DNA from: an uncultured Nitrososphaerota archaeon
GTDB taxonomy: Archaea > Asgardarchaeota > Njordarchaeia > Njordarchaeales > Njordarchaeaceae
Reading direction: 5' to 3'
Assembly (NCBI GenBank): GCA_964518475.1
Contig: CAZFGR010000001.1
Span: forward strand, 46,280 to 110,279
Length of the DNA stretch: 64,000 bases
Position 1 is the stretch's first letter; every line of letters begins with the position of its first letter. The position numbers were made by a program, and so were the translations under genes. Below, one piece after another: positions 1 to 64,000 of this stretch. The notes below the pieces were generated by a model. It ran no database searches. It saw nothing but the letters and a program-made list of their open reading frames with translations, and was not told the DNA's origin.

Positions 1-378
1 CTCTTTATGGCTTTTTCTATATCTTCCAGAGAAAGAGGACGTTCTGAGTGATTAATCAGAGTACCATGAGCTCCAGCTAATTTTACAACTTCTGGAGGAG
101 TATGCCCCGTTTTCGCTCCTAGAGGCACAGGATCAATATGTTGAGAAAAAATATAGACCCTTCGCACTACTTGTGCTACCCGATAAATATCTGCTATCTG
201 AGGAGCTATACCGAAGGTTATTTTGCTGAAGTCCTCAGCTACATCCTCAACAATTTCAGTTAACCTAACAGCATTCTCCCCAATCGCACTCTCATAAGCC
301 TTGTAATTTACCAGTATTATTGGCGGAGAAATCTTTAATTTCATTTCTTCGTGAGAGATTTGAGATAGCATCTTCATG
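1..378 (-). CDS. tpiA: Triosephosphate isomerase, archaeal type (N-terminal part only; gene runs off the window start)
   Basis: Own translation of the minus strand from the ATG at 378: MKMLSQISHEEMKLKISPPIILVNYKAYES...IFSQHIDPVPLGAKTGHTPPEVVKLAGAHGTLINHSERPL. This matches archaeal TIM signatures (INxKxY, QHIDP..G..TGH, GTLxNHSE). It is absent from the ORF track because it is open at the edge. Confidence 0.8.
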
Positions 379-446
379 CACCAGAACATTCTATACTCTC
401 GAAATATAGTGGTACATTATTCAATTAAAATAACAAGTATGAGGTG

Positions 447-659
447 CTAGAAAATTATCCATGCAGAGATTACAAGCAAGATAAATAACAGAGAGATCGC
501 GGTGACTGCCCTTGGTCCTACCTTTATGCCCATTTCTTCCTCTTCATAGAATCTTAAAAGTCCAGCCCCCGTAGGAGGCGTTGTTAATCGCCTCGATTTT
601 CTTCTAGCTCTTTTTTCTTCTAATTCTTCCTCTTCATACTCCCAATAATCCTCTGACAT
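447..659 (-). CDS. secG: Preprotein translocase subunit Sec61beta/SecG
   Basis: 70 aa with a charged N-terminus, then TPPTGAGLLRFYEEE..GIKVGP, followed by a single C-terminal TM helix (AVTAISLLFILLVISAWIIF). This is the typical tail-anchored Sec61beta pattern. Confidence 0.75.
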   Translation of the reverse strand: MSEDYWEYEEEELEEKRARRKSRRLTTPPTGAGLLRFYEEEEMGIKVGPRAVTAISLLFILLVISAWIIF

Positions 660-680
660 ATATCATACACTTCCTCTAAA

Positions 681-992
681 TCATCCAAGCATATCAGCAG
701 AACTTATTTGGAACGAGACAATGTTGTATTCACGAAGAATATCCCCAACCTTCTTACCAGCAAAGTATATTGGTTCTCCTCCACCAGTCAATCCTATCCT
801 TCCGCTTTTTATGCCTAATTTTTCAGCTGCTTCAAGCACTACTCGCTCCATTGAATCATTTATTGTCGTTCTGATCGCTATTGTTTTTCTCAGATTATCC
901 GCCCTCTGGAAATATAGTGTAACTATTTCGGGCAATTCTTCGTGTTCCTCAGTTTGCTTAAGCTCAGCGATTTTTTTATCACGCGATTCCAT
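681..992 (-). CDS. Ubiquitin-fold modifier (UFM1/ubiquitin-like beta-grasp protein) ending in a single C-terminal Gly
   Basis: 103 aa. After a 22-aa charged leader, an 81-aa core shows ubiquitin-like strings (KTIAIRTTINDSMERVV..KLGI; IYFAGKKVGD.LREYNI, compare ubiquitin KTITLEVEPSDTIENVK..KEGI; LIFAGKQLEDGRTLSDYNI). It has the same length as mature human UFM1 (as recalled), including VLxxAAE and a terminal xG. The stop codon directly follows Gly. It lies next to a UBA5-like E1. Confidence 0.6.
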   Translation of the reverse strand: MESRDKKIAELKQTEEHEELPEIVTLYFQRADNLRKTIAIRTTINDSMERVVLEAAEKLGIKSGRIGLTGGGEPIYFAGKKVGDILREYNIVSFQISSADMLG

Positions 993-1098
993 TCATTTCA
1001 CCGCATTAAACACTAAAATCAACCTAATACTTCTCAAGTCATTTAGCTTACTAAAATCTATCTTAAAATGCACCTCACAGGGAAAGCCCAATCATCGA

Positions 1099-1500
1099 CT
1101 ATTTCAATATCTCGTCGAGATGCTTCTTAGCCTTCTTTTTCAATTTTTCATCTTTCATCAGATTAGATTCTCTAATCTCAGCAAATTCGTCCTTAAGAGA
1201 ATCCATGCTCACTTTGAGATCACTAAGAATCTGTGCGAAAGAATCTAGTTTACCAACTAATTTACTAATACTTATGGACAATTTCAAGATATGATCCTCA
1301 ATTCTCTTCATCATATTAACTAATTCAGAAGTATTCTCATTAATCGTTGATAAAACCTCATTCCAAGCCTCCACTAATGATTTTAGAGATTCGGCGCTTG
1401 GTACTGGTCCCCGGGGCGTCTCTATAACATCTATAACTATAACCTTTTCCTTCTTCTCTGATTCGCCCTTACTCAATACTCTCACTCCCACAATACTCAC
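1099..1500 (-). CDS. Hypothetical coiled-coil protein between the Ubl and E1 genes
   Basis: 133-aa ORF with a heptad-like L/I/K/E-rich C-terminal two thirds. Its 5' end overlaps the E1 3' end by 32 nt, which suggests co-transcription. No recognisable family. Confidence 0.4.
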   Translation of the reverse strand: MSIVGVRVLSKGESEKKEKVIVIDVIETPRGPVPSAESLKSLVEAWNEVLSTINENTSELVNMMKRIEDHILKLSISISKLVGKLDSFAQILSDLKVSMDSLKDEFAEIRESNLMKDEKLKKKAKKHLDEILK

Positions 1501-2236
1501 AGTTTCTCCTTCTCTTTACCTTATCGTCACTTAATACTGTAATACTATTGTTACGCAAGCTAATTATTATCCTAGGAGCCACGTCATTATTATGTAATAT
1601 CTTTAATCCTTGATCTACCTGAATAGCCGCTATAATACTTATGGTTGTGGGTAATGAGGCGTCACAAGATCCGGATTCCTCCTCCCCTCCCAGCTCCACC
1701 AGAGTTCCCTCTCCAAAATAACACCCTAGACAAGGTGTCTTATATGGAATAACCGTTATAACACGCCCCCCTAGACCATCAGTACTTGTTCCTCCATCGA
1801 TAAGAGGCTTCCGAAGTTTTACAATCCAGTAATTAATCTCTAGCCTAGCCTCTACATTATCAAAGCATGTAAAAACAAGATCGCACTTCTTTAAAATCTC
1901 TGGAAGCTTCTCCCAACCTATAACATCGACATAGTACGTTTCTATATCTGGTGCAAAATTGCCTAGAATCTTCGATATCTTCGCCAGTTTATTAGCTAAC
2001 GCATTTACTTTCGGTTTACCAATATCCTCTACCTCAAAACCTAGTCTATTGAAGTTCTCCGGCCCGACAATATCACGATCCACAAGAATTAGCTTCCCAA
2101 TACCTAACCTGCCCAGCATCTCAGCAACCAAAACTCCTAAACCTCCAACTCCTAAAACACATGCGACTTTACTATGCACCAGCTCTGGATCCACTCCCGC
2201 CCTTTTTACTCTCTCCAGCATGGGGGGTAGAGCCAC
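1469..2236 (-). CDS. UBA5-like minimal E1 (ThiF/MoeB-fold adenylating enzyme)
   Basis: Carries GVGGLGVLVAEMLGRLGIGKLILVDRDIVGPENFNRLGF (compare human UBA5 [39 protein letters not shown], from memory) and DNVEARLEIN. A Zn pair PCLGC...NCEYCG is present. SGSCDASLPTTISIIAAIQ matches the UBA5 catalytic-Cys loop GVCAASLPTTMGVVAGI. At 255 aa it lacks the C-terminal UFM1/UFC1-binding tail of UBA5. Confidence 0.75.
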   Translation of the reverse strand: MALPPMLERVKRAGVDPELVHSKVACVLGVGGLGVLVAEMLGRLGIGKLILVDRDIVGPENFNRLGFEVEDIGKPKVNALANKLAKISKILGNFAPDIETYYVDVIGWEKLPEILKKCDLVFTCFDNVEARLEINYWIVKLRKPLIDGGTSTDGLGGRVITVIPYKTPCLGCYFGEGTLVELGGEEESGSCDASLPTTISIIAAIQVDQGLKILHNNDVAPRIIISLRNNSITVLSDDKVKRRRNCEYCGSESIE

Positions 2237-3554
2237 TTTCCCTCGCCTCCCTTCTTTTCCTCTTTTTCTCCCTCATATATAACAATCGTACAAATAGTAA
2301 TGGATGAGACATCTCCTTTTCATATCTTCTACCCATCAAGAAACTTAGATATTCACTGCAAGCTTTTCGAGCTTCTCCTTCCCTCATTCTTCTTAGTATA
2401 GTTACAAGCACTTTATCGGGCATTTCTTGGTGCATATTCTTGAGAATTTCCTTCAACTGTTCAGAGGACAAGGATTTGAATGGACAGAAATACTTAGCTA
2501 TTATGGTTTCACATTTCGGCGCTTCATAATCTTTTCTCCCTCCAACTAATCCATAGATGTGTTTTATATAATATCCACCTTTCCGCTCAAATTCCTCCCA
2601 AGACATACCAAAATTATCAACTGCTGATTTGTACCATAATTGTAATTGCTCTTCCAAGCTCATACCTAGTTTTTTAAGAAATAGTCCTAGTTGTAACCTT
2701 TCCCCATGAGTAAGATAACCTGAAGTTCTAAGTCTATTAATCAGTATTTTCATACATAATGGCCATAGATCCTCTCGCTCATATAGCTTTTCACCCACTA
2801 CCTTAAAATCTTTGTATTTGATACTCATTAGATCCCTCTTCTCCCTCCAGTAAGAGAGAATTCTCTCTGCTACTTCTTGCAAGATAAGAACTTTTGTATC
2901 TCCCTCTTTTTTGCGTTGACTTAGATGCTTAATTCTCGCCTCCAGTTTCGTTTGAAAGCATTTCTTTATTTCAGCTAATAGGAACCTCATCGTCGTTACG
3001 ATCCATCCCTTATGGGGAAAGCCACGGTGCTTAATAAGAAGCCATGGAACCTCCCAGAATTTTACCGCTACTCCTCCAAGCTCGTTCCGATAAATGTCAG
3101 TATAAAGCTTTGTCATCGTTTCCTTTCTCCTAGTATCACTAGGTAATAATACCGCTAATTCCTTTAATATATCATCTCTGCTAATTCCTAGACGAGATGT
3201 TATCTCCTTCCATCCTATAATTACGTTATCACCTAGCAAGTCCTTTATTATTGCAATTTTATCTCCAATCGAAGCCCTCTCCATCCAATACGAGAAAAAA
3301 TCACCCTCATGCTCTAGAAACCATAACTTGAAAAGGTTATCTTCCGATAAAGCTGCTGTAATTATCAAAGAGAAGCAACCCAGCGGATTCAAAACGTCCT
3401 CATTAGACTTTAAAAAAGCCTCCTCCCTATCCCTCGCAATACTCAATAGGAAATCTACCCTTTTCTTACCAGCTTCAACTAGTTGATCCAGATTTACTGA
3501 GCCATGAAGCTTTTGTAACGGATACCACTTAGGTAGTTTTGACTCCAGAAACAT
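2172..3554 (-). CDS. priL: DNA primase large subunit PriL
   Basis: 460 aa. LWPLCMKILINRLRTSGYLTHGERLQLGLFLKKLGMSLEEQLQLW matches the PriL/Prim2 PPCM...L.H..R..L..FL motif. C-terminal Cys residues (KCETIIAKYFCPF, KACSEY) fit the Fe-S domain. Confidence 0.8.
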   Translation of the reverse strand: MFLESKLPKWYPLQKLHGSVNLDQLVEAGKKRVDFLLSIARDREEAFLKSNEDVLNPLGCFSLIITAALSEDNLFKLWFLEHEGDFFSYWMERASIGDKIAIIKDLLGDNVIIGWKEITSRLGISRDDILKELAVLLPSDTRRKETMTKLYTDIYRNELGGVAVKFWEVPWLLIKHRGFPHKGWIVTTMRFLLAEIKKCFQTKLEARIKHLSQRKKEGDTKVLILQEVAERILSYWREKRDLMSIKYKDFKVVGEKLYEREDLWPLCMKILINRLRTSGYLTHGERLQLGLFLKKLGMSLEEQLQLWYKSAVDNFGMSWEEFERKGGYYIKHIYGLVGGRKDYEAPKCETIIAKYFCPFKSLSSEQLKEILKNMHQEMPDKVLVTILRRMREGEARKACSEYLSFLMGRRYEKEMSHPLLFVRLLYMREKKRKRREARESGSTPHAGESKKGGSGSRAGA

Positions 3555-4136
3555 CTAGTCACCCCCACCCGGTCCCTTAGCCAACATGTCAATAACTATT
3601 TCATCAATTAATTCGGGGGGAGGCATTAGAGCTTGCCCAAGTTCTGTCAAAATGATTTTTCCAGAATCAGCGTCGAGTCTAATGATTTTCTCTCTTTCGA
3701 GCTTCTTAAGAGCCTTTCGCAAGAGCTTATCTACTTTTTCTTCATCACCAATAAGGGCTAGCAAATCGTTTCTTAACACTGATAAGAAAATTTCTCCTCC
3801 CTTACTTCTAAAAAATATAAGCGCCAGGACACCCATGACATCCTTACTATAAGGCCGTAACTCCCCAAGTTTTATAGCTGGATCAATCACAGCTACGAAA
3901 ATCTCGCTTCGCCTACTCCTCCTAACAACTCGTACCCTCTTAAGTTTTAGCCCAATCTTCTCGAACCTTCTCTCAAGCTCTTTTAAGCATTCTTCTAGAG
4001 GGATCCGTGATTTCTTCAAAATCTTTATTACCTTGCTCACCGGTGCACCTATACTTCTATAACGACTGGCTAGGATATAGGCCGCCGCCTCCCGAATCGC
4101 TTGTTCAGCTTCCTCTGGTAAATCTTTGCTACTCAT
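3555..4136 (-). CDS. Putative ScpB-like (tandem winged-helix) SMC accessory protein
   Basis: 193 aa. It abuts PriL and overlaps the upstream ORF by 8 nt, two genes downstream of SMC. It has two WH-like segments (..VSKVIKILKKS..LEECLKELERRFEKIGLKLK..; ..VMGVLALIFFRSKGGEI..LKKLEREKIIRLDADSGKIILTELG). The assignment rests on context plus a weak pattern. Confidence 0.4.
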   Translation of the reverse strand: MSSKDLPEEAEQAIREAAAYILASRYRSIGAPVSKVIKILKKSRIPLEECLKELERRFEKIGLKLKRVRVVRRSRRSEIFVAVIDPAIKLGELRPYSKDVMGVLALIFFRSKGGEIFLSVLRNDLLALIGDEEKVDKLLRKALKKLEREKIIRLDADSGKIILTELGQALMPPPELIDEIVIDMLAKGPGGGD

Positions 4137-4818
4137 ATCGTTTCACCTTAACGATGTTCTCCTTATAATCATACAATAAATTACCATTTTTCAACAGTCT
4201 TAACACTCCAATAACACGTAGTTTCACTTCTAGCTCCGTCTGCACTAACTCCCGTCTTCTTACTACTTCCTCTATTCTACACTTCCCCTCGTTTTTTATT
4301 ATTTCATTAAGTAATGTCTCCTCCAACTTCTTCAGGAAAGAATTCTTTTTGAGTAGATGAGTTACTATCTCAGGCAATACTCTCTTTAACCTCTTCTTTA
4401 ACGCTTTCCGAACCTTTTGTCCTCCAAGAATTAGTTGTTCAAGACCTTCTTTTAACGCTTCATATGAAAATCCTTGGATAGAAACAATATGTGTGATGGG
4501 GAATTCTTCGCGTTTAACGGCTTCTAGAACCATCTTTATACTTGATAAGGGTTTGTTGAGAGAAACTTTACTAGCTTGTAATAACTGTTCAACATAATTG
4601 TGTCTAGCTTTAACATAAAGATTAAGCATTTGAAAGAAAGAGATGCCAAGATCCGTATCCCTAATCAGAATACGCCTAACATCAGCATTATCTGATATGT
4701 CTACGATATTATTGAGAATAATCCGTGGAAGACCCTCAGCCCCTGTCTTAATGTATTCTTTCATTAACCTAATTGTTCTTACCACGATACCCCGATTCTT
4801 ATCACGGCTACGACTCAT
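4129..4818 (-). CDS. Hypothetical protein, candidate kleisin-type SMC partner
   Basis: 229-aa ORF immediately downstream of SMC (37-nt gap) and overlapping the ScpB-like gene. It lacks the canonical ScpA GPLDLL motif, so the call is positional only. Confidence 0.3.
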   Translation of the reverse strand: MSRSRDKNRGIVVRTIRLMKEYIKTGAEGLPRIILNNIVDISDNADVRRILIRDTDLGISFFQMLNLYVKARHNYVEQLLQASKVSLNKPLSSIKMVLEAVKREEFPITHIVSIQGFSYEALKEGLEQLILGGQKVRKALKKRLKRVLPEIVTHLLKKNSFLKKLEETLLNEIIKNEGKCRIEEVVRRRELVQTELEVKLRVIGVLRLLKNGNLLYDYKENIVKVKRYE

Positions 4819-4855
4819 TTTAACCAGAACCTAATTCAACAATATCTCTTCCAAT

Positions 4856-7800
4856 TCACTTTAATTTAGTAACTAGTTCCTTAATACTAATAGGTACAAC
4901 TATAGACTTCTTTTTCTCCTCATCATAATGCATATATACTATGTTATCGGCTGTTAAGAGAATTTCCTCTCTATGAGTAGTAGTTATGATTCCTTGAAAG
5001 TTCTTCAATGATCTTTTGATAACGTACATAATTTCCTCTAAGCTCTTATCATCTAGGAAAACATCAAACTCGTCAAACATATAAAGGGGAGCAGGAGCTG
5101 TTAAGAAAAGAGCTATAATCATTAACATTATAGCCGTCGTTTTTTCTCCAGAACTAAAACCCCCCTTATCAATCTCCACCGGTTTATCCCTATGAATGTC
5201 TATAGTGATTGAAAAATGGAGTTCTTCGGGTGAATCACCCTCCAACATTATTTCGCCGCGTGCCCCAATATATGATAAAAGCTCTTGGTAGTTCTCGTTA
5301 GCTTTCATAATCATTTTTCTTACAGAATTTATGAGATCGAGCAGTTCACGAGAATACAATTTTTTAATTTCTTGCACTTCAATATCCAATTCCTTAATTC
5401 TTCTCTTGATTTCTTCAATTCTTTGGAAAAACTCTTCAACTTCAAAAGCTTCTGACTCCATTTTAAAAATTGCTTCCTTATAGCTCTTTACACCCTCTTC
5501 TAGCTCTAAAGCTAGTTTTTCAAGATCATTTATATTCATGGCTTCCACAAGATTATTGGCTGGCTCTACAATTTCTTTTTTAATGAAGTCCTCAGTAGTC
5601 TTGTCTCTTGGTATAACATCGAGTCTCCTCATAATATCAAAAATTACTACTATCTCTCTCCTTGTTTTAGATAATTCCTCATCGATATTCTTAAGCTCCC
5701 TTTGCAAAAACCGTATCTTGGCGGGTAACTCCTCTTTCTCACGTTCTAGGGCTTTTATCTGGGCAGAAATATCTGCCTCCTCTTCAATAAGTTTTCTGAT
5801 TTGTTCTTCTAGGAAACTTCTTCTTTCCTCCAAACTTAGTACTTTCTGGTTACACTTCTCAATTTTATCCTGCATCTCATCTATTCTCTTGCTCCACGAC
5901 TCTATAGCTTGTTGAATAGATTTTATGCTTTCTGGCGCCTGCTTCAGCCGCTTCTTGATCATCTGTATTCTAGATATAATAGCCTCTATTTGCCTAATCT
6001 CTTCCTCCAACGAAAATTTTTCCTTTTCTAAACTAATAGCTTCTTTAGGCAATCTATTTCGAAGGAAATCTATTTCTTGTCGCAATCTCCTTATCTCAGA
6101 ATCTAGTGAATCTACCTGCGATAAAATCTCGTCTTCCATTTTAAGAAAATCTTCTAGAGAGAAACCGAGAATATCCACTAATATGCTTTCGGACTCCTCT
6201 CCGCCAATTCTCACATTATAAAAGACAGCGCCCGTGACTCTATCTCTCCTCCTCTCAACCACTGAACCATCAATAGTTACGGCTTTACTAAGACCCAGTC
6301 TATTAAGGATTAATGCAGCAGCCTTCTCGTCAAGTACTATGGGAACATCCCAATTCCTGGATTCTATAACGGCCAAGACGGGTTCAGGAGCTATAATAGC
6401 GTCGCAGACCCAGCCAGCTATTAGATACTCGTTGCCACCTAATACTTCCTTCGCCCTCTTTTTCAACAATTTTCGCTTCTTTTTTGCCTCGTTCACGATT
6501 CGTCTAGCGATGTCTAGAGCACTCTCACTTATTAATTCTCCAGAATCAGACCTACTTATAGTGATAATATCTATTCTCCCGCCTCCTCGATTTTTCCTCA
6601 CAATTTCAACCATCTTGTAATAAGCTTGAGGCGATGTTACGATAAATGCGGATAATAACCTTTTACCGAGGACATTCTCTATAGCCACCGCGTAATCCCT
6701 AAAAATATTTCCAGCAACTCTCGGTCTTATCTCCAGCAATACCGGACCATAGATCTCGCTTCTCAAAAGTTCTCTAGGAATAGTATTAAATACCCTCTCC
6801 AGAGACCCAGAATGATCGAGTTTTCTCAGCAAATTTCTTAGCTGTGTGCGCAACCCATCCAATTCCTTTATCAAAACTTTTTTCTCCACTTGTAATCTTT
6901 CGATATCTTCCCTTATCCCTTTTATCTTACGGAAAATCTCACTCTCGCTCAGTTTAGCCTCAATCCATTTTATTCTCTCAATTCTTTCAGAAATCATTCT
7001 CCTTAATTCCTCAGGATCGTCGCTGCCCCATTTCTTTCGGATTTCTTCAAGCTCTTGAAGCTCTTTCTCATACTTTTCTCTAACCTCTACAAGCTTTGCT
7101 TGATACTCCTTAACCTTCTCCTCAGCCTTTTTTAGTTCATACTCATACCCCACCTTCTCGCCCATGGTTATTCTCTCAATCTCCGATCTCACGTGCTCAT
7201 ACTCCTTATTTAGCTCATCTCTTCTCTTCCTAACTTTATCTAACGACTCATGCAATGCGACAATTTTTTCCTCAATCTCCTTGATCCTCCTCTGAAATTC
7301 CTCAAGTTCCGTTTCTAATCGACTCTTCGCACTCACTAAATACGCCAATTTGACTGCGTAATATCTCGTGAGTTTTTCCCTCGGCAATAATGGGTGGAGT
7401 ACCTTTTTACTCCTCTTAGTTACTTCCTCCTCCAACTCCCTTAGTTCCTTAACTAATTCCTTGCGTACTTTTTCTTTTTCCAGAATCTCATTTTTTACTC
7501 TCTCTAATCGATCACGTAGCTCTTTTAAACCTAAAACACTTAGAAGAAGATCCACTCTCTCCCTAGTTGATAGAGATACCCACTCATTCACCCTCTCCTG
7601 CGGCAAGAAGAAGAGCGTGTTACGAGGAGAAATATTCACCTTAACCAGCATCTTAATAACATCATTCTTCGTCACTTTTTTCCCATTAATCCTAAAAAAC
7701 GATTTCCCATCCCTATAAATCACGCGCTCCAGAACAACATCGGTATTCTCAGGGAGAAAATCAACCAGTCTAATCCTAGGTCTACCCGGAATATCTACAG

Positions 7801-8122
7801 TATTACTCATTCTCAACCTAATAATAGCCATACTAGCTCCATACCTGACAAACTTTCCAAGATTCTCTAACCGCTCACGCCCAAGCCCACCAAAGGCTAG
7901 TCTAATAGCTTCCAGAACAGCTGTTTTACCACTCCCCCTCCTCCCAACAATTACGTTTATTCCCTTAGTAAACACTATACGCGTATTCTCGTGCGACATA
8001 AAGTTTATCAGTTCCAACTCTTTAAGCACAATCAGCACCCATGAAGGCTCAATACATTCACAGACTATGAAAACTCTCCCGATAAAATCACTATATACCA
8101 TGGGAAAAATACACCAATTCAT
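4856..8122 (-). CDS. smc: SMC-family chromosome ATPase (Walker A, hinge, divergent signature motif)
   Basis: Walker A GRRGSGKTAVLEAI, long K/E/L coiled coils, and a hinge (AIENVLGKRLLSAFIVTSPQAYYKMVEIVRKNRGGGRIDIITIS ... AVTIDGSVVE). The signature-like motif is FSSGEKT and Walker B is LYMFDEFDVFLD. The true start is probably the in-frame GTG near 8038 (VLIVLKELELINFMSH, a typical SMC N-terminus), not the ATG at 8122. Confidence 0.8.
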   Translation of the reverse strand: MNWCIFPMVYSDFIGRVFIVCECIEPSWVLIVLKELELINFMSHENTRIVFTKGINVIVGRRGSGKTAVLEAIRLAFGGLGRERLENLGKFVRYGASMAIIRLRMSNTVDIPGRPRIRLVDFLPENTDVVLERVIYRDGKSFFRINGKKVTKNDVIKMLVKVNISPRNTLFFLPQERVNEWVSLSTRERVDLLLSVLGLKELRDRLERVKNEILEKEKVRKELVKELRELEEEVTKRSKKVLHPLLPREKLTRYYAVKLAYLVSAKSRLETELEEFQRRIKEIEEKIVALHESLDKVRKRRDELNKEYEHVRSEIERITMGEKVGYEYELKKAEEKVKEYQAKLVEVREKYEKELQELEEIRKKWGSDDPEELRRMISERIERIKWIEAKLSESEIFRKIKGIREDIERLQVEKKVLIKELDGLRTQLRNLLRKLDHSGSLERVFNTIPRELLRSEIYGPVLLEIRPRVAGNIFRDYAVAIENVLGKRLLSAFIVTSPQAYYKMVEIVRKNRGGGRIDIITISRSDSGELISESALDIARRIVNEAKKKRKLLKKRAKEVLGGNEYLIAGWVCDAIIAPEPVLAVIESRNWDVPIVLDEKAAALILNRLGLSKAVTIDGSVVERRRDRVTGAVFYNVRIGGEESESILVDILGFSLEDFLKMEDEILSQVDSLDSEIRRLRQEIDFLRNRLPKEAISLEKEKFSLEEEIRQIEAIISRIQMIKKRLKQAPESIKSIQQAIESWSKRIDEMQDKIEKCNQKVLSLEERRSFLEEQIRKLIEEEADISAQIKALEREKEELPAKIRFLQRELKNIDEELSKTRREIVVIFDIMRRLDVIPRDKTTEDFIKKEIVEPANNLVEAMNINDLEKLALELEEGVKSYKEAIFKMESEAFEVEEFFQRIEEIKRRIKELDIEVQEIKKLYSRELLDLINSVRKMIMKANENYQELLSYIGARGEIMLEGDSPEELHFSITIDIHRDKPVEIDKGGFSSGEKTTAIMLMIIALFLTAPAPLYMFDEFDVFLDDKSLEEIMYVIKRSLKNFQGIITTTHREEILLTADNIVYMHYDEEKKKSIVVPISIKELVTKLK

Positions 8123-8307
8123 TAAAAACTATCCCACAAGCATCATACCATAATCCATAATCACAAAAGGCTAGTTAGTGAGAGATAACGTGGAAAAGAT
8201 AGATAAATTTGAGATAAACCTCTTATCTATCAAAAGATTAATAAACCTATAGAATCACTAAACTAATAAGGTTAGCTATCTATCCTCTCAGCCATCCATA
8301 CACATGT

Positions 8308-8432
<125 letters not shown>

Positions 8433-8658
8433 CTTCCCTTCTTTTGTTCATTCTGTTTGTTGCTTTTGATGCTTTTAGTGTACTCAATGTTTTTTCTAAC
8501 ACTTAGTTGGCTTTTATTGCTGGAGCTCAATACTGTATTTTAGTGATTTTTGATTCTTATATCTCTAGTCGCTTATCTGTTGCGATTGGTAGATAGCTAA
8601 TTTATGAGAATATTCAAGAAAATCGCCAATTAGGTTTAGGTGGTGATGCCATTTTCAA

Positions 8659-9570
8659 TCATTTTAGTATTGTTGAGAATGCTCTTCTTAGATGTTCTAT
8701 TGCTTGTGTTACCGTCACTCCCTCCGGTATTTTAAACCCCCCAACATCTCTTCTTCCCCCAGCCATCCAGCCTGTTTCTTCGAGGTATTGAATTACTCTT
8801 AATAGGTTTATTCTCTTTTTTCTTGTAGCGATCATGCCTTTTTTGGCGAATTGGTTTTCGTGGGCTAGAATAACTCCCACGTTTGCTTCTCTTTGTAGCA
8901 TTATTAGCGCTAATCTGGCAGCTCCTGCTTCTATCGGGTCTTGGGCTTTATAAAGTACTAGTCGTACTTTGTCGATGAGTATATCCGCGTTTTCTGTCTT
9001 TGTTTTTGCTAGTCTCTTGACCATGTCTGCATCTTTGGATTTTGCTCGTTTCTCGAACCATTTAATTATTTTGTCCCAATCACCGTTTTTGATGTCTTGA
9101 GCTATCTTGTTGAAGGGTATTTTGCCTATTGATGTAACGAAACCCACGAAGAGAGTATTTGATAATTCATTCTCCTCTATTATACCTTCTTCTATAGCGT
9201 CTATTGCGTCCAAGATCTCGTCTGGTACGTCAAGATCGAAATAATCCGAGATTAAGGAAGTTACGCTTGCGTATCCTTCATCGCAGATAACGTAGTTTCC
9301 TACTCTAGCGCTTACTAGGAATGGATTCCTACAGTGGTGATGATCTATAATGAGGCATTGATCCAGCATACTTGTAGAGCTTAATGGGACTTCAATAATT
9401 ATTGCTCTTTGAGCAGAAGTTATTCTTGAGACGAAAGCTATTGGGGCTTCGTAGATTCTGAGAATGAGACCTCCGCCAAATAATCCGTCAAGATCTTTGT
9501 GGGAGAAAATTTTTTGATAAGAGATTCTAGAAATTGTGAATGAGTCCTCAGAATTGAAAAAATTACTCAA
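8659..9570 (-). CDS. DHH-family phosphoesterase (DHH/DHHA1-like)
   Basis: SHKDLDGLFGG (motif I/II-like), LIIDHHH (DHH motif) and a C-terminal GGRRDVGGF (DHHA1 GGGH-like). At 303 aa it is too short for RecJ/Cdc45. Confidence 0.6.
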   Translation of the reverse strand: MSNFFNSEDSFTISRISYQKIFSHKDLDGLFGGGLILRIYEAPIAFVSRITSAQRAIIIEVPLSSTSMLDQCLIIDHHHCRNPFLVSARVGNYVICDEGYASVTSLISDYFDLDVPDEILDAIDAIEEGIIEENELSNTLFVGFVTSIGKIPFNKIAQDIKNGDWDKIIKWFEKRAKSKDADMVKRLAKTKTENADILIDKVRLVLYKAQDPIEAGAARLALIMLQREANVGVILAHENQFAKKGMIATRKKRINLLRVIQYLEETGWMAGGRRDVGGFKIPEGVTVTQAIEHLRRAFSTILK

Positions 9571-9581
9571 AAAATCACCAT

Positions 9582-10298
9582 TTATTTTCCTTTCTTCTTT
9601 TTAGTAGGTTCTTCTTCCTTCTTTTCTGCCCTCTTAGCCAATTCTTCTCTGCGCATTTCCTGGGCAATAATGGTTATTCTCTCTAATCTTCTCACACCTT
9701 TCTCTACTTTTATTCCCATTTCCTGAAGAAACAGTATCGTGTCTTCTTTTGTTAAGCGATGTCTTTCTGGTACTTTCGCTTTTCTTAGTCGTCTCCTCTT
9801 TACTCGATACCCTGCTCTTTCCATGCTGACGCATATGTCGAATCCCGTTGTTCCGAGCTCTGGGTCATACCTTACCCCCGGGATTTTTATGTGCTCATCA
9901 ATGCCAAAAGCGAAGTTTCCGTACTTATCTATTGATGATTCCCACACGGTATAGTCATAGACCGCAAGTACTCTTTTTAGGAAATTAAATGCTTCTTCAC
10001 CTCGAAGGGTTATTACCCATCCAATTGGTTGGTTTTTATGAATACCGAAGGGCTTTATTGTTTTCTTGGCTCTTACAAGTTTTGGTTTTCTACCAGTGAG
10101 TTCTTCGAGTATTTTCCTAGCTTTTTCTAAGGGTTCTCCAGATTGTCCGACAGAACAGTTAATAACAACTGAGTGTATTCTAGGAACCAGCATTGGGTTA
10201 GGATATCTATCAGGGTATTTCTCCAAGAGCTTCTCCATGACCTCTTTCATCGACTCTGCCAGTTTAACCGTCGTTGTTTTTGTGCTAGACATTCTCAA
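9582..10298 (-). CDS. rpl5: Ribosomal protein uL5 with a charged C-terminal extension
   Basis: NPMLVPRIHSVVINCSVGQSGE...ITLRGEEAFNFL...FGIDEHI..PG..YDP..G..GFD.. The homologous part ends near ..LQEMGIKVEKG. About 40 extra residues follow (RRLERITIIAQEMRREELAKRAEKKEEEPTKKKKGK). Confidence 0.9.
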   Translation of the reverse strand: MRMSSTKTTTVKLAESMKEVMEKLLEKYPDRYPNPMLVPRIHSVVINCSVGQSGEPLEKARKILEELTGRKPKLVRAKKTIKPFGIHKNQPIGWVITLRGEEAFNFLKRVLAVYDYTVWESSIDKYGNFAFGIDEHIKIPGVRYDPELGTTGFDICVSMERAGYRVKRRRLRKAKVPERHRLTKEDTILFLQEMGIKVEKGVRRLERITIIAQEMRREELAKRAEKKEEEPTKKKKGK

Positions 10299-10311
10299 TA
10301 CACCTCCTCAT

Positions 10312-11118
10312 TCATTGTGATGGTAAAACAAGAACTCTCTTCATGATTTCTCTAACTTCTTCTTCTGATGGTAGAGTGATCGCTGGTTTATCTTCGCCGA
10401 TTACAAGCACGTAATCTAGGGCTGTGATTATTTCTTCTCCACTTACTGTTTCAATGGTAGCTGTACTAGCCCTTGGACCGAACATTTTTGTTATCTCTTT
10501 AATAGTTCCGTGTTCTCCCATGTGTCTTCCCGCTGTTATTAAAGCGTACATTCCTTCCTTTAATCTGAAGTGTCCAAGAATTTTCTGCTCAGGTAGGGAG
10601 ATCATAAGAGAGTCTCCCACAAAGTAAGTATCTAATATTTTTCGTCGCTCCTCGTCACTACTTACTTTAAATAAAATGTTTCTACCGTCCTCAAGGTTTA
10701 ATTGGATATTAGCATTCTTGACATATCGTTTCCCAATGATCTTCACTATTTTATATTTAGCTTCCTCTGGTGTAATTCTATGTAGCACTAGCTTTCTTCT
10801 AAAAGGTAGGGTTCTGTAATACTCCTTCGTTCGCTCAATCTCTAGGACATCCATTAAACCTACGGGGAATTTGTAGTCCGTGATTACTCTTCCATCAATC
10901 TTAACTATCCTCTGGTTAAGAATGAATTTTACTTCCCTCAAAGTTCTTGCATAACCCAAAATGTCCCTAATGATTATTCCAAGAGGAATGCACCGATCAG
11001 CTGGATGGGGTCCCGGACTTGGTTTAATAGTAAACTTACCACCAACCTTTCTCGGAATGGGGAATAGCTTAGGCGCAGCTATCCTCTTAAGCTGTCTTCT
11101 CGGCCCGTGTTTCGTCAT
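10312..11118 (-). CDS. rps4e: Ribosomal protein eS4
   Basis: [14 protein letters not shown]...[58 protein letters not shown], the classic S4e N-terminal/S4/KOW pattern. Confidence 0.9.
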
Positions 11119-11181
11119 TCTTCTTCACCTTCTTCCTCTTCTAAACTAGATTCCTCCTCTTCTTCACCGATTTCTTCTTCC
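11115..11181 (-). repeat. Acidic-tail coding repeat, copy A (uL24 3' end)
   Basis: tcattcttcttcaccttcttcctcttctaaac ... cttcttcaccgatttcttc. The first 32 nt match 13693..13724 at 31/32, and a further identical 19-mer follows. Confidence 0.65.
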
Positions 11182-11621
11182 TTACCAATTTCTTCCTCAA
11201 CCTCGGTAGACTCTTCCTCGGCTTCCTCTAGAGAAACCTCCCTAACTTTTCTCTTTCGTTCATAAGCTTTTCGTCTTTTAGGGTCAGAGAGATCTAGTTC
11301 AAGAATAGCCACGTTCCATGGTCTTAAGGGAACATATACAGTGCTTCCATCCGATCTTTTTCTGGTAACATTTTCAACGTAGATTCTGTACCTTTTTAGA
11401 TCAACTTCAGTTATTTTTCCGACAGTGCCTTTAAATTGACCCTTTCTAACAACTACTTTATCACCGACACGTACTGGGAATCTCTTGATACCATACTTCT
11501 CTACAGCTTCTGGTGCTAAGGGAGCTACCATCATTTTTTGCCTCCTGTGGAGAGGCGCGTCGTATATGAACCTTTTCCTCATCTTTCTAGGTTGCTTTGA
11601 AATCCTAGATTTTATCTTCAT
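11115..11621 (-). CDS. rpl24: Ribosomal protein uL24 with a long acidic C-terminal tail
   Basis: KOW core [37 protein letters not shown] eukaryote-like basic segment [14 protein letters not shown] is followed by about 40 acidic residues ending LEEEEGEEE. The stop overlaps the eS4 start (ATGA). Confidence 0.9.
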
Positions 11622-11638
11622 GAGACAACTCCCCCATC

Positions 11639-12055
11639 TTACACAATTATCCTAGCAATCCTACCAACACTGGGCCACCTTCTGGCAGCCTCTCTCGCAA
11701 CTGGTCCATGGATCTCCGTTCCTAATGGTTCTCCTTCTGGATTTATCAAAACCGCGGCGTTATCTTCAAACTGTATCCATGTACCATCTTTTCTCCGATA
11801 AGGCATTCTCTGTCTTATAATCACGGCTCTAACGATGTTTTTACGCATTTTTGGCGTGCCCTCTTTGACTACGCAAACTACTACGTCTCCGATAGATGCT
11901 CTCGGAATTCTCCTCTTCCTGCCTTTGTACCCAATCACAGCAATGACTTGTAGGACTTTTGCACCCGAATTATCAGCACATATTAGCTTAGTCGTAACAT
12001 TGATACCAGGTGTCCCTTTTATTTTTGGGAAAGTAGCTGCTTTTCTCTTGGGCAT
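11639..12055 (-). CDS. rpl14: Ribosomal protein uL14
   Basis: [52 protein letters not shown]. Confidence 0.95.
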
Positions 12056-12129
12056 TATGATCTCCTCTCAAGATAAGAGTATCATACATCCTTAGTGAGT
12101 AGAATTTTCAACCCGAAAAGCTTAATAAA

Positions 12130-12477
12130 TTATCTCTTTTCCTCTTTTTCACCAGCTCTTTTTACCACTTGAACAACGACAAATTTCACAGTTTTTGCTA
12201 ATGGCCTTGTCTCCATTATCCTAACTATGTCTCCTTCTCTAGCATCGATACAGGGAGGGTTATGAGCCTTAATCTTTGATGATCTCTTCTCATACCTCTT
12301 GTATTTCTTATCTCTCCATAGATAATCTATTCTAACGGTTACCGTTCTTTGCATCTTATCAGAAACTACTACTCCTTCCAAAATTCTTCCACGTACTCTC
12401 AGGCTACCATGAAATGGACAGTTTTTATCATCACATTTTGTTGAGGGTTCTGGGAAAAGGCCTGCCAATACTCTCAC
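12130..12477 (-). CDS. rps17: Ribosomal protein uS17
   Basis: [39 protein letters not shown]...[29 protein letters not shown]. Confidence 0.9.
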
Positions 12478-12752
12478 CGTCTCCTACCAAGCTTTATCAA
12501 CTTTCTTAATCGATTAACTAGCAATTCACCCCTCACAATTATTTTAGTTTTTTCATCATAATAGATTTCGAAGACACAATTACCTTTAGGTACTAGTATT
12601 CTTTTACCATTGTTCTCTTCTATTTCCAACATGTTTCTAGTCTCATAAGTTATTATACCCTCTCTTCCCACCAGAGCCTCGTCTGTAGAGTCAATTATCC
12701 TGATTCTTTTCCCTAGTATGTTACCAAAGAGCCTCTTAGGGATTTTTTTCAT
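12474..12752 (-). CDS. rnp1: RNase P protein component 1 (Rpp29/Pop4)
   Basis: 92 aa in the conserved slot between uL29 and uS17. [47 protein letters not shown] matches the Rpp29 Sm-like pattern. Confidence 0.8.
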
Positions 12753-12754
12753 CT

Positions 12755-12952
12755 CTATATTTCCCCTAATTCTCTCATGATAGTCAATATTCTAGCAATG
12801 TCTCTCTTGATACTCTTAATCTTTCCAGTTTCCTTTAAAGCTCCTCTCTGTTTCCTAGTTAACATCGTTATTAAGGCTCTCTTCAGCTTCAGTAGTTCTT
12901 CTCTTCTTTGTTCTGGTTTCATTTTTCTTATATCATCGGGCTTCAGCGGCAT
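12755..12952 (-). CDS. rpl29: Ribosomal protein uL29
   Basis: 65 aa, MPLKPDDIRKMKPEQRREELLKLKRAL..; the position between uS3 and Rpp29 is conserved. Confidence 0.85.
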   Translation of the reverse strand: MPLKPDDIRKMKPEQRREELLKLKRALITMLTRKQRGALKETGKIKSIKRDIARILTIMRELGEI

Positions 12953-12955
12953 GGC

Positions 12956-13696
12956 TCACTCACTCTCCTCCTCAAATATTTCAGGAGCTCGCACTTCTTC
13001 TAAAGCAAGCATGGCTTTTTTGGCTTCTTCCTCAACAACTTGTTTGAATTTCTCTATGTCCCCACCCACATGCTCTAAAGGCTTAACTGTTATCCTATCC
13101 GGTAGTTTAGCAGTCGGCTTAACAATTGTTACTCTAACCCCAATAACACCAGTCTTTACTAGGATAGATGCTTTACCCACATCAACGTATTTGTAAGCGG
13201 GGTCGCCCGAGTGAACCAATAAGCCTTTAGCAAATCTATACTTCTTGGCACGTCTTTTCTGCAGTTTTCCCTTTACCCTTATTTCTACTCCGAGCGCTCC
13301 CTCTTGAAGAGCTTTGTTGATAACGCTATAAGCTATTCTTCTTACAGAGACTCCTCTTCCGATAGCTCGAGCAATTTCTTCTGCTAGTAGCTGGGCATTC
13401 AAAGTCGCATCTTTTACCTGTTCCACATTAATCTTCACATTCTCAAGTTTAAACCTCTCGCTAATCTTCCTCATTAATTCACGTGCTCTCCTGCCACGGG
13501 GACCTATTACTATTCCTGGATTCTTTGCATAGATAGTTATCTGATAACCACCTAGAGATAGGGGCGAAACATCTACTCCTACATACCCAGCAACTACCGG
13601 CAATTCTTCTTTAAGAAATTCATGAAGCTGAAGTCTTAGCAACATTTGCTTCAGAACTCTTTTGTGGAGAGTACCCACAACGTGCGATATACTCAT
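12956..13696 (-). CDS. rps3: Ribosomal protein uS3
   Basis: KH-domain region (..ITIYAKNPGIVIGPRGRRARELMRKISERF) plus a uS3 C-terminal domain (GRGVSVRRIAYSVINKALQEGALGVEIRVKGKL). Confidence 0.9.
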   Translation of the reverse strand: MSISHVVGTLHKRVLKQMLLRLQLHEFLKEELPVVAGYVGVDVSPLSLGGYQITIYAKNPGIVIGPRGRRARELMRKISERFKLENVKINVEQVKDATLNAQLLAEEIARAIGRGVSVRRIAYSVINKALQEGALGVEIRVKGKLQKRRAKKYRFAKGLLVHSGDPAYKYVDVGKASILVKTGVIGVRVTIVKPTAKLPDRITVKPLEHVGGDIEKFKQVVEEEAKKAMLALEEVRAPEIFEEESE

Positions 13697-13764
13697 TCTT
13701 CTTCACCTTCCTCCTCTTCTAAACCAGCTTCCCCCACCTCTTCTTCTTCACCGATTTCTTCCTC
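13693..13764 (-). repeat. Acidic-tail coding repeat, copy B (uL22 3' end)
   Basis: tcattcttcttcaccttcctcctcttctaaac ... cttcttcaccgatttcttc; near-identical to 11115..11181. Confidence 0.65.
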
Positions 13765-14334
13765 GGTTTCAGAAACTTCCTCTTCCACCTCTTCTTCAAC
13801 ACCCATTTCTTCCTCTCCTTCTTCGCTAACCATCTCCTCTGGAATCTCCATAACAACTACTTCCACATTAGTGCATCTCTTTATTTTCCATCCTCTGAGA
13901 AGACCTGGTCCCCTTCGATCAGGTCTCCTTCGAATAATCCTACCTTTATGTGCTACCATCCAAATTATTCTAAGACGCCTCTCATCCAGACCTTTATTTC
14001 TTGCATTATTAAGTGCATTCTCCAATACTTCGAGAATATATTTTGCTGCCTTGTATGGATATCTTCCAGCGGCCCATTTCCAGTCATGCAATTCTTTCCT
14101 GTGCCCGACATTCCCTTTAAATCTCTTAAAAGGCACTGCTGCTTTCTGCTCCATTACCGCCCTTAAATACCTAATTGCTTCATGCAGATACATACCCCTC
14201 TCCATAATCGCGTTGCATATCTCCCTAGCGTGTTTCCACTTAATAGGGAGCTCGTGTCCTCTTGCAAGCGCTATCCTCGTGGTATCTGGGAGCTCATGAA
14301 TAGGAAACGAGTAACCAGACCGTCCTTTAGCCAT
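13693..14334 (-). CDS. rpl22: Ribosomal protein uL22 with a long acidic C-terminal tail
   Basis: MAKGRSGYSF..ARGHELPIKWKHAREICNAIMERGMYLHEAIRYL..VPFKRF.G.VGHRK. The ATG at 14334 is the likely start (the track starts at TTG 14352). The roughly 55-aa acidic tail ends LEEEEGEEE, and the stop overlaps the uS3 start. Confidence 0.85.
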   Translation of the reverse strand: MAKGRSGYSFPIHELPDTTRIALARGHELPIKWKHAREICNAIMERGMYLHEAIRYLRAVMEQKAAVPFKRFKGNVGHRKELHDWKWAAGRYPYKAAKYILEVLENALNNARNKGLDERRLRIIWMVAHKGRIIRRRPDRRGPGLLRGWKIKRCTNVEVVVMEIPEEMVSEEGEEEMGVEEEVEEEVSETEEEIGEEEEVGEAGLEEEEGEEE

Positions 14335-14478
14335 TTCAGTAAACCTCAACACTCACTCGTTAATGCATTATAAGTTAATCACTTGCAGTTTGGATGCTAT
14401 TAAAAATTATTTCTCACAACTCACTCTTAATTCTTAATGAAAGTCATTAAGAACAGTTTTTCTCTACTTCATAACCAA

Positions 14479-15585
14479 TTATTTAAGCCACGGTATTATA
14501 AGTGTTGAGTGAAAATCAAAGTCGCCACCTACATATTTACCCAAGCCCCTAGGTATCATTGAAAAAAGAATATCAGTAAGTATTCCTAGGTTTGAAAAAG
14601 TAACCATAATTCGCTTCATATGAAGCATTATCCTTAAATGATTACCAAGGATCCTTCTCCACACCCGTTCATAATTTTCGAGAGAAAATTCTCCCTCTGT
14701 AGATATGTAACGATCGATTATTCCAGCCGCTATCTTAGCGCTTAAACCCCCCATAACTACTCCGCCCCCAGTAGTGGGCTTTGTTTGACCAGCGGCATCC
14801 CCTACCGCAATTATTTGCCCCCACACCATTCTTTTTAAAGGAGGCCCACTCACAACAATTCCTCCAAAAGTCTTTATTATTCGCATTTCTCCTAGTCTAC
14901 GCTTAGCAAAACGTTTTATGAAATAGAGCATTCTATTTCCAAGAAAATTGCTGGCAACACCAACTCGATATGTTTGATTATCTAACGGAATTACCCATGA
15001 AAAGAAGTCTGGAACGTTAAAATGAATTTCCACAAAATCGCTTTCTAGTTTTCTTCTACTTTTAACATCGATTTGTATTGCTGGTAATAGGCCCGCCAAG
15101 TAAACTCCAGGGAAATTTCTTATAAGAGCTCTCCTCGCCCCTTCTGCATCCACCACTACTTGAGCCCTAAACTTTTCCAGTGACTTAGTAGCGACTAGTG
15201 TACCATCGGGATATATTTCGTTGATCCTGATACCAAGCCTACCAATTCCTCCCTCTGAGACAAACTCTGTATACAATAATTTATCGATGCCCTCTCTATC
15301 AATGACCCAAGCCACTGGTTTAGCATAGTGTATTTCAAAATATTTCCCTCTTTTCGAAAAAAACCTCGCTCCTCTAATCTCATTAATAACAAGTCCTTCT
15401 CTCAGTACCTTATTTCTAAGACCTAATCGTTCTAGACCACTTATCCCCACTAATCCAGCACAATGCGGGGGAAAACCGATCTCTTTATGTTCCTCAAAAA
15501 TCACTACCCTATATCCCTTCTTAGCTAGTTCAGATCCTACAAAATTTCCAACGAAACCAGCACCCACTATTGCCACATCAAACAT
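14479..15585 (-). CDS. FAD-dependent geranylgeranyl reductase family oxidoreductase
   Basis: N-terminal Rossmann FDVAIVGAGFVGNFVGSELAKKGYRVVIFEE, plus ..AVGDAAGQTKPTTGGGV (GD motif), typical of the archaeal GGR family. Confidence 0.7.
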   Translation of the reverse strand: MFDVAIVGAGFVGNFVGSELAKKGYRVVIFEEHKEIGFPPHCAGLVGISGLERLGLRNKVLREGLVINEIRGARFFSKRGKYFEIHYAKPVAWVIDREGIDKLLYTEFVSEGGIGRLGIRINEIYPDGTLVATKSLEKFRAQVVVDAEGARRALIRNFPGVYLAGLLPAIQIDVKSRRKLESDFVEIHFNVPDFFSWVIPLDNQTYRVGVASNFLGNRMLYFIKRFAKRRLGEMRIIKTFGGIVVSGPPLKRMVWGQIIAVGDAAGQTKPTTGGGVVMGGLSAKIAAGIIDRYISTEGEFSLENYERVWRRILGNHLRIMLHMKRIMVTFSNLGILTDILFSMIPRGLGKYVGGDFDFHSTLIIPWLK

Positions 15586-15702
15586 TCTCAGACTCCCAAC
15601 TCACTTTAATCCATGTACCGTCCTCCAAACCAACAATCAGCAATAATTAATTAAAGTAAGTACCTCAACATCATAGAAAAGCTTTTATATGAGATTTCCT
15701 TG

Positions 15703-15722
15703 GTAAGCCTATGTAGGCTTAC
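15703..15722. promoter_or_regulatory. Perfect 8-4-8 palindrome downstream of a TATA-like box; candidate operator of the Tfx-like operon
   Basis: GTAAGCCT atgt AGGCTTAC at 15703..15722. A TTTTATAT box sits at about 15684..15691. The expected TSS falls inside the palindrome, and the ATG of the HTH gene is at 15740. Confidence 0.35.
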
Positions 15723-15739
15723 TCAATACCGGTGTTGGC

Positions 15740-16204
15740 ATGTCCTTCATGCACGGCTACTTGACTCCTAGGCAAAGAGAACTATGGTCCTTGCTCATAA
15801 AGAAAATCAAGCAAAAAGATATAGCTAGGATTCTTAACATTACGAAACAAACTGTCAGCAAAAGTGTTTTTATTATTGAGAAGAAAATAGCTAGGGCCCT
15901 ATACGAAGCCGCTAAACTCAATAGAATTATTATAAAAAGAATGGAACCTTTGAAAGGCATACTCCTAGGGTATAGTCCCGAATTCAAGACAGAAGTGATC
16001 ATCTTTCTATCACCTAAATATGGTTTACAGATTTGGTACAGAATCGAGCACTCCTGCAAAGATTGCTATTTCTACAACGAATGCAAAAAGATGCTCTTAG
16101 ATGAAATCCAGCTACGGGGAATAAAGCTTCGTGAAGAAGAAAAGTCACTGGAACCAAGCAAGCTAGCAGAGCTCTTATTTAACCATTTACTAGGAGAAGA
16201 TTGA
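15740..16204 (+). CDS. tfx: Tfx-family HTH DNA-binding protein
   Basis: LTPRQRELWSLLIKKIKQKDIARILNITKQTVSKSVFIIEKKIARAL resembles the Tfx/LuxR-type HTH (LTERQ..VL.LR..G..Q.EIA..L.T.R.NVS..E..A). The size, 154 aa, fits Tfx. Confidence 0.55.
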   Translation: MSFMHGYLTPRQRELWSLLIKKIKQKDIARILNITKQTVSKSVFIIEKKIARALYEAAKLNRIIIKRMEPLKGILLGYSPEFKTEVIIFLSPKYGLQIWYRIEHSCKDCYFYNECKKMLLDEIQLRGIKLREEEKSLEPSKLAELLFNHLLGED

Positions 16205-16205
16205 G

Positions 16206-18119
16206 ATGTTTAGTAGTGTATTATTAAGGAAAAATTACTGCAGATTATTCTATGTATTGAAAAGGATCAGTTATTTCCATAACATGTCTAAGCTAAAAAA
16301 GTTAATAACACTCTCACTCGTGTTGCTTATTTTCACCTTCTCCATATGCAGTGGGGCTAGGGGAGCAGCCCCAGATGTAAAAAGAATTGTAATAACTTAC
16401 AAAGATATGACTGGAAATGGGTACTTAGTATATAAGGAGAATGGAAATCTCACACAAGAAATATGTTTATTTGATTCAAGAGACCCTTATTATGCAAATA
16501 GACTAGAAGGGCCAAAAGGAACAGGATTATTACAATTCTTTAAGAATAGCAGTGGATTTTTCGTTGAGTTTAATGATCTAATCGAATTTGCGGGGTATAC
16601 TGATCCCTTCCCTATAAATTCCACAGTATCTTTCAGTCTTAAGATAAAAATTCTGCAAGGTACTTCCGTTCTCTCCGTTACCATTGGTGAACATAAGCTA
16701 AATGTTTCTCTATCAGCCCAAGATAAACCAGATGAAAAAGTCATCAACCTAACTTTTTTCGAACCTAAAAGCGCCAGTGAGTACTTCTTTGAATTAAAAC
16801 GATTTATTATTGTTTTAAAAAGCATAAGTGAGAAAACCAGAATATTTCTAGAGCAGGCAAGAGTATTTGCACATACATATACACCGTTGGTACCTATAAG
16901 ATTCTCGTATTATGATGTATCGGGTATCCGGATTGTCGCTAACACAAGTACTGTGAGAAATAATACTCTATACCTGTTAGGAACTTTTGGTCTCTATCTA
17001 CACCTAGATTATCGTTTAGATAAACGTAAATCTTCTATTTACGTCATATATCCAGCAGACATTATTTACGTAGACCCTAACGGAATAATCAACAATATTT
17101 CTATCGGTATTGATGCATGGGCCTATCCCCCCGTATTAGCAATATCACAGCAAATAACTGTGCCTAGTGAGAGAGGGCTAATCATTGATGCGTATATTCC
17201 ATTCTCAAAAATAGACCTATCTGTAGTTTATCTCAACCATTATCCAGCAGAAATAGAATGGCTCGATGCCGAGTATTATGATGAAATAAGCGTTCTAGGT
17301 TACGTAGCTAGGGAGATAATGACTAGATATGATGAAAAAATCCTCCTATTATTGCCAGGGAAATACCGCATATATCTCCACACACCAACGAGTTTAGGAG
17401 GATCTCTTTCATGCACCTTTACGGTAAACGTCGGGAATAAAAACATGGCGATCAGTATCGTGTTTAATGCGTTCTATATTAACGGTCTAGTTTTGCGTAT
17501 AGAGGAATTCCTACCAATATTAGTTAGTATCCTATTGGGATGCTTTTTATTAGTAGCTCCTCTCGCATTTTCGGACACTAGAGAAATGTACTTACAAGTA
17601 CTAAGAAGACCACTTTTTTATGCCATAATATTCCTACTCGTGTCAAGTTTTCTACCCTCCATAGGCGCTACTTATTTTAATAAGTATATCTCGCAAACAG
17701 AAGAAATAATGATAGTCGATCTATTCACCATTATATTATCTAAGAAAACAGGCAGTATCGTATACAAAATCGAATTCTACTATGTAACCTCCCTCTATGG
17801 TATTTTTCTCGCGATTTTTTGGCTTTTTTATCCTCTAGTAGTCATGTTTCGTGAAATTCTAAAACCTACTCTAGAGCTAAATGTTGCTCGCCTAAAGAGA
17901 ACCCTAACATTATCGCTCGTCGCAAAGATTATCTTCCTATCCACATTAGTAACTCTCCTTTACACTAATCCATATGGCAAGATCTTAGCTAGTTACCCCG
18001 GACTAGGTATTTTCCTATACGGATTATCAATCATACCGGTGCTTCTAGAACTTAGAAGAAGCCAAAAAATCAGGAAGATAACTTCATACTTAAAGAGAAA
18101 TAAATCGTCTATTATGTAA
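16206..18119 (+). CDS. Hypothetical membrane protein (signal/anchor, large extracytoplasmic domain, C-terminal multi-TM region)
   Basis: 637-aa ORF starting 2 nt after the Tfx-like gene. The likely start is M27 (MSKLKKLITLSLVLLIFTFSICSG, about 16284). It has several NxS/T sequons and at least 5 hydrophobic helices in the last 220 aa. Confidence 0.5.
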   Translation: MFSSVLLRKNYCRLFYVLKRISYFHNMSKLKKLITLSLVLLIFTFSICSGARGAAPDVKRIVITYKDMTGNGYLVYKENGNLTQEICLFDSRDPYYANRLEGPKGTGLLQFFKNSSGFFVEFNDLIEFAGYTDPFPINSTVSFSLKIKILQGTSVLSVTIGEHKLNVSLSAQDKPDEKVINLTFFEPKSASEYFFELKRFIIVLKSISEKTRIFLEQARVFAHTYTPLVPIRFSYYDVSGIRIVANTSTVRNNTLYLLGTFGLYLHLDYRLDKRKSSIYVIYPADIIYVDPNGIINNISIGIDAWAYPPVLAISQQITVPSERGLIIDAYIPFSKIDLSVVYLNHYPAEIEWLDAEYYDEISVLGYVAREIMTRYDEKILLLLPGKYRIYLHTPTSLGGSLSCTFTVNVGNKNMAISIVFNAFYINGLVLRIEEFLPILVSILLGCFLLVAPLAFSDTREMYLQVLRRPLFYAIIFLLVSSFLPSIGATYFNKYISQTEEIMIVDLFTIILSKKTGSIVYKIEFYYVTSLYGIFLAIFWLFYPLVVMFREILKPTLELNVARLKRTLTLSLVAKIIFLSTLVTLLYTNPYGKILASYPGLGIFLYGLSIIPVLLELRRSQKIRKITSYLKRNKSSIM

Positions 18120-18122
18120 TTA

Positions 18123-18833
18123 GTGATAACCCACCCATCCCCATTATTCATGTTTTTAAAAAATCAGCGGATGGGGGATTTGGTGCAGAAGAATGTGGAT
18201 CCTACTATGAATAGACTATACTTAAAAGTTGACGAAAGGGGACAGGTAAAATTACGTGTCGAGTCAATAATTGAGAATCTCAAAAAACTGAAACATGAAA
18301 AGTTACGGGAAAACGTCAATATTGTTATTCATTATGATCTCGATAAAGATAAGTGCTTACAAATATCCGTAATCGATGAGAAAATTCCTATACAATTAGC
18401 TTATGCACTCTTGGTTCTTAATCAATCCTTTTCAAAACAGCCCTCTATTCCTGAAATTCTTAACACCCTTAAAGGTGAGATTGAGAAACTAACGAGAGAT
18501 CTATCTGAGACAGAGAAAACTATAGCTCAACTTGAAAATCGCCTTCTTGATGATTTTGAAAACATACCGTTCCTCCAAGCAATGTTGGATGAGCTTTTAG
18601 ATATGTCTTATGAAATCGAAGAAAGAAAGCGTGCTATAGAGATCGCATACAAGCTCTTAACTTTTCCAGAAACAGCTTATGATCATATACCAGCTAGAAT
18701 TTTGAGAAGCGGCAAGAATGAAGAAGCGTTAATTATCCAAGAAAGAGAGATTATTTGGTTGCTTCCTTTTTCTGAATTAAGAAAAAAGTTGCATCTATTG
18801 AGTAAATCAGAGAATGAGGAAAAACCTTCTTAA
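18123..18833 (+). CDS. Hypothetical coiled-coil protein
   Basis: ORF directly after the membrane protein gene. The start is uncertain (GTG 18123, ATG 18150 or ATG 18171). No recognised motif. Confidence 0.4.
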   Translation: MITHPSPLFMFLKNQRMGDLVQKNVDPTMNRLYLKVDERGQVKLRVESIIENLKKLKHEKLRENVNIVIHYDLDKDKCLQISVIDEKIPIQLAYALLVLNQSFSKQPSIPEILNTLKGEIEKLTRDLSETEKTIAQLENRLLDDFENIPFLQAMLDELLDMSYEIEERKRAIEIAYKLLTFPETAYDHIPARILRSGKNEEALIIQEREIIWLLPFSELRKKLHLLSKSENEEKPS

Positions 18834-19251
18834 ACTCGCTAGTAATCTTACTTAGAATCCCCTCGTTAATTTCTATAAAGTGCGATGGGCAATTACAATC
18901 TGTTGCTCCAAACTTTGGAATAGAGACCTTACCTCCGAGACTTATTAAAAATTCTGCGAGTTCACATTCTAGTTTTCTATCGCTTATAACCAAGAAAATT
19001 TTCTGAATAGTCACATTTCTATTCGTTGTTAAATAATCGATGTGCCATTTCACTGGTTTATTTCTCTTTATATGCCTAAGGATTCTGGCTCTAAGCCCTC
19101 CAGGGCCAAGAGCCGATCCCACATATGCGTAGAGTCCTGGATTTATAGAAAAATCTCCAAGCTTACCTATCTTTACTCTCATACGTACTGGGATACTTAG
19201 TACTAATATGTAAGCACCCTTAAGGTCTGGTATACCCAAAAATTTATCCAT
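18751..19251 (-). CDS. GIY-YIG/URI-superfamily protein (DUF123)
   Basis: GAYILVLSI...GLYAYVGSALGPGGLRARILRH......VKWHIDYL matches the DUF123 signature (GxYxYVGSA...R..RH...HWHIDYL). Confidence 0.7.
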   Translation of the reverse strand: MDKFLGIPDLKGAYILVLSIPVRMRVKIGKLGDFSINPGLYAYVGSALGPGGLRARILRHIKRNKPVKWHIDYLTTNRNVTIQKIFLVISDRKLECELAEFLISLGGKVSIPKFGATDCNCPSHFIEINEGILSKITSEFKKVFPHSLIYSIDATFFLIQKKEATK

Positions 19252-19321
19252 AGTTAATCACTTGCAATATTTTCAGGTTTACATGAAAAATCTGGAGTCC
19301 TTGTAAAAAATGTGAGAACTG

Positions 19322-20203
19322 ATGGAAATAAGAATATTGGGCGCGGATTCCCTTGGAGTACGAAGCATGGCTACTTATATCAAGACAATAGATGCTAAAA
19401 TACTAATAGATCCTGGAGCTAATTTAGCTCCAAAGAGGTTTGGCCTTCCTCCCCACCCAGTTGAAATCGAGAAGTTAAAGGAGGTTTGGAAAGAAATAAC
19501 GAGATATGCCGAGAAAGCCGATATTCTCATAATTACTCATTATCATTTTGATCATTATAATCCAGAACACAATATAGAGATCTATGAGAGCAAAATCGTC
19601 TTTCTGAAACATCCCACAATGAAGATAAATGAGAGTCAAATGAGGAGAGCGAGTGCATTTATAAATAAGATCAAAGATCTTGCAGAGATCATAGAATTCG
19701 CTGATAATAGGGAATTTTTCTTCAATGAAACACGTATATTATTCTCAGCGCCAGTTCCCCATGGTATCGATACTAAACTCGGTTATGTGTTAGAAATAGT
19801 TATCGAAGATGAAAGAGGCGAAAAGTTCCTTTTTACAAGCGATACTCAAGGGTTCCCCACAGATAAGCACAGAGAATTTGTTCTGAAAACGAGACCTCAC
19901 ATCATATTCGCTGATGGCCCACCTACCTATCTTTTAGGCTCCAGATACGAGAAGACACAACTAAAACAAGCACTGGAGGGATTCCTAGAAATACTCACTA
20001 GATATCCTGTGAAAAAATTGATAATAGATCATCATTTTCTACGCGACCTCAACTGGTACGAGTATCTGGTAAGAGAAGAAGGCTTTCAAAAATATTTTGC
20101 AGAAAAAGTAATAACTACAGCGGCAGAGTTCTCTAAACAAAAACCTAACCTATTAGAAGCTCGCAGAAAAATCCTCTGGCAAGAAAAATCAGCTCAAAAA
20201 TAA
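19322..20203 (+). CDS. UPF0282 family metallo-beta-lactamase-fold protein
   Basis: MEIRILGADSLGVRSMATYIKT.DAKILIDPGANLAPKRFGLPPHPVE...ITHYHFDHYNP, the characteristic UPF0282 N-terminus and HxHxDH-like motif. Confidence 0.7.
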   Translation: MEIRILGADSLGVRSMATYIKTIDAKILIDPGANLAPKRFGLPPHPVEIEKLKEVWKEITRYAEKADILIITHYHFDHYNPEHNIEIYESKIVFLKHPTMKINESQMRRASAFINKIKDLAEIIEFADNREFFFNETRILFSAPVPHGIDTKLGYVLEIVIEDERGEKFLFTSDTQGFPTDKHREFVLKTRPHIIFADGPPTYLLGSRYEKTQLKQALEGFLEILTRYPVKKLIIDHHFLRDLNWYEYLVREEGFQKYFAEKVITTAAEFSKQKPNLLEARRKILWQEKSAQK

Positions 20204-20278
20204 CTAAAAAATTAATATTCGTTTTTTCATTTATGTTATGAGTCACCCTTCTCAAGAATTTTTATTCAGGGATAAATA

Positions 20279-20695
20279 ATGGCAAAGCACATTTTTGTGG
20301 ATTCTGTACGGTGCTCTGGTTGCAAAATCTGCGAACAGGTATGTGCTAAGACTCATTTTAATGTATTGAATGTATCAAAATCTGCAATAAGAATACACAC
20401 AGAGTTTACCCAAGACAAAATGAGGCATACGCATAACGTCTGCCAACAATGTGGTCCTTCAGCACCCTGTATCCGTGCATGTCCGGAAAATGCCTTATTC
20501 TGGGATGAAGAAAAGAATCGCTTGGCTATAGATCTTAACAAATGCGTTGGTCATTTCAATTGTGTAGCCGCTTGTCCTTACAATGCAATATACAGGCACC
20601 CAGCTCTTAAGCATCCGATATTCTGCGATTTGTGCGATGGTGATCCTCAATGCGTAAAGTGGTGTCCGATGGGGGCTATTAGGCTTGTTGGTTGA
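20279..20695 (+). CDS. 4Fe-4S cluster protein, AOR-associated ferredoxin-like subunit
   Basis: Multiple Cys clusters (CSGCKICEQVC, CQQCGPSAPCIRACP, CVGHFNCVAACP, CDLCDGDPQCVKWCP). It ends 3 nt before the AOR gene. Confidence 0.75.
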   Translation: MAKHIFVDSVRCSGCKICEQVCAKTHFNVLNVSKSAIRIHTEFTQDKMRHTHNVCQQCGPSAPCIRACPENALFWDEEKNRLAIDLNKCVGHFNCVAACPYNAIYRHPALKHPIFCDLCDGDPQCVKWCPMGAIRLVG

Positions 20696-20698
20696 GAG

Positions 20699-22582
20699 GT
20701 GATGATTATGGAGTTTAAGGGTGGGTGGATAGGTAAAATCTTGAGAGTCGACCTTTCTAAGGAAAGCGTGAAAGAAGAGGATCTTTCTAAGGAACTAGCT
20801 CTTGAGTGGATAGGTGGTCGTGGATTCGCTATAAAAATATTATGGGACGAATTAGAGCCGGGGATAGATCCATTATCTCCAGAGAATAAAGTTGTAATAG
20901 CTACTGGACCATTGACGGGTACTATAACACCTAGTAGCGGAAAACTGGTTGTAGCTACAAAATCCCCCCTCACGGGCGGTTATGGAGATGGGAACATCGG
21001 GACTCATTTTGCACATATGTTAAAGATGTCTGGATATGATGCTTTGGTACTCGAAGGAAGAGCGAAGAAACCCGTATATGTCTACATAACTCCTAATGGC
21101 GTCGAGATTAAAGACGCGTCTCATCTCTGGGGTAAAAGCGCTATTGAAACAGAAATTACTCTACGAAAAGATCATGGAAAAGACGTGGGCGTTATCAGCA
21201 TCGGCCCAGCAGCCGAAAATTTGGTAAAGTTTTCAGTTGTTATCTCCGAGTACGGCCGTGCAGGTGGAAGACCTGGAATCGGTACTGTCCTAGGATCTAA
21301 GAAAGTAAAGGCTCTTGTAGCCGAGGGATGGAACGATATCCCAGTAGCAGATATAGAAAAAGCCTTTAATCTAGCCTGGGAAGCTCGTATGAAACTACTA
21401 ACTCATCCAGGGTATAGGAAATGGATTAATCAGGGAACCATGATGACAATAGAGTGGTCTCAAGAAGCTAGTGTATTACCAACATACAACTTCAGCGAGG
21501 GAGTCTTTGACGATTACGCAAATATTGGCGGAGAAATAATGGAGAAAGAATATAAGTTATTAAGAAAGGGCTGTTTCTCATGTCCAATGCCCTGTGGTAA
21601 CTTATCAATAGCTAAACTCGGTAAGTTCATGAAGACATGGGCCGAGCTAGATTATGAAAACGTAGCAATGCTAGGTTCTAACATCGGTATTGACGACATG
21701 AATATTGTTATTAAGCTCAATAGACTAGCTGATGAGTGGGGCGTAGACACGATATCTCTTGGGAACGCTATTGGATTCGCCATAGAGTTATATCAAAAAG
21801 GCATTATTTCCCAGAAGCAGACTGGTGGATTAGAACTTAAATGGGGCGACGAAGAAGTTATCATTAGCCTTGCTGAGAAGATCGTGAAAAAGGAAGACAT
21901 CGGAAAAATACTCGCTGAAGGAGTAAAAGCCGCCGCTGAAAAAATAGGTAAAGAAGCTCCTAAGTACGCTATTCATGTAAAGGGCTTAGAAGTTTCTGCT
22001 TATGATTGCCACGCAGCACCTGGAATGGCACTATCCTATGGGACTTCTCCAATAGGCGCGCATCACAAGGATGCTTGGGTTATTTCTTGGGAGGTCAAAA
22101 TCGGTAGAGATAAGATAGATAAGAGCAAAGTCGATAAGGTTATAGAGTTCCAGCGTATTAGAGGCGGTCTATTTGAGATCTTGACGGTTTGTAGATTACC
22201 TTGGATCGAATTAGCATTAGATCTAGATTACTATCCAAAGCTATTTAACGCAATAACCGGCCTAGATTATACCCTAGAAAACTTCTTCTTCATAGCAGAT
22301 AAGATATATAACTTGATACGAGCATTCTGGATACGCGAATACGGAGAGTGGAAACGCGAATACGACTATCCACCGAGGAAATGGTTTGAGATACCTCTTT
22401 CAAAAGGTCCTCTCGCTGGTTCAAAGCTAAAGAAGGAAGCCTATGACAAGTTACTTGACTGGTACTATGAAGAAAGAGGGTGGGACAAAAACGGAATACC
22501 AAGAAAAAGCACGCTAGAGAAATTCGGTCTATCATATGTGATATCTACTCTGGAGGAAAGAGGCGTTACACTTTCTGAATAA
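20699..22582 (+). CDS. aor: Aldehyde:ferredoxin oxidoreductase family tungstoenzyme
   Basis: GKILRVDLSK......L....IGGRGFAIKILWDEL.PGIDPLSPENKVVIATGPLTGT..PSSGK. The 627-aa length and C-terminal AOR domains fit (..EVSAYDCHAAPGMALSYGTSPIGAHH). Confidence 0.9.
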   Translation: MMIMEFKGGWIGKILRVDLSKESVKEEDLSKELALEWIGGRGFAIKILWDELEPGIDPLSPENKVVIATGPLTGTITPSSGKLVVATKSPLTGGYGDGNIGTHFAHMLKMSGYDALVLEGRAKKPVYVYITPNGVEIKDASHLWGKSAIETEITLRKDHGKDVGVISIGPAAENLVKFSVVISEYGRAGGRPGIGTVLGSKKVKALVAEGWNDIPVADIEKAFNLAWEARMKLLTHPGYRKWINQGTMMTIEWSQEASVLPTYNFSEGVFDDYANIGGEIMEKEYKLLRKGCFSCPMPCGNLSIAKLGKFMKTWAELDYENVAMLGSNIGIDDMNIVIKLNRLADEWGVDTISLGNAIGFAIELYQKGIISQKQTGGLELKWGDEEVIISLAEKIVKKEDIGKILAEGVKAAAEKIGKEAPKYAIHVKGLEVSAYDCHAAPGMALSYGTSPIGAHHKDAWVISWEVKIGRDKIDKSKVDKVIEFQRIRGGLFEILTVCRLPWIELALDLDYYPKLFNAITGLDYTLENFFFIADKIYNLIRAFWIREYGEWKREYDYPPRKWFEIPLSKGPLAGSKLKKEAYDKLLDWYYEERGWDKNGIPRKSTLEKFGLSYVISTLEERGVTLSE

Positions 22583-22660
22583 ATGATAAAAAGAGAAAGC
22601 CTCCTCTTGCCTCCTTTTTAAAAACTTTTTCTTTCAGAGAGAACCTCCCCGTACGCTTAC

Positions 22661-22945
22661 TTAGCCGCCGCTTAGGAACGGCATTATTGAAACAATATCA
22701 CCATTCTTTAACTTAGTCCCAAGATCGTTAACTGATTGACCATTAATAAGAACTATTATGTTTTCGCTAAGGGTTTTTCTCTGACTTGATTCGAAAAGTA
22801 CTTTCTCTAGTTTTTCACCATATTTCTCCACTAACACATTTAATAGGTCTCTAATCGTTGCATCGTCTGGTAATGATATCTCCTCTTCTTTTACTTCATT
22901 AGTTAACTGTCTAAGATACGCGAAATACCTAACCTTTACCTGCAA
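22661..22945 (-). CDS. moaD: MoaD/ThiS-family beta-grasp sulfur carrier (SAMP-like), C-terminal Gly-Gly
   Basis: 94 aa, MQVKVRYFAYLRQL....I.LPDDATIRDLL..L..KYG......NIIVLINGQ......TKLKNGDIVSIMPFLSGG-stop. Confidence 0.75.
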   Translation of the reverse strand: MQVKVRYFAYLRQLTNEVKEEEISLPDDATIRDLLNVLVEKYGEKLEKVLFESSQRKTLSENIIVLINGQSVNDLGTKLKNGDIVSIMPFLSGG

Positions 22946-22990
22946 GCTTTCTCCCTCTCATTAAATTAGTCGTTTATCCTCATGTATTCG

Positions 22991-23593
22991 TTATGTACTT
23001 TTGGTCTTGTTGATATACTCTATTATTTCCTCGTACTTATTACGGGATATTATTCCCTTCTGCATCAAGATTTCAAATAACTCCTTAGCTGTTAATAAAG
23101 AAAACAAATTCACCCCTATTCTTCTCAGTCTTTCTTTTGCTCCCTGTTCCCTATCGATTACCACAATAGCGTTTTCTATGGTTCCCCCATTGTCTCTTAC
23201 GACATTCACAGCCCTCTCTAAGGACTGGCCAGTTGTAGCTACATCATCAACCAACAGGACTTTCCTATCAACGACGAACCCCTCCAACAGTTTTCCTGTA
23301 CCATGTTTTTTCTCTTCCTTCCGTACATATGCCATCGGAATATTCGCTATACATGAAATATAGGAAGCTAATGGTATACCGCCAGTAGCAATACCCACCA
23401 CTACCTCAAAGACGGTTCTCTTCTTTGCTTCCGTCAGAATCAATCCTGCAATGTCTTTTAATATTTTAGGATACCCTATCAGCTCGCGCAAATCGATATA
23501 AAAAGGGCTTCTAATTCCAGACGATAATATAAAGTCTCCGATCTTAACCATGCCGAGGTTATATAGCTTTACTGCTAAATCTTCTAGATTCAA
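22991..23593 (-). CDS. pyrE: Orotate phosphoribosyltransferase
   Basis: FILSSGIRSPFYIDLR.., the PRPP loop KVLLVDDVATTGQS, and overlap with pyrF (ATGA). Confidence 0.85.
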   Translation of the reverse strand: MNLEDLAVKLYNLGMVKIGDFILSSGIRSPFYIDLRELIGYPKILKDIAGLILTEAKKRTVFEVVVGIATGGIPLASYISCIANIPMAYVRKEEKKHGTGKLLEGFVVDRKVLLVDDVATTGQSLERAVNVVRDNGGTIENAIVVIDREQGAKERLRRIGVNLFSLLTAKELFEILMQKGIISRNKYEEIIEYINKTKST

Positions 23594-24297
23594 TACTGAT
23601 CCCTCATGCGTTCATTAATTATTTCACTATGAACCTCGTTAATATGAGAGACGACCTTGAGGGGATCTTGAGCATTAACAATTAATCTCCCTATAATCTC
23701 AAAATCAGCTCCAGCTTTTAAAGCATCTCCTGGATTAGCTCCTTGAGCACCTACCCCCGGAGAGATTATTACCATCTCTTTATTCCCGAGAATTTTTCTC
23801 GCATCTCTTATGTATTGCGGCATCGTAGCTGGGAGCACAATACCATAGAAATCAAGATCCTTAGCGATATCTAAAAGTTTCTTAAATGATTTATTAAGCA
23901 TTTCTTCTGCTCCTGGATGAGACATAGCGGCTACCATAAATAATTTCATATCAAGCTCCTTAGAGCTTTCTACAAGAACATCCAGCGCGTTTTTTACTCC
24001 AACAAACCCATGAACTATCGCAGCATCAAAATTCATTTCATTGAGTTTTTCTAAAGTCATAACCATTACGTGCCCAACATCCGCCATTTTAGTGTCGGCT
24101 ATAAAAAAGAAATCTTCAGCAAAATTCTTCAAGAAATCTCTAGTCTGTGCTGATCCTTTCGTTAAAATATAGGGAAGCCCTATCTTTATCCCAGCTATTC
24201 TTCCCCGCAACTTGTCCGCTAATGCGACGCAGTCAATTAGCGGATTATCTAGGGCAAGTATTATTCTACTACCGCCCATATCTAGAGATTTTCCCAT
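23590..24297 (-). CDS. pyrF: Orotidine 5'-phosphate decarboxylase
   Basis: RIILALD, IKIGLPY, FIADTKMADVGHV, ISPGVGAQG; the OMP decarboxylase motifs. Confidence 0.85.
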   Translation of the reverse strand: MGKSLDMGGSRIILALDNPLIDCVALADKLRGRIAGIKIGLPYILTKGSAQTRDFLKNFAEDFFFIADTKMADVGHVMVMTLEKLNEMNFDAAIVHGFVGVKNALDVLVESSKELDMKLFMVAAMSHPGAEEMLNKSFKKLLDIAKDLDFYGIVLPATMPQYIRDARKILGNKEMVIISPGVGAQGANPGDALKAGADFEIIGRLIVNAQDPLKVVSHINEVHSEIINERMRDQY

Positions 24298-24390
24298 AAA
24301 AACCTCCTCAAAAGCAGTAATGTCTCATTACAAACCGAGATCCCAGGAATTATTAATTTATTTCTCTACTTAGACTATTTTAACAACAAG

Positions 24391-25407
24391 GTGAATAACA
24401 TGACTATTGATGAAAATGCATTAAGGATAATAGAGGACACAAGCAAGAGAATATCACAGATGATCGTAAGAGGCGCTACAAACATTGCTATCGAAGCTAT
24501 GAAGAGTCTAGAGAGTTTTATTAGGAACGTCCGAGACAACGCGCTGGAACTAAGTTTCTATAAAGCAGTAGAGATATTATTCAAGAGCAGACCGACAGAA
24601 CCCGCAATGCAAAATGGCATTATTTATGTCCTCGCAACATTTGAGAAAGAGAAACAGGAAACAAACTCTATATCTGAGTTAAAAAATGCCCTTATCACAG
24701 CGACACGAGAATATATAAGCCTACTTAAAACAGCTATTAATAAAATAATTGAGATTGGGTGGAGACGCGTTCCAGAAAACGGTATTGTTATGACTCATTG
24801 CCACTCATCAACTGTTGTCTCGATCCTGCAAAAAGCAAAAGATGCTGGTAAGAAATTCATTATTATTAGTTCGGAAACGAGACCCCTTTACCAAGGTCGA
24901 AAAACCTCCAAAGAACTAGGGAGCTATGGAATAAAAGTCTACCATATCGTTGACAGTGCAATGCGATGGGCCGCTAGAAAATTTAAACCTGATATGGCAT
25001 TGATTGGTGCTGATGCCGTTACTAGTACTGGCGTTGTTATAAATAAGATAGGCAGTAAACTTTTAGCACTAGTAGCCGCCGAATTCGATTTTCCCCTTTA
25101 CGTCGCTACAACACTCCTAAAACTCGATCCTAAGACTTTATTGGGTGGTTATACTCCGATAGAAATTAGAGATCCAAGAGAGGTGTGGGAAAACCCTCCC
25201 AGAAATATTGAAGTTTTAAATCCAGCATTTGAGACAATCGATCCCAGATATATAGACGGAATAATAACTGAAGCGGGAATAATTCCCCCAGAGATCTTTC
25301 AGTTAAAATTTGAAAGCACATATCCTAGGATATGGAATATAATCTCCAGTGAACAGGTAAGAAAACTATTTTTTTTTAAAAACTGTTTGGGAGAGAGATT
25401 CAAATGA
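24391..25407 (+). CDS. eIF-2B alpha/beta/delta family protein (ribose-1,5-bisphosphate isomerase / aIF-2B-II type)
   Basis: MIVRGATNIAIEA....SRPTEPAM.N......IVMTHCHSSTV..IL..A...GK.F.II.SETRPLYQGR.T.KEL...GI.V..IVDSA......ALIGADAVTSTGVVINKIGS..LAL.A...D.P.YV......NPAFE.ID..YIDGIITEAGIIPP. This is close to the Thermococcus R15P isomerase as recalled. Confidence 0.8.
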   Translation: MNNMTIDENALRIIEDTSKRISQMIVRGATNIAIEAMKSLESFIRNVRDNALELSFYKAVEILFKSRPTEPAMQNGIIYVLATFEKEKQETNSISELKNALITATREYISLLKTAINKIIEIGWRRVPENGIVMTHCHSSTVVSILQKAKDAGKKFIIISSETRPLYQGRKTSKELGSYGIKVYHIVDSAMRWAARKFKPDMALIGADAVTSTGVVINKIGSKLLALVAAEFDFPLYVATTLLKLDPKTLLGGYTPIEIRDPREVWENPPRNIEVLNPAFETIDPRYIDGIITEAGIIPPEIFQLKFESTYPRIWNIISSEQVRKLFFFKNCLGERFK

Positions 25408-26504
25408 TTCCTCCCGATTTAAGAGTAAAAATAACAAGAACGGGTGCAGAAATAGAGGCTCCGCTCCCTAAGGAGGAAATTTTGAATATTATCACGTCTC
25501 AGACGATCTCACAATTTAGAAAAAAATTCCGTAGAGCATTAGTTGAGTTCTATGGAAAAAACATCTTAGCGGGTGTTAGATTCATTAAAAATCTATTCGA
25601 AAGCTTGACAAGAGCAAAAATTCCAGACAGTATTGATGATCTCTACGCAATTATTGAAGAGACTGAAAAAACTCGCCCCGATATATTCATACACATTAAT
25701 GAAAAAAAGATTACATTCGCCTCAAAAATCATTAAGACTAGTGAGAAAGAATTAGAAGACTTCTTTACAATAATCTGTACCCTAAAGAGACCCGCTCGAG
25801 GAAGCGTATATAAATTCTTTATTAGAAAAAACCTCAGACCAATAATTAATTTCTTGGAAAAAAATCAAGAAAAACTCAATGGACTACATGAACTTCTCCT
25901 CCATGAATCAATGCTAAGAATAGCACAGGAAACACTTAGTAAGAACATACAAGCAGAAATGTTCAGATTTCTCCCAAGAGAACAGTCGGTAATAATCAAC
26001 ATTAGGAAAACTCCATTGAAATTAATAGAGATCTTCTCTCCAATAGAAGGAGATCTTCCTCCATATCCTATTATAGAAATCCTTCCCCAAATTAATGAAA
26101 AAGTCTCGGAACTTATAATTTCCTACTCAACAACAAGCGTAATGAATTATGTCACCACCTTTCTAGAAGAATATCTCAAATCCGTTGAGCCGGGAAACAT
26201 TAGCCTTCATATGCTAGAAAAATCGGATAGATTGCTTCTATCAATGATAGATAATGTATCCGTAGCCCATTTCGAAATTCTGCGCCAGGAAAACATACTA
26301 AACTCATCGCATACCCTACCTTCAAAGATTCTTGATGTAGCAATGGCTGTTCTTCGCGAGAAAATTTATACAAAAATAATTATTAGCAAAAACATCCAGT
26401 TACAGCTTCACGCATATCCTCAGACAAAATTCATTACACTAGATGAGAATTGGTCGGAATTTATTAAAGAGGAGATAAAATCGTTAAAAACGAAAATCGG
26501 TTGA
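25404..26504 (+). CDS. Hypothetical protein (no recognisable family), second gene of the UFC1-like operon
   Basis: 366-aa ORF with 4-nt ATGA-type overlaps to both neighbours. Alpha-helical, K/I/E-rich. Confidence 0.45.
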   Translation: MIPPDLRVKITRTGAEIEAPLPKEEILNIITSQTISQFRKKFRRALVEFYGKNILAGVRFIKNLFESLTRAKIPDSIDDLYAIIEETEKTRPDIFIHINEKKITFASKIIKTSEKELEDFFTIICTLKRPARGSVYKFFIRKNLRPIINFLEKNQEKLNGLHELLLHESMLRIAQETLSKNIQAEMFRFLPREQSVIINIRKTPLKLIEIFSPIEGDLPPYPIIEILPQINEKVSELIISYSTTSVMNYVTTFLEEYLKSVEPGNISLHMLEKSDRLLLSMIDNVSVAHFEILRQENILNSSHTLPSKILDVAMAVLREKIYTKIIISKNIQLQLHAYPQTKFITLDENWSEFIKEEIKSLKTKIG

Positions 26505-27514
26505 TAATCATGAAAAACCCTAGTAAGTGTTTTCTATGCCCCCATGAGTGTGAGGACGTTAGCGATCTAGTTAATGGTCTTTGTTACATAATAGGCCGAG
26601 AGAAAACAAGAGGAATAAACACCGTCTCTGCCGAAATTGTAAACGTTGAATCAGCTGGTTTTTTTCATTTTTTTCCCGGACATGAAGCTGTGAAGATTGC
26701 TCTCCCCGGATGCAACTTGCGATGTCTCTTCTGTGATTACTTGGGTGGAGAGAAAAATTGGATCGTTATCTCAGAACTTGAGAAAAAACTTTCTCTTTTG
26801 CTTGAAAAGAGTTCTCCACTGATATTATTTCTGGATTGCAGTTTCTCTATACTTCCTCCAGAACCATTGACGAGGATTATAAAATGGAAGAAAGTGTATA
26901 GGGGCGATGTCTGGATAATCCACGCAACAAACGGTTTTGTTGACGAGAATCACTTTAAGAGCATTATTGAGCATCTGGACGCTCTCCTCGTAAAATTTTT
27001 TGGATTCTCGGATGAAGCTTACGGGAGGCTCACGATTACGCCACGGGCTTGGAAGTATGCACAAAAAATTGTTGAGAGAGTACTTGAGAGAGGTCCTCTA
27101 CTTGAACTATCATATACTATTGTCCCTGGCTTTAATGAAAAAGACTACAAGGAGTTCTTAAACTGGTTATCGTCGCTTAGACAATTTGATATACCACTTC
27201 ATATTAGACGATTTTATCCAAAACATTTGTTAAAGAATAAAGCACCTACACGAACCAAGATTCTCATGGACGCTTTTAAGGAAGCCAAAAAGATGGGTTT
27301 TAATTACGTCTATATCGACGATATATACGAAGGCGTACCCAGAAATACTTATTGTCCTAATGACAGAACCCTCTTAATACGGAGAGTAGGATATTTCGTA
27401 GAGAACACAGGAATCATCGAATCAAAATGTAAAAAGTGTGGAAAAAGAATTAATGTTTTTGGAAAAATAAAGGAAACGGACATAAGAAGCATATTAAAAC
27501 TTCCAGGAGAATGA
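26501..27514 (+). CDS. Radical SAM enzyme, PflA/AmmeMemoRadiSam-like
   Basis: CX3CX2C cluster motif in LPGCNLRCLFCDY. An N-terminal Cys box KCFLCPHEC...GLC and a C-terminal YCPNDRTLLIRR......KCKKCGKRI are arranged as in AmmeMemoRadiSam-system radical SAM proteins. Confidence 0.7.
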   Translation: MIIMKNPSKCFLCPHECEDVSDLVNGLCYIIGREKTRGINTVSAEIVNVESAGFFHFFPGHEAVKIALPGCNLRCLFCDYLGGEKNWIVISELEKKLSLLLEKSSPLILFLDCSFSILPPEPLTRIIKWKKVYRGDVWIIHATNGFVDENHFKSIIEHLDALLVKFFGFSDEAYGRLTITPRAWKYAQKIVERVLERGPLLELSYTIVPGFNEKDYKEFLNWLSSLRQFDIPLHIRRFYPKHLLKNKAPTRTKILMDAFKEAKKMGFNYVYIDDIYEGVPRNTYCPNDRTLLIRRVGYFVENTGIIESKCKKCGKRINVFGKIKETDIRSILKLPGE

Positions 27515-28134
27515 TTCTAATGAGTGACAATAGAAATGATAGCACTCTCATCAATATAAAGGAAGCAATTAACGATCACGTTGTTATCAGATTTGATAAA
27601 CATCTAAGACAAACCATAATTAAGCTAGAACTACACTTGATGAGATTACCTAATAACTATTTCTTAACAATCTTTAAGCATTGCCTAGATATATGGATTC
27701 GCCGCCCTCTCCCTCTGTTTAACATAAAGGCAGGTCCAAGTGATAGAAACTGGTCTTTGAGAATAAGAGAGGAAAAGCGGGTCTTTCGGATACTTAAAAA
27801 GCATAACCCGTTCAGCAATATTATCTCTTACCAATTATTAGAAAATGCTGATTCGAAGGGGAAGAAATGGATCCTCATTTACTTAGATACATTAACTTAT
27901 CAGCCTAAACACGTCGAAATAACGATTCCTAATAATTATCCTCGAACACCCCCGGTAGTACACAGCCATGAGATAAAAAAGTTAGATCAGTGCCTCAACA
28001 AAGCGGATGAAAATATAGCGTCCCTATGGAGGAAAGATGGTAGATACGGTATTCCTCATTTTTTGGCATACTTTTTTTCTCCTTTGCTATATATGACCGC
28101 TTCTATTTTAAAAATAAGAAAAATATTCCAATAA
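27511..28134 (+). CDS. UFC1-like E2 (UBC-fold) protein, putative active-site Cys161
   Basis: KAGPSDRNWSLRIREEK (human UFC1 NAGPRDRELWVQRLKEE, from memory); VEITIPNNYPRTPPVV (FDIPITYPTTAPEI); QCLNK....ASLWRKDGRYGIPHFLAYFFSPLL ([32 protein letters not shown]). The Cys codon is at 27991..27993. There is an extra N-terminal extension of about 70 aa. Confidence 0.7.
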   Translation: MILMSDNRNDSTLINIKEAINDHVVIRFDKHLRQTIIKLELHLMRLPNNYFLTIFKHCLDIWIRRPLPLFNIKAGPSDRNWSLRIREEKRVFRILKKHNPFSNIISYQLLENADSKGKKWILIYLDTLTYQPKHVEITIPNNYPRTPPVVHSHEIKKLDQCLNKADENIASLWRKDGRYGIPHFLAYFFSPLLYMTASILKIRKIFQ

Positions 28135-28299
28135 GTTTTTAAAAAAATATACAAGCGATATAGTTATTATTACCGTTTTTATAGTCCATATAATACTGGT
28201 TTGCTATTGAATATACCTATGTATACTCATGGAAGTTTTATATATACAGAAAAACTGACTAGTTGTAGTAGACTATAAACCTTCTCAACAGGGTTTAAA

Positions 28300-29367
28300 A
28301 TGTCCATGAGAACTCTCTTAAAACTGGGAAAATCAAGCTTGGTAGTTGTTTTGCCAAAAGACTGGCTTAATGAAATGGGACTCAAAAACGGGGATAAAGT
28401 ACTAGTAAAACAGGAAGACGATGGAAGCCTAAAAATAATCCCTGCGAATATTTCTATTAGCGGTTCATCAAATAGCACACGATTGGTTGTTAACGTTGAT
28501 AAATGCAAGGATATAGGTCTCGTAACTAGACTCTTAATTGCTAATTATTTAATAGGGAACGATTCTATAATCATACACGCACGACGCGGAGGCATACCTC
28601 CAAACGTTTTAAAGGAAGTAAGAGATATCATCTCTAAGCTCCGCGGTTTCGAAATAATAGAGCAAAAACCCAATAGGCTTCTCTTACAATGCGTTACGGA
28701 TGCAACGAGCTTTTCTATAGATAACCTAATTGGACGAATGCTTTCCCTACTTCTATCAATGATTGATTATTTGAGACGAGGTCTTTCTGAGCAGAAAAGA
28801 GATTATTTCCAAGAAGCCATATTCATAGAGGAAGAAATCGACAGAATATATTGGTTCGGTGTCCGTCAATTAATAATGGTTCAGAAAAATAGAGCACTAG
28901 CCAAACTCGTTGGTCTAGAATCCACGCTACACATAGTAGGTAATAGAGCAATACTGAAATCGCTTGAATTGGCTGGAGATTACGTAGAAGAGATGGCCAG
29001 AGACCTTTCTAAACTTGATCTAGAGAAATTATCCCATCTCTCAGGAATAATAGGTAAAATATGCGACTTGATAAATGTAATAGAAGACATTATAAGCGAT
29101 GCCGTCCGTACATATAATGGCCTCGATATATTCCTTGCAAACGCTGTACTAGAAAAGATTAGGGAGATCACTGAAACAGCTCACTCACTAAGCGAGGAAA
29201 TCATGAATAGGTGCAGAGATGTAAAGACAGGCGTTATTCTGGTCAAGCTACTCACTAGATTATCTGACATGGCTAAAAGCATAGGCACTGTATGTGAAAT
29301 TATTCTAAATAGAGCAATGGAAAACCCAAGCAAGGGTCTACAAAACTGCATCTACAGAGAACTATGA
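28300..29367 (+). CDS. AbrB/SpoVT-domain plus PhoU-like regulator (paralogue 1)
   Basis: N-terminal RTLLKLGKSSLVVVLPKDWLNEMGLKNGDKVLVKQEDDGSLKIIP (swapped-hairpin AbrB fold), followed by helical PhoU-like repeats (..EEEIDRIYWFGVRQL..). Confidence 0.7.
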   Translation: MSMRTLLKLGKSSLVVVLPKDWLNEMGLKNGDKVLVKQEDDGSLKIIPANISISGSSNSTRLVVNVDKCKDIGLVTRLLIANYLIGNDSIIIHARRGGIPPNVLKEVRDIISKLRGFEIIEQKPNRLLLQCVTDATSFSIDNLIGRMLSLLLSMIDYLRRGLSEQKRDYFQEAIFIEEEIDRIYWFGVRQLIMVQKNRALAKLVGLESTLHIVGNRAILKSLELAGDYVEEMARDLSKLDLEKLSHLSGIIGKICDLINVIEDIISDAVRTYNGLDIFLANAVLEKIREITETAHSLSEEIMNRCRDVKTGVILVKLLTRLSDMAKSIGTVCEIILNRAMENPSKGLQNCIYREL

Positions 29368-29555
29368 AACTATCTTTCCTTTCCTCATATCATAGCATTT
29401 CCTAAGCGACGACAGTCGAGGCCAAAAGTAATTTTATAAACCTTGCCATACATATCTGACTATACAGGATATATACATTATTAAAAAAATAATACAACGT
29501 GCAGAAGTTAAATATAGCAACTTATCTCTGAGCTCTCCAATAGAGGTCTAAAAAA

Positions 29556-30596
29556 ATGCTAAGAAGAAAACTTGTCAAGCTTGGAAAATCCAGTCTCGTA
29601 GTCTCACTACCAAAAGAATGGATAAATAACCTGAATCTTAACGCTGGAGATGAAGTCTCGATAACTTATTCTGAAGACGGATCCTTGATTATAACGCCAG
29701 CAAAATTCGCCATGCGTAAGAGGATATTGCCTCTTCTAATCGATATTACTAATTGTGATGAACCGCACCTAATTGAACGATTGATCATAGCAGCTTACGT
29801 TGTTGGAAAAGATCCTATTATTATTAAATCCGAGAGAGGGCTTTCTTCATCTCAGTTACGAGAAATAAGAACAGTGATCAATAATATTAGGGGCTTAGAA
29901 ATCGTGAAAGAAGACGAGAAAAACATTGTTCTCAGATCCTTCCTAGATCCTACGAAGTATCCTCTGACGGGACTCATCAAAAGGATAATTAACCTAGTTC
30001 AAGCAATGCTTGAGTTCTTAATCGAAGCTTTGAGGAGAAAAAATAAGAGCTATTTAGAAGAGCTTTTATATATTGAAGAAGAAGTTGATAGACTTTACTT
30101 CTCTACCCTGAGACAGATATTCTTAGCCGCTAAAATCAGAGAAATAGCCGAATCTATTGGAATAAAACGAAATATAGAGATTATGAGCTTGAAAACAATT
30201 ATCAAAGTTTTCGAGCTTCTTGCTGATGATTTAGCAAAAATAGCACGTTCAGCATTAAATCTAATAGAGAGCGGGGAGAATATTCTAGAAACTAATATGC
30301 ATGAATTCATTAACTTTCTAGCAGATATCTCATCCCTATTCAACTTCGTTTCTAAAATGATTCTCTACAACAACGCTAGCTTAACCAATGAACTCCTCAA
30401 CAAACTAGAAGATTTGCTGAAAGAGTATAGTGCACTGGATACACTATTCGCTACAAAAATAAAAAACGAAAAAGTTCTGAAATGGCTTAAGGAAGCTCTC
30501 TGGGGATTAATGATATTTACCGATATGTTAAGAATAATCGCAGAGATCTCGATTAACATTATAATTGATCGTGCTGAAAATAAATTTGAGTGTTAG
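29556..30596 (+). CDS. AbrB/SpoVT-domain plus PhoU-like regulator (paralogue 2)
   Basis: RKLVKLGKSSLVVSLPKEWINNLNLNAGDEVSITYSEDGSLIITP and EEEVDRLYFSTLRQI; same architecture as 28300..29367. Confidence 0.7.
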   Translation: MLRRKLVKLGKSSLVVSLPKEWINNLNLNAGDEVSITYSEDGSLIITPAKFAMRKRILPLLIDITNCDEPHLIERLIIAAYVVGKDPIIIKSERGLSSSQLREIRTVINNIRGLEIVKEDEKNIVLRSFLDPTKYPLTGLIKRIINLVQAMLEFLIEALRRKNKSYLEELLYIEEEVDRLYFSTLRQIFLAAKIREIAESIGIKRNIEIMSLKTIIKVFELLADDLAKIARSALNLIESGENILETNMHEFINFLADISSLFNFVSKMILYNNASLTNELLNKLEDLLKEYSALDTLFATKIKNEKVLKWLKEALWGLMIFTDMLRIIAEISINIIIDRAENKFEC

Positions 30597-30652
30597 TTAA
30601 TTACCCTAAGTTCCAAAGTACAAGTAATTCACTTAGACTGGGGACTCAAACG

Positions 30653-31435
30653 ATGCCCATAATTCTCCACACAATATTCATTCAACGATCTGATGGTTCG
30701 CCTGTAGTAGTATGCGGGAAAACGACCAGAGACCCAACAATGCTCGCTGCCTTAGTAACAGCACTTAAGGAACTTAGCGAAGAACTGTCTCTTAACAATG
30801 CGCGACAAGCTAATAGGGCTAATATCACATTCCATAACTTCGGGGACTACTTTCTCGCCATGATTAACAGAGGAGACTTGATAGCTGCGATAGTAACGGA
30901 CACAACAGAGATCCAAGTGATCGGAGAGATAATCTCCCTACTCTCGAGACTTTTTAGAGAATTCGAAGATAGTATATGGGACAGACTTGATGAGAAAAAA
31001 CGAGAAATTGGACTTGTACCAAATGAGTATTACCGAGAGTATATTCAGGGGATCCTTGATCTCATAACCCGGGATACGAATTGGCGAGGAAAAGTCTTTA
31101 TATCCCCCTTCTTCATAGCAAGCGATGCTGGCTTAATAGCCATAGATCATCTACTACTAGAATTAATCCAACGCTTAAATAAGGTACTTGGTCCAAAACT
31201 AGCCTTCAAATTCCTGAAAAATTTATCAATAAAGCTAGGAATTACCGATCTATTGCTAATTAAGTATGGGAAGGAGAAGAAAAATATTGAACACACTATT
31301 TCTATTCAGGAATATTCAGAAGAAGTTGAAGAACTTCTCCAAAAGTTAGCAACCTACTACCTAAAAATCATAAAACAGATACAAAAAGCACTCCACATAA
31401 GAGGTTTAGAATTTTTAGCTGTAATCCAGTTATAG
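30653..31435 (+). CDS. Hypothetical protein with an N-terminal Roadblock/LC7 (MglB/longin-like) domain
   Basis: MPIILHTIFIQRSDGSPVVVCGKTTRDPTMLAALVTALKELSEEL......ITFHNFGDYFLAMINRGDLIAAIVTD..EIQVIGEIISLLSRL follows the Roadblock alpha-beta-alpha pattern. The track ORF starts at GTG 30590, but ATG 30653 is more plausible. Confidence 0.4.
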   Translation: MPIILHTIFIQRSDGSPVVVCGKTTRDPTMLAALVTALKELSEELSLNNARQANRANITFHNFGDYFLAMINRGDLIAAIVTDTTEIQVIGEIISLLSRLFREFEDSIWDRLDEKKREIGLVPNEYYREYIQGILDLITRDTNWRGKVFISPFFIASDAGLIAIDHLLLELIQRLNKVLGPKLAFKFLKNLSIKLGITDLLLIKYGKEKKNIEHTISIQEYSEEVEELLQKLATYYLKIIKQIQKALHIRGLEFLAVIQL

Positions 31436-31439
31436 AAGG

Positions 31440-31814
31440 GTGCTTATTATGGAAGAAACTCAGGCAATCCGCGATTTCTTACTAATCATCAAGCAGATCC
31501 TCGAGTTTATTGGTCGTTACCCATTAATATTTACCTTTATTACCCTAGCTCTCGTATTGGTTCTCATTGTTGTTATAGTTGCCAGTGCTTTTAAGATCGG
31601 TATAAGAGGCGGAGCCCTACCACGAATTCTAGCATATTCAATAATATTCTTTATTTTAGAAACGCTGATTGTGTTAGTCTTTACATTTAGTAAGAACATT
31701 GAAACACAGTACTTGCTGAGAGGCGGATTGCAGGCGATGACGATCTTGTCTTTTACGTTCATGCTTGCAATTCTACTGGAGCTATGGAAAGTCTATAAAA
31801 TATTAACGCGGTAA
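31440..31814 (+). CDS. Small membrane protein (3-4 TM helices)
   Basis: 124-aa ORF, hydrophobic throughout, 4 nt after the Roadblock-like gene. The start is GTG 31440 or ATG 31449. Confidence 0.5.
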   Translation: MLIMEETQAIRDFLLIIKQILEFIGRYPLIFTFITLALVLVLIVVIVASAFKIGIRGGALPRILAYSIIFFILETLIVLVFTFSKNIETQYLLRGGLQAMTILSFTFMLAILLELWKVYKILTR

Positions 31815-31815
31815 G

Positions 31816-32385
31816 GTGTTAGCGATAGTTGTTGTATTTGATTTAGAAGGAGTTCTGATCGATAATCACAAGAGACTAAGGCACGCTCTCAGAAAACTAA
31901 GCGTTAACTCGATTAATGATATTCCGATGAGTAAGAAGACCTTATTCTGGAAAATATATTTCGATCCAAACCTAGCAGAGAGACTTGATAGCGTGAATTT
32001 GGACGCATTAAAAATCTTGCTTAAGAAAAAGGCGGAGGGATATAAAATAGCCATTATATCGGGTGCACCAAAAGAAATAGTTAACATAGGTTTAAGAAAA
32101 CTTCGAGAAATAGCTGAAAAAGAAAACCATAAACTTGGGATAGACTACGTTTTCTGGCGTCCTCCGGGGGATAAACGAAAAGCGAGTGCATTTAAGCTTG
32201 ATGTTGCAAAGCGCTTGAAAACTTTATTTCGAGAAGAAATTGTTGAAATTCATGACGATGATTATAACGTTATCGAAAGCTTTAGAAAAATTGGTGTTAA
32301 GACTTATTATTGGAGGAACTTAAAACTGGTTAATGATGAATCCCTCGTGGACCGAAAAGAGCATGAAGACCGCGACCTACGCTGA
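31816..32385 (+). CDS. HAD-superfamily hydrolase-like protein
   Basis: Motif I-like VVFDLEGVLID (second Asp replaced by Glu), IAIISGAPKE (motif II region), ..EIHDDDYN (motif IV-like). Confidence 0.5.
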   Translation: MLAIVVVFDLEGVLIDNHKRLRHALRKLSVNSINDIPMSKKTLFWKIYFDPNLAERLDSVNLDALKILLKKKAEGYKIAIISGAPKEIVNIGLRKLREIAEKENHKLGIDYVFWRPPGDKRKASAFKLDVAKRLKTLFREEIVEIHDDDYNVIESFRKIGVKTYYWRNLKLVNDESLVDRKEHEDRDLR

Positions 32386-32386
32386 C

Positions 32387-32947
32387 TTATCTTCTCCACC
32401 TCTTACTTACTTCTTCAGCCCTAACAATAGATATTGCAGCAATGTCTCCAAGAATATTTATTATCACCACGTATTCTGGATTCTCCAAATCTACTGGATA
32501 AAAAATAGGTTCAGCAACCTTCTTAATAAACTCCATTCTGTTAATCCTGTACCCTCGCGTCTTCAACGTTATTCTCCACTTACCCCGTATCCTATGTTTC
32601 AGCTTCTCAAGAGCCTTCTTGACGCATTCTGCGTCCGTAGGTACTATCGCGTCTAGAATAAGTATTCGTCTAATATATCTAATCCGTCCCTGCTTCTGTC
32701 TTTCTTGAAAAAGCTCAATAAACTTTCTTCTTAGTTCCTCCTTCGTTTCCTCATCTAATTGTTTAATGATTTTACGCAGATCCAGTAATATAAGTCCTTT
32801 AAAACCCCCCGGCCTCAACTGAGCCTCAACATTTTTTAAAAATGGATACTCCCGCGCAAGTTCATATATTATGTTCTGTAACTCCATCTTCGCCTCAAAA
32901 CTCCGCTCACGAGGCACTAATTCGTAGCTAGCGAGTATACCCTCCAA
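32387..32947 (-). CDS. THUMP-domain-like RNA-binding protein
   Basis: 186 aa. The N-terminal ILASYELVPRERSFEAKMELQNII resembles the ferredoxin-like start of stand-alone THUMP proteins, and the C-terminal ..DLENPEYVVIINILGDIAAISIV fits. This is pattern only. Confidence 0.4.
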   Translation of the reverse strand: MEGILASYELVPRERSFEAKMELQNIIYELAREYPFLKNVEAQLRPGGFKGLILLDLRKIIKQLDEETKEELRRKFIELFQERQKQGRIRYIRRILILDAIVPTDAECVKKALEKLKHRIRGKWRITLKTRGYRINRMEFIKKVAEPIFYPVDLENPEYVVIINILGDIAAISIVRAEEVSKRWRR

Positions 32948-32956
32948 TTCTATCCC

Positions 32957-33727
32957 TCAACCCCGAAGCCCGAGATAGTCCAAGAAATCTAGAGCATTTT
33001 GAACCATTCTCACATTATTGAACATGAAATACACTTTTTCAACTCCCTTGTCTTGCAAAAGTCTTATTAGTTTTCTGAGCTCCTCGAAATCCTCTCTTGA
33101 ATATTCATACCTATAGTTTAGATATGGTTTTCCATGAAGTCTAAAATAAACTATATCCTTCACAACCACCTGTTCGTGGAAAAATGGATCAACAATATGG
33201 ATTAGCGAAGGATTCTCCTCAAAAATTTCTTGAAGAACCCCTTTGTTCTCTTCTTTTAACCAGTCCCCCCTTGGCTCCCATCCTATAAACGAGTTCACTC
33301 CTTCGCTTCCTAATAATTGTGAGAAATAGCTGAAAAATTCTCGAGCAGCGTCTATATTATCTTTTGTAGGTTTAAAACTAGCAGGAGTTTGAACGACTAT
33401 CACGGGTGATTTAAGTATCTTCGCGAATTCAGCCATTATTTGCATCCATTCTCGCGTCAAAGCATTTACCTGTAGATTCCCGACTAATTTTTTCTGATCA
33501 TCTGTTAGTTTCCCTCTAAAACGCCTCCAAGTGGGACTTTTCGCACCATGAGTTAATCCTTGAAATACCTTGAAGCAGAATTCAAAATCTTGAGGAGCTT
33601 CTTTACGCCATTTTTCAACTGTCCTCTTCTGGGGAATATTATAAAATGTTTGCTGAACCTCTACAACGTTGAAAAGGTTATACATCTTCTTGGTAAAGGA
33701 ACATACACCGACCCTTACAAGCACCAT
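32957..33727 (-). CDS. DUF72 (UPF0759) family protein
   Basis: VRVGVCSFT....YNLFNVVEVQQTFYNIP...TVEKWRKEAPQDFEFCFKVFQGLTH matches the DUF72 pattern (GtsGW....Y...f..vEiN.tFY..P....v..W....P.gF.F..K....iTH). Confidence 0.75.
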   Translation of the reverse strand: MVLVRVGVCSFTKKMYNLFNVVEVQQTFYNIPQKRTVEKWRKEAPQDFEFCFKVFQGLTHGAKSPTWRRFRGKLTDDQKKLVGNLQVNALTREWMQIMAEFAKILKSPVIVVQTPASFKPTKDNIDAAREFFSYFSQLLGSEGVNSFIGWEPRGDWLKEENKGVLQEIFEENPSLIHIVDPFFHEQVVVKDIVYFRLHGKPYLNYRYEYSREDFEELRKLIRLLQDKGVEKVYFMFNNVRMVQNALDFLDYLGLRG

Positions 33728-33806
33728 AAATAATCACGCCTCGAAAACATAGTTTATCAGTTAGGATAAATAAGCTATACCATGTATTTAATAGTAGGAA
33801 TAGAGG

Positions 33807-34409
33807 GTGCATCCGAAGATGCCACGAAACAGCAAGATGATCTCCTTGAGCAAGTTTCTATCCCTTCTCCTTAGACATAGACCGGATCTCCTTGACTTAA
33901 AAATGCGGAAAGATGGTTTTGTACGTGTTGAGGAACTACTAAGAAAAGTAAGGAAACGGCCAGGATTCGGTTGGGTGACTGAAGAGGACATAAAATTCCT
34001 TGTGAAGAATGACCCAAAACAACGCTTTGAACTGAAATACGAGAACGGAGAATTATTTATTCGAGCAAGATACGGCCATAGTAAAGCTCTAAAGATAAAT
34101 GTGCGATATAATCCTGTGAAACTAGGAAAAATAAAATATCTCTATCATGGTACTAGAGCAGACGTACTGCCTTGGATTTTGAGAGAAGGATTAAAACCCA
34201 TGGCTAGAAAATACGTACACCTCTCTCCCACACCCGCCGATGCCATGGAAGTAGCTAAGAGGAGAAAAGGTAAACCAGTTATCCTACAGATTGATGTGGA
34301 GGAATTCCTTAAAGATGGAGGAAAAATATGGAAAGCTACAGAAAAAGTCTATCTAGCTAAGGAAATCCCCCCAAAATATATCAAGATATACAAATACGGT
34401 TATGACTAA
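33807..34409 (+). CDS. kptA: RNA 2'-phosphotransferase (Tpt1/KptA)
   Basis: ISLSKFLSLLLRHRPDLLDLKMRKDGFVRVEELL, ..RARYGHS, LYHGT, YVHLS; the Tpt1 H-R-H-R catalytic signature context. Confidence 0.8.
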   Translation: MHPKMPRNSKMISLSKFLSLLLRHRPDLLDLKMRKDGFVRVEELLRKVRKRPGFGWVTEEDIKFLVKNDPKQRFELKYENGELFIRARYGHSKALKINVRYNPVKLGKIKYLYHGTRADVLPWILREGLKPMARKYVHLSPTPADAMEVAKRRKGKPVILQIDVEEFLKDGGKIWKATEKVYLAKEIPPKYIKIYKYGYD

Positions 34410-34428
34410 TCACCAGATAGAATAGTGA

Positions 34429-35118
34429 TTATTTTCGCCACAAAATATCGTATGATCCATCAGCCTTCCCCACAATTACTTCAGCTTCGCGCGAAAAAAT
34501 CCCGTTCTCGATAACCCCTGGAATAGCATTTAATTCCTTTTCTAATCCTGCATTCACTAATTCTAATGGGATATCTATGTCCAGAAGTATATTCCCATTA
34601 TCACTTATGCAAGGACCTACTTTACACTTACTTTCTCTAACCCTGACCTTGAATCCTCGCTCTTTCAGTTCTCTGACAACATAGCCTATAGCAAAAACGT
34701 GTACTTCAACTGGTATTGGAAAAGAGCGATCAATCTTTGTATCATCCACAATTATTACCAATCGCTTTGCTGCGTAGTTTATTATCTTCTCCCTAAAAAG
34801 CGCCCCACCACCGCCTTTTACCAGTACTTTATTCTCCAATAGAACAGAGTCTGCTCCATCAATAGTGATATCTAATTGATCATACTCCACCAATGAAGCT
34901 ATTCTCACATTATTTTTCGCCAATAGAAAATGTGTTTCGTAAGATGATGGAACAGCAACTATGTCCTTAAGATTTTCCTCCCTTATTTTTTGCCCTAACA
35001 ATTCTATGAAATGTCTGACCGTGCTACCGCTTCCGACTCCTATAACCATACCATCTTCAATAAAATCGCAGGCAACCTTAGCAGCTATCCTTTTTCTCTC
35101 TTCAATCCCTACAAACAT
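34429..35118 (-). CDS. rpiA: Ribose-5-phosphate isomerase A
   Basis: GMVIGVGSGSTV, ITIDGADSV, VKGGGGALFREKI, ..GVIENGIF. Confidence 0.85.
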   Translation of the reverse strand: MFVGIEERKRIAAKVACDFIEDGMVIGVGSGSTVRHFIELLGQKIREENLKDIVAVPSSYETHFLLAKNNVRIASLVEYDQLDITIDGADSVLLENKVLVKGGGGALFREKIINYAAKRLVIIVDDTKIDRSFPIPVEVHVFAIGYVVRELKERGFKVRVRESKCKVGPCISDNGNILLDIDIPLELVNAGLEKELNAIPGVIENGIFSREAEVIVGKADGSYDILWRK

Positions 35119-35193
35119 TACTGATCACCAAAAATTTTACAACAATTATCATTTGGTTTATAATTCACTGTTGATAAGGAAGAGGGTAATAAA

Positions 35194-35901
35194 ATGTCGG
35201 ACAAGGATCATGAGAGACGAATGTTTGCCTCTATAGATTACAAGGGGAACTGGAATATAGGCGCATATGGTCTGGCCACTGATAAATTCGCTATCTTTGG
35301 AGAGGGATTTCGACCACAGATTCTTAGACAAGCGAAAGAAGTTTTGAATGTGCCCCTTTATATCTTTAACGTGATGGATGAGCCGATTGTTGGGATCTTA
35401 TTAGCAGCTAACTCACACGGCGTATTAGTACCCTTCCAGCTCAGTGATGAAGAAGTAAGTAAGCTTCGATCAATGCTTGATGTTCCAGTCGAAAAACTCT
35501 CCCTAAAAACATATGAAAACGCTTTAAGTAACTTGATACTTGTAAATGATAAAGCCGCGCTCATCCATGATGACATTCTCAGAAAAAACAAACACATCGC
35601 TAAAATTGTCGAGGATGTCCTAGATGTTGAACTTGTTGGTTACAAATTCTCCTTTGTAACGATCGGTTCTGTTGTAGGTGCTAATAATAGAGGTGCCCTA
35701 GCTCACCCGCTCATGCAAGATGATGAATTAAATTTTATAAAGGAAACCCTAAAGGTACGCGTAGGAAAAGGCACAATTAATCTAGGTTCCCCATATATTG
35801 GAAGTGGCATGATCGTGAACTCCTACGGATTTTTAGTCGGAATCAAAACTACCGGTCTGGAAATACACAGAGCATACGAAATACTACTAAGAGAAGATTA
35901 G
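35194..35901 (+). CDS. eif6: Translation initiation factor 6 (aIF6)
   Basis: IDYKGNWNIGAYGLATDKFAIF, pentein-repeat pattern (..ANSHGVLVP.., LVNDKAALIH.., GANNRGALAHP.., IVNSYGFLVG). The start may instead be M10 (35221). Confidence 0.85.
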   Translation: MSDKDHERRMFASIDYKGNWNIGAYGLATDKFAIFGEGFRPQILRQAKEVLNVPLYIFNVMDEPIVGILLAANSHGVLVPFQLSDEEVSKLRSMLDVPVEKLSLKTYENALSNLILVNDKAALIHDDILRKNKHIAKIVEDVLDVELVGYKFSFVTIGSVVGANNRGALAHPLMQDDELNFIKETLKVRVGKGTINLGSPYIGSGMIVNSYGFLVGIKTTGLEIHRAYEILLRED

Positions 35902-36045
35902 AATACCACATATCCCCCACTTAATTTACCGCTTTTTATCTCCTAACACTCTACTAAGCGATACTTTTTTACTATTGAGCTATCCCGAAAATTTCTAGAT
36001 TTCTCTTCGTAAAAGGAATTAATGCAAGAAAATAGTAGTATACGA

Positions 36046-36102
36046 GAGCTCAGACGGGCTACAGCTCTTCATAGTTCCGCAACGCCAGGAATCATCATCG
36101 CC
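36046..36102 (-). ncRNA. C/D box sRNA (canonical dual-guide architecture)
   Basis: Minus strand: cg ATGATGA ttcctggcgttg CGGA act ATGAAGA gctgtagcccgt CTGA gc. That is C(7)-12 nt-D'(4)-3 nt-C'(7)-12 nt-D(4) = 49 nt, located in the intergenic gap between eif6 and the methyltransferase gene. Confidence 0.65.
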
Positions 36103-36123
36103 AAAAACTCCTTCTAAGGAATT

Positions 36124-37134
36124 ATGAATTATATTAATGTTATTTCAAAGTCTCTCTACCTAAAGCGGTGGTCAGCATTGCTGGATGAGATCTTAGAGCT
36201 TGATTTAAAAATATACAAATTTCAGCCAAAGAGGCTTCCAGTTATTTCGGGCTATGAAGCTATCAGAATCTTAGAACTAATTAATAATAAGAAGAAAAAA
36301 GCCGATAAGGTGGATATTAATGTCGCTCTAGGACGATTCCCGGATATTCCCTCAGAGATTTCTGGGGATAATATTACATTTCAGTACCTTGGAAAAAACT
36401 ACTACTTATCCATATCAGCACTTGAGAGATTTAGTAAATGGCCTCACCGGATATTTGCCATAGAAGATGATCAAGAAAAACCCTTAATGAGTTACTCGAA
36501 TAATCATTTTTACCAACTAATCGCTTTAGGGCCTAGAGTATCACCAACAATAGAGATTAATGGTATAAGGATGCATAGAACAGAGGAAATAACACCCTTT
36601 TTAGATGCGAAACTAAAGGTACTCCCGCTAAAAATATTTAAGGGTGCCAAAATTCTCGACATCTGCACTGGTCTTGGCTACACATCTATTTGGGTTAGTC
36701 GTTTAGGGGGAGATGTTCTAACGATTGAGAAGGACCGTAACGTTTTAGAGCTAGCTGAGTATAATCCATGGTCCTACGAGCTTGAGAAGATACCGATTAT
36801 CCTTGAAGATGCTTTAGTCGCTATTACTAAATTACCAACGAATTATTTTGATAGAATTATTAATGATCCTCCCAGATATTCCTTGGCAGGAGAACTATAT
36901 TCTAGAGACTTTTTCCAAGAAATTTTCAGAGTTTTGAAGCCTGGTGGTATGCTTTTCCAGTACACGGGTAATCCTCAGGAAAAATACCGTGGTAAAAAAA
37001 TTGTGAAGGGAATTATGGAGAGACTGAGAAGTGTTGGCTTTCGTGTAAGACAGTATAAGAAGGCTCTAGGATTGCTTTGTATTAAGCCGAGACACACGTT
37101 TTCTGATAATTATGAAATCTTTCGAACCACATGA
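36124..37134 (+). CDS. Class I SAM-dependent methyltransferase-fold protein with an N-terminal extra domain
   Basis: Motif I ILDICTGLGYTSI, ..VLTIEKD.., and motif IV-like DRIINDPPRYSLAGELYSRDFFQEIFRVLKPGGMLFQYTG (also reminiscent of spermidine-synthase-like folds). Confidence 0.6.
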   Translation: MNYINVISKSLYLKRWSALLDEILELDLKIYKFQPKRLPVISGYEAIRILELINNKKKKADKVDINVALGRFPDIPSEISGDNITFQYLGKNYYLSISALERFSKWPHRIFAIEDDQEKPLMSYSNNHFYQLIALGPRVSPTIEINGIRMHRTEEITPFLDAKLKVLPLKIFKGAKILDICTGLGYTSIWVSRLGGDVLTIEKDRNVLELAEYNPWSYELEKIPIILEDALVAITKLPTNYFDRIINDPPRYSLAGELYSRDFFQEIFRVLKPGGMLFQYTGNPQEKYRGKKIVKGIMERLRSVGFRVRQYKKALGLLCIKPRHTFSDNYEIFRTT

Positions 37135-37614
37135 TGGACATTCTAGTAACACGGGATTAAAGACTTCTCCACAAATTTTGCATTTCTTGTACGCTCTAAG
37201 AACCACTTTGATTTTTCTATCAATAACAGACTCAAATTCTATACCGAGGTACGCGCAGAGATTCTGAATCCCGTAATCCTCAGTAAATACTATGACTTCA
37301 TGACCTCTCCTGATCAAATCAAGTGCTGTCGCTATCACACTTATATCTGTTCTAGATAAATCATTAGATAGGCCTAACTGATTTGCTATTCTAACAACAT
37401 CTTCAATAGATTTTTTGGCTGGTTCTATTACAGAGAAAGCTATTTTACCAGTTTCCAGAAGAAATTTGGTTTCAACATCCTTGATTTCTTTTAATACGAT
37501 AGATGGGATTATGAATATGCATTCTTGAAGTGGTTTACTGCTACGCAATATCCTAAGAATAGATGATGTATCCAGGACGCAGTATTTTCTAGAATCCTTA
37601 GGATATTCTCGCAT
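37066..37614 (-). CDS. nob1: PIN-domain endonuclease with C-terminal zinc ribbon (Nob1-like)
   Basis: YCVLDTSSIL (PIN Asp), ..DISVIATALDL.., VFTEDYGIQN, then CKICGEVF....CPSCGS. Confidence 0.6.
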   Translation of the reverse strand: MREYPKDSRKYCVLDTSSILRILRSSKPLQECIFIIPSIVLKEIKDVETKFLLETGKIAFSVIEPAKKSIEDVVRIANQLGLSNDLSRTDISVIATALDLIRRGHEVIVFTEDYGIQNLCAYLGIEFESVIDRKIKVVLRAYKKCKICGEVFNPVLLECPSCGSKDFIIIRKRVSRLNTKQS

Positions 37615-37846
37615 GAGCTTCAGCTTCCTTCTCTTTACTTTTAGTTAAGAAAATAGCGAATTCTGGACAGATATACTCACACATTCTGCATCCTAGGCAT
37701 TTTTCTGGATGGGCGGGTGTGACTGGGTGAAAGCCCATTAAATTTATCTTGTCGGGAGAGAGCTCAAGAACTTTTGGTGCACAAACATATATACAAAGAC
37801 CACACCCCTTACAACGCTCCTCCAATACATTAATTCGCCACATCAC
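37598..37846 (-). CDS. 2x[4Fe-4S] ferredoxin-like protein
   Basis: CKGCGLCIYVCAP and CLGCRMCEYICPE in 82 aa. Confidence 0.7.
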   Translation of the reverse strand: MMWRINVLEERCKGCGLCIYVCAPKVLELSPDKINLMGFHPVTPAHPEKCLGCRMCEYICPEFAIFLTKSKEKEAEAHARIS

Positions 37847-37880
37847 TGAACACCGGCTAGATCTACATAACCCTTTATCG

Positions 37881-38675
37881 TCACTGACTACTTGTTTTAA
37901 GAAACTTTAGTAGTGAAGGTAGCATCTCTTTTTTAATTGCATTATATACTTCCGACCCAAATATAGCCTCAAAAAAGAAATCGGACTTATCCTTAGCCAT
38001 TCTTATAAAATTAACAAAATTATCCCTCTTCATCTCCATTGAGAGTTTGTTAAGAACTATTGCTATATGAGTCAATAAGGACCCCCCAAAATTCTCGGTA
38101 CGAATCTTAGCTCCAACTTTCTTCAACTGAACTATTGTTTTATGTGTAGGGTAAACAATTTTCAGATTCTCTAATTTTGAAACTGCGGGAGTATCGATAG
38201 CTAGGATGCCGATCGTTCCCTTTGGAACATAATCCAGTAACTTAAGGAACTTCACCAATTTACTGTTAGCATAAATATAAAGGATGTCTGGTTGAGACTC
38301 TATGATTTCTAGTACCTCATCTGCTACACCAAAAATTTCAAAGTATTTTTTTATGTCATCAATGCTTAGAGAGTCTAGACATTCTCTATATGGGAAAACC
38401 AGATCTTCTTCGGTAAGAACTTGAAACGGGGTTAGGAAGTATATTTCAAAATCAATAACATCAATGCTCTTCAGAATTTTTATTGCCTCTAGTAAGCCCT
38501 TGTTTCTCCCAACAGAAAAAACCCTAAGCGCCGTGCTTGGAGATATTTTATATTTGTTATACGTTTCTTCGATAAATTCTCGAAGACCACCAGCATCTAT
38601 TATGTCCTTCACGCTTATTTTAGATTGGGGGAAGCAAACGTCTTTAATGAGCGCTACCAACCTTATTTCATCCAT
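37881..38675 (-). CDS. Hypothetical protein
   Basis: 264-aa ORF, co-directional with the ferredoxin and Nob1-like genes. No motif recognised. Confidence 0.4.
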   Translation of the reverse strand: MDEIRLVALIKDVCFPQSKISVKDIIDAGGLREFIEETYNKYKISPSTALRVFSVGRNKGLLEAIKILKSIDVIDFEIYFLTPFQVLTEEDLVFPYRECLDSLSIDDIKKYFEIFGVADEVLEIIESQPDILYIYANSKLVKFLKLLDYVPKGTIGILAIDTPAVSKLENLKIVYPTHKTIVQLKKVGAKIRTENFGGSLLTHIAIVLNKLSMEMKRDNFVNFIRMAKDKSDFFFEAIFGSEVYNAIKKEMLPSLLKFLKTSSQ

Positions 38676-38811
38676 TCTCTTTATGCCTCATTTACCCATC
38701 TGAAAACATTTAAACACTTTTTAACGATAAAGCTTCTTCTTAACAAATTCTTGTTCAAGATATTTAAGCTAAAATATCATCTAGATAGCTTTATTAAACG
38801 GTGAAAGAGGA

Positions 38812-40128
38812 ATGAATTATACAAATATACTACAGAGCGACTACTTTATCATACTTGCAGGCTTTCTCGTAGGTGCTATAATCGGTTTAGAAAGGCAATT
38901 CTCGACTGAGAAAGAGTTCAGTTCAAACATCGGGGAAAGAATGCCCGGAATTCGCACCTTTGGCCTAATATCTTTACTAGGAGCTATTTCTGCCCTGTAT
39001 TTTAGAAAATATCAGTTGAAAGAAATGTTGATTTTCAGTATCATTGTTACGGTTGTTTTAATTATTGTTTACTCAATCCTGAGAGCTATGTATTATACGA
39101 AGGATATTGGTATTACAACAGCAACAGCAATGTCCCTTGCCTTTATCTCTGGCACAATTATTGGGTTCGGCGACATCGTACTGGGAATAACTCTCTCAAT
39201 ATTCACAACGTTCATTCTAGCTATAAAACAGACATTATCAAATCTCATCCAAGGATTAGAATATAACGAGATAAAATCTGCTTTACAGATAGGCATTCTA
39301 GCTCTACTATTGTTCCCCTTAATTCCAGATGTTTATGATCCAATATTTCATGTTATCAACCTTAGGATATTCTTCCTATTCCTAATCCTCGTACTCTTCA
39401 TAAGCTTCATAGCCTACATAATTTTACGCCGATTCGGACCAATGCAGGGTCTATTAACATTCACAGTAATGGGTGGTCTAATAAATTCTGAAGCTACAGC
39501 AATGAACCTAATAAGAATATTCGAAAGGGGGGCAAGGGAATATGCCTCTGATAAAATACACCAAGCGATCTCTACTGGTGTTTTATTAGTAAACATTTCA
39601 ATGATTGTTAGAACCATCTTCTTAGTAAGCATACTTGCTTGGTGGGATGTGGAGTTTATAAAATATATTTCCCTCCTACTGGGACTACCAGCTCTCTTCG
39701 GGATTTTACTAGCATATTTACGATTCCATGTAATCTCTGAAAGTAAAGTAGCCGAAATACAATTAGAGAGCCCTCTCTCATACAAAAAAGCTCTGAAATT
39801 TACATTAGCCTTTACAGTAATCACGTTCCTCACAATACTAGTTGAGGAAATAATGCCTTTACATGGCTTATTACTGGGAAGTATAATTGGAGGATTCGTC
39901 AGTAACTCAGCCGTGATTTTATCCGTAATATCTCTCTACGCTACTAAAAATACTCTCTCCTTTAAGGAGACTCTAGAGGCGATTTTAGCTAGTACAATAT
40001 CTAGTATCCTTAACAAGGTATACTACGCGAAAGTAGCTGGAGCTAACGCTAGTGTTATCCTTAGAATACTCACGGATAATATCATCCTCGCACTCCTGAT
40101 GTTAATACTATTCTTAATTATGGTATAA
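38812..40128 (+). CDS. MgtC/SapB-family membrane protein with DUF4010-like C-terminal extension
   Basis: N-terminal LAGFLVGAIIGLERQ (MgtC signature) and about 10 predicted TM helices over 438 aa. Confidence 0.7.
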   Translation: MNYTNILQSDYFIILAGFLVGAIIGLERQFSTEKEFSSNIGERMPGIRTFGLISLLGAISALYFRKYQLKEMLIFSIIVTVVLIIVYSILRAMYYTKDIGITTATAMSLAFISGTIIGFGDIVLGITLSIFTTFILAIKQTLSNLIQGLEYNEIKSALQIGILALLLFPLIPDVYDPIFHVINLRIFFLFLILVLFISFIAYIILRRFGPMQGLLTFTVMGGLINSEATAMNLIRIFERGAREYASDKIHQAISTGVLLVNISMIVRTIFLVSILAWWDVEFIKYISLLLGLPALFGILLAYLRFHVISESKVAEIQLESPLSYKKALKFTLAFTVITFLTILVEEIMPLHGLLLGSIIGGFVSNSAVILSVISLYATKNTLSFKETLEAILASTISSILNKVYYAKVAGANASVILRILTDNIILALLMLILFLIMV

Positions 40129-40158
40129 GGATCGCACAATTATTCGGAGGATACAGGC

Positions 40159-40947
40159 ATGGATCCAGAAAAACTCCTAGACATTCTCCTAGAGATCCTC
40201 CGTAGCATCGATTACAAGAGGATTCTACAACAGAGAGGAATACGCGGATATAACCCATCTGGTGACGAATCATTCTTATTTGACGTCATCGTTGAAGAAA
40301 GAATTGCAAAAATGCTACGAAAAAAACAGTTTGAGGGAGAGATACGAGGTGAGGAGAAAGGGAACTATGGTGGAGATCCCTCCAAAGGCATCATAATCAT
40401 CGACCCCGTCGATGGTTCCACAAACGCTCACCAAGGCATACCATTCTACGCAACTCTCATAGCCTACGCAGAAAATGACCACCTAAACGATATCCAACTA
40501 GGCATCGCCTACGCACCCTCTCTAAGAAAAACTTACTGGGCGATAAGGGGCAAGGGAGCATACCTAATAAATGGAGAAAACGTAAGGAAACTAACAATTC
40601 CGCGAGAAAAAACGCTACCGAGACCCCTCATAGAAGTCACGTCAACATATACCCTAAAACATGCCGATAAAATCAATAAAATCGGGAAAATACGCCACTT
40701 TGGATCCATAGGCCTAGCAACTTGCTTAGCAGCAGAAGGAAAACTAGCAGCCGTCATCGATATAGGGAGAAGAACAAGAATACCAGATATCGCGGCCCCA
40801 AGCCTAATAATACGAGAAGCAGGCGGCGACATCGTAATTGACACAAAAAGACCCTTAGAACCAACCACACGACTAAACTTCATCGCCGGCCACAAAGAAT
40901 TCGTAGGGATACTAGCGAGAACATTATGGTACAGAAGAAGGAAATAA
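40159..40947 (+). CDS. suhB: Inositol monophosphatase / fructose-1,6-bisphosphatase family protein
   Basis: GEEKG....IIIIDPVDGSTNA, ..GSIGLATCLAAEGKLAAVID; the IMPase metal-binding motifs. Confidence 0.8.
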   Translation: MDPEKLLDILLEILRSIDYKRILQQRGIRGYNPSGDESFLFDVIVEERIAKMLRKKQFEGEIRGEEKGNYGGDPSKGIIIIDPVDGSTNAHQGIPFYATLIAYAENDHLNDIQLGIAYAPSLRKTYWAIRGKGAYLINGENVRKLTIPREKTLPRPLIEVTSTYTLKHADKINKIGKIRHFGSIGLATCLAAEGKLAAVIDIGRRTRIPDIAAPSLIIREAGGDIVIDTKRPLEPTTRLNFIAGHKEFVGILARTLWYRRRK

Positions 40948-40949
40948 GA

Positions 40950-41023
40950 TGGTGCGCCGGGCGGGACTCGAACCCGCGCCACCGGCTTGGCAGGCCGGCA
41001 TCCTTCCGCTAGACTACCGGCGC
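40950..41023 (-). tRNA. tRNA-Gly(GCC), no intron, CCA encoded
   Basis: Reverse complement: GCGCCGG TA GTCT AGCGGAAGGAT.. CCGGC CTGCCAA GCCGG TG GCGGG TTCGAGT CCCGC CCGGCGC A CCA. The acceptor and anticodon stems are perfect. Confidence 0.9.
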
Positions 41024-41364
41024 ATCCCAGACTCCTAATCCTCCATAGTCTTAGATATTACTAATTAGAGATCAATTATAAAACTTTCACTAATAGGGGA
41101 AGCTTGGAGGAGCACATCCTATAGAAACTTCACCCATACCCATTTCCTGATAACTACCCTCCTGATTTCATCATTCATAACTTAGATTTTCTGGAAATTT
41201 CAGTAATATACTCCCTATTTCTGATCAGTGTAGAAGGTTAGCGTATAGTTAATTCTTGAAAAATCTTTTTATGAAATATAAAGCAATAGATAGTTCTTAA
41301 AGAGACTCTTGAATTGAGAAAATCCATAATATTCTTACTTAGAAAAATTTGACGTAATATCATA

Positions 41365-41422
41365 GAGCATGATGAAAACCCGGTCCTGGGATTTCAATGA
41401 CCGGACGCAGCAGATCTGAGCA
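41365..41422 (+). ncRNA. Candidate C/D box sRNA (weak internal boxes)
   Basis: gc ATGATGA aaacccggtcct GGGA tttca ATGACCG gacgcagcagat CTGA gc. The C and D boxes are good with 51-nt spacing, but D'/C' are degenerate. An alternative hairpin ccggtc/gaccgg exists. Confidence 0.35.
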
Positions 41423-41547
41423 ATTAGCATAAATAGTATTGTTTTATTCCCGATAGGCGTCTTAGTAACTAGTTAGCGCACCATAACATAAATAGTAAAT
41501 ATAATAAATGTTTTCGTCCGAAGCAATTAGTTACTAACGGAGAAGCA

Positions 41548-42222
41548 TTGGAGGGGTTGAGTTTGTCTATAAAGGAGAGAATGGAACTAAAGGGAACAAC
41601 TACAGTGGGCTTAGTTTTCAAGGATGGAGTTGTAATTGCGGCAGATAAAAGAGCGAGCGCTGGAACTTTTATTGCTAGTAGGAGAGCACAGAAAATCTAC
41701 GCGATAACTAATAAAATAGTATTTACGACATCTGGTCTAGTAGCTGATGCTCAGATCTTGGTAAGATGGATTCAAAACCATATTCGTAGGTTAACAATAG
41801 AGAGGGAAAGAGAACCATTAGTACGCGAAGTTGCTAATTTAACATCAATTCTTATGCACAATTATTTCAAAAGTTTGCTGCCTTTTCAGGTACACTTCAT
41901 AATAGGGGGATTAGATGTTCTTGGACCTCATATATTTTTCTTAGATCACTCTGGAGCTGTGCAAGAGGATAAATTCATGGCTACGGGTAGTGGATCCCCA
42001 ATAGCTTTTGGTGTATTAGAAGCCTACTATAAGGATAGGATGGATCAAGAAGAAGCAATAATGCTTGCTCTTAGAGCACTGAGATCCGCAATAAGGAGAG
42101 ACGCAGCAACTGGCGATGGAATAGATCTTGCTGTTATTACAGAAAAAGGTATAAGATTTTTCAAGCCAGAAGAAATTGATGCGTATCTTGCTGATCTTAA
42201 AAAACTTCTTGAGGAAGGTTAG
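41548..42222 (+). CDS. psmB: Proteasome beta subunit
   Basis: ..MELKG/TTTVGLVFKDGVVIAADKRASAG (Thr active site after a short propeptide), ..GSGS.IAFGVLE... The start is TTG 41548 or ATG 41581. Confidence 0.9.
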   Translation: MEGLSLSIKERMELKGTTTVGLVFKDGVVIAADKRASAGTFIASRRAQKIYAITNKIVFTTSGLVADAQILVRWIQNHIRRLTIEREREPLVREVANLTSILMHNYFKSLLPFQVHFIIGGLDVLGPHIFFLDHSGAVQEDKFMATGSGSPIAFGVLEAYYKDRMDQEEAIMLALRALRSAIRRDAATGDGIDLAVITEKGIRFFKPEEIDAYLADLKKLLEEG

Positions 42223-42306
42223 AAAGTCTCATTCCCACTTTTTTAAACTTTCAGAAAAATTTTCAGGGAGGCGTAAAGCGTGCAAACGGCGACCCTATCA
42301 ATTCCT

Positions 42307-43857
42307 ATGCGTAAAAGTGAAAAACCAAGGGTTCGGATTAGGGGCATCTACGCAACCGCGCTAACAAAGATTTTTCTCGATAATGGTTTTGAGATAATAC
42401 AGCCAAGTGAAGTTGTTGCTAAAAGGTTTTCTCTATCAACGGTTCGTTATCTTTCTCCGCAAATTGACATTGTAGACAAGCCTGATAAACATGGTGTTAT
42501 AATAGAGAGTTTATCAGAGATGACTGACAGAGTGAGCAAAATACTTTTTGATGAATTATTGGATGTGATAGTTCATAAATCAAAAGTCCAGAAAGGAGCG
42601 GTTTACAAAGGGATAATCTATAGACCTGCACCCTCTGGAGGATACATTGTAAAACTAACACCAAATCTTGATGGTTTGCTACCAGTTGAAGAAGCTACGA
42701 AACAATCATTAAAATTGGGGGATACAGTATTAGTTGAGGTAAAAAATCCAAATTCGAACGGATTACCGATCGTGTCCATGAAAATAACTATCCCCGGCGA
42801 CTTTGCTGTATTGATTCCAGAAGAATCAGTACGGGTTTCTCATAAAATTAAGGGAGGAGCTCGTTACAAATTACTGGAGCTTGGAAAAATCCTAAGACCA
42901 GATGGTTGGGGAATTGTATGGAGAACTGGTGCAGCGAATGCGGAACTAGAGGAGTTACAGGAAGAAATTAAGATCCTACATGAACAAGCAGAAAAATTAC
43001 AAGAACTAGCAGAAAATTCTCCAGCGCTTGTGAAGTTGAGAAATGGATTCGACATAGTCACAGTGGAATTCCCATTTATGAGCAAGACTAAACTTGATGA
43101 GATACGTGCACAAGTATTCAACACAGTTAAGTATCATCATCTGTTTAAGACATATGGTAACAATATTACGAGATTAGTAGATTTTGCAGAGAAGTATCTA
43201 TCTCAACATATCTCAATAGAGAAGATAAATAATGCCCTAAGAGAGTATTTTACTAACGAAATTTTATTCTCAGAAGGTAGAGTAATAAAGATTCACCATA
43301 TAAAGATCTATGGTCGGGAAGTAATACTAGGGCCCGCGAAGATAATAATGCGTAAGAATACTGATACTGAAAGAGTTGAGTACAGGCTACATAGGAGATT
43401 TATGCCTGGTGGGTATTACGATGGTATAGGAGCTCCTAAAGAAGCTGGCGACTATGGAGTAACGATTGTTAGATTATTTGATGACAAGTTAATTACAGCC
43501 TACTTCTCCATAGAGAATGATTTGAAAGGAATTTACATCAATATTAACACGCCAATAGAGCCCGGCAACGATGGCTTCCGATATATAGATCTCGAAATAG
43601 ATGTGGTTCTTACGCAGGAGAACCAAGTAATGATCCTAGATTCGCAAAAATTGGAAAGATACGTGAATGAGGGAATAATTTCGCAAAACTTGGCAGACTT
43701 CGCGAAGAAACGTGCGGAAGAATATAAAGAGTGGCTAGAAAATAAGGGAGTGGAAGAGATTCTAGGAATATGTGACGAAGTTCGTAGAAAACTAGAAGAA
43801 TCAATAGAAACAGATGAAAGCACGGAAAGCCTAGAAGATCAACTAATGAGTGGTTAA
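42307..43857 (+). CDS. FAU-1 / RNase E/G-like RNA-binding protein with C-terminal DUF402 domain
   Basis: PRVRIRGIYATALTKIFLDNGFEIIQPSEVVAKRF is the FAU-1 N-terminal signature. S1-like GAVYKGIIY is present. The C-terminal GIYININTPIE....RYIDLEIDVV matches DUF402. The track ORF begins at GTG 42280. Confidence 0.8.
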   Translation: MRKSEKPRVRIRGIYATALTKIFLDNGFEIIQPSEVVAKRFSLSTVRYLSPQIDIVDKPDKHGVIIESLSEMTDRVSKILFDELLDVIVHKSKVQKGAVYKGIIYRPAPSGGYIVKLTPNLDGLLPVEEATKQSLKLGDTVLVEVKNPNSNGLPIVSMKITIPGDFAVLIPEESVRVSHKIKGGARYKLLELGKILRPDGWGIVWRTGAANAELEELQEEIKILHEQAEKLQELAENSPALVKLRNGFDIVTVEFPFMSKTKLDEIRAQVFNTVKYHHLFKTYGNNITRLVDFAEKYLSQHISIEKINNALREYFTNEILFSEGRVIKIHHIKIYGREVILGPAKIIMRKNTDTERVEYRLHRRFMPGGYYDGIGAPKEAGDYGVTIVRLFDDKLITAYFSIENDLKGIYININTPIEPGNDGFRYIDLEIDVVLTQENQVMILDSQKLERYVNEGIISQNLADFAKKRAEEYKEWLENKGVEEILGICDEVRRKLEESIETDESTESLEDQLMSG

Positions 43858-45179
43858 ATCGTAATTTTCTTTTTCTTTATTTTATCGAAAATAGCATTCA
43901 CACGGTTTGTCCACTCAAAAATTTTTTCTGGATTATGGGGGTAATTCAAATAAAGATCCTGAACAATTGCTGTGTACCGCGCTATATCTACCAAGCTCCA
44001 AAAAATTCTGGGTTTAAGAATATTTGTCAGTAATGCAAGACTAACGTGCAGTATAGTATTTAGATCAAAAGACATCCTTTCTGGGAGCGCTGAAGCGAAT
44101 AAATACAAATTTTTGGGAGAGAACTTTTGCACAAAAATCCGTAGAGCATCTAACATAGCCAGCATCCAGCCACGATCTCTCATGAATCTAATGTTAAATT
44201 CCCATAAATCATTAGTAGACGGAGGATTATCAGAACTATTAAGAGTTTCTATCAAAACGTTACTGGCAACCTTAGCTACATATAGAGCTCCGTATATTCC
44301 GCCTTCGAAAACAGGGTTACCATGAGAAGCTGCATCACCTAAAACCATAAATCCATTGAAAACACTGGAGGATAAAGGTCTACGAATCGGGAGCACTCCA
44401 TATAATCTTCTTGCAGGTCTCTGTTTGATTCTTAGAATTCTCCGCAAATACACCAATCTATCACTTAATGACACACCATCTGGAAGAGGGGTCAAACCGA
44501 GACCAATAATAGTTTTTCTCTCTAATGGAGTTATCCAGCAGTATCCTCCGGGGGCTAAAGTATTCGAGAGGATTATTGTGGGTGTTTCAAAATCAGAGGT
44601 GTTTGGAATTTCATCTACTCCCCCAACAATTAGATCATTAAGGCTAATTTCTGTCTCCGGCAAGTATCCCGTTAGTCTTTTTCTGAGAGTTGCATTAAAT
44701 CCTGTAGCATCAATGGTGACTAGGCCTCTTTGAACTTTCTCATCACTCAGCATAAATCCACTAACATAGGAATTCTCAAGGACAAGATTCTCAACCTTTT
44801 TACAAGTAAAAACGCCCACGCCGACTTCTTTTAATCGCTGAAGTATCTCTTGGCCGAGTTTTTCTCTATTTATGTGGACTAAATCGAGTCTAATGCGAGA
44901 AAGTTCGTTGAACCTCTCGTCAAAAATTGTTATGTGCTTAAAAGACTCATCCACGACATTTTCAACATCAATGTCCATTTCCTTCAAAAAGTCAATTACT
45001 TTCTGCGAAGATAAGCCTCCACAAGCTTTATTACCCAGAAAATCTTGATTTTTCTTATACTCAAATAGAGCAACTCGAAAACTCTCTGAGGCTAACTTAT
45101 AGGCGAGAAAACTCCCAGCAAAGCCTCCACCAGCAATTAGCACATCATAATCATAACTTTTCCTTAACATTAAGAACAC
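43854..45179 (-). CDS. FAD-dependent oxidoreductase, geranylgeranyl reductase family (second paralogue)
   Basis: YDVLIAGGGFAGSFLAYKLASESFRVALFE (Rossmann) and VLGDAASHGNPVFEGGI (GD motif). Confidence 0.65.
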   Translation of the reverse strand: MFLMLRKSYDYDVLIAGGGFAGSFLAYKLASESFRVALFEYKKNQDFLGNKACGGLSSQKVIDFLKEMDIDVENVVDESFKHITIFDERFNELSRIRLDLVHINREKLGQEILQRLKEVGVGVFTCKKVENLVLENSYVSGFMLSDEKVQRGLVTIDATGFNATLRKRLTGYLPETEISLNDLIVGGVDEIPNTSDFETPTIILSNTLAPGGYCWITPLERKTIIGLGLTPLPDGVSLSDRLVYLRRILRIKQRPARRLYGVLPIRRPLSSSVFNGFMVLGDAASHGNPVFEGGIYGALYVAKVASNVLIETLNSSDNPPSTNDLWEFNIRFMRDRGWMLAMLDALRIFVQKFSPKNLYLFASALPERMSFDLNTILHVSLALLTNILKPRIFWSLVDIARYTAIVQDLYLNYPHNPEKIFEWTNRVNAIFDKIKKKKITI

Positions 45180-45376
45180 CAGTATTTCTCCAAAGCGAGA
45201 GAGTTGAAATTCCTTACCACGTATATTTCAATGATAGGAGCCCTAAATGCACGTCTTAGGAATGCTTAGGGATAATGCGAATAAACTTTAGATTATGTAG
45301 ATTTTTGAGAGTCATACTTAATTAGTCAGAGATGATACATTAAGTATAAATGAATGATTAGGCGCTGGGAATCTAT

Positions 45377-45435
45377 GCCGATGAAGAGAACAGGCCCCAC
45401 CGAAAAATCATGAAGAGCCCTCGAAGGTCTGAGGC
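45377..45435 (+). ncRNA. C/D box sRNA (canonical dual-guide architecture)
   Basis: gccg ATGAAGA gaacaggcccca CCGA aaaatc ATGAAGA gccctcgaaggt CTGA ggc. There are two 12-nt guides and a terminal gcc/ggc pairing. It is intergenic and ends at the stop of the convergent eS31 gene. Confidence 0.65.
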
Positions 45436-45719
45436 TACTTCGCCTTCGCAGCAGCTTTTACTGTTTTCCACTCAGTGTATCCGCAACGACCACAACTCCA
45501 TCGATCTGGGTGTTCTGCAAGGAAAACTCCAGGGCCGCACACTGGACAGAACTTTCGTAATCTAACTAGCTTTCCATTCTCTACTCGGTACAAGTGGGAA
45601 ATCACAAATAGTTTCTTACCTTTTATCTCAGCATATGGCTTCTTCTTATGTTTTTTCTTCTTTCCAGCACGCTTTCTTATCCTTTGTTTCTTCTTAACTT
45701 TCTTACCCATTATATTCAC
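45435..45719 (-). CDS. rps27ae: Ribosomal protein eS31 (S27ae) with Lys-rich N-terminal extension
   Basis: Zinc ribbon [27 protein letters not shown], preceded by [14 protein letters not shown] and a K-rich N-terminus resembling the non-ubiquitin part of eukaryotic RPS27A. Confidence 0.85.
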
Positions 45720-46023
45720 CCTCTTTTTCTTTTAAGATGCCATTCCTAATTAGTATATGCTTTGGCTCAATTTCCAACATTTTCTCCCGCGAATCGTAAA
45801 CAAAAGCTTCCACAATTGACTCATTTACACCAAATGGTGTTTTAATATTTCGAATAACTACTAAGTCTTCTGGGATATTTAGTAATTTAGCAATAGTTTC
45901 CTTAACAATCTTCCTGGATGGTGTACCCTGAGCATCATGAACGACGCGAAAGCGATACTCTGTTCTGAATAGCAACTTATTCTCAAATTTAGAGAGCATT
46001 TCGACTTTTAAACTCATGACCAC
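45703..46023 (-). CDS. rps24e: Ribosomal protein eS24
   Basis: [52 protein letters not shown]......FVYDS.E....[11 protein letters not shown]; the conserved S24e-S27ae gene pair. Confidence 0.85.
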
Positions 46024-46322
46024 AACCTCATTGAATTAATTGCGACGACTATAACTAACGCTTTCTAGCATTTTTGTTTTTAATATTAACTATTCCCTTA
46101 GCACTGCGGAAGGAGACAGCATACCCCGTACTATTTCTGGGTAAGAGGTATAGGTTTCTAAGCGGATTTAGAGCTGATATAGCTGGGGAATTGATTATGA
46201 TAGATGGAAATGATTTAAATACCGCTAGGAGGGAGTTTAAAGGAGATAAAGATCCATCAAGGTTTTAAAGGTAACAATCTTAAAAGATATTACTATCCTT
46301 CACGAAATACGGGTGAGTAAAA

Positions 46323-47658
46323 ATGGCTAGAAAGAAACCACACATAAACTTAGTTATTATCGGGCACGTAGACCATGGAAAGAGCACCACCGTAGGACAC
46401 TTCCTCTATCTAGTAGGCGCGATTGATGATAGAGTAATTAAGAAGTACGAGGAAGAGGCAAAGCAAATCGGAAGAGAATCTTGGAAGTACGCCTGGGTGC
46501 TAGATAAACTCGCAGAAGAAAGAAAGAGAGGACTTACAATAGACCTAGGATACTTCAAATTCGAAACACCAAAGTACATGTTCACAATCATCGATGCCCC
46601 TGGACACAGAGACTTCATCAAGAACATGATTACTGGTGCAAGTCAAGCAGACGCGGCGATTCTAGTAGTTTCCGCTAAAAGAAACGAGTTTGAAGCTGGA
46701 TATGCTCTAGGAGGACAGACACGAGAGCACGCCATCTTAGCTAAGACACTAGGGATCGATCAAATGATTGTTCTCATTAACAAAATGGATGCCGTGAACT
46801 GGGACAAATCGGTCTATGAAGAAATAAAGAACGAAATGCTAAGATTCCTAACAGGCATCGGTTACAAGCCAGACCAAATAAAAGCCGTGATACCTGTAAG
46901 CGGACTACTAGGAGACAACCTGAAGGAGAAGTCTCCTAACATGCCTTGGTATGACGGACCTACACTATACGAAGCCCTCGACCTCCTTGAACCACCCAAA
47001 CCAATGGTCGATAAGCCGTTCAGAATGCCCATCCAGAAAGTCTTCAAGATAAAGGGTGTTGGAACAGTAGTAACTGGAAGAGTCGAAACTGGAAAACTAA
47101 AGAAAGGAGACCAAGTAATAATCCAGCCTCTAGGAAAGCAAACAATCGCACAATCCATCGAGATGCACCACGAACCCCTAGACGAAGCAGTACCAGGAGA
47201 TAACGTAGGCGTAAACCTCAAAGGAATATCGGCCGACGAAGTCAAACGTGGTGACGTCATGGGTCATCCCGATAACCCACCAACAGTCGTTGGACCAGGA
47301 TATGGTACATTCCTAGCTAGAGTATGGGTCATCTGGCACCCAACAAGCATAAGTGCTGGTTACACACCCGTAATGCATGCGCATACACTACAAGTAGCTA
47401 CTAGGTTCGTACACTTACACGCAAAGTACGGACCAAAAGGCGAACTACTAGAAGAAAATCCAAGCTTTATAAAGAAAGGAGAATACGCCCTAGTAGAGCT
47501 CGAACCAATCAAACCATCAGTCATCGAGAAATTCAGCGAATTCCCACCATTAGGGCGCTTCGCTGTACGGGATACCGTGGGGGTTCACGCCCCCACGGCC
47601 CGAAATGGGACAGCTAGTGGCCGTAGGAGTCGTCCAGGAGATCAAGAAGGCGCAATAA
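46323..47658 (+). CDS. tuf: Translation elongation factor EF-1alpha, interrupted by a 31-nt BHB element (exon 1 46323..47573, exon 2 47605..47658)
   Basis: GHVDHGKST, DAPGHRDF, NKMD, ...FPPLGRFAVRD, then a frame break. The +1 frame from 47605 reads MGQLVAVGVVQEIKKAQ-stop, which is the canonical C-terminus. The joined product is 434 aa. The SD-like GGTGA sits 7 nt upstream of the ATG. Confidence 0.9.
47574..47604 (+). other. Putative bulge-helix-bulge (BHB) intron inside the EF-1alpha coding sequence
   Basis: Central helix CGGG(47568-71)/CCCG(47599-602); bulges ATA(47572-74) and AAA(47603-05); inner 9-bp helix CCGTGGGGG(47575-83)/CCCCCACGG(47590-98) with loop ttcacg. Excision of 31 nt restores the frame. 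Confidence 0.75.
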
Positions 47659-47922
47659 TCCCAGCGGAGCCAATAATTTCTCTTCCCAGAATTTTACCAA
47701 TTTTTTCTTTTCCCATTGCTAATTCTCTCTAAACTTATTTTTGTTTTTTATGAAAATATTCTGTTGAAGAATTTTGCAAAGCAAAAAGATTAATGCCTAT
47801 AAGGCTATTTTACTCACTCTCACTTGTATAAAATTCCTAGTTTCGATATGAAAGAAAATGTCTTACTTAAGATGAGAGAGAACGTAACCAAGAGTTTTTA
47901 GAAAAGGATAAATTAAAGGTTT

Positions 47923-48729
47923 TTAGACCATTCCTTCTTCAGAGGTCCCCTCTGGTGCTTCTTCGGCTCCTACTTTGCTCCTCCATTCCGCTGCTTTCTT
48001 TTTGGCTTCTTCTAGTAGCGGGAGAATTTCCGGGTCATTAGCTGTCTTTATTACGAATGTTTCGCCCTTTTTTATATACCCTAGCTCTATTTCGTCAGGC
48101 TTTATATCTTCTGGGTTAGCTAGTAATACCGCCGTTAAACCTAGTATAATGGCTTCTTTGAGTTCTATATCCAATTTTCCGCCGTTCTGTTCTACGAATT
48201 CTCTAAGGAATTTCTCAGCTTTGTCTTTGTTGGCCCCGATAGCACCAGCGATCCACCTCATTAAGGCTCCTCCAGGATCTATGTATACCACTTTAGGTCC
48301 AGTAATGTCAACTCCTCCTATTACTAATCCACAGCCGAAAGGTCGCGCGCCTCCAAATTGGGTATATTGGTGCATCATTTCAGCCACTTCTTGTCCAAGC
48401 AGCTCTATGTCGATAGGCTCTCCATAAACATATCGATATATCTGCGCACGCTCTCTCGCATAATTTATTAGCGCTCTCCCATCTGCTGAGTATCCAGAGA
48501 ATACCGCACCTACGTGTTCATCTATTTGGTAAATCTTCTTGTTTGGTAGAACTAGTACATCCATTTTCCTGCGTCCTAATAGTACAACTCCGTCACGAGC
48601 AACAACTCCTACTGAGATTGTGCCTCTTTGCATGGCTTTTCTAGCATATTCGACTTGTATTATTCTCCCATCTGGAGAGAAAAGAATTGTTGAGCGATCA
48701 TAACCAGCAAACTGTTCTGGTCTCCACAC
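47923..48729 (-). CDS. psmA: Proteasome alpha subunit
   Basis: YDRSTILFSPDGRIIQVEYARKA..G...VGV. A GTG start is preceded by the SD GGGAGG 8 nt upstream. There is an acidic C-terminal extension. Confidence 0.9.
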   Translation of the reverse strand: MWRPEQFAGYDRSTILFSPDGRIIQVEYARKAMQRGTISVGVVARDGVVLLGRRKMDVLVLPNKKIYQIDEHVGAVFSGYSADGRALINYARERAQIYRYVYGEPIDIELLGQEVAEMMHQYTQFGGARPFGCGLVIGGVDITGPKVVYIDPGGALMRWIAGAIGANKDKAEKFLREFVEQNGGKLDIELKEAIILGLTAVLLANPEDIKPDEIELGYIKKGETFVIKTANDPEILPLLEEAKKKAAEWRSKVGAEEAPEGTSEEGMV

Positions 48730-48825
48730 TTAAAAAACCTCCCTAGTCCATCATCATAAACTCCTATGGAATTAAGTGAGGATAAAAAACTATATAAAAA
48801 CTCTACAATACTGAAGAGAACATCT

Positions 48826-50244
48826 TCATCGCGCTAGAGGACCGAGGAATACTCTCTTAAAGAACGGTGTCATTTCTTCTGCATACTTTGTAGCTATCTC
48901 CTCATACAAGCTCTTTAATATACTAACTGCTAGAAGTATTCCCGACCCAGATGCGTAGGCTCCTAGAACATCTGCGATACCAGCTACTAAACCTATCAAG
49001 ACCCCAGATAATGATGCTGCCGTTCTAATGTAGGGGTCTAGATACCTAGCCATATGAGATTTCGTTCTTCTAACTCCAGGGATGCTCAGATTGGACGCTA
49101 ATAATTGTTCAGCAATGCGATCTGGACCTATTCCCGCTATTTCTACCCAAGTTATTGAGAAGAAATAACAAGAGATTGTCATTAGGATTATATATCCGAT
49201 TGCTTGATAATAATGTTGCACAGACCAAAGTAATCCTTGCGGCGGAACAGTAAAATACGCCAATCCACCAGTAGGGATTGGTCGTCCATTCTCAACTATC
49301 CAGCTACCAAGTAATGAAGCGAAGAAGTTGCCCTCGAATTTGCTCCATATTAACTGGGAAAAGAACATTATGTTAGCGAACAATGCTCCAGCTAAGATAA
49401 CTGGCACATTAGATGAGTACATAAACTTTATCGGATACCTAAACCTAAATCGGTATATACTGCTTTCAACAGGAATCTCAATCGTCATTGCCTCCAAATA
49501 TATAATGATGATCGCAATACCGATAGTTGTCAACAATCCCACTAAATCTGGCGCATTATATCTTAGTATGATCTCTCTAAAGCTTCTGTCCTTATCTGTA
49601 AGAGTCTGTATTAGTGCAGGTATTATACCATAGAAAAGATTGTCATCACTAATACTAACAGAGAACAAAGACCATGCTATTCTACCCGCAACCCCCGCTA
49701 CTATGAATAATGAAATCCCCGAACCAAATCCCCAACCTTTCTGAACCATCTCATCAAGAAGAATAATTACAATACCAGCAAATAGTAGCTGGATGAAAAC
49801 CAGTAATGCTTGACCAGGTTTCAGTGACCCGTAAGCTCCTCCTATAATGTATGCAGCACTTTCAAAAATAGTCATTATGACAGCCATTGCTTTATTGGCA
49901 GCATTAAACAATTGTCGCTCAGCGGGATCGGTTAGATCAACGTTTATCATCTTACTACCAACGAGAATTTCTAAGATTAAACCACCCGTTACTATGGGGC
50001 CTATTCCGAGTTCCGCTAATGTACCCCTTGTACTGGCTAATATCACCCTTAAAGTCCAGAAAATATCAACCCCCGCTTCTCGCTCTATACCATATAGCGG
50101 AACTGTACTCATTATCATGTAGATAACTACGGCGACAATTGTCCAGATGAGCTTTGTTCGGAATCCAGGATCTCTCTCCGGCTTTTTAACAGAGGGAACG
50201 ATACGCGCAAGAGGAGCTACTGTTCTAAGAAAAAGTGAAGGCAT
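48826..50244 (-). CDS. secY: Preprotein translocase subunit SecY
   Basis: 472 aa, 10 TM pattern, ..TLAELGIGPIVTGGLILEIL.., ..GFGSGISLFI..; downstream of uL15 as in the conserved cluster. Confidence 0.95.
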   Translation of the reverse strand: MPSLFLRTVAPLARIVPSVKKPERDPGFRTKLIWTIVAVVIYMIMSTVPLYGIEREAGVDIFWTLRVILASTRGTLAELGIGPIVTGGLILEILVGSKMINVDLTDPAERQLFNAANKAMAVIMTIFESAAYIIGGAYGSLKPGQALLVFIQLLFAGIVIILLDEMVQKGWGFGSGISLFIVAGVAGRIAWSLFSVSISDDNLFYGIIPALIQTLTDKDRSFREIILRYNAPDLVGLLTTIGIAIIIIYLEAMTIEIPVESSIYRFRFRYPIKFMYSSNVPVILAGALFANIMFFSQLIWSKFEGNFFASLLGSWIVENGRPIPTGGLAYFTVPPQGLLWSVQHYYQAIGYIILMTISCYFFSITWVEIAGIGPDRIAEQLLASNLSIPGVRRTKSHMARYLDPYIRTAASLSGVLIGLVAGIADVLGAYASGSGILLAVSILKSLYEEIATKYAEEMTPFFKRVFLGPLAR

Positions 50245-50283
50245 AAAACCCCCTTCTTGCCAGTATTTCTAATTACTTAAATA

Positions 50284-50748
50284 TTACTGGTTAGGAATTA
50301 ATACTTCGCCGCCCGCGGCCTCAATTTTCTCTCTGGCTCTTTCAGTTAAAGCAATCTTGTCATCTAAGATCAATTTTACTGGATCTTTGACGGCGCCTCC
50401 CCCGAGGACCTTTGTTACACCCATACCTCTAAGATCGACTACTATTTTTCCGTTTTCATTCTCGCTACGTATTCTACCACTTTTTGCCAATTCTATAAGC
50501 CTACCTATATTTATAGCACGCTCTATCCTAAAGGGTCCATGAGGAGTAAAACCTCTGGATCCGTATTCGTAACCTTCCTTTAGAAGCCCAGGTTTCTTAT
50601 GGTCCTTAATACCTGCCTTCCCTTTTCCTCCTCGTTGTCCCTTGCCTCTATGTCCGCCGCTAACCTGTCCATAACCAGCGTAGCGTTTTCCCCTTAACTT
50701 CTTCGTTTTTTTCTCCTTTCTCTTAAGTCGTATCTTAGCCATTTTCAA
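50284..50748 (-). CDS. rpl15: Ribosomal protein uL15
   Basis: KLRGKRYAGYGQVSGGHRGKGQRGGKGKAG, then ..VKVLGGG... Confidence 0.9.
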   Translation of the reverse strand: MKMAKIRLKRKEKKTKKLRGKRYAGYGQVSGGHRGKGQRGGKGKAGIKDHKKPGLLKEGYEYGSRGFTPHGPFRIERAINIGRLIELAKSGRIRSENENGKIVVDLRGMGVTKVLGGGAVKDPVKLILDDKIALTERAREKIEAAGGEVLIPNQ

Positions 50749-50867
50749 GCACCACCAGCTAGAGCGTTAATAACCATTCAACATACCTTTTATCACTAGT
50801 GTTTTCCATTCTTAAATTATTCAGCCGTATTTTGCGAAGTGAACTATATTTAGGAAGATGATTCAAT

Positions 50868-51305
50868 ATGAAAGAGCAACGCTCTCCTTACTTAGCTGTT
50901 GACGCTGTAGTCCTGAGCTCTGACTGCAAAAAAATTCTTTTAATAAAACGCCGTAATGAACCCTACAAGGATCATTATGCTCTCCCAGGTGGTTTCGTAG
51001 AGTGGGGAGAAACAACAGAAGACGCTTGTAAAAGGGAGGTTCTGGAAGAAACTTCCTTAAGTGTGGAAATTATTGATCTCGTGGGCGTTTTTTCGCGACC
51101 AGATAGGGATCCTCGCGGACACGTTGTGTCTATAGCATATCTTTGTAAAGCAAAGAGTTATAATGCTGAAGCATATAGTGATGCAAAAGAGACTCTCTGG
51201 GTACCAATACATGAAATTCTTGAAGGAAAAATAAGATTAGCATTTGATCACTTCGACATAATAAAAGAAGCTCTTAAAAAACTCAGAGAAAAGGAGGTGT
51301 GTTAG
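50868..51305 (+). CDS. NUDIX hydrolase
   Basis: Nudix box GGFVEWGETTEDACKREVLEETSL (GX5EX7REUXEEXGU). Confidence 0.8.
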   Translation: MKEQRSPYLAVDAVVLSSDCKKILLIKRRNEPYKDHYALPGGFVEWGETTEDACKREVLEETSLSVEIIDLVGVFSRPDRDPRGHVVSIAYLCKAKSYNAEAYSDAKETLWVPIHEILEGKIRLAFDHFDIIKEALKKLREKEVC

Positions 51306-51517
51306 AATTGACTAATGCAGAAGAGATATACCCAATAGTAAAGAGTCCACTTCTAAGAAAGAAGCGAAAAGGAAAAGGTTTTTCGCTCAAGGAATTAGCT
51401 ACTGTTGGTTTAACTATCGAAGAAGCTCGAAAACTGAGTATTCCAGTAGATAAAAGGAGAAAATCTACTCACGAAGAAAACATAAGGATATTGAAGGAAA
51501 TATTGAAAAAAGTGTAA
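51299..51517 (+). CDS. rpl13e: Ribosomal protein eL13-like
   Basis: 72 aa, ..KKRKGKGFSLKELATVGLTIEEARKLSIPVDKRRKSTHEENIRILKE resembles the conserved eL13 core (GRGFSL.EL..AGI....A..LGI.VD.RR). GTG start. Confidence 0.55.
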   Translation: MLELTNAEEIYPIVKSPLLRKKRKGKGFSLKELATVGLTIEEARKLSIPVDKRRKSTHEENIRILKEILKKV

Positions 51518-51598
51518 AAATTGGGGAGTTATAATTTTTATCTAAAATTATCTATATTGTGTGGAAAAAATTTCCAAATTTTTTCGCGGTGTAAAAAT

Positions 51599-51898
51599 AT
51601 GCCGGGAAAAGAAGAAATAAAGAAACATTTTAGGGAGGGATTACTTAAACCTGGAATAATTATAGCAACTCCCGATTATTTATACGGGTTATATGAGATA
51701 GGTCCTAATAAATGGCGCCAAGTCAGCTATACTTTTTCTGATAAGGACTTATCAGTTGAGGATATCGATACACGAAAAGCTCTTCTATATCTTATCGAGG
51801 AAGTAAGTAAGAGTCTCGTAACACTCAATAAAGGAGAGTGGAAAGTAATACTTTCCGAAGCAGAACTTGATGAGATAATCGATAAATACGTTACATAA
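51599..51898 (+). CDS. Hypothetical protein
   Basis: ORF after the eL13-like gene. ATG 51599 (MPGKEEIKK..) is more plausible than the track start at 51521. No motif recognised. Confidence 0.35.
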   Translation: MPGKEEIKKHFREGLLKPGIIIATPDYLYGLYEIGPNKWRQVSYTFSDKDLSVEDIDTRKALLYLIEEVSKSLVTLNKGEWKVILSEAELDEIIDKYVT

Positions 51899-51910
51899 TA
51901 TTGGCACTCT

Positions 51911-52450
51911 TTAGAGTCCTAATTCTTCATAAACTCTTTTGACTTCTTTTATTACTTCCTTAAAGTCCGGTAATTCTTCTTGTCTCTTAAGCTCTGCACC
52001 ACATACGGGGCATGTAAAGTTCGTTTTTTCGGCTTCCTCTCCTAAAACTTTGTGCCCACATTCTTGGCAAACATAGATTTCCTCTCGTTCTAACAGCTCG
52101 GCTAATCGGGATAGGTTATAAATTGCTTGTTTCAGCCTATTTTTGAATGCTCTATAGATTATTAGGGGGTCAGTACTCCAATAATTTAGAGTCCAACCAG
52201 TTTCAGGATCTCTTTCTTTTATTGAGAAAATCAAGCCCTCACTCTTGAACGTAGCAATAATATTTCTAACATCAGTTAATGGTAACCCTGTTATTTTTGC
52301 AATTTCCTCTTCTGTCAGATTTCCATTGCTTAGCAAAGCAGCAGCTATTTGAAGACCACTTTCTCCTCCTAACTTTTGCGCAAGAAAAAGAAACATTATT
52401 CTTATCTTGTTCAATTCGATTTCACTAAAGCTAGAAGCCAAGTTATACAC
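51911..52450 (-). CDS. tfe: Transcription factor E (TFE alpha)
   Basis: Winged helix (..LTEEEIAKITGLPLTDVRNIIATFKSEGLIFSIKERDPETGWTLNYW) followed by a zinc ribbon YVCQECGHKV......FTCPVCGAEL. Confidence 0.75.
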   Translation of the reverse strand: MYNLASSFSEIELNKIRIMFLFLAQKLGGESGLQIAAALLSNGNLTEEEIAKITGLPLTDVRNIIATFKSEGLIFSIKERDPETGWTLNYWSTDPLIIYRAFKNRLKQAIYNLSRLAELLEREEIYVCQECGHKVLGEEAEKTNFTCPVCGAELKRQEELPDFKEVIKEVKRVYEELGL

Positions 52451-52521
52451 CGTGATCCATAAGGTGGTTGATAAGAAAAATTACTGTACTGAATAAACAC
52501 ACTTTTGTTAAGGTTAACTTT

Positions 52522-53784
52522 TTAAGGCTTCTGTAAAAGAGATGCAAAGAACCCTATATCGTCATGAATATCTGGATAAGTCCTTAATGCCTTATCTCCG
52601 CCAGGAATCTCTTTTAATCCCCGTCCACCCCATCTAAAGTCCCCTTTAATTGGTTCTAAATTCCATGTTTCTATTAGATATTTCGTAATAAATTCACCTT
52701 CTGCAGGGTCGAGACTCGGCACCATATAAAGGATTCTTCCCCCTTTTCTAACTGCTGGGACTATTTTGTCTAAGAGTAACTTAGCAAGTCTTGAGAGCCT
52801 TATAATATCCTCTTCTTTTAGAAAAGCTGTTATCCGAGGTCTTAAGCCTATTTTAGAATTACGAGGCGATACAATTACCGTGTCAAACGCTTCATTTTCT
52901 AGCTTTAAGTATTTATACTCCACAACATGCCATTTGATTCTTTTTTCAAATGATTCTAATCTCATCTTTTTTAGCGCTTCCCTTATTCTCAAATCTTCAA
53001 GTTCGGTTTTACTAACTACTGTAATGTCTGCTCTTCCGTGAGTTAACTGAATAATATAGGCTAGATCTTCAGCGGAAGGAGATACACAAAGGATTTTCTC
53101 GTCCTCGCTTGGGTTAAGCCACTTTAATGCTTGTGTAGAAGCCATGCTGGCTATGTAAGCGTCCCCAATCATAAAGGGTCGCAGAGTTTTTAAGTTAGGA
53201 ATTCTGTAGATACTTTCTTTTACTTCAACTACTATTCCTTTTAGATTCTTTTCCGTATGAGATACTTTCGAGATACCGTAAGCGATTACCTCACCAAATC
53301 TGGTCACTACGTTTACCTCATCTCCAATCTCAACACCCTCACCTACTCGCAAGACGCCTGGTGCGTATAGATTTGCCCCAAGTAGTATCCCTTCAGCACT
53401 TTTATCTTTCACAACCACCTCTTTTTCGACTTTTTTTACTTCAAAGGGTCCTTCTACGCGTATGAACAGCACATCACGAAATACTCTTGATGGATAGATG
53501 TTCACTCCAGCTGATCTTAATTCCTCGACGATTCTATCCGGATCAGCTCTTAACGTATTAACACGAATAGCCAAGTTTTTGGGGGGTGTACGTAGCGCCT
53601 TGATAATTCTTATTGCTCTGAAGATTCCATAATATACTGAGAGACGAAGAATTACATCTTCAGAATAATGGAATTGTCTCCTTAGGTTTACTAGTTCCTT
53701 ACTTATGGGACCTCCTACTAGATTTTTAGCATTCATCACAACTCCCTCAGAGCTCTTTATTGCACGTATGTAGCTACGCTTCAA
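52522..53784 (-). CDS. PUA-domain NOL1/NOP2/Sun (NSUN)-family homologue lacking the SAM-binding and catalytic Cys motifs
   Basis: PUA-like region (..GEGVEIGDEVNVVTRFGEVIAYGISKV..). The NSUN framework is present: GDAYIASMAS..AL.WL.P, FDTVIVSPRNSKIG (for FDxxLxDAPCSGxG), GGRILYMVPS (for GGxLVYSTCS), RTYPD...IGFFASLLQK. Motif I is ILCVSPSAEDL instead of VLDxCAAPGGK. Confidence 0.65.
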   Translation of the reverse strand: MKRSYIRAIKSSEGVVMNAKNLVGGPISKELVNLRRQFHYSEDVILRLSVYYGIFRAIRIIKALRTPPKNLAIRVNTLRADPDRIVEELRSAGVNIYPSRVFRDVLFIRVEGPFEVKKVEKEVVVKDKSAEGILLGANLYAPGVLRVGEGVEIGDEVNVVTRFGEVIAYGISKVSHTEKNLKGIVVEVKESIYRIPNLKTLRPFMIGDAYIASMASTQALKWLNPSEDEKILCVSPSAEDLAYIIQLTHGRADITVVSKTELEDLRIREALKKMRLESFEKRIKWHVVEYKYLKLENEAFDTVIVSPRNSKIGLRPRITAFLKEEDIIRLSRLAKLLLDKIVPAVRKGGRILYMVPSLDPAEGEFITKYLIETWNLEPIKGDFRWGGRGLKEIPGGDKALRTYPDIHDDIGFFASLLQKP

Positions 53785-53924
53785 TGATATTATCAGTCAT
53801 AATTCATCCGATCTTTCTCGGGGTTATTATCTCGTGAATAAATACTCTAGACCCATAAATAAATATTTGAGACTAAAAATGGCAAAAGGATTTGAAATAA
53901 CCACTATACTTTGGGTGTGATTAA

Positions 53925-55136
53925 ATGAATAAAAAGATGATTAAGGCTTCTGAGCGTGCACTTAGGATATCGTATGCAATTAGAGAACTCGTGAGTCTTG
54001 CTGAAAAAGTTAAACGAGAGAGTGGGGAGGAAATATTATACCTAAATATAGGAGACCCATTAAAATATGATTTCGATATACCAGAGCACTTAAAGGATGC
54101 TATTTGTGAAGCTATTAAAGAGGGTTATAACTTCTATGCTCATAGCCTAGGTCTTCCCGAACTAAGAAACGCTATTGTTGAAAGAGAGAAGAGAGATAAT
54201 GGAGTTAGTATCTCTCCCGATGACGTTCTGGTAACAAATGGTACTGCAGAAGCGATAATGGCTGTTTTTGCTGCTCTACGTCCTGGCGACGAGGTATTAG
54301 TTCCTAGCCCAACATATCCCCCATACATTTCTGCAGCTGAGTTTTTCGAGATCAGACCCGTTGAATATAGAACAATAGAGGAGGAGGGATGGGTACCAGA
54401 TATCGACGACATCCGACGAAAAATCTCTGATAAGACTAGAGCAATTGTTATAATTAATCCTAATAATCCCACTGGTGCTTTGTATTCTTCAAAACAAGTA
54501 AGAGAAATAATCGATATCGCTGGAGAATATTCTCTCTTCGTAATTTCTGATGAAATCTATGATCGCATCGTATTTGAGGGAGAAAAAGCCCCTAATGCTG
54601 CAAAATTAGCTAACGATGTCCCAACCCTTGTTTTCTATGGACTGAGTAAAGTATACCTAGCTACGGGTTGGCGAGTAGGATATGTCTATAAATGGGATCC
54701 AGAGGGAGCGCTTTCGGAAATTTGGCAAGCTATGATGAAATACTTGCTTGTTAGAATTTCTGGATTTACCCCCGCACAACGAGCCGCAATCGCCGCTTTG
54801 CTAGGTCCGCAGGATCATATTAAGGTTCTAGTTAATAAACTAAGAGAGAAAAGAGACTACTCGCATAAGCGATTAAATGAAATAGATGGAATTTCTGCTC
54901 AGTTGCCAAGGGGAGCCTTCTACATATTCCCTAAGATAGATATACCAGCCTACAAGAACAGGGACAAAGATTTTGTAATTGATTTGCTCAAAGAGGAAAA
55001 AGTTCTAGTGGTGCATGGTTCTGGTTTTGGTAGTTACGGAGTCAATCACTTTAGAATGGTATTCCTACCCCCCATTAACATGTTAGAAGAGGCTATCAAT
55101 AGGATTGAAAGATTTGTAAAAAAGAAAATCGCATAG
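53925..55136 (+). CDS. Class I/II pyridoxal-phosphate aminotransferase (aspartate/alanine aminotransferase-like)
   Basis: LNIGDP, ..Y..S.G.PELR.AI, NPNNPTGA, SDEIYDRIVF, and the PLP-Lys motif LSKVYLATGWRVGY. Confidence 0.85.
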   Translation: MNKKMIKASERALRISYAIRELVSLAEKVKRESGEEILYLNIGDPLKYDFDIPEHLKDAICEAIKEGYNFYAHSLGLPELRNAIVEREKRDNGVSISPDDVLVTNGTAEAIMAVFAALRPGDEVLVPSPTYPPYISAAEFFEIRPVEYRTIEEEGWVPDIDDIRRKISDKTRAIVIINPNNPTGALYSSKQVREIIDIAGEYSLFVISDEIYDRIVFEGEKAPNAAKLANDVPTLVFYGLSKVYLATGWRVGYVYKWDPEGALSEIWQAMMKYLLVRISGFTPAQRAAIAALLGPQDHIKVLVNKLREKRDYSHKRLNEIDGISAQLPRGAFYIFPKIDIPAYKNRDKDFVIDLLKEEKVLVVHGSGFGSYGVNHFRMVFLPPINMLEEAINRIERFVKKKIA

Positions 55137-55149
55137 AAATAAAAAATGC

Positions 55150-57945
55150 TTATTTCTTTTCTCTTTTCCTCAATAAGTATCGTTTAGGTATTTTTCCTCC
55201 GAAATATATCCATACAAATACGTATAGAATCGATAAACCAACTATAAGAGAACCCATAAGAATAGATCCGTAAGCTTCAAAGAACCTTGCAAGCACGCCT
55301 TTTCTTTCCTTAACACTAAGGCTTAGACTACCTAATAGGAATTTATCGCTAGCCCTGTATATTGTTATGTTATATTCACCCTGTTCCTTTGGAATGAAGG
55401 AGAATCGATATACCCCCACCCCTACCTCGTATAGTCCGATTTTTTCAGTGATTTCTCCCTTAGATACGTTAGCAACAATAACCAGATCACTTAAGGGCTT
55501 CTTAGTAATGTTGCAAACAACTATAAGATCAATTGTTACTTCTTCTTCAACGTAGGCTACTGGAGGCTTTATGATATTCTCTAATTCTGGGTAGCCAATT
55601 ACATTAACTCTAAGTCTATTCTTGCCATCGATTAATCTTATAATTGTCCTAGAATTGTTATGGGGTAGGAATATCTCAAACTCCAAGGAGACATTTCCTG
55701 CTGGGATATTAGGATTCACTGTGAAATTAGCTAAATATATTTTTTGGGACTCATTGTAGACTAATTTGACGATATCCCAAGTCATATTAGAGAACTCGCC
55801 AGTTCCTAGAACTTTTAAGTTAATTGATGCGTTTTCTATCCTTGCTCCGCTATTATTTGCTAATAATTCTGCATATAAGATTATTTGTTCGCCCAGTACA
55901 AACTCTAGTCCTTTAGCTTGATCTGCAAGCCTTATCGCTAAGTCATTCAGTGTTATATTAAGTTGGAAGAGTTGATACTGTTGGGCAAAGTTTTCTTGCC
56001 ATACTATTCTCAGCTCTGCAATGAAGGTTTCACTAGGAGGTAATCTTGCTGGCAATGAATCATTAATTACTAGGAGGCCTCTATCTACCCATGAGCCTTT
56101 AATTTTTATCCATGTTCCCTCTTCATACTCTAATTCCAGCGATACATTAGATCTGGAGGGGATCTCCATTCCTGAAGAATTATACCGTAAAGAGATGTTA
56201 AATTGTAGCGGGCTCCCTAGGCTGTACTCTTCCTTAAGACCCTCATAGCTAATTAATATTGAATCGTTTATCAGAATGTTTCTTCGGGCAAATGTGTGAT
56301 TGGAGCCGTGAGAATCATTTACCCTGAACTCAATTCTATAATACCCAAGAGGCGCTGTGGGCGAAACGTTCCATTTGATCTCAACGGTCTTGTTTATTAA
56401 ATCAGTATATGTAAGGACTTCCTCTTCTGAGTAATGAATTGATATGCTTACTCTTCCTTCTTGAGGAAAACTTCCATTAGCATATGTGACGTTGGTGCGA
56501 ATTAGTACACTTTCTCCCGGATGAGCAGTCTTGCTTACCAGTATTTCTAGTTGATAACCTACTCTAAACGATGCATGATACATAAAAGCTCTTTTAGCGA
56601 ATAGCGGAAATGCTTGAGATAGTTCTATGGACAGCGTAAAGTTTCCGAAACCAAGAATATTCGGAACAAATGTAACAAAATACTCAGAGACATTATCAAA
56701 TATTAGATATCCTTTTTCTCCTACTGGTTGAAGACTATATCTTAATTCAAAATTGTCGAGATCATTATTAATGAATAGAGCCTTGACTCGGACTTCGATC
56801 AATTCTGGATAATCGATGGCGATTTGCTCCCCCGGAGACACTTCATGTTCAAATTTTAGATAGTTCTCATAAATACCTGTTACTAAATAAGTTAAGATAG
56901 CCCCAAAAGCTTGGAAAATATTTTCCCCATTGGAATCTAGAGGCGATTTCTTAATGCCTCCTACAGCACTTTGGCTCTCATTGACGAAAATTATTATCTT
57001 TTCATAAAGTGACGAGTTTTCATAACCCAGCGCGTATAGTAGGTCAGTAGCTAATCCAGTTTCAAAGACTGACGGTTCTTTTTCACCGAAACCAACCCAA
57101 AAGTTATTGCTTCCCCAGTGAGCCCATTTCTTGAGAATTGTAGTAATTATCTTTTCTTTCTCCTTCTCTACAAACTGTTCATCAATAACACTTAATACCC
57201 TTATCGCAAAGAAAGTCTCTACCAAGTTACTTACAGCGGTGGAGTTGTCCTCGAAGACCCCATCCGAATAATACTTCTCCATAATCTCTGCAAGTCGGGT
57301 AAAGTTTGCTTTTTGCGACTTCAGTAGTTGCAATGCGAGAACTCCTAGAACTGTCGTGTATAGATCGGGAGAAGAATTATTCTCAGCAATGCCAGTGTCG
57401 GTTACGTGACTCAATAAGTACTGCTCAGTCCTTGTTTTATTGAAACTATCAAAGTCTACCATTGTCAAATTCATTACCATTAATGCGTACGCCGTGGCTT
57501 TAATGCTCACATTCCCTCCTATCCAATCTCTAAAGCCACCTATATCTTCTGCGTAAAGGAGCTTAAGAAAATTCGATAAATCCTCACCAGTGACATCTTC
57601 AATCTTGCCTACAAGATACAGCGCCATTATTCCATAGAACGTAGCGTTAATGTATGCATCATCATATTTTCTTAGAGGAAAGGCTCCATAGTCTGTCCTT
57701 AGAGATTCGATGTAATCAATTAATTTTTCTATATCAAGATCACTTGATTCATTAGTTTGCATCATCGTGTAGAATGGAGAAGAATGATAGTTTCTTAGCA
57801 CATTTTTGTTGTGAATTCTCACTTCTACATTTTTCTCGAAGCTCTTCTTAATGATATTCGATTGCATAGCCACTGTTGCCATAGGCACTATTAATAATAG
57901 CCATAACACAGTGACAGCCCAAGCTTTTCTCATGATCAACACCAT
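55150..57945 (-). CDS. Large secreted, C-terminally anchored surface protein with prenyltransferase-like alpha/alpha repeats and a beta-rich region
   Basis: N-terminal signal/TM (AWAVTVLWLLLIVPMATVA). Repeats have G(A/G)F aromatic signatures (DYGAFPLRKY, IGGFRDWIGG, VGGIKKSP). There are many NxS/T sequons and a C-terminal TM plus basic tail (LIVGLSILYVFVWIYFGGKIPKRYLLRKREKK). Confidence 0.5.
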   Translation of the reverse strand: MVLIMRKAWAVTVLWLLLIVPMATVAMQSNIIKKSFEKNVEVRIHNKNVLRNYHSSPFYTMMQTNESSDLDIEKLIDYIESLRTDYGAFPLRKYDDAYINATFYGIMALYLVGKIEDVTGEDLSNFLKLLYAEDIGGFRDWIGGNVSIKATAYALMVMNLTMVDFDSFNKTRTEQYLLSHVTDTGIAENNSSPDLYTTVLGVLALQLLKSQKANFTRLAEIMEKYYSDGVFEDNSTAVSNLVETFFAIRVLSVIDEQFVEKEKEKIITTILKKWAHWGSNNFWVGFGEKEPSVFETGLATDLLYALGYENSSLYEKIIIFVNESQSAVGGIKKSPLDSNGENIFQAFGAILTYLVTGIYENYLKFEHEVSPGEQIAIDYPELIEVRVKALFINNDLDNFELRYSLQPVGEKGYLIFDNVSEYFVTFVPNILGFGNFTLSIELSQAFPLFAKRAFMYHASFRVGYQLEILVSKTAHPGESVLIRTNVTYANGSFPQEGRVSISIHYSEEEVLTYTDLINKTVEIKWNVSPTAPLGYYRIEFRVNDSHGSNHTFARRNILINDSILISYEGLKEEYSLGSPLQFNISLRYNSSGMEIPSRSNVSLELEYEEGTWIKIKGSWVDRGLLVINDSLPARLPPSETFIAELRIVWQENFAQQYQLFQLNITLNDLAIRLADQAKGLEFVLGEQIILYAELLANNSGARIENASINLKVLGTGEFSNMTWDIVKLVYNESQKIYLANFTVNPNIPAGNVSLEFEIFLPHNNSRTIIRLIDGKNRLRVNVIGYPELENIIKPPVAYVEEEVTIDLIVVCNITKKPLSDLVIVANVSKGEITEKIGLYEVGVGVYRFSFIPKEQGEYNITIYRASDKFLLGSLSLSVKERKGVLARFFEAYGSILMGSLIVGLSILYVFVWIYFGGKIPKRYLLRKREKK

Positions 57946-57956
57946 TTTCTTCTTGA

Positions 57957-60323
<2,367 letters not shown>

Positions 60324-60325
60324 AG

Positions 60326-62470
60326 ATGGGAAAACTTATGACAAAGGGAGAATTGAACAAGATGATAGAAGAAATTGCAAAAAGATTTGGGATAATTGGT
60401 AGAAGACAGGAACTTGAGGAAATTCTCTTAGCTAAGGAGATCGGAAGACCTGTACTAATTGAGGGACCCGTAGGAGTCGGAAAAACGACACTAGCTAAAG
60501 CAGTAGCCTCTTATTTTCAACAAAAATTTATCCGCGTAGATGGGGATGAACGCTTTGATGAATACAAATTAGTTGGTTACTTTGAGCCTCAACTGGTTCT
60601 TAAAAAGGGATGGAACTGGGATTCATTTGTCCCCGGACCTCTAACAAAAGCTATGCTTGAAGGAGGAGTACTTTTTATCAATGAAATAAATAGGTTAAAT
60701 GAGAGTGCACAAAACGTTCTAATACCAGCTCTAGATGAAGGCATAATTGAGATACCTAAGCTTGGAGAGATTCAAGCACAAGATGGCTTCTGGGTAGTAG
60801 CAACATTGAATCCAGAAGAATATGTGGGAGTAACTCCCATTGGAGAGGCTCTGAGGGATCGATTTATATGGATAAAGCTAGATTATCAAAGCGAAGAAGA
60901 GGAAGTTGAGATTGCTTGCCTTAGAGCTAAGGTTCCGAAGAACATTGCTCAATTAGCTGTTACCGTAACACGAGCTACTCGGCGACACCCCGATATTCGA
61001 AGAGGAGCTTCTGTACGGGGAGCAATAGATTTAGCAAAGCTAATTTATATAGCGACTCCAAATAATTTGACATTGGATAAACTTAAGAGATTAGCAATCA
61101 TAGCTTTAGGAACAAAAATAGAGATTACAGAGGGATCTGAGCGAACAGTTGAAGAAATAATCAGCGAGATTGTCGAGGAAATTTACCAAAAAAACAACTT
61201 TTTTCGTGAAAAACAAGTAATAAAGAGGAATGAGCTAAATATTAAAAAAGCCTCTAACACGATTTCTTCTGCTACTTCTATTGACCAGCCATCTTTTCGA
61301 GATGACCTAGAGAATACAAATTCTCATAATTATCAGCCTAACATTGACAATGACTCTTTTGAAGAATCCAGAACCGAATCCTCTACAAACACAACTGTTT
61401 TCCTTAGTTACGCAACTCCCTCAGGATCTTTTCTTCTTCTACGCGGAACGTTAGGACATTATGGTACCCAGCTAATCAGGGCTATCAAAGAGGGTCTCGA
61501 TATAAGAAATATCATCTCTAGAATAGACTATCCTCTACCAACTGACCTTTTGGAAATGCTTACGAAAGAAGCTATAAAGTATAGAAATTTTTTGGCTTTA
61601 GCATCATTAGCTCAAATAAATCCATACATTGTAGCTAAGGTACTTGAAGAAAGTCTCTCAAAAATCGACCAGACAGATGATATAAACTTGGTTCATACTT
61701 ATTATCTTACGAAGGATTTACTAAGCGAGAAAAAAAGGCGAATTTTTGCCAGATTGGCAAAGCATATTATTATTCGTAAAGCTCTCAGAATTGCTGGTAA
61801 GCGTCCAATAAGGAGCGGCTCTATAAGGAAGAAGACTTTTTACAGGCCCAGTTTAGATTTTGATTTAGAGACAACATTTGATATAGCTCTCGACAAAATT
61901 CTCTTCGAAAATATTACACGTTGGGATTTAATAGGAATCGAAAGGCGCGAAAAAAGAACCTCTGGTGTAATAGTTCTCGATATTAGCGGTAGCATGTATG
62001 GGGAAAAAAACGTATTAGCTTGCCTTATCTCCGCACTAACCATATCTTCCCTATCTACTGATGATGAAGTAGCGTTAATAGCATTTAGTGATCAGCCCTA
62101 CGTGATAAAATCCGTGAGGGATAAAGGAGATCTATCCAAAATTCTTGACACAATTTTTGATCTTAAACCGCTGGGATTTACTAATATTTCTGCAGCTTTG
62201 AGAGAGGCTGCAAAAGAGCTTAAAAAAGCTCGTCTAAAAACACGTAAGTGGGTAATTCTCATTACTGATGGCGAATATAACAGAGGTGGTCATCCGTTAA
62301 AATGGGCCTCTCTTCTACCCCGTTTACATGTAATTCAACTTGGAGGCGGAACTCGGGGAACGATCGTTTGCAAAGAACTTAGCAAAGGGCGAGGGAAATA
62401 CATTAGGGTAAATGATATTAATTCATTGCTTGAACGCGTTAGATATCTGTTAAAGCACCCCGACAAGTGA
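60326..62470 (+). CDS. MoxR/AAA_5-type ATPase fused to a C-terminal von Willebrand A (MIDAS) domain (ChlD-like architecture)
   Basis: LIEGPVGVGKTTLAKAVA (Walker A), VLFINEINR (Walker B), ..ATLNPEE..G...I.EALRDRF. A low-complexity N/S/T linker follows. The VWA domain has VIVLDISGSMYG...LIAFSD......GFTNI..AL......ILITDGE. It starts 2 nt after the cdc48 stop. Confidence 0.75.
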   Translation: MGKLMTKGELNKMIEEIAKRFGIIGRRQELEEILLAKEIGRPVLIEGPVGVGKTTLAKAVASYFQQKFIRVDGDERFDEYKLVGYFEPQLVLKKGWNWDSFVPGPLTKAMLEGGVLFINEINRLNESAQNVLIPALDEGIIEIPKLGEIQAQDGFWVVATLNPEEYVGVTPIGEALRDRFIWIKLDYQSEEEEVEIACLRAKVPKNIAQLAVTVTRATRRHPDIRRGASVRGAIDLAKLIYIATPNNLTLDKLKRLAIIALGTKIEITEGSERTVEEIISEIVEEIYQKNNFFREKQVIKRNELNIKKASNTISSATSIDQPSFRDDLENTNSHNYQPNIDNDSFEESRTESSTNTTVFLSYATPSGSFLLLRGTLGHYGTQLIRAIKEGLDIRNIISRIDYPLPTDLLEMLTKEAIKYRNFLALASLAQINPYIVAKVLEESLSKIDQTDDINLVHTYYLTKDLLSEKKRRIFARLAKHIIIRKALRIAGKRPIRSGSIRKKTFYRPSLDFDLETTFDIALDKILFENITRWDLIGIERREKRTSGVIVLDISGSMYGEKNVLACLISALTISSLSTDDEVALIAFSDQPYVIKSVRDKGDLSKILDTIFDLKPLGFTNISAALREAAKELKKARLKTRKWVILITDGEYNRGGHPLKWASLLPRLHVIQLGGGTRGTIVCKELSKGRGKYIRVNDINSLLERVRYLLKHPDK

Positions 62471-62538
62471 AGTAATTATTCATCCAGCCTTCTTCTCGAT
62501 AAGTTTTTGAAAATCCTTGACGCTGTATATGAGGGTAT

Positions 62539-62880
62539 CTAGAAATATTTCTTCAGAAACTCATTCCATTCTTTGACCCTAACAAATGGTGGATTCGTAA
62601 CACCTTCTTCAAAAGCCTTAGTGAATTTCTTCTTTAATTCCTCGATTTTTCTTCTTAATCTATTTATAGCTCTGCGAACGGCATCCAGAGGATCTCCTTG
62701 CTTTGTTCTGACGATAAACTCTATTCTATCAAACAATGGGTGCTCTATTTTGTATGCCGCAAAATCCACATCTTCGTCCGCTAGTAATTCCACTCTTAAC
62801 GCATTAAAAAGTGTGTGAGTCTCACCATATACTTTGAAGCGGAGTACTGTGGGCCCATACTCTAATATTTCTATACGCAT
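62539..62880 (-). CDS. rpo11: DNA-directed RNA polymerase subunit Rpo11 (RpoL)
   Basis: MRIEILEYGPTVLRFKVYGETHTLFNALRVELLADEDVDFAAYKIEHPLFDRIEFIVRT..GDPLDAVRRAI; the Rpo11 signature GE.HTL.N.LR..L....V.FA.Y...HP. The ATG at 62880 is preferred to the track start at 62949. Confidence 0.8.
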   Translation of the reverse strand: MRIEILEYGPTVLRFKVYGETHTLFNALRVELLADEDVDFAAYKIEHPLFDRIEFIVRTKQGDPLDAVRRAINRLRRKIEELKKKFTKAFEEGVTNPPFVRVKEWNEFLKKYF

Positions 62881-63122
62881 TTTTTGGGATCGAGGCTTCC
62901 ACCATGGAGTAGAGCCGTAGTACTTTATAAGATCCGTCAAGGTGCCCACCTTCTATGTTACCTAACGTACGATATTGAAATATCCTAAGTCTCATGATAT
63001 ATATCTCTTATCATCCATACATAATATAGATACTCTCTATTAGGGTGATTTAACTGGGGTTAGCTGAAATACGGAAAAGATTAGAGACCACGGGCCTAAA
63101 AGAAAAGAAGAAATACAAAAAA

Positions 63123-63704
63123 ATGATCTCTGATTTTGAAAATGTGATAAAGAAGCTAGAGGAAGTTATAAAAGCCATAGAAGATTTCGAGAAAAAATGG
63201 GGAAAAACTGTTGAATTTAAGGAATTTGATCTCCACCAAATAGTGGTTCCTCTGAAAAAGCGACCAAGTCTTCTTGATAGAATAACTGGCAAATATTATT
63301 CGGATCTCGCTCTTGAAATTCTGAGTGTTGCCGATAACGATAAACTATCGCTCATAAGTGTAGGAGATTTAATTATGAGGGTGAAGAAATCGATTCCGTA
63401 TGCCAATACAGATGACGTCCTGAAAGCGCTTGATATATTAAAGAGGAAGGGATTAGTTACCGACTTATTCCGGGAAGGTGGTGTATTGTATGTGGAATTT
63501 CCCACAATTTATGAGGATATAAGAAGACTTATCCAATTATTCAAGCAAGAGAGAAAAGAGTATATTACCTTGGAAGAAGCTGCCGAGAAACTTGATTGGA
63601 GTTTAGTGAAGGCATATAGAGTATTAGAGAGAATGGTAGAGCTTGGAATATTAGTTCGAGAGAATTTTCCTAGGAGATATTGGTTGATAAAGAAGACAAG
63701 ATAA
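63123..63704 (+). CDS. Vps22/SNF8-like ESCRT-II subunit (EAP30 tandem winged-helix protein)
   Basis: GKYYSDLALEILSV....LSLISVGDLIMRVKKS....NTDDVLKALDILKRKGLVTDLFREGGVLYVEFP......ITLEEAAEKLDWSLVKAYRVLERMVELGILVRENFPRRYWL parallels human SNF8 (from memory) GDFYYELGVQIIEV...GGLITLEELHQQV......VSQDDLIRAIKKLKALG.GFGIIPVGGTYLIQSVP....YVTVSEIKASLKWETERARQVLEHLLKEGLAWLD...HYWL. Confidence 0.6.
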   Translation: MISDFENVIKKLEEVIKAIEDFEKKWGKTVEFKEFDLHQIVVPLKKRPSLLDRITGKYYSDLALEILSVADNDKLSLISVGDLIMRVKKSIPYANTDDVLKALDILKRKGLVTDLFREGGVLYVEFPTIYEDIRRLIQLFKQERKEYITLEEAAEKLDWSLVKAYRVLERMVELGILVRENFPRRYWLIKKTR

Positions 63705-63783
63705 GTATTATTTTCACTAGAGAATGCTTATTTGGATGATTGAAAAAGTAGGGAATGAACAACATTAGATACTTCGTTCTGAA

Positions 63784-63883
63784 TGGCGGGCCCGGCGGGA
63801 TTTGAACCCGCGACCTACGGCTCTCCGCGTGGGATAACTCGACTCCGCAGGCCGTCGCTCTATCCAGGCTGAGCTACGGGCCC
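63784..63883 (-). tRNA. tRNA-Arg(GCG) with a 22-nt intron at 37/38, CCA encoded
   Basis: Reverse complement: GGGCCCG TA GCTC AGCCTGGATA GAGC G ACGGC CTGCGG[agtcgagttatcccacgcggag]A GCCGT AGGTC GCGGG TTCAAAT CCCGC CGGGCCC G CCA. The intron is 63823..63844. The BHB central helix is CTGC/GCGG with bulges GG|A and AG|A. Confidence 0.85.
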
Positions 63884-64000
63884 AATATCTGTATATCTGT
63901 TATGATGTTTCGAATATTTCTTACATCTGAGTAGATTATTTTAAACTTAACCGATGCTTTTTCCGAAGTAAGTTTTATTTTTAATCAGAGAGGGACCATT

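Follow-up and report, generated by a model that had tools for sequence, protein, structure and literature searches.

The last of four closely packed genes in the window (the whole stretch of 64,000 nucleotides that was analysed, from an Asgard archaeon) encodes a 207-aa protein which is a real, very divergent and fast-evolving UFC1-type E2. UFC1 is the eukaryotic E2 that attaches the ubiquitin-like protein UFM1, and its partner E1 is UBA5. We hold with moderate confidence that the archaeal protein is part of a dispersed UFM1-like cascade, and that its gene was appended to an operon unrelated to it. The features are as follows.

681 to 992, minus strand: candidate ubiquitin-like protein (Ubl) of 103 aa, ending in DMLG (Gly103); cassette-Ubl HMM, E 7.4e-4.
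1099 to 1500, minus strand: ORF for a predicted coiled-coil protein of 133 aa, between the E1 and Ubl genes.
1469 to 2236, minus strand: UBA5-like E1, a ThiF adenylation domain whose candidate catalytic residue is Cys190; cassette-E1 HMM, 1.1e-83.
24298 to 24390, no strand assigned: AT-rich intergenic region from which pyrF and the operon diverge, presumed from its sequence to be the promoter region.
24391 to 25407, plus strand: probable ribose-1,5-bisphosphate (R15P) isomerase of the eIF2B-related family; Pfam IF-2B, 1.3e-62.
25404 to 26504, plus strand: unk36x, a family-less protein of 366 aa, conserved partner of the radical-SAM (rSAM) enzyme and candidate substrate or adaptor.
26501 to 27514 (probable start ATG 26510), plus strand: rSAM enzyme that has diverged from the AmmeMemoRadiSam/PflA-activase group; Pfam Radical_SAM.
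27511 to 28134, plus strand: UFC1-like E2 of the A-type with N-terminal extension and candidate catalytic Cys161, the last cistron; Pfam UFC1.
28135 to 28299, plus strand: T-rich and AT-rich spacer after the E2 stop, beginning AGTTTTTAAAAAAA, the presumed operon end.

Residues 67-194 of the E2 matched Pfam UFC1 (PF08694) at 8.9e-8 and 32.4 bits (gathering cut-off 25), and UFC1 chains were its sole matches in the PDB by phmmer (2e-5). The AlphaFold model, of moderate quality and built from a 5-sequence alignment, reached pLDDT 70-90 over residues 60-200. Through Foldseek with this model, ranks 1-28 were all UFC1 (probability 1.0, target-normalised TM 0.51-0.59), and other E2 and UEV folds appeared only at E above 0.03. 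When the 20 archaeal sequences of the A- and B-types were aligned with human UFC1, whose sequence agrees with the PDB alignment, Cys161 shared the column of UFC1 Cys116 throughout. The surrounding motif CL...LW...G(I/L)xH was kept in all relatives, among them the orthologue with 47% identity. The preliminary description had proposed a UBC-fold, UFC1-like protein with a conserved Cys and three blocks matching UFC1; Pfam, phmmer, Foldseek and the alignment agree on the former, and the same three blocks can be seen where HMMER aligned the protein with UFC1 structures. Identity was 22-24% to UFC1 and 24-30% to the A-type E2s of the cassette described below, and the protein scored 87 bits with the A-type HMM against 53 bits with the B-type HMM.

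The E2 family is rare, with 8 matches among 1.84 billion representative proteins, and appears restricted to Asgard archaea. Every other member sits in a cassette with a UBA5-like E1, in the order Ubl, E2-A, JAMM protease, E1 and E2-B, which was seen in Helarchaeota, Jordarchaeia and unassigned metagenome contigs. The best PDB match of the cassette ThiF E1 is UBA5, and another cassette protein bears the JAMM motif; the latter was weakly matched to BilC by PADLOC.

Both a UBA5-like E1 and a Ubl, which the preliminary description had presupposed, are encoded in the window. The E1 matched Pfam ThiF at 1.2e-39, and in the PDB UBA5 was its best match (3e-26), with ThiF at 1e-15 and MoeB at 1e-13. 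It showed 44-48% identity to every cassette E1, and in the alignment both the CxxC site and the motif C-(A/D)-ASLPTT (sgsCdaslptt / egvCaaslptt) were retained. Judged from its sequence, it is presumed to be the activating enzyme for the E2. The 103-aa Ubl candidate is about 30% identical over the full length to the cassette Ubls ending in DQLG and is possibly Ufm1-like, though neither it nor the cassette Ubl matched UFM1 at the sequence level. The 133-aa protein gave weak coiled-coil-type noise in Pfam and no match to the cassette JAMM HMM; the window, including the E1 locus, yielded no JAMM protease or B-type E2, and no UFL1, DDRGK1 or UFSP homologues were identified. The genes for E1, coiled-coil protein and Ubl are located at 0.7-2.2 kb and the E2 gene at 27.5 kb, 25 kb from those of E1 and Ubl.

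The E2 would most likely work with the E1 at 1469-2236 and the Gly-terminated Ubl at 681-992. By homology, the E1 would adenylate Gly103 of the Ubl and carry the Ubl on Cys190, from which it would move by thioester transfer to Cys161 of the E2, and the E2 would pass it to lysines of target proteins. The cassette, in which these genes lie together in most Asgard lineages, would have been dispersed in the Njordarchaeia-like lineage of the window. One A-type E2 gene would have been attached to the downstream end of a two-gene module (unk36x and an rSAM enzyme descended from the AmmeMemoRadiSam group) that is unrelated to it and was inherited vertically. This module takes unrelated passengers, namely asparagine synthase in four lineages and a probable ribose-1,5-bisphosphate isomerase in the window genome only. 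What was observed is fold and family, conservation of the Cys residues, synteny, and the E1 and Ubl genes in the window; thioester transfer, co-transcription and a lack of functional coupling between the E2 and its neighbours are inferred.

The E2 has diverged further from its cassette relatives (24-30% identity) than the E1 has (44-48%), the JAMM protease and second E2 are missing at the E1 locus, and the loop before Cys161 is shortened. TAK, which in UFC1 takes the place that HPN has in other E2s, is not recognisable in this loop, as in the archaeal B-types, and the alignment gave no HPN equivalent either. The chemistry may therefore differ from that of UFC1. The same observations would suit a degenerating or non-catalytic, UEV-like relic, at most a binding protein left after break-up of the cassette. 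We consider this quite unlikely, as Cys161 and its surrounding motif are conserved in every relative, at least two lineages have an intact E2 ORF, and the window E1 and Ubl are intact and conserved.

The four ORFs, all on the plus strand (24391-25407, 338 aa; 25404-26504, 366 aa; 26501-27514, 337 aa; 27511-28134, 207 aa), are present with overlapping stops and starts exactly where the preliminary description had placed them. It had called all three overlaps ATGA-type; those at 25404 and 27511 are ATGA, but that at 26501 is TTGA and is doubtful, because the rSAM gene call in the database (P0011, 334 aa) begins at ATG 26510, 5 nt past the upstream stop. Even with this start, the unk36x and rSAM genes are still tightly packed. 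The unk36x start at 25404 is backed by the N-terminus MIPP/MLPT, kept in orthologues, and the true start of the isomerase gene is probably ATG 24400, with GGTGA 6 nt upstream. It is probable that the four genes share one transcript and are coupled in translation, as a composite operon and not as a system dedicated to E2 and rSAM; the next gene follows the E2 stop after a gap of 165 nt. Tight packing is the norm in the source genome and not special to these genes: of the 41 pairs of adjacent genes that run in the same direction in the window, 20 are separated by gaps of 10 nt or less and seven show the exact 4-nt overlap.

A Bil-type or CBASS-type Ubl defence system was considered and rejected, as PADLOC gave zero matches for all four operon proteins and their neighbours in the window are housekeeping genes.

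The four genes are not conserved together, an outcome which the preliminary description had named as refuting its proposal. The nearest relative has three of them, with the isomerase missing, and four more lineages (loci L018-L022 and L028-L030) carry unk36x-asnB-rSAM without the E2, at the same syntenic position, flanked by pyrF and the AbrB-PhoU genes. The asnB gene embedded in the pair scored 346 bits with asn_synth_AEB (cut-off 267), and no UFC1-like sequence was found in these asnB-type loci. The E2 follows the rSAM gene in two closely related lineages only, where the flanking genes are syntenic too; the rSAM-E2 junction is a 4-nt overlap in the window and a 20-nt overlap in L001. No rSAM gene was found near other E2 family members in the cassette loci. 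The conserved core is thus unk36x plus rSAM, rather than a four-gene system. Since the E2 and rSAM genes meet in two close lineages, the core is elsewhere E2-free and other E2s are rSAM-free, the position of the E2 behind the rSAM gene is at best a young, lineage-restricted arrangement.

The rSAM enzyme matched Pfam Radical_SAM (PF04055) at 4.5e-11 and 43.6 bits (cut-off 29.5). Its cluster motif C71-x3-C75-x2-C78 is kept in all orthologues, as are the Cys motifs near both termini. Kinship with PflA and AmmeMemoRadiSam, suggested earlier, is borne out by TIGR04337 as the best NCBIfam match (98 bits, under the 220 cut-off) and by weak matches to PFLA and YjjW-activase. Membership of the AmmeMemoRadiSam family itself was rejected on the score of 98 versus 220 bits and on the window, which holds no Memo or AMMECR1 gene; a distant homologue (P0020, 26% identical) adjoins Memo-AMMECR1.

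Its partner unk36x had been described as belonging to no recognisable family, and indeed Pfam, NCBIfam, PADLOC and the PDB returned no match, and a search of a 5.8-billion-protein database returned the protein itself only. The Njordarchaeota orthologue is 35-36% identical, and hhalign showed homology over the full length with the 363/364-aa proteins of L018, L019 and L021 (probability 98.9, E 3.7e-17). Its AlphaFold model from the single sequence was unusable (pLDDT 33). Memo and AMMECR1 were tried as relatives and are unrelated to unk36x by hhalign.

A real E2-radical-SAM functional module, as put forward in the preliminary description, in which the E2 was brought in as a partner of unk36x and rSAM, is rather unlikely. 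The Ubl might be conjugated to unk36x or rSAM and control the radical chemistry, or the rSAM enzyme might modify the E2, the Ubl or unk36x. The unk36x, rSAM and E2 genes are tightly coupled in both E2-bearing lineages, and between these lineages unk36x (35% identity), rSAM (53%) and E2 (47%) all diverge more than the flanking genes (62-89%), which could reflect co-evolution. The separation of the E2 gene from its E1 and Ubl genes invites a new partnership; moreover, unk36x has three invariant lysines (K102, K137 and K153) and no catalytic-looking Cys or His, and PflA-type rSAM enzymes (glycyl-radical activases) act on protein substrates. However, the arrangement is limited to two lineages which, being close and syntenic, are not independent evidence, the unk36x-rSAM pair stands without E2 in four lineages, no other E2 family member is near an rSAM gene, and the operon also holds clearly unrelated enzymes. 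The specific version, in which the E2 was rewired in Njordarchaeia from the cassette to the rSAM module, so that Ubl conjugation through Cys161 targets or regulates unk36x or rSAM, or the rSAM enzyme modifies the Ubl pathway, is unlikely. An E2 of a dispersed cascade appended to the module remains our preferred reading.

The first gene had been described as an eIF2B-alpha/beta/delta (R15P-isomerase-like) protein. Its assignment to the IF-2B family stands, with 198 bits against NCBIfam eIF-2B_rel (cut-off 185.9), and in the PDB it comes closest to R15P isomerases (6.5e-58 with 5yfj over the full length), with MtnA at only 7e-32. The alignment to R15P isomerases retained the MTHCHS and GAD active-site motifs, and the score for the R15P-isomerase equivalog TIGR00511 was 235 bits, under the 314 cut-off. 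The gene is missing between pyrF and unk36x in L001, L006 and L031; it is a first cistron specific to the window genome and probably a metabolic hitchhiker.

In bacteria, the 5-deoxyribose that radical-SAM enzymes produce is salvaged by an isomerase of the eIF2B-related MtnA family (PMC6079011). With this precedent, and with the 4-nt overlap between the isomerase gene and unk36x, the four genes could be read as one metabolic pathway, where the isomerase recycles a ribose-derived rSAM by-product (5'-deoxyadenosine or 5-deoxyribose) and a role other than in a Ubl pathway falls to the E2-like protein. This is very improbable: the isomerase is much closer to R15P isomerases than to MtnA-type ones, its gene is missing from all orthologous operons carrying the rSAM gene, and it adjoins pyrE and pyrF, a position which fits nucleotide metabolism.

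A phylogenomic study of 2023 stated UFC1 and UFM1 to be eukaryote-only (PMC10183829), and a 2026 study reported Ufm1-like proteins and homologues in Asgard archaea through structural searches, with UFC1 unmentioned (PMC12962969). UFC1 homologues in Asgard archaea thus seem to be unreported. What is added here is that Asgard archaea possess a UFC1-type E2 family, normally encoded beside a UBA5-type E1, a Gly-terminated Ubl and a JAMM protease, and in one lineage as a dispersed set. The UFMylation cascade thereby gains a concrete candidate ancestor among prokaryotes, and a small protein set becomes available for reconstitution in vitro (E1 255 aa, Ubl 103 aa, E2 207 aa). As the preliminary description had claimed, we found no published E2-radical-SAM system in the literature; rewiring of the E2 into the rSAM module, if true, would be the first link of ubiquitin-like conjugation with radical-SAM chemistry. 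The adjacency is probably incidental, and the UFC1-type E2 in Asgard archaea is the more interesting result; the adjacency also points to an uncharacterised conserved pair, unk36x and a divergent AmmeMemoRadiSam-like enzyme, which is worth study.

Compared with known systems, the isomerase resembles the archaeal R15P isomerases of Thermococcus/Pyrococcus (PDB 3A11, 5YFJ) over the full length with active-site segments retained, but it falls under the equivalog cut-off and is encoded in front of unrelated genes. The rSAM enzyme shares with AmmeMemoRadiSam the N-terminal Cys motif, the CxxxCxxC and the C-terminal Cys-rich tail, whereas its partner is unk36x instead of Memo/AMMECR1. The Asgard cassette resembles the layout of bacterial BilABCD Ubl systems; the window E2, E1 and Ubl are homologous to its A-type E2, E1 and Ubl, but their genes are dispersed. 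The window Ubl ends in D-x-(L/V)-G as in the UFM1 system, and the E1 is most similar to UBA5 with the catalytic-Cys motif retained, although it is a bare 255-aa adenylation domain without the C-terminal UFM1-/UFC1-binding tail of UBA5. The E2 has in common with UFC1 the blocks (K/N)AGP.DR.W..R..EE, IP..YP..P and C(L)...LW....G(I/L).H. It differs in its N-terminal extension, which exists as the preliminary description had claimed but comprises about 55 extra residues relative to UFC1 and not about 70, in the loop before Cys161, correctly noted as shorter (by about 8 residues compared with human UFC1), and in sharing an operon with an rSAM gene.

The preliminary description had claimed a four-gene, translationally coupled E2-radical SAM operon with an eIF2B-family protein in first position. 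The four ORFs are arranged as follows.

24391-25407, + strand: eIF2B-family protein
25404-26504, + strand: 366-aa protein of no known family (unk36x)
26501-27514, + strand: radical-SAM enzyme (rSAM)
27511-28134, + strand: 207-aa UFC1-like protein (E2)

The coordinates were reproduced, and ATGA overlaps were found at 25404 and 27511; the third junction, at 26501, reads TTGA and not ATGA. In public gene calls (P0011) rSAM starts at ATG 26510, 5 nt past the upstream stop, and the probable start codon of the first gene is ATG 24400, with GGTGA in front. Gaps of 10 nt or less were found in 20 of the 41 co-directional neighbouring gene pairs of the window, and exact 4-nt overlaps in 7 of the 41, so the packing of the four ORFs is normal for this genome. 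The overlaps therefore favour co-transcription and say little on common function.

The window, with about 38% GC, derives from an Asgard-type archaeon and encodes ribosomal proteins, proteasome subunits, Sec61-beta and an ESCRT-II EAP30 protein; of all genomes in the collections, a Njordarchaeota MAG is closest to it. Near the window edge, positions 58062-63704 contain an apparent Cdc48-like ORF and an Rpb11-like subunit, as well as AAA_5-VWA (60326-62470) and ESCRT-II EAP30/Vps22-like (63123-63704) proteins; this region may be the beginning of an Asgard ESCRT/ubiquitin region.

The 207-aa protein matched Pfam UFC1 with 32.4 bits (gathering cut-off 25). A phmmer search against all PDB sequences gave 26 matches, all 26 to UFC1, and the three UFC1-like blocks noticed earlier were seen in these alignments. 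The AlphaFold model, built with five family members, had pLDDT of 70-90 for residues 60-200. With this model, the top 28 Foldseek matches were UFC1 (probability 1.0), and other E2/UEV proteins appeared only at E > 0.03. Cys161 shares its column with UFC1 Cys116 in all archaeal relatives, and all four lines agree with the earlier assignment to a UFC1-like UBC fold. That the E2 is a non-catalytic relic appears quite improbable. Members of the UFC1-like family are very scarce. When 1.84 billion representative proteins were searched exhaustively with HMMER, 8 matches were returned, about 5 of them true relatives. Exact-sequence look-up of the 207-aa protein returned no record, and word-indexed homologue searches with E2 and unk36x returned next to no matches.

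Through pattern-based searches of the genome and metagenome collections, we found 17 loci of this E2 family. All except the Njordarchaeota-type loci contained a five-gene cassette, among them loci of Helarchaeota and Jordarchaeia, of one unassigned archaeon and of a contig placed in a 'Deferrimicrobium' bin. The order of the genes is as follows.

Gene 1: protein of about 90 aa, C-terminus ...DQLG
Gene 2: A-type UFC1-like protein with an N-terminal extension
Gene 3: protein of 390-476 aa; clear JAMM/MPN+ motif (EVGFY...HxHxHP...YSxTD), weak match to BilC
Gene 4: ThiF-type E1 of about 275 aa; top PDB match UBA5 (2.5e-25)
Gene 5: B-type UFC1-like protein; Pfam UFC1 1.3e-6

The cassette has two E2 paralogues, both with the Cys, and looks like a UFM1-type conjugation operon not previously reported in archaea. 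It was located at L002 7158-10468, L003 9529-13138, L004 6821-10509, L005 7840-11443 and L008 253-3366, with equivalent positions in L012-L015, and is often flanked by genes for an EF-2-like GTPase (about 806 aa) and SMC. No radical-SAM gene or unk36x homologue was found in any cassette locus examined. The mid segment of the JAMM protein (L003 10486-11769; orthologues in L004, L005 and L012-L015) resembles a ubiquitin-like domain (YRIFMEE...VFYE.G.KL...). Its low-complexity tail ends in a conserved RLDYFI motif, which may serve in docking to the E1 or an E2. The 106-kb contig assigned by binning to the bacterium 'Candidatus Deferrimicrobium' (L003, DATKTP010000204.1, and L010) bears this archaeal UFC1/UBA5/JAMM cassette and is nearly collinear with Asgard contigs; it is probably mis-binned.

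The UBA5-like E1 and the Ubl mentioned in the preliminary description are both present in the window. Six-frame HMM search placed them in the interval from the primase large-subunit gene to the Sec61-beta gene, on the minus strand and 25 kb from the E2; with a predicted coiled-coil protein they form a compact locus (681-2236).

1469-2236, - strand: UBA5-like E1, 255 aa; cassette E1 HMM 1.1e-83, Pfam ThiF 1.2e-39
1099-1500, - strand: predicted coiled-coil protein, 133 aa
681-992, - strand: candidate Ubl, 103 aa; C-terminus ...DMLG, about 30% identical to the cassette Ubl

The best PDB match of the E1 was UBA5 (3e-26, against 1e-15 for ThiF). In the alignment with UBA5 the CxxC site matches, and the catalytic-Cys segment reads sgsC190daslptt against egvCaaslptt. 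The E1 ORF overlaps the primase gene end by about 65 nt. HMM search found neither a cassette-type JAMM protease nor a B-type E2 within the 64 kb. The window E2 itself is A-type (87 bits with the A-type HMM against 53 with the B-type). The window E1 shares 44-48% identity with cassette E1s, against only 24-30% for the E2 and cassette A-types, indicating that the E2 evolves fast.

Another candidate for the Ubl of this E2 was a 94-aa MoaD/SAMP-like protein with C-terminal GG (22661-22945, - strand; moaD_arch above cut-off, SAMP1 slightly below). We rejected it as an archaeal MoaD-type protein, adjoining a tungsten-type aldehyde:ferredoxin oxidoreductase (AOR, 20699-22582), and favour the cassette-type Ubl at 681-992 instead. 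The synteny of the MoaD-like and AOR genes is kept in all relatives, and is inverted in the lineages with asparagine synthase described below.

Synteny over the entire neighbourhood of the four ORFs is seen in the Njordarchaeota MAG and in corresponding metagenome contigs (L001/L007, L006 and L031): one flank carries AOR, MoaD-like, PRTase and pyrF genes, the other two AbrB-PhoU genes plus a 281-aa gene. Between these flanks we found only unk36x, rSAM and E2, closely packed, and no eIF2B-family gene. Comparing window 25404-28134 with L001 7479-10162, identities were 35% for unk36x, 53% for rSAM and 47% for E2, against 62-89% for flanking proteins; the triad diverges unusually fast relative to its flanks. 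The two tandem paralogous AbrB/MazE-PhoU regulators (28300-29367 and 29556-30596, + strand), immediately downstream of the operon, are kept in every related locus with up to 86% identity.

Orthologues of rSAM (34-36% identity) occupy the matching syntenic slot in four further lineages; the sequences come from the NCBI Asgard MAGs GCA_029856055.1 and GCA_026993975.1, from Logan assemblies and from contigs of ENA/JGI. The operon there consists of a 363/364-aa protein, an asparagine synthase and rSAM with overlapping stops and starts, and the E2 is absent from it.

Loci with unk36x, asparagine synthase and rSAM
L018: 3176-6710
L019: 3484-7032
L021: 1756-5304
L028: 300-2765

The 363/364-aa protein is a full-length unk36x homologue (hhalign probability 98.9, E 3.7e-17). 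The asparagine synthase scored 346 bits (NCBIfam equivalog asn_synth_AEB, cut-off 267) and is apparently genuine; its presence means either that unrelated genes can be carried in the module or that amide formation is part of the module's chemistry. One contig of this type (L029, GC 0.341) and L008 (GC 0.349), whose cassette holds the A-type E2 closest to that of the window, come from a common metagenome, JGI Ga0180302. If they represent one organism, lineages of the asparagine synthase type retain the E2 in the cassette.

From the synteny of the near relative and these four lineages, the conserved unit is unk36x plus rSAM, and the E2, asparagine synthase and isomerase are lineage-specific additions. 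The tetrad thus failed the conservation check proposed for it, since the isomerase is missing in the nearest relative and the E2 in four further lineages, and a four-gene 'system' is not supported. A real functional coupling of E2 and rSAM, which are closely packed in the window and in the Njordarchaeota-type loci, is unlikely.

The first gene product matched solved R15P isomerases over its full length at 6.5e-58 with the MTHCHS and GAD segments kept, against 7e-32 for MtnA and about 1e-18 for eIF2B subunits. It is, on these matches, most probably a ribose-1,5-bisphosphate isomerase, as the earlier family assignment had allowed; as an operon member it is absent in relatives. Being clearly R15P-isomerase-like and not kept in the operon, it was ruled out both as an eIF2B translation factor and as a 5-deoxyribose-1-phosphate isomerase serving rSAM. 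Its gene adjoins pyrE and pyrF; that the four genes form a single metabolic pathway is even less probable than a relic E2.

The rSAM retains C71xxxC75xxC78 and flanking Cys motifs, and scored far under the cut-off of the AmmeMemoRadiSam family. A more distant homologue (26% identity) is a canonical AmmeMemoRadiSam enzyme adjoining Memo-AMMECR1. Most likely unk36x is the partner or substrate of rSAM, in the place that Memo and AMMECR1 have in the parent family.

In agreement with the preliminary description, no relatives of unk36x were detected in Pfam, NCBIfam, PADLOC, PDB (including a profile search of PDB sequences) or a 5.8-billion-protein database. Weak BLAST matches to the cassette JAMM protein (E about 1) were unconfirmed by hhalign (probability 0.3), and a divergent Memo or AMMECR1 was likewise rejected (probability 0.2); by these comparisons unk36x shows no relationship to any of the cassette proteins, to Memo or to AMMECR1. 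Its single-sequence AlphaFold model was unusable (pLDDT 33). Among homologues the invariant residues include several Lys (Lys102, Lys137 and Lys153) and Gly133 in an R-x3-G-x-V-(Y/I)-K context (residues 129-137), with no invariant Cys or His. We infer that this pattern would fit a metalloenzyme less well than a substrate or an adaptor. With an activase-like rSAM as neighbour, it is conceivable that unk36x carries a site for a glycyl radical or for another protein modification. A defence-system reading was rejected, with no PADLOC matches for the four window proteins.

We consider it fairly probable that the window combines a dispersed Ubl cascade with an E2 gene lying in the unk36x-rSAM operon. 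The E1 would activate the Gly-terminated Ubl and hand it to Cys161 of the E2 in a putative thioester step, and the E2 would then modify targets, as an archaeal UFM1-like three-component cascade. The cascade genes would be scattered in this lineage: the E2 gene would have come to lie behind unk36x and rSAM as the last of their operon, and in this genome the operon would also have gained the R15P isomerase at its front.

A 2023 study considered UFC1 and UFM1 eukaryote-exclusive, traced UBA5 to bacteria and derived UFL1 and DDRGK1 from Asgard archaea (PMC10183829). A 2026 structural survey reported Ufm1 homologues in nine Asgard clades and did not mention UFC1 (PMC12962969). Our literature searches on archaeal UFC1 homologues/PF08694, AmmeMemoRadiSam function and E2-plus-rSAM operons found no earlier description, matching the original remark that no E2-radical SAM system has been described. 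The UFC1/UBA5/Ubl/JAMM cassette in Asgard archaea is a more valuable lead than the four-gene 'system'. Compared with UFC1, the window E2 has about 55 added N-terminal residues (not about 70, as first estimated), which are kept in the orthologue and are therefore coding, the shorter loop ahead of the Cys noted earlier, and no TAK motif. With most other UFC1 features found in its sequence and model, the 207-aa protein is best called an archaeal variant of the UFC1 kind.

Follow-up and report, generated by a model that had tools for sequence, protein, structure and literature searches.

A candidate bulge-helix-bulge intron interrupting the EF-1alpha gene of a Njordarchaeales archaeon

The window (the whole stretch of DNA analyzed here, 64,000 nt from a Njordarchaeales contig) carries a gene for EF-1alpha that adjoins the genes for S27ae and S24e, and the features discussed below are listed in Table 1. 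Public annotation names a 469-aa ORF as EF-1alpha. Its translation agrees with the original prediction, which had described a canonical ORF up to ...FPPLGRFAVRD followed by a non-homologous tail: homology is lost after ...FAVRD, and the frame beyond that point remains open for 52 codons. The normal C-terminus of EF-1alpha had been placed in the +1 frame from position 47605, where positions 47605-47658 do read MGQLVAVGVVQEIKKAQ and a stop codon. Removal of the 31 nt that lie between was likewise reproduced; when 47573 is joined to 47605, GAT|ATG is formed in frame and the product is 434 aa long. The interruption is thus near the 3' end of the gene, 17 codons ahead of the stop.

Table 1. Features of the EF-1alpha locus and of two tRNA genes in the window
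Feature	Position	Strand	Description
EF-1alpha read-through ORF	46323-47732	+	469 aa, ...FPPLGRFAVRD then TVGVHAPTARNG...
EF-1alpha exon 1	46323..47573	+	417 codons, C-terminal end ...FPPLGRFAVRD; from ORF list and translation
Weak outer helix, exon-1 side	47562..47567	+	canonical T47566.G47607 and A47567-T47606; alternative registers use 47562-66
Central helix, 5' strand	47568..47571	+	CGGG = Arg codon CGG + G of GAT; pairs with 47599-47602 in all folds
5' bulge ATA	47572..47574	+	3 nt, unpaired in all folds; predicted cut after 47573
Candidate intron	47574..47604	+	31 nt, ACCGTGGGGGTTCACGCCCCCACGGCCCGAA
Inner hairpin	47575..47598	+	10 bp (47575-84 with 47589-98), 4-nt loop
Central helix, 3' strand	47599..47602	+	CCCG, within the candidate intron
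3' bulge AAA	47603..47605	+	predicted cut after 47604; middle base A, G or T among alleles
EF-1alpha exon 2	47605..47658	+	MGQLVAVGVVQEIKKAQ + stop, +1 frame relative to exon 1
Outer helix, exon-2 side	47606..47614	+	from folds
tRNA-Met(CAT) gene	8308-8429	+	Rfam tRNA match, 63 bits
tRNA-Met(CAT) BHB intron	8347..8393	+	47 nt, CUCA/UGGG helix, bulges UAA and AAA; read by hand
tRNA-Arg(GCG) gene	63883-63787	-	ARAGORN and Rfam
tRNA-Arg(GCG) BHB intron	63844-63823	-	22 nt, CUGC/GCGG helix, bulges GGA and AGA; read by hand

Residues 4-433 of the predicted spliced product match A. pernix EF-1alpha (3VMF) with E = 1e-170, and the alignment with solved EF-1alpha structures is gapless across the junction. 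The Pfam domains GTP_EFTU, D2 and D3 are recorded on EF-1alpha orthologues. The exact spliced protein sequences do not occur in a collection of 15 billion proteins. An 83-aa query spanning the junction gave no scored matches against the protein collection, but the word index performs poorly on queries this short, so the outcome carries no information.

The 31-nt element was correctly described as GC-rich, with 74% GC against 38.7% for the window, and it is the only stretch outside tRNA genes in the window that reaches 75% GC over 30 nt. The proposed central helix (CGGG with CCCG) and the two bulges (ATA and AAA) agree with the sequence. The MFE, centroid and consensus folds all leave AUA unpaired and place a 10-bp helix directly after it. 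The inner helix, originally given as 9 bp with a 6-nt loop, is corrected to 10 bp with a 4-nt loop; its closing pair is U.G in the window and C-G in relatives. On the 3' side, a strict 3-nt AAA bulge can form only if the outer helix is limited to 2 bp (A-U and U.G). The MFE fold of the window element has a 7-nt bulge on this side, while the consensus fold of the alignment has a 2-nt bulge (47603-04) opposite a single A, and 47605 pairs with T47566, which means that the 3' half is relaxed. As modeled, this half would fit a relaxed HBh'-type motif, of the kind accepted by (alpha-beta)2 and epsilon2 EndA (PMC5829648). The fold had been called textbook, a word that overstates the 3' half with its 2-bp outer helix. 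Shifting both cuts one base later yields an identical product.

The register of the fold exceeds chance: 2 million composition-preserving shuffles of the 31-mer gave a single case in which the central helix and 9 bp or more of inner helix stood in register. CGG, at 31 of 871 (3.6%), is used less than any other Arg codon in the window, and its one occurrence in exon 1 lies in the central helix. A descriptor search for bulge-helix-bulge (BHB) motifs, suggested in the original prediction for the coding sequences of the whole genome, was run on the window; it required four Watson-Crick pairs in the central helix, 8 bp or more in the inner helix, 2 bp or more in the outer helix and an intron no longer than 60 nt. 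It found five sites, compared with a mean of 1.9 in 60 shuffles. BHB-like descriptor sites are not rarer in the window than in shuffles, and the motif alone therefore proves nothing.

Two tRNA genes in the same window, tRNA-Met(CAT) and tRNA-Arg(GCG), have BHB introns, so the splicing machinery presumably exists in this organism. In both, cutting behind the second base of each bulge gives the 37/38 junction, and our hand reading thus bears out the earlier statement that this rule reproduces both tRNA junctions. The 5' bulge of the EF-1alpha element is placed relative to the central helix as it is in both tRNA introns.

The strongest evidence for the putative intron comes from the comparison with relatives. 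An alignment of orthologues had been proposed to establish presence or absence of the 31-mer; once run, it revealed that related Njordarchaeales have the element with compensatory changes and that it is absent from close relatives. Four 31-nt variants in related Njordarchaeales keep all 16 pairs, and all 96 cells pair in the covariation alignment of six sequences. In the inner hairpin, two pairs have both bases exchanged (G-C to A-U) and two others a single base, leaving a wobble, while the remaining changes among the 31-nt variants fall in the loop or at the middle bulge base. The covariation score was reached by 13 of 500 column shuffles, with few independent alleles in the alignment. The outer-helix pairs are invariant and hence without covariation support. 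Every allele with an intron at the 47573/47604 site also has CGGG/CCCG unchanged.

Other alleles carry different inserts. The fifth allele (L073) has an unrelated 46-nt insert on the same CGGG.AUA...CCCG.AGA core; this insert folds as a 16-bp hairpin (z = -6.8), and its removal restores RD|MAQLVAVG. In L010, L011, L074 and L072 (two alleles), a 49-nt insert lies 6 nt upstream with a core of its own, CGCC.AUA...GGCG.AGA, and the second-bulge-base rule gives FAIRDMGQ or FAIREMGQ; the MFE fold of this form is without any 3' bulge. The same rule restores the reading frame for all three insert forms (31, 46 and 49 nt), and across the intron-bearing relatives the restored stretch reads FAIRDMGQ, FAIRDMAQ or FAIREMGQ. 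No insert is present in the close relatives P0004, P0005, P0006, P0009-11, P0013, L015 and L016, nor in any of the more distant archaea sampled, and in intronless orthologues the insert is missing exactly at the 47573/47605 point. The distribution of the inserts on a neighbor-joining tree is patchy. The Arg codon at the site is CGG where an intron is present there, and AGA or AGG in alleles without an insert there.

The pattern of substitutions also follows the spliced frame. Read in the spliced frame, exon 2 of the intron-bearing alleles has its variable columns split 2/2/10 over the three codon positions; its read-through frame is not conserved. Exon 2 is, judging from these alleles, under purifying selection in the spliced frame. 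Compared with a sister allele (L001), the window differs at 239 of the 1251 nt of exon 1; 202 of these differences are at third codon positions, about half of which are affected. In the candidate intron a single one of the 31 nt differs, and by this comparison the element is far more conserved than the third positions of exon 1.

Taken together, positions 47574-47604 are very probably a BHB intron in the EF-1alpha pre-mRNA of this Njordarchaeales archaeon. The original reading as a protein-coding BHB intron is supported in silico by the gapless product, covariation, alternative inserts, intronless relatives and selection. Herein, we describe how the intron would be removed. In the transcript, CGGG of exon 1 would pair with CCCG of the intron to form the 4-bp central helix, with the AUA bulge and the GC-rich 10-bp hairpin at one end and the AAA bulge and a weak exon-exon helix at the other. 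EndA, the tRNA splicing endonuclease, would then cut each bulge after its second base. An RtcB-type ligase would join GAU to AUG, restoring ...FAVRD-MGQLVAVGVVQEIKKAQ, and the 31-mer would be set free, probably as a circle. The predicted spliced RNA junction is GGGAU|AUGGGACAG, and the predicted junction peptide is DMGQLVAVGVVQEIK, the read-through counterpart of which is TVGVHAPTAR. We infer these steps, the enzymes and the splicing event itself from archaeal tRNA and cbf5 splicing. Asgard EndA is reported to be (alpha-beta)2 with an L1 loop that allows relaxed motifs (PMC5829648).

The insert could instead be excised from the RNA by another nuclease and ligase, or by some other route that recognizes the hairpin, rather than by EndA and RtcB. 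Of the rival readings this is the most probable, and it is still very unlikely. It would accommodate a 3' site that is relaxed or non-canonical in the folds, and Pfam scans of about 60 ORFs found neither EndA nor RtcB genes within the 64-kb window, which does encode Tpt1/KptA, an RNA 2'-phosphotransferase of the alternative 5'-phosphate ligation pathway. Against it, the 4-bp helix, the 3-nt bulges as read in the canonical register and the second-base rule fit three different inserts exactly, both tRNA introns of the window have the same geometry, and (alpha-beta)2 EndA accepts relaxed motifs and cuts cbf5 pre-mRNA (PMC2738675, PMC5829648). A programmed +1 frameshift near the 3' end of the insert, with the hairpin as stimulator, would give EF-1alpha an internal insertion of 10-16 aa. 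We consider this highly improbable. The lengths of 31, 46 and 49 nt are all 1 mod 3, which a +1 shift would need and splicing would not, and none of the three inserts contains a frame-0 stop codon. However, the shift site is not conserved (CGA AAU G, CGA GAU G, CGA UAU G or AAG AGA UAU), and the insert peptides of the different forms (TVGVHAPTAR, NWSVTALDAVAGQSR and PYGAAENGMMWLLGGE) are unrelated. The 31-nt variants preserve their RNA pairing although 4 of the 10 encoded residues differ among them. The insertion would also break up RFAVRD|MGQ, a conserved part of domain 3 over which all solved homologues align gaplessly, and the hairpin is upstream of the shift site, where a stimulator is usually downstream.

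It is scarcely credible that the 469-aa read-through protein is the real product and that the GC-rich hairpin serves translation or stability, or is an insertion that the gene tolerates. The public annotation and the 52 open codons speak for such a product, but its tail differs between alleles (GTASGRRSRPGDQE, GAARSGGSGKGGQE and GTTSGSWSSSGSQE), while the +1 frame keeps MGQLVAVGVV with changes mainly at third positions. The read-through product would also be without the last conserved stretch of domain 3, found in all solved homologues. Least probable of all is that a functional copy lies elsewhere and that the locus is a pseudogene in decay, or an artefact of sequencing or assembly. One relative did have an assembly artefact at the EF-1alpha locus. 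Yet the window allele is found on four contigs, including separate ENA and NCBI assemblies, and the two loci fetched (an ENA assembly at 22x and NCBI GCA_054385735.1) match the window over the gene with 100% identity; this speaks against the assembly artefact that had been named as a way to overturn the prediction. The allele P0001 recurs on 18 contigs. The gene keeps its position beside S27ae and S24e, its exon 1 differs from the sister allele mostly at third positions, as given above, and a genome scan of the intron-bearing Njordarchaeota MAG B77_G9, the EF-1alpha of which has 94% aa identity to that of the window, did not recover a second EF-1alpha gene.

Several other candidates were considered and rejected. 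Translational bypassing of the T4 gene 60 type calls for identical take-off and landing codons around the gap; in EF-1alpha the take-off codon would be GAU, the triplet before exon 2 is GAA, GAG or GAU depending on the allele, and the 49-nt form has no match between take-off and landing. A group I or II self-splicing intron has a catalytic core of hundreds of nucleotides, compared with an insert of 31 nt. Rfam found no family over 47450-47750 even at E = 10, apart from one chance CRISPR-repeat match outside the element. An origin as a repeat or mobile element was set aside, as the 24-mer hairpin is unique in the window and has no match in the phage collection or Rfam. GC spikes elsewhere (1388-1423, 16348-16377 and others) are ordinary coding sequence and not introns, and the 64 kb yielded no further GC-rich element that restores a reading frame.

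A split or trans-spliced EF-1alpha was considered for L013 and L084-87, whose EF-1alpha genes break off right at the splice site, and was rejected as assembly collapse. L088, from the same strain, contains a perfect direct repeat of about 80 nt (A-B-UTR-A'), by which the long contigs with a truncated EF-1alpha are explained as collapsed. Assembly collapse at this locus has cut the gene short in MAGs that come from several independent assemblies.

The literature searched contains no report of a BHB intron in EF-1alpha or in Njordarchaeales. Since 2002, cbf5 of Crenarchaeota has been the only coding-sequence intron of the endonuclease type in archaea in that literature (PMC2738675, PMC7714728, PMC12397907). 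The original prediction had likewise named cbf5 as the precedent and was aware of none in an essential translation factor, and our search brought up no other coding case. EF-1alpha would be the second archaeal protein-coding gene known to need BHB splicing. If true, an mRNA that is central to translation, from an essential and highly expressed gene, can depend on the tRNA-splicing machinery. Since the lineage is filed with the Asgard archaea, the intron would bear on the pre-eukaryotic history of mRNA splicing by protein enzymes. The natural variants (31, 46 and 49 nt, intron-plus and intron-minus) would be ready substrates for studying EndA specificity, and the 469-aa records would carry a false C-terminus in a widely used phylogenetic marker protein.

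It is conceivable, though we think it unlikely, that the intron ties EF-1alpha synthesis to the tRNA-splicing enzymes as an archaeal counterpart of HAC1/XBP1, and that such mini-introns are mobile. Three distinct inserts at two sites 6 nt apart hint at mobility, as does their patchy presence among close relatives. A further hint is found in two "intronless" lineages with a relic copy of the end of exon 1 that stops exactly at the splice site; it resembles what the replacement of the gene by a spliced copy would leave behind.

The EF-1alpha element resembles the tRNA introns at position 37/38 in its 4-bp helix, in the 3-nt bulges 3' of each helix strand (for the AAA bulge, in the canonical register), in the cut rule and in A-rich 3' bulges (AAA, AGA). 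It differs in that the outer helix of the tRNA introns is the stable anticodon stem, whereas in EF-1alpha the two exons pair weakly there, over 2-6 bp according to the allele and the register. Splicing yields an anticodon loop in the one case and would yield a reading frame in the other.

In eukaryotes, HAC1 and XBP1 undergo an unconventional cytoplasmic mRNA splicing by IRE1 and a tRNA ligase or RtcB; IRE1 cuts at paired stem-loops, and the system is stress-regulated. Here too, a short frame-changing intron toward the 3' part of the coding sequence would be set by RNA structure, and cutting by a protein endonuclease with sealing by a tRNA-splicing ligase is what we propose for EF-1alpha. The nuclease and the cleavage motif differ, and the EF-1alpha intron has no sign of the regulation by stress seen there. 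In Haloferax volcanii, the mRNA of HVO_1309 has a BHB intron in its 5' UTR (Schwarz 2020, PMC7714728), and that study names cbf5 as the sole other mRNA case. HVO_1309 is comparable in that an mRNA is the substrate of the archaeal splicing endonuclease, while its intron lies in the untranslated leader and leaves the coding sequence uninterrupted.

The closest known system is the pre-mRNA intron of cbf5 in the Crenarchaeota, from Desulfurococcales and Sulfolobales (Watanabe 2002; Yokobori 2009, PMC2738675), and we rate the EF-1alpha element as a probable member of this known class. Both are short (16-44 bp in cbf5, 31 in EF-1alpha), lack an ORF, lie inside protein-coding sequence and have a BHB-type motif with the cut, predicted in EF-1alpha, between the second and third bulge bases. 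The motif of cbf5 introns is often relaxed, a property tied to hetero-oligomeric EndA (PMC2738675), and that of EF-1alpha is relaxed in its 3' half. In both genes, gain and loss are patchy among close relatives and the intron is routinely overlooked by annotation. Orthology to the cbf5 intron, which sits at the catalytic Asp codon, was rejected, since the host gene here is EF-1alpha: the class is the same and the intron a different one. The splicing of cbf5 was shown experimentally, whereas that of EF-1alpha is predicted from sequence. Its host is an essential, very highly expressed gene rather than a pseudouridine synthase, and its lineage is Njordarchaeales (NCBI Promethearchaeati/Asgard) rather than Crenarchaeota. 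Unlike cbf5, EF-1alpha has three structurally distinct inserts at two neighboring sites.

The EF-1alpha gene of the window is canonical up to ...FPPLGRFAVRD (codon 47571-73), after which the read-through ORF (46323-47732; 469 aa) continues into a non-homologous tail. The normal C-terminus, MGQLVAVGVVQEIKKAQ*, is encoded in the +1 frame from 47605. Excising the 31 nt in between (47574-47604) yields 434 aa. Residues 4-433 of this protein match Aeropyrum pernix EF-1alpha (3VMF; E = 1e-170), and the alignment runs gapless through the predicted junction RFAVRD|MGQLVAVG. The insert has 74% GC, compared with 38.7% window-wide; besides the three tRNA genes, it is the only site in the window where 30-nt GC reaches 75%. 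On the reading frames, the base composition and the effect of the cut, the original prediction was borne out. In a public collection, four contigs carry the read-through ORF (protein P0121), among them NCBI GCA_054385735.1 and ENA ERZ1742239 (coverage 22x), and public annotation names it EF-1 alpha. Two fetched loci from other assemblies match the window allele with 100% identity across the gene, so the insert does not stem from faulty assembly, a possibility raised at the outset. Sequence comparison supports the element as a predicted bulge-helix-bulge (BHB) intron in the EF-1alpha coding sequence.

In the predicted fold, CGGG (47568-71) pairs with CCCG (47599-602) as the central helix, AUA 47572-74 is unpaired, and the inner hairpin has 10 bp (47575-84 with 47589-98) and a 4-nt loop. 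The outer helix in the canonical register consists of two pairs only, A47567-U47606 and U47566.G47607. The MFE fold pairs GCUGU with ACAGC instead, leaving a 7-nt bulge in the 3' half, and the consensus fold of four alleles places two unpaired bases opposite a single A there. Because of these three features, the modelled motif is best termed canonical at its 5' site and relaxed at its 3' site. Its earlier description as a textbook BHB thus held for the central helix and 5' bulge, not for the weak 3' half, and the hairpin was recovered at a different size from the 9 bp and 6-nt loop first proposed. A formal BHB descriptor search, also proposed originally and run here over the 64-kb window, gave 5 matches compared with a mean of 1.9 over 60 dinucleotide shuffles; the motif is not rare. 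When the 31-mer was shuffled 2 million times with its composition preserved, an in-register central helix arose in 4.4% of cases; the fraction that had an inner helix as well was 2.2e-4 for a minimum of 5 bp and 5e-7 for a minimum of 9 bp. The improbable feature of the element is its register, not the bare motif.

One of the 5 matches, a formally perfect, AT-rich hBHBh' motif elsewhere in the window (see table), is the MFE structure of its site (-8.6 kcal/mol). It lies inside an uninterrupted 637-aa ORF (16206-18119) with no Pfam match, which removal of 32 nt would cut short after ~197 aa. The motif is probably a chance occurrence; cleavage there by the tRNA splicing endonuclease EndA is possible.

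Orthologues were sorted into four groups by insert (see table). This alignment of related loci, suggested originally as a check, found the 31-mer in some Njordarchaeales alleles and absent at the same point in others. Every more distant archaeon sampled lacked an insert (group d), and rough neighbour-joining analysis put alleles with and without the intron in mixed order within one subclade. Cutting after the second bulge base in groups (a), (b) and (c) gave junctions GAU|AUG or AU|A-AGA, restoring FAIRDMGQ, FAIRDMAQ or FAIREMGQ every time. The predicted intron lengths (31, 46 and 49 nt) are all 1 mod 3, so that an unspliced mRNA would always enter exon 2 in one and the same wrong frame. Coincidence (~1 in 9), shared descent via 3n indels, or selection on the product of the unspliced message could each account for this.

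Features of the window and of related EF-1alpha loci (P, related EF-1alpha proteins or types; L, fetched loci on relatives' contigs; locations without a handle are in the window)
Feature	Location	Strand	Details
(a) 31-nt insert, same point: window	47574-47604		CGGG.AUA.CCGUGGGGG-UUCACG-CCCCCACGG.CCCG.AAA
(a) same: P0001 type	18 contigs		93% aa identity; loop CUCACG
(a) same: P0002 type	L007, L075		CCAUAGGGG...CCCCUAUGG, bulge AGA
(a) same: P0003 type	L008, L009, L014, L071		CCCUCACGG, bulge AUA
(b) 46-nt insert, same point	L073 3878-3923		CGGG.AUA...CCCG.AGA core as in (a), unrelated hairpin
(c) 49-nt insert, 6 nt upstream	L010 4242-4290; L011, L074, L072		own core CGCC.AUA...GGCG.AGA
(d) no insert	P0004, P0005, P0006, P0009-11, P0013, L015, L016		...RD-MG... 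contiguous
Exon-1 repeat copies	L076 4208-4248, 4381-4421		41 nt, 1 mismatch; also in L077-79
Direct repeat	L088 1960-2189		~80 nt, perfect
Truncated EF-1alpha	L013 3728-3781; L084-L087 ~5790-5850		426 aa, ...FAIRDICKIFPRIFC*
Inverted repeat	L016 ~778-850	-	GC-rich, 13 bp, GGGGCCUAAGGCC...GGCCUUAGGCCCC around smaller hairpin
tRNA-Met(CAT) with intron	8308-8429	+	BHB read by hand
tRNA-Arg(GCG) with intron	63883-63787	-	BHB read by hand
hBHBh' motif	16782-16830 (about)	+	5-bp outer helix, CUUU/AAAG central helix, bulges GAA and CAU, 10-bp inner helix
Ribosomal-protein ORFs	9582-14352	-	L24 residues 8-123 match 82-position profile; L22 219 aa; L5 238 aa
HAD/PNKP-type phosphatase	31816-32385	+	weak match; 1.4 kb upstream of Tpt1/KptA
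Tpt1/KptA RNA 2'-phosphotransferase	33807-34409	+	Pfam E = 6e-42
ThiF-like E1	1469-2236		Asgard-typical, eukaryote-like
UFC1-like E2	27511-28134		Asgard-typical, eukaryote-like
CDC48	58062-60323		Asgard-typical, eukaryote-like
EAP30/Vps36 (ESCRT-II)	63123-63704		Asgard-typical, eukaryote-like

In an alignment of six sequences, 96/96 pair cells held standard pairs; two pairs had both partners replaced (G-C to A-U) and two had a single partner replaced. Pairing fell to 37-50% when the partners were offset by 1-3 columns. In this small sample, 13/500 column shuffles reached the observed score, and the covariation comes from few independent alleles. The remaining intron differences affected only the loop or the 3' bulge's middle base. 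Between the window and a relative's locus (L001), 239/1251 exon 1 positions differ (29/8/202 by codon position; 23 amino-acid changes), as against 1/31 in the intron, which is thus under much tighter constraint than third codon positions. In exon 2, the variable columns number 2/2/10 at first, second and third positions of spliced-frame codons; its read-through frame gives unrelated peptides among alleles. The Arg in the central helix is encoded by CGG in alleles with the intron at this site and by AGA or AGG in those without. Of the window's Arg codons, CGG is used least (31/871), and this is the sole CGG of exon 1.

These patterns bear on the alternatives. A decaying pseudogene is at odds with the concentration of exon-1 differences at third positions and with selection on exon 2, and the lack of conservation of the tail contradicts the read-through protein as a real product. 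A programmed +1 frameshift near the insert's 3' end would explain why all insert lengths are 1 mod 3. However, a conserved shift site is absent, insert peptides are unrelated between forms, 4/10 peptide positions change within the 31-nt form while RNA pairs are kept, and the insertion would land within a conserved stretch of domain 3; we regard this mechanism as highly improbable. Translational bypassing was rejected, matching take-off and landing codons being absent, and a self-splicing intron was ruled out by size and an Rfam search.

For a BHB intron, the steps can be modelled on known archaeal tRNA and cbf5 splicing. EndA would recognise the helix and bulges and cut at 47573/74 and 47604/05; cuts moved one base on both sides would give an identical product. 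An RtcB-type RNA ligase would then seal the exons, setting the 31-mer free. Asgard archaea are reported to have an (alpha-beta)2 EndA with an L1 loop conferring tolerance of relaxed motifs (PMC5829648), which the weak 3' half fits. Pfam scans of about 60 ORFs found neither an EndA nor an RtcB gene in the 64-kb window. There is a small chance that a nuclease other than EndA would make the cuts. Since two tRNAs in the window have BHB introns, the existence of splicing machinery in the organism is implied. In both, the 5' strand runs anticodon stem, 4-bp helix, 3-nt bulge, and the 3' strand 4-bp helix, 3-nt bulge (AAA, AGA), stem; as originally predicted, a cut placed behind the second base of the bulge lands at 37/38.

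The window also holds a Tpt1/KptA gene and a possible phosphatase gene upstream of it (see table). In fungi and plants, Tpt1/KptA and PNKP-type enzymes take part in tRNA splicing by 5'-phosphate "healing and sealing".

The intronless P0004 lineage (L076-79) carries a copy of the exon-1 end 173 nt downstream, past the stop codon. This copy stops exactly at the relatives' predicted splice site and gives way to unrelated AT-rich sequence; L088, from a sister strain at 12% divergence, is arranged in the same way. The relic copy is genuine and may, speculatively, be the footprint of an intron-bearing 3' end replaced by a spliced copy. Truncated EF-1alpha genes, stopping after ...FAIRD and 10 foreign residues, occur on long contigs of four independent assemblies (ENA, JGI, NCBI), one a GTDB representative MAG, and the missing exon-2 segment lies on a separate 2.2-kb contig (L088). 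A split gene was rejected here in favor of assembly collapse of the direct repeat.

Annotation assigns the closest proteins to Candidatus Njordarchaeales, Njordarchaeia or Njordarchaeum, and NCBI places Njordarchaeales under Promethearchaeati, the Asgard kingdom. Snf7 adjoins EF-1alpha on related contigs (L076, L084). The tRNAs are GC-rich although the genome is AT-rich, which suggests that the organism is a thermophile. Several ribosomal-protein ORFs look long or lie partly outside their Pfam profile, likely because start codons were called too far upstream or because the lineage has insertions of its own; that stretch showed no GC-rich insert. The L016 inverted repeat lies in AT-rich spacer DNA ahead of an EF-1alpha gene that lacks the intron, and may represent a processing site or a small structured RNA.

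In the papers searched, cbf5 is the sole gene named as having a BHB intron within its coding sequence (PMC2738675; PMC7714728; PMC12397907), in keeping with the precedent first cited, and one further mRNA BHB intron lies in a Haloferax 5'-UTR (PMC7714728). Literature searches on Njordarchaeales, EF-1alpha and Asgard with BHB introns returned no report of an EF-1alpha intron. Given also the public annotation of the unspliced protein, we therefore consider the predicted intron a new case within a known intron class. The EF-1alpha insert shares with the crenarchaeal cbf5 intron its class and its patchy distribution among close relatives, and differs from it in host gene, lineage and multiplicity of forms.
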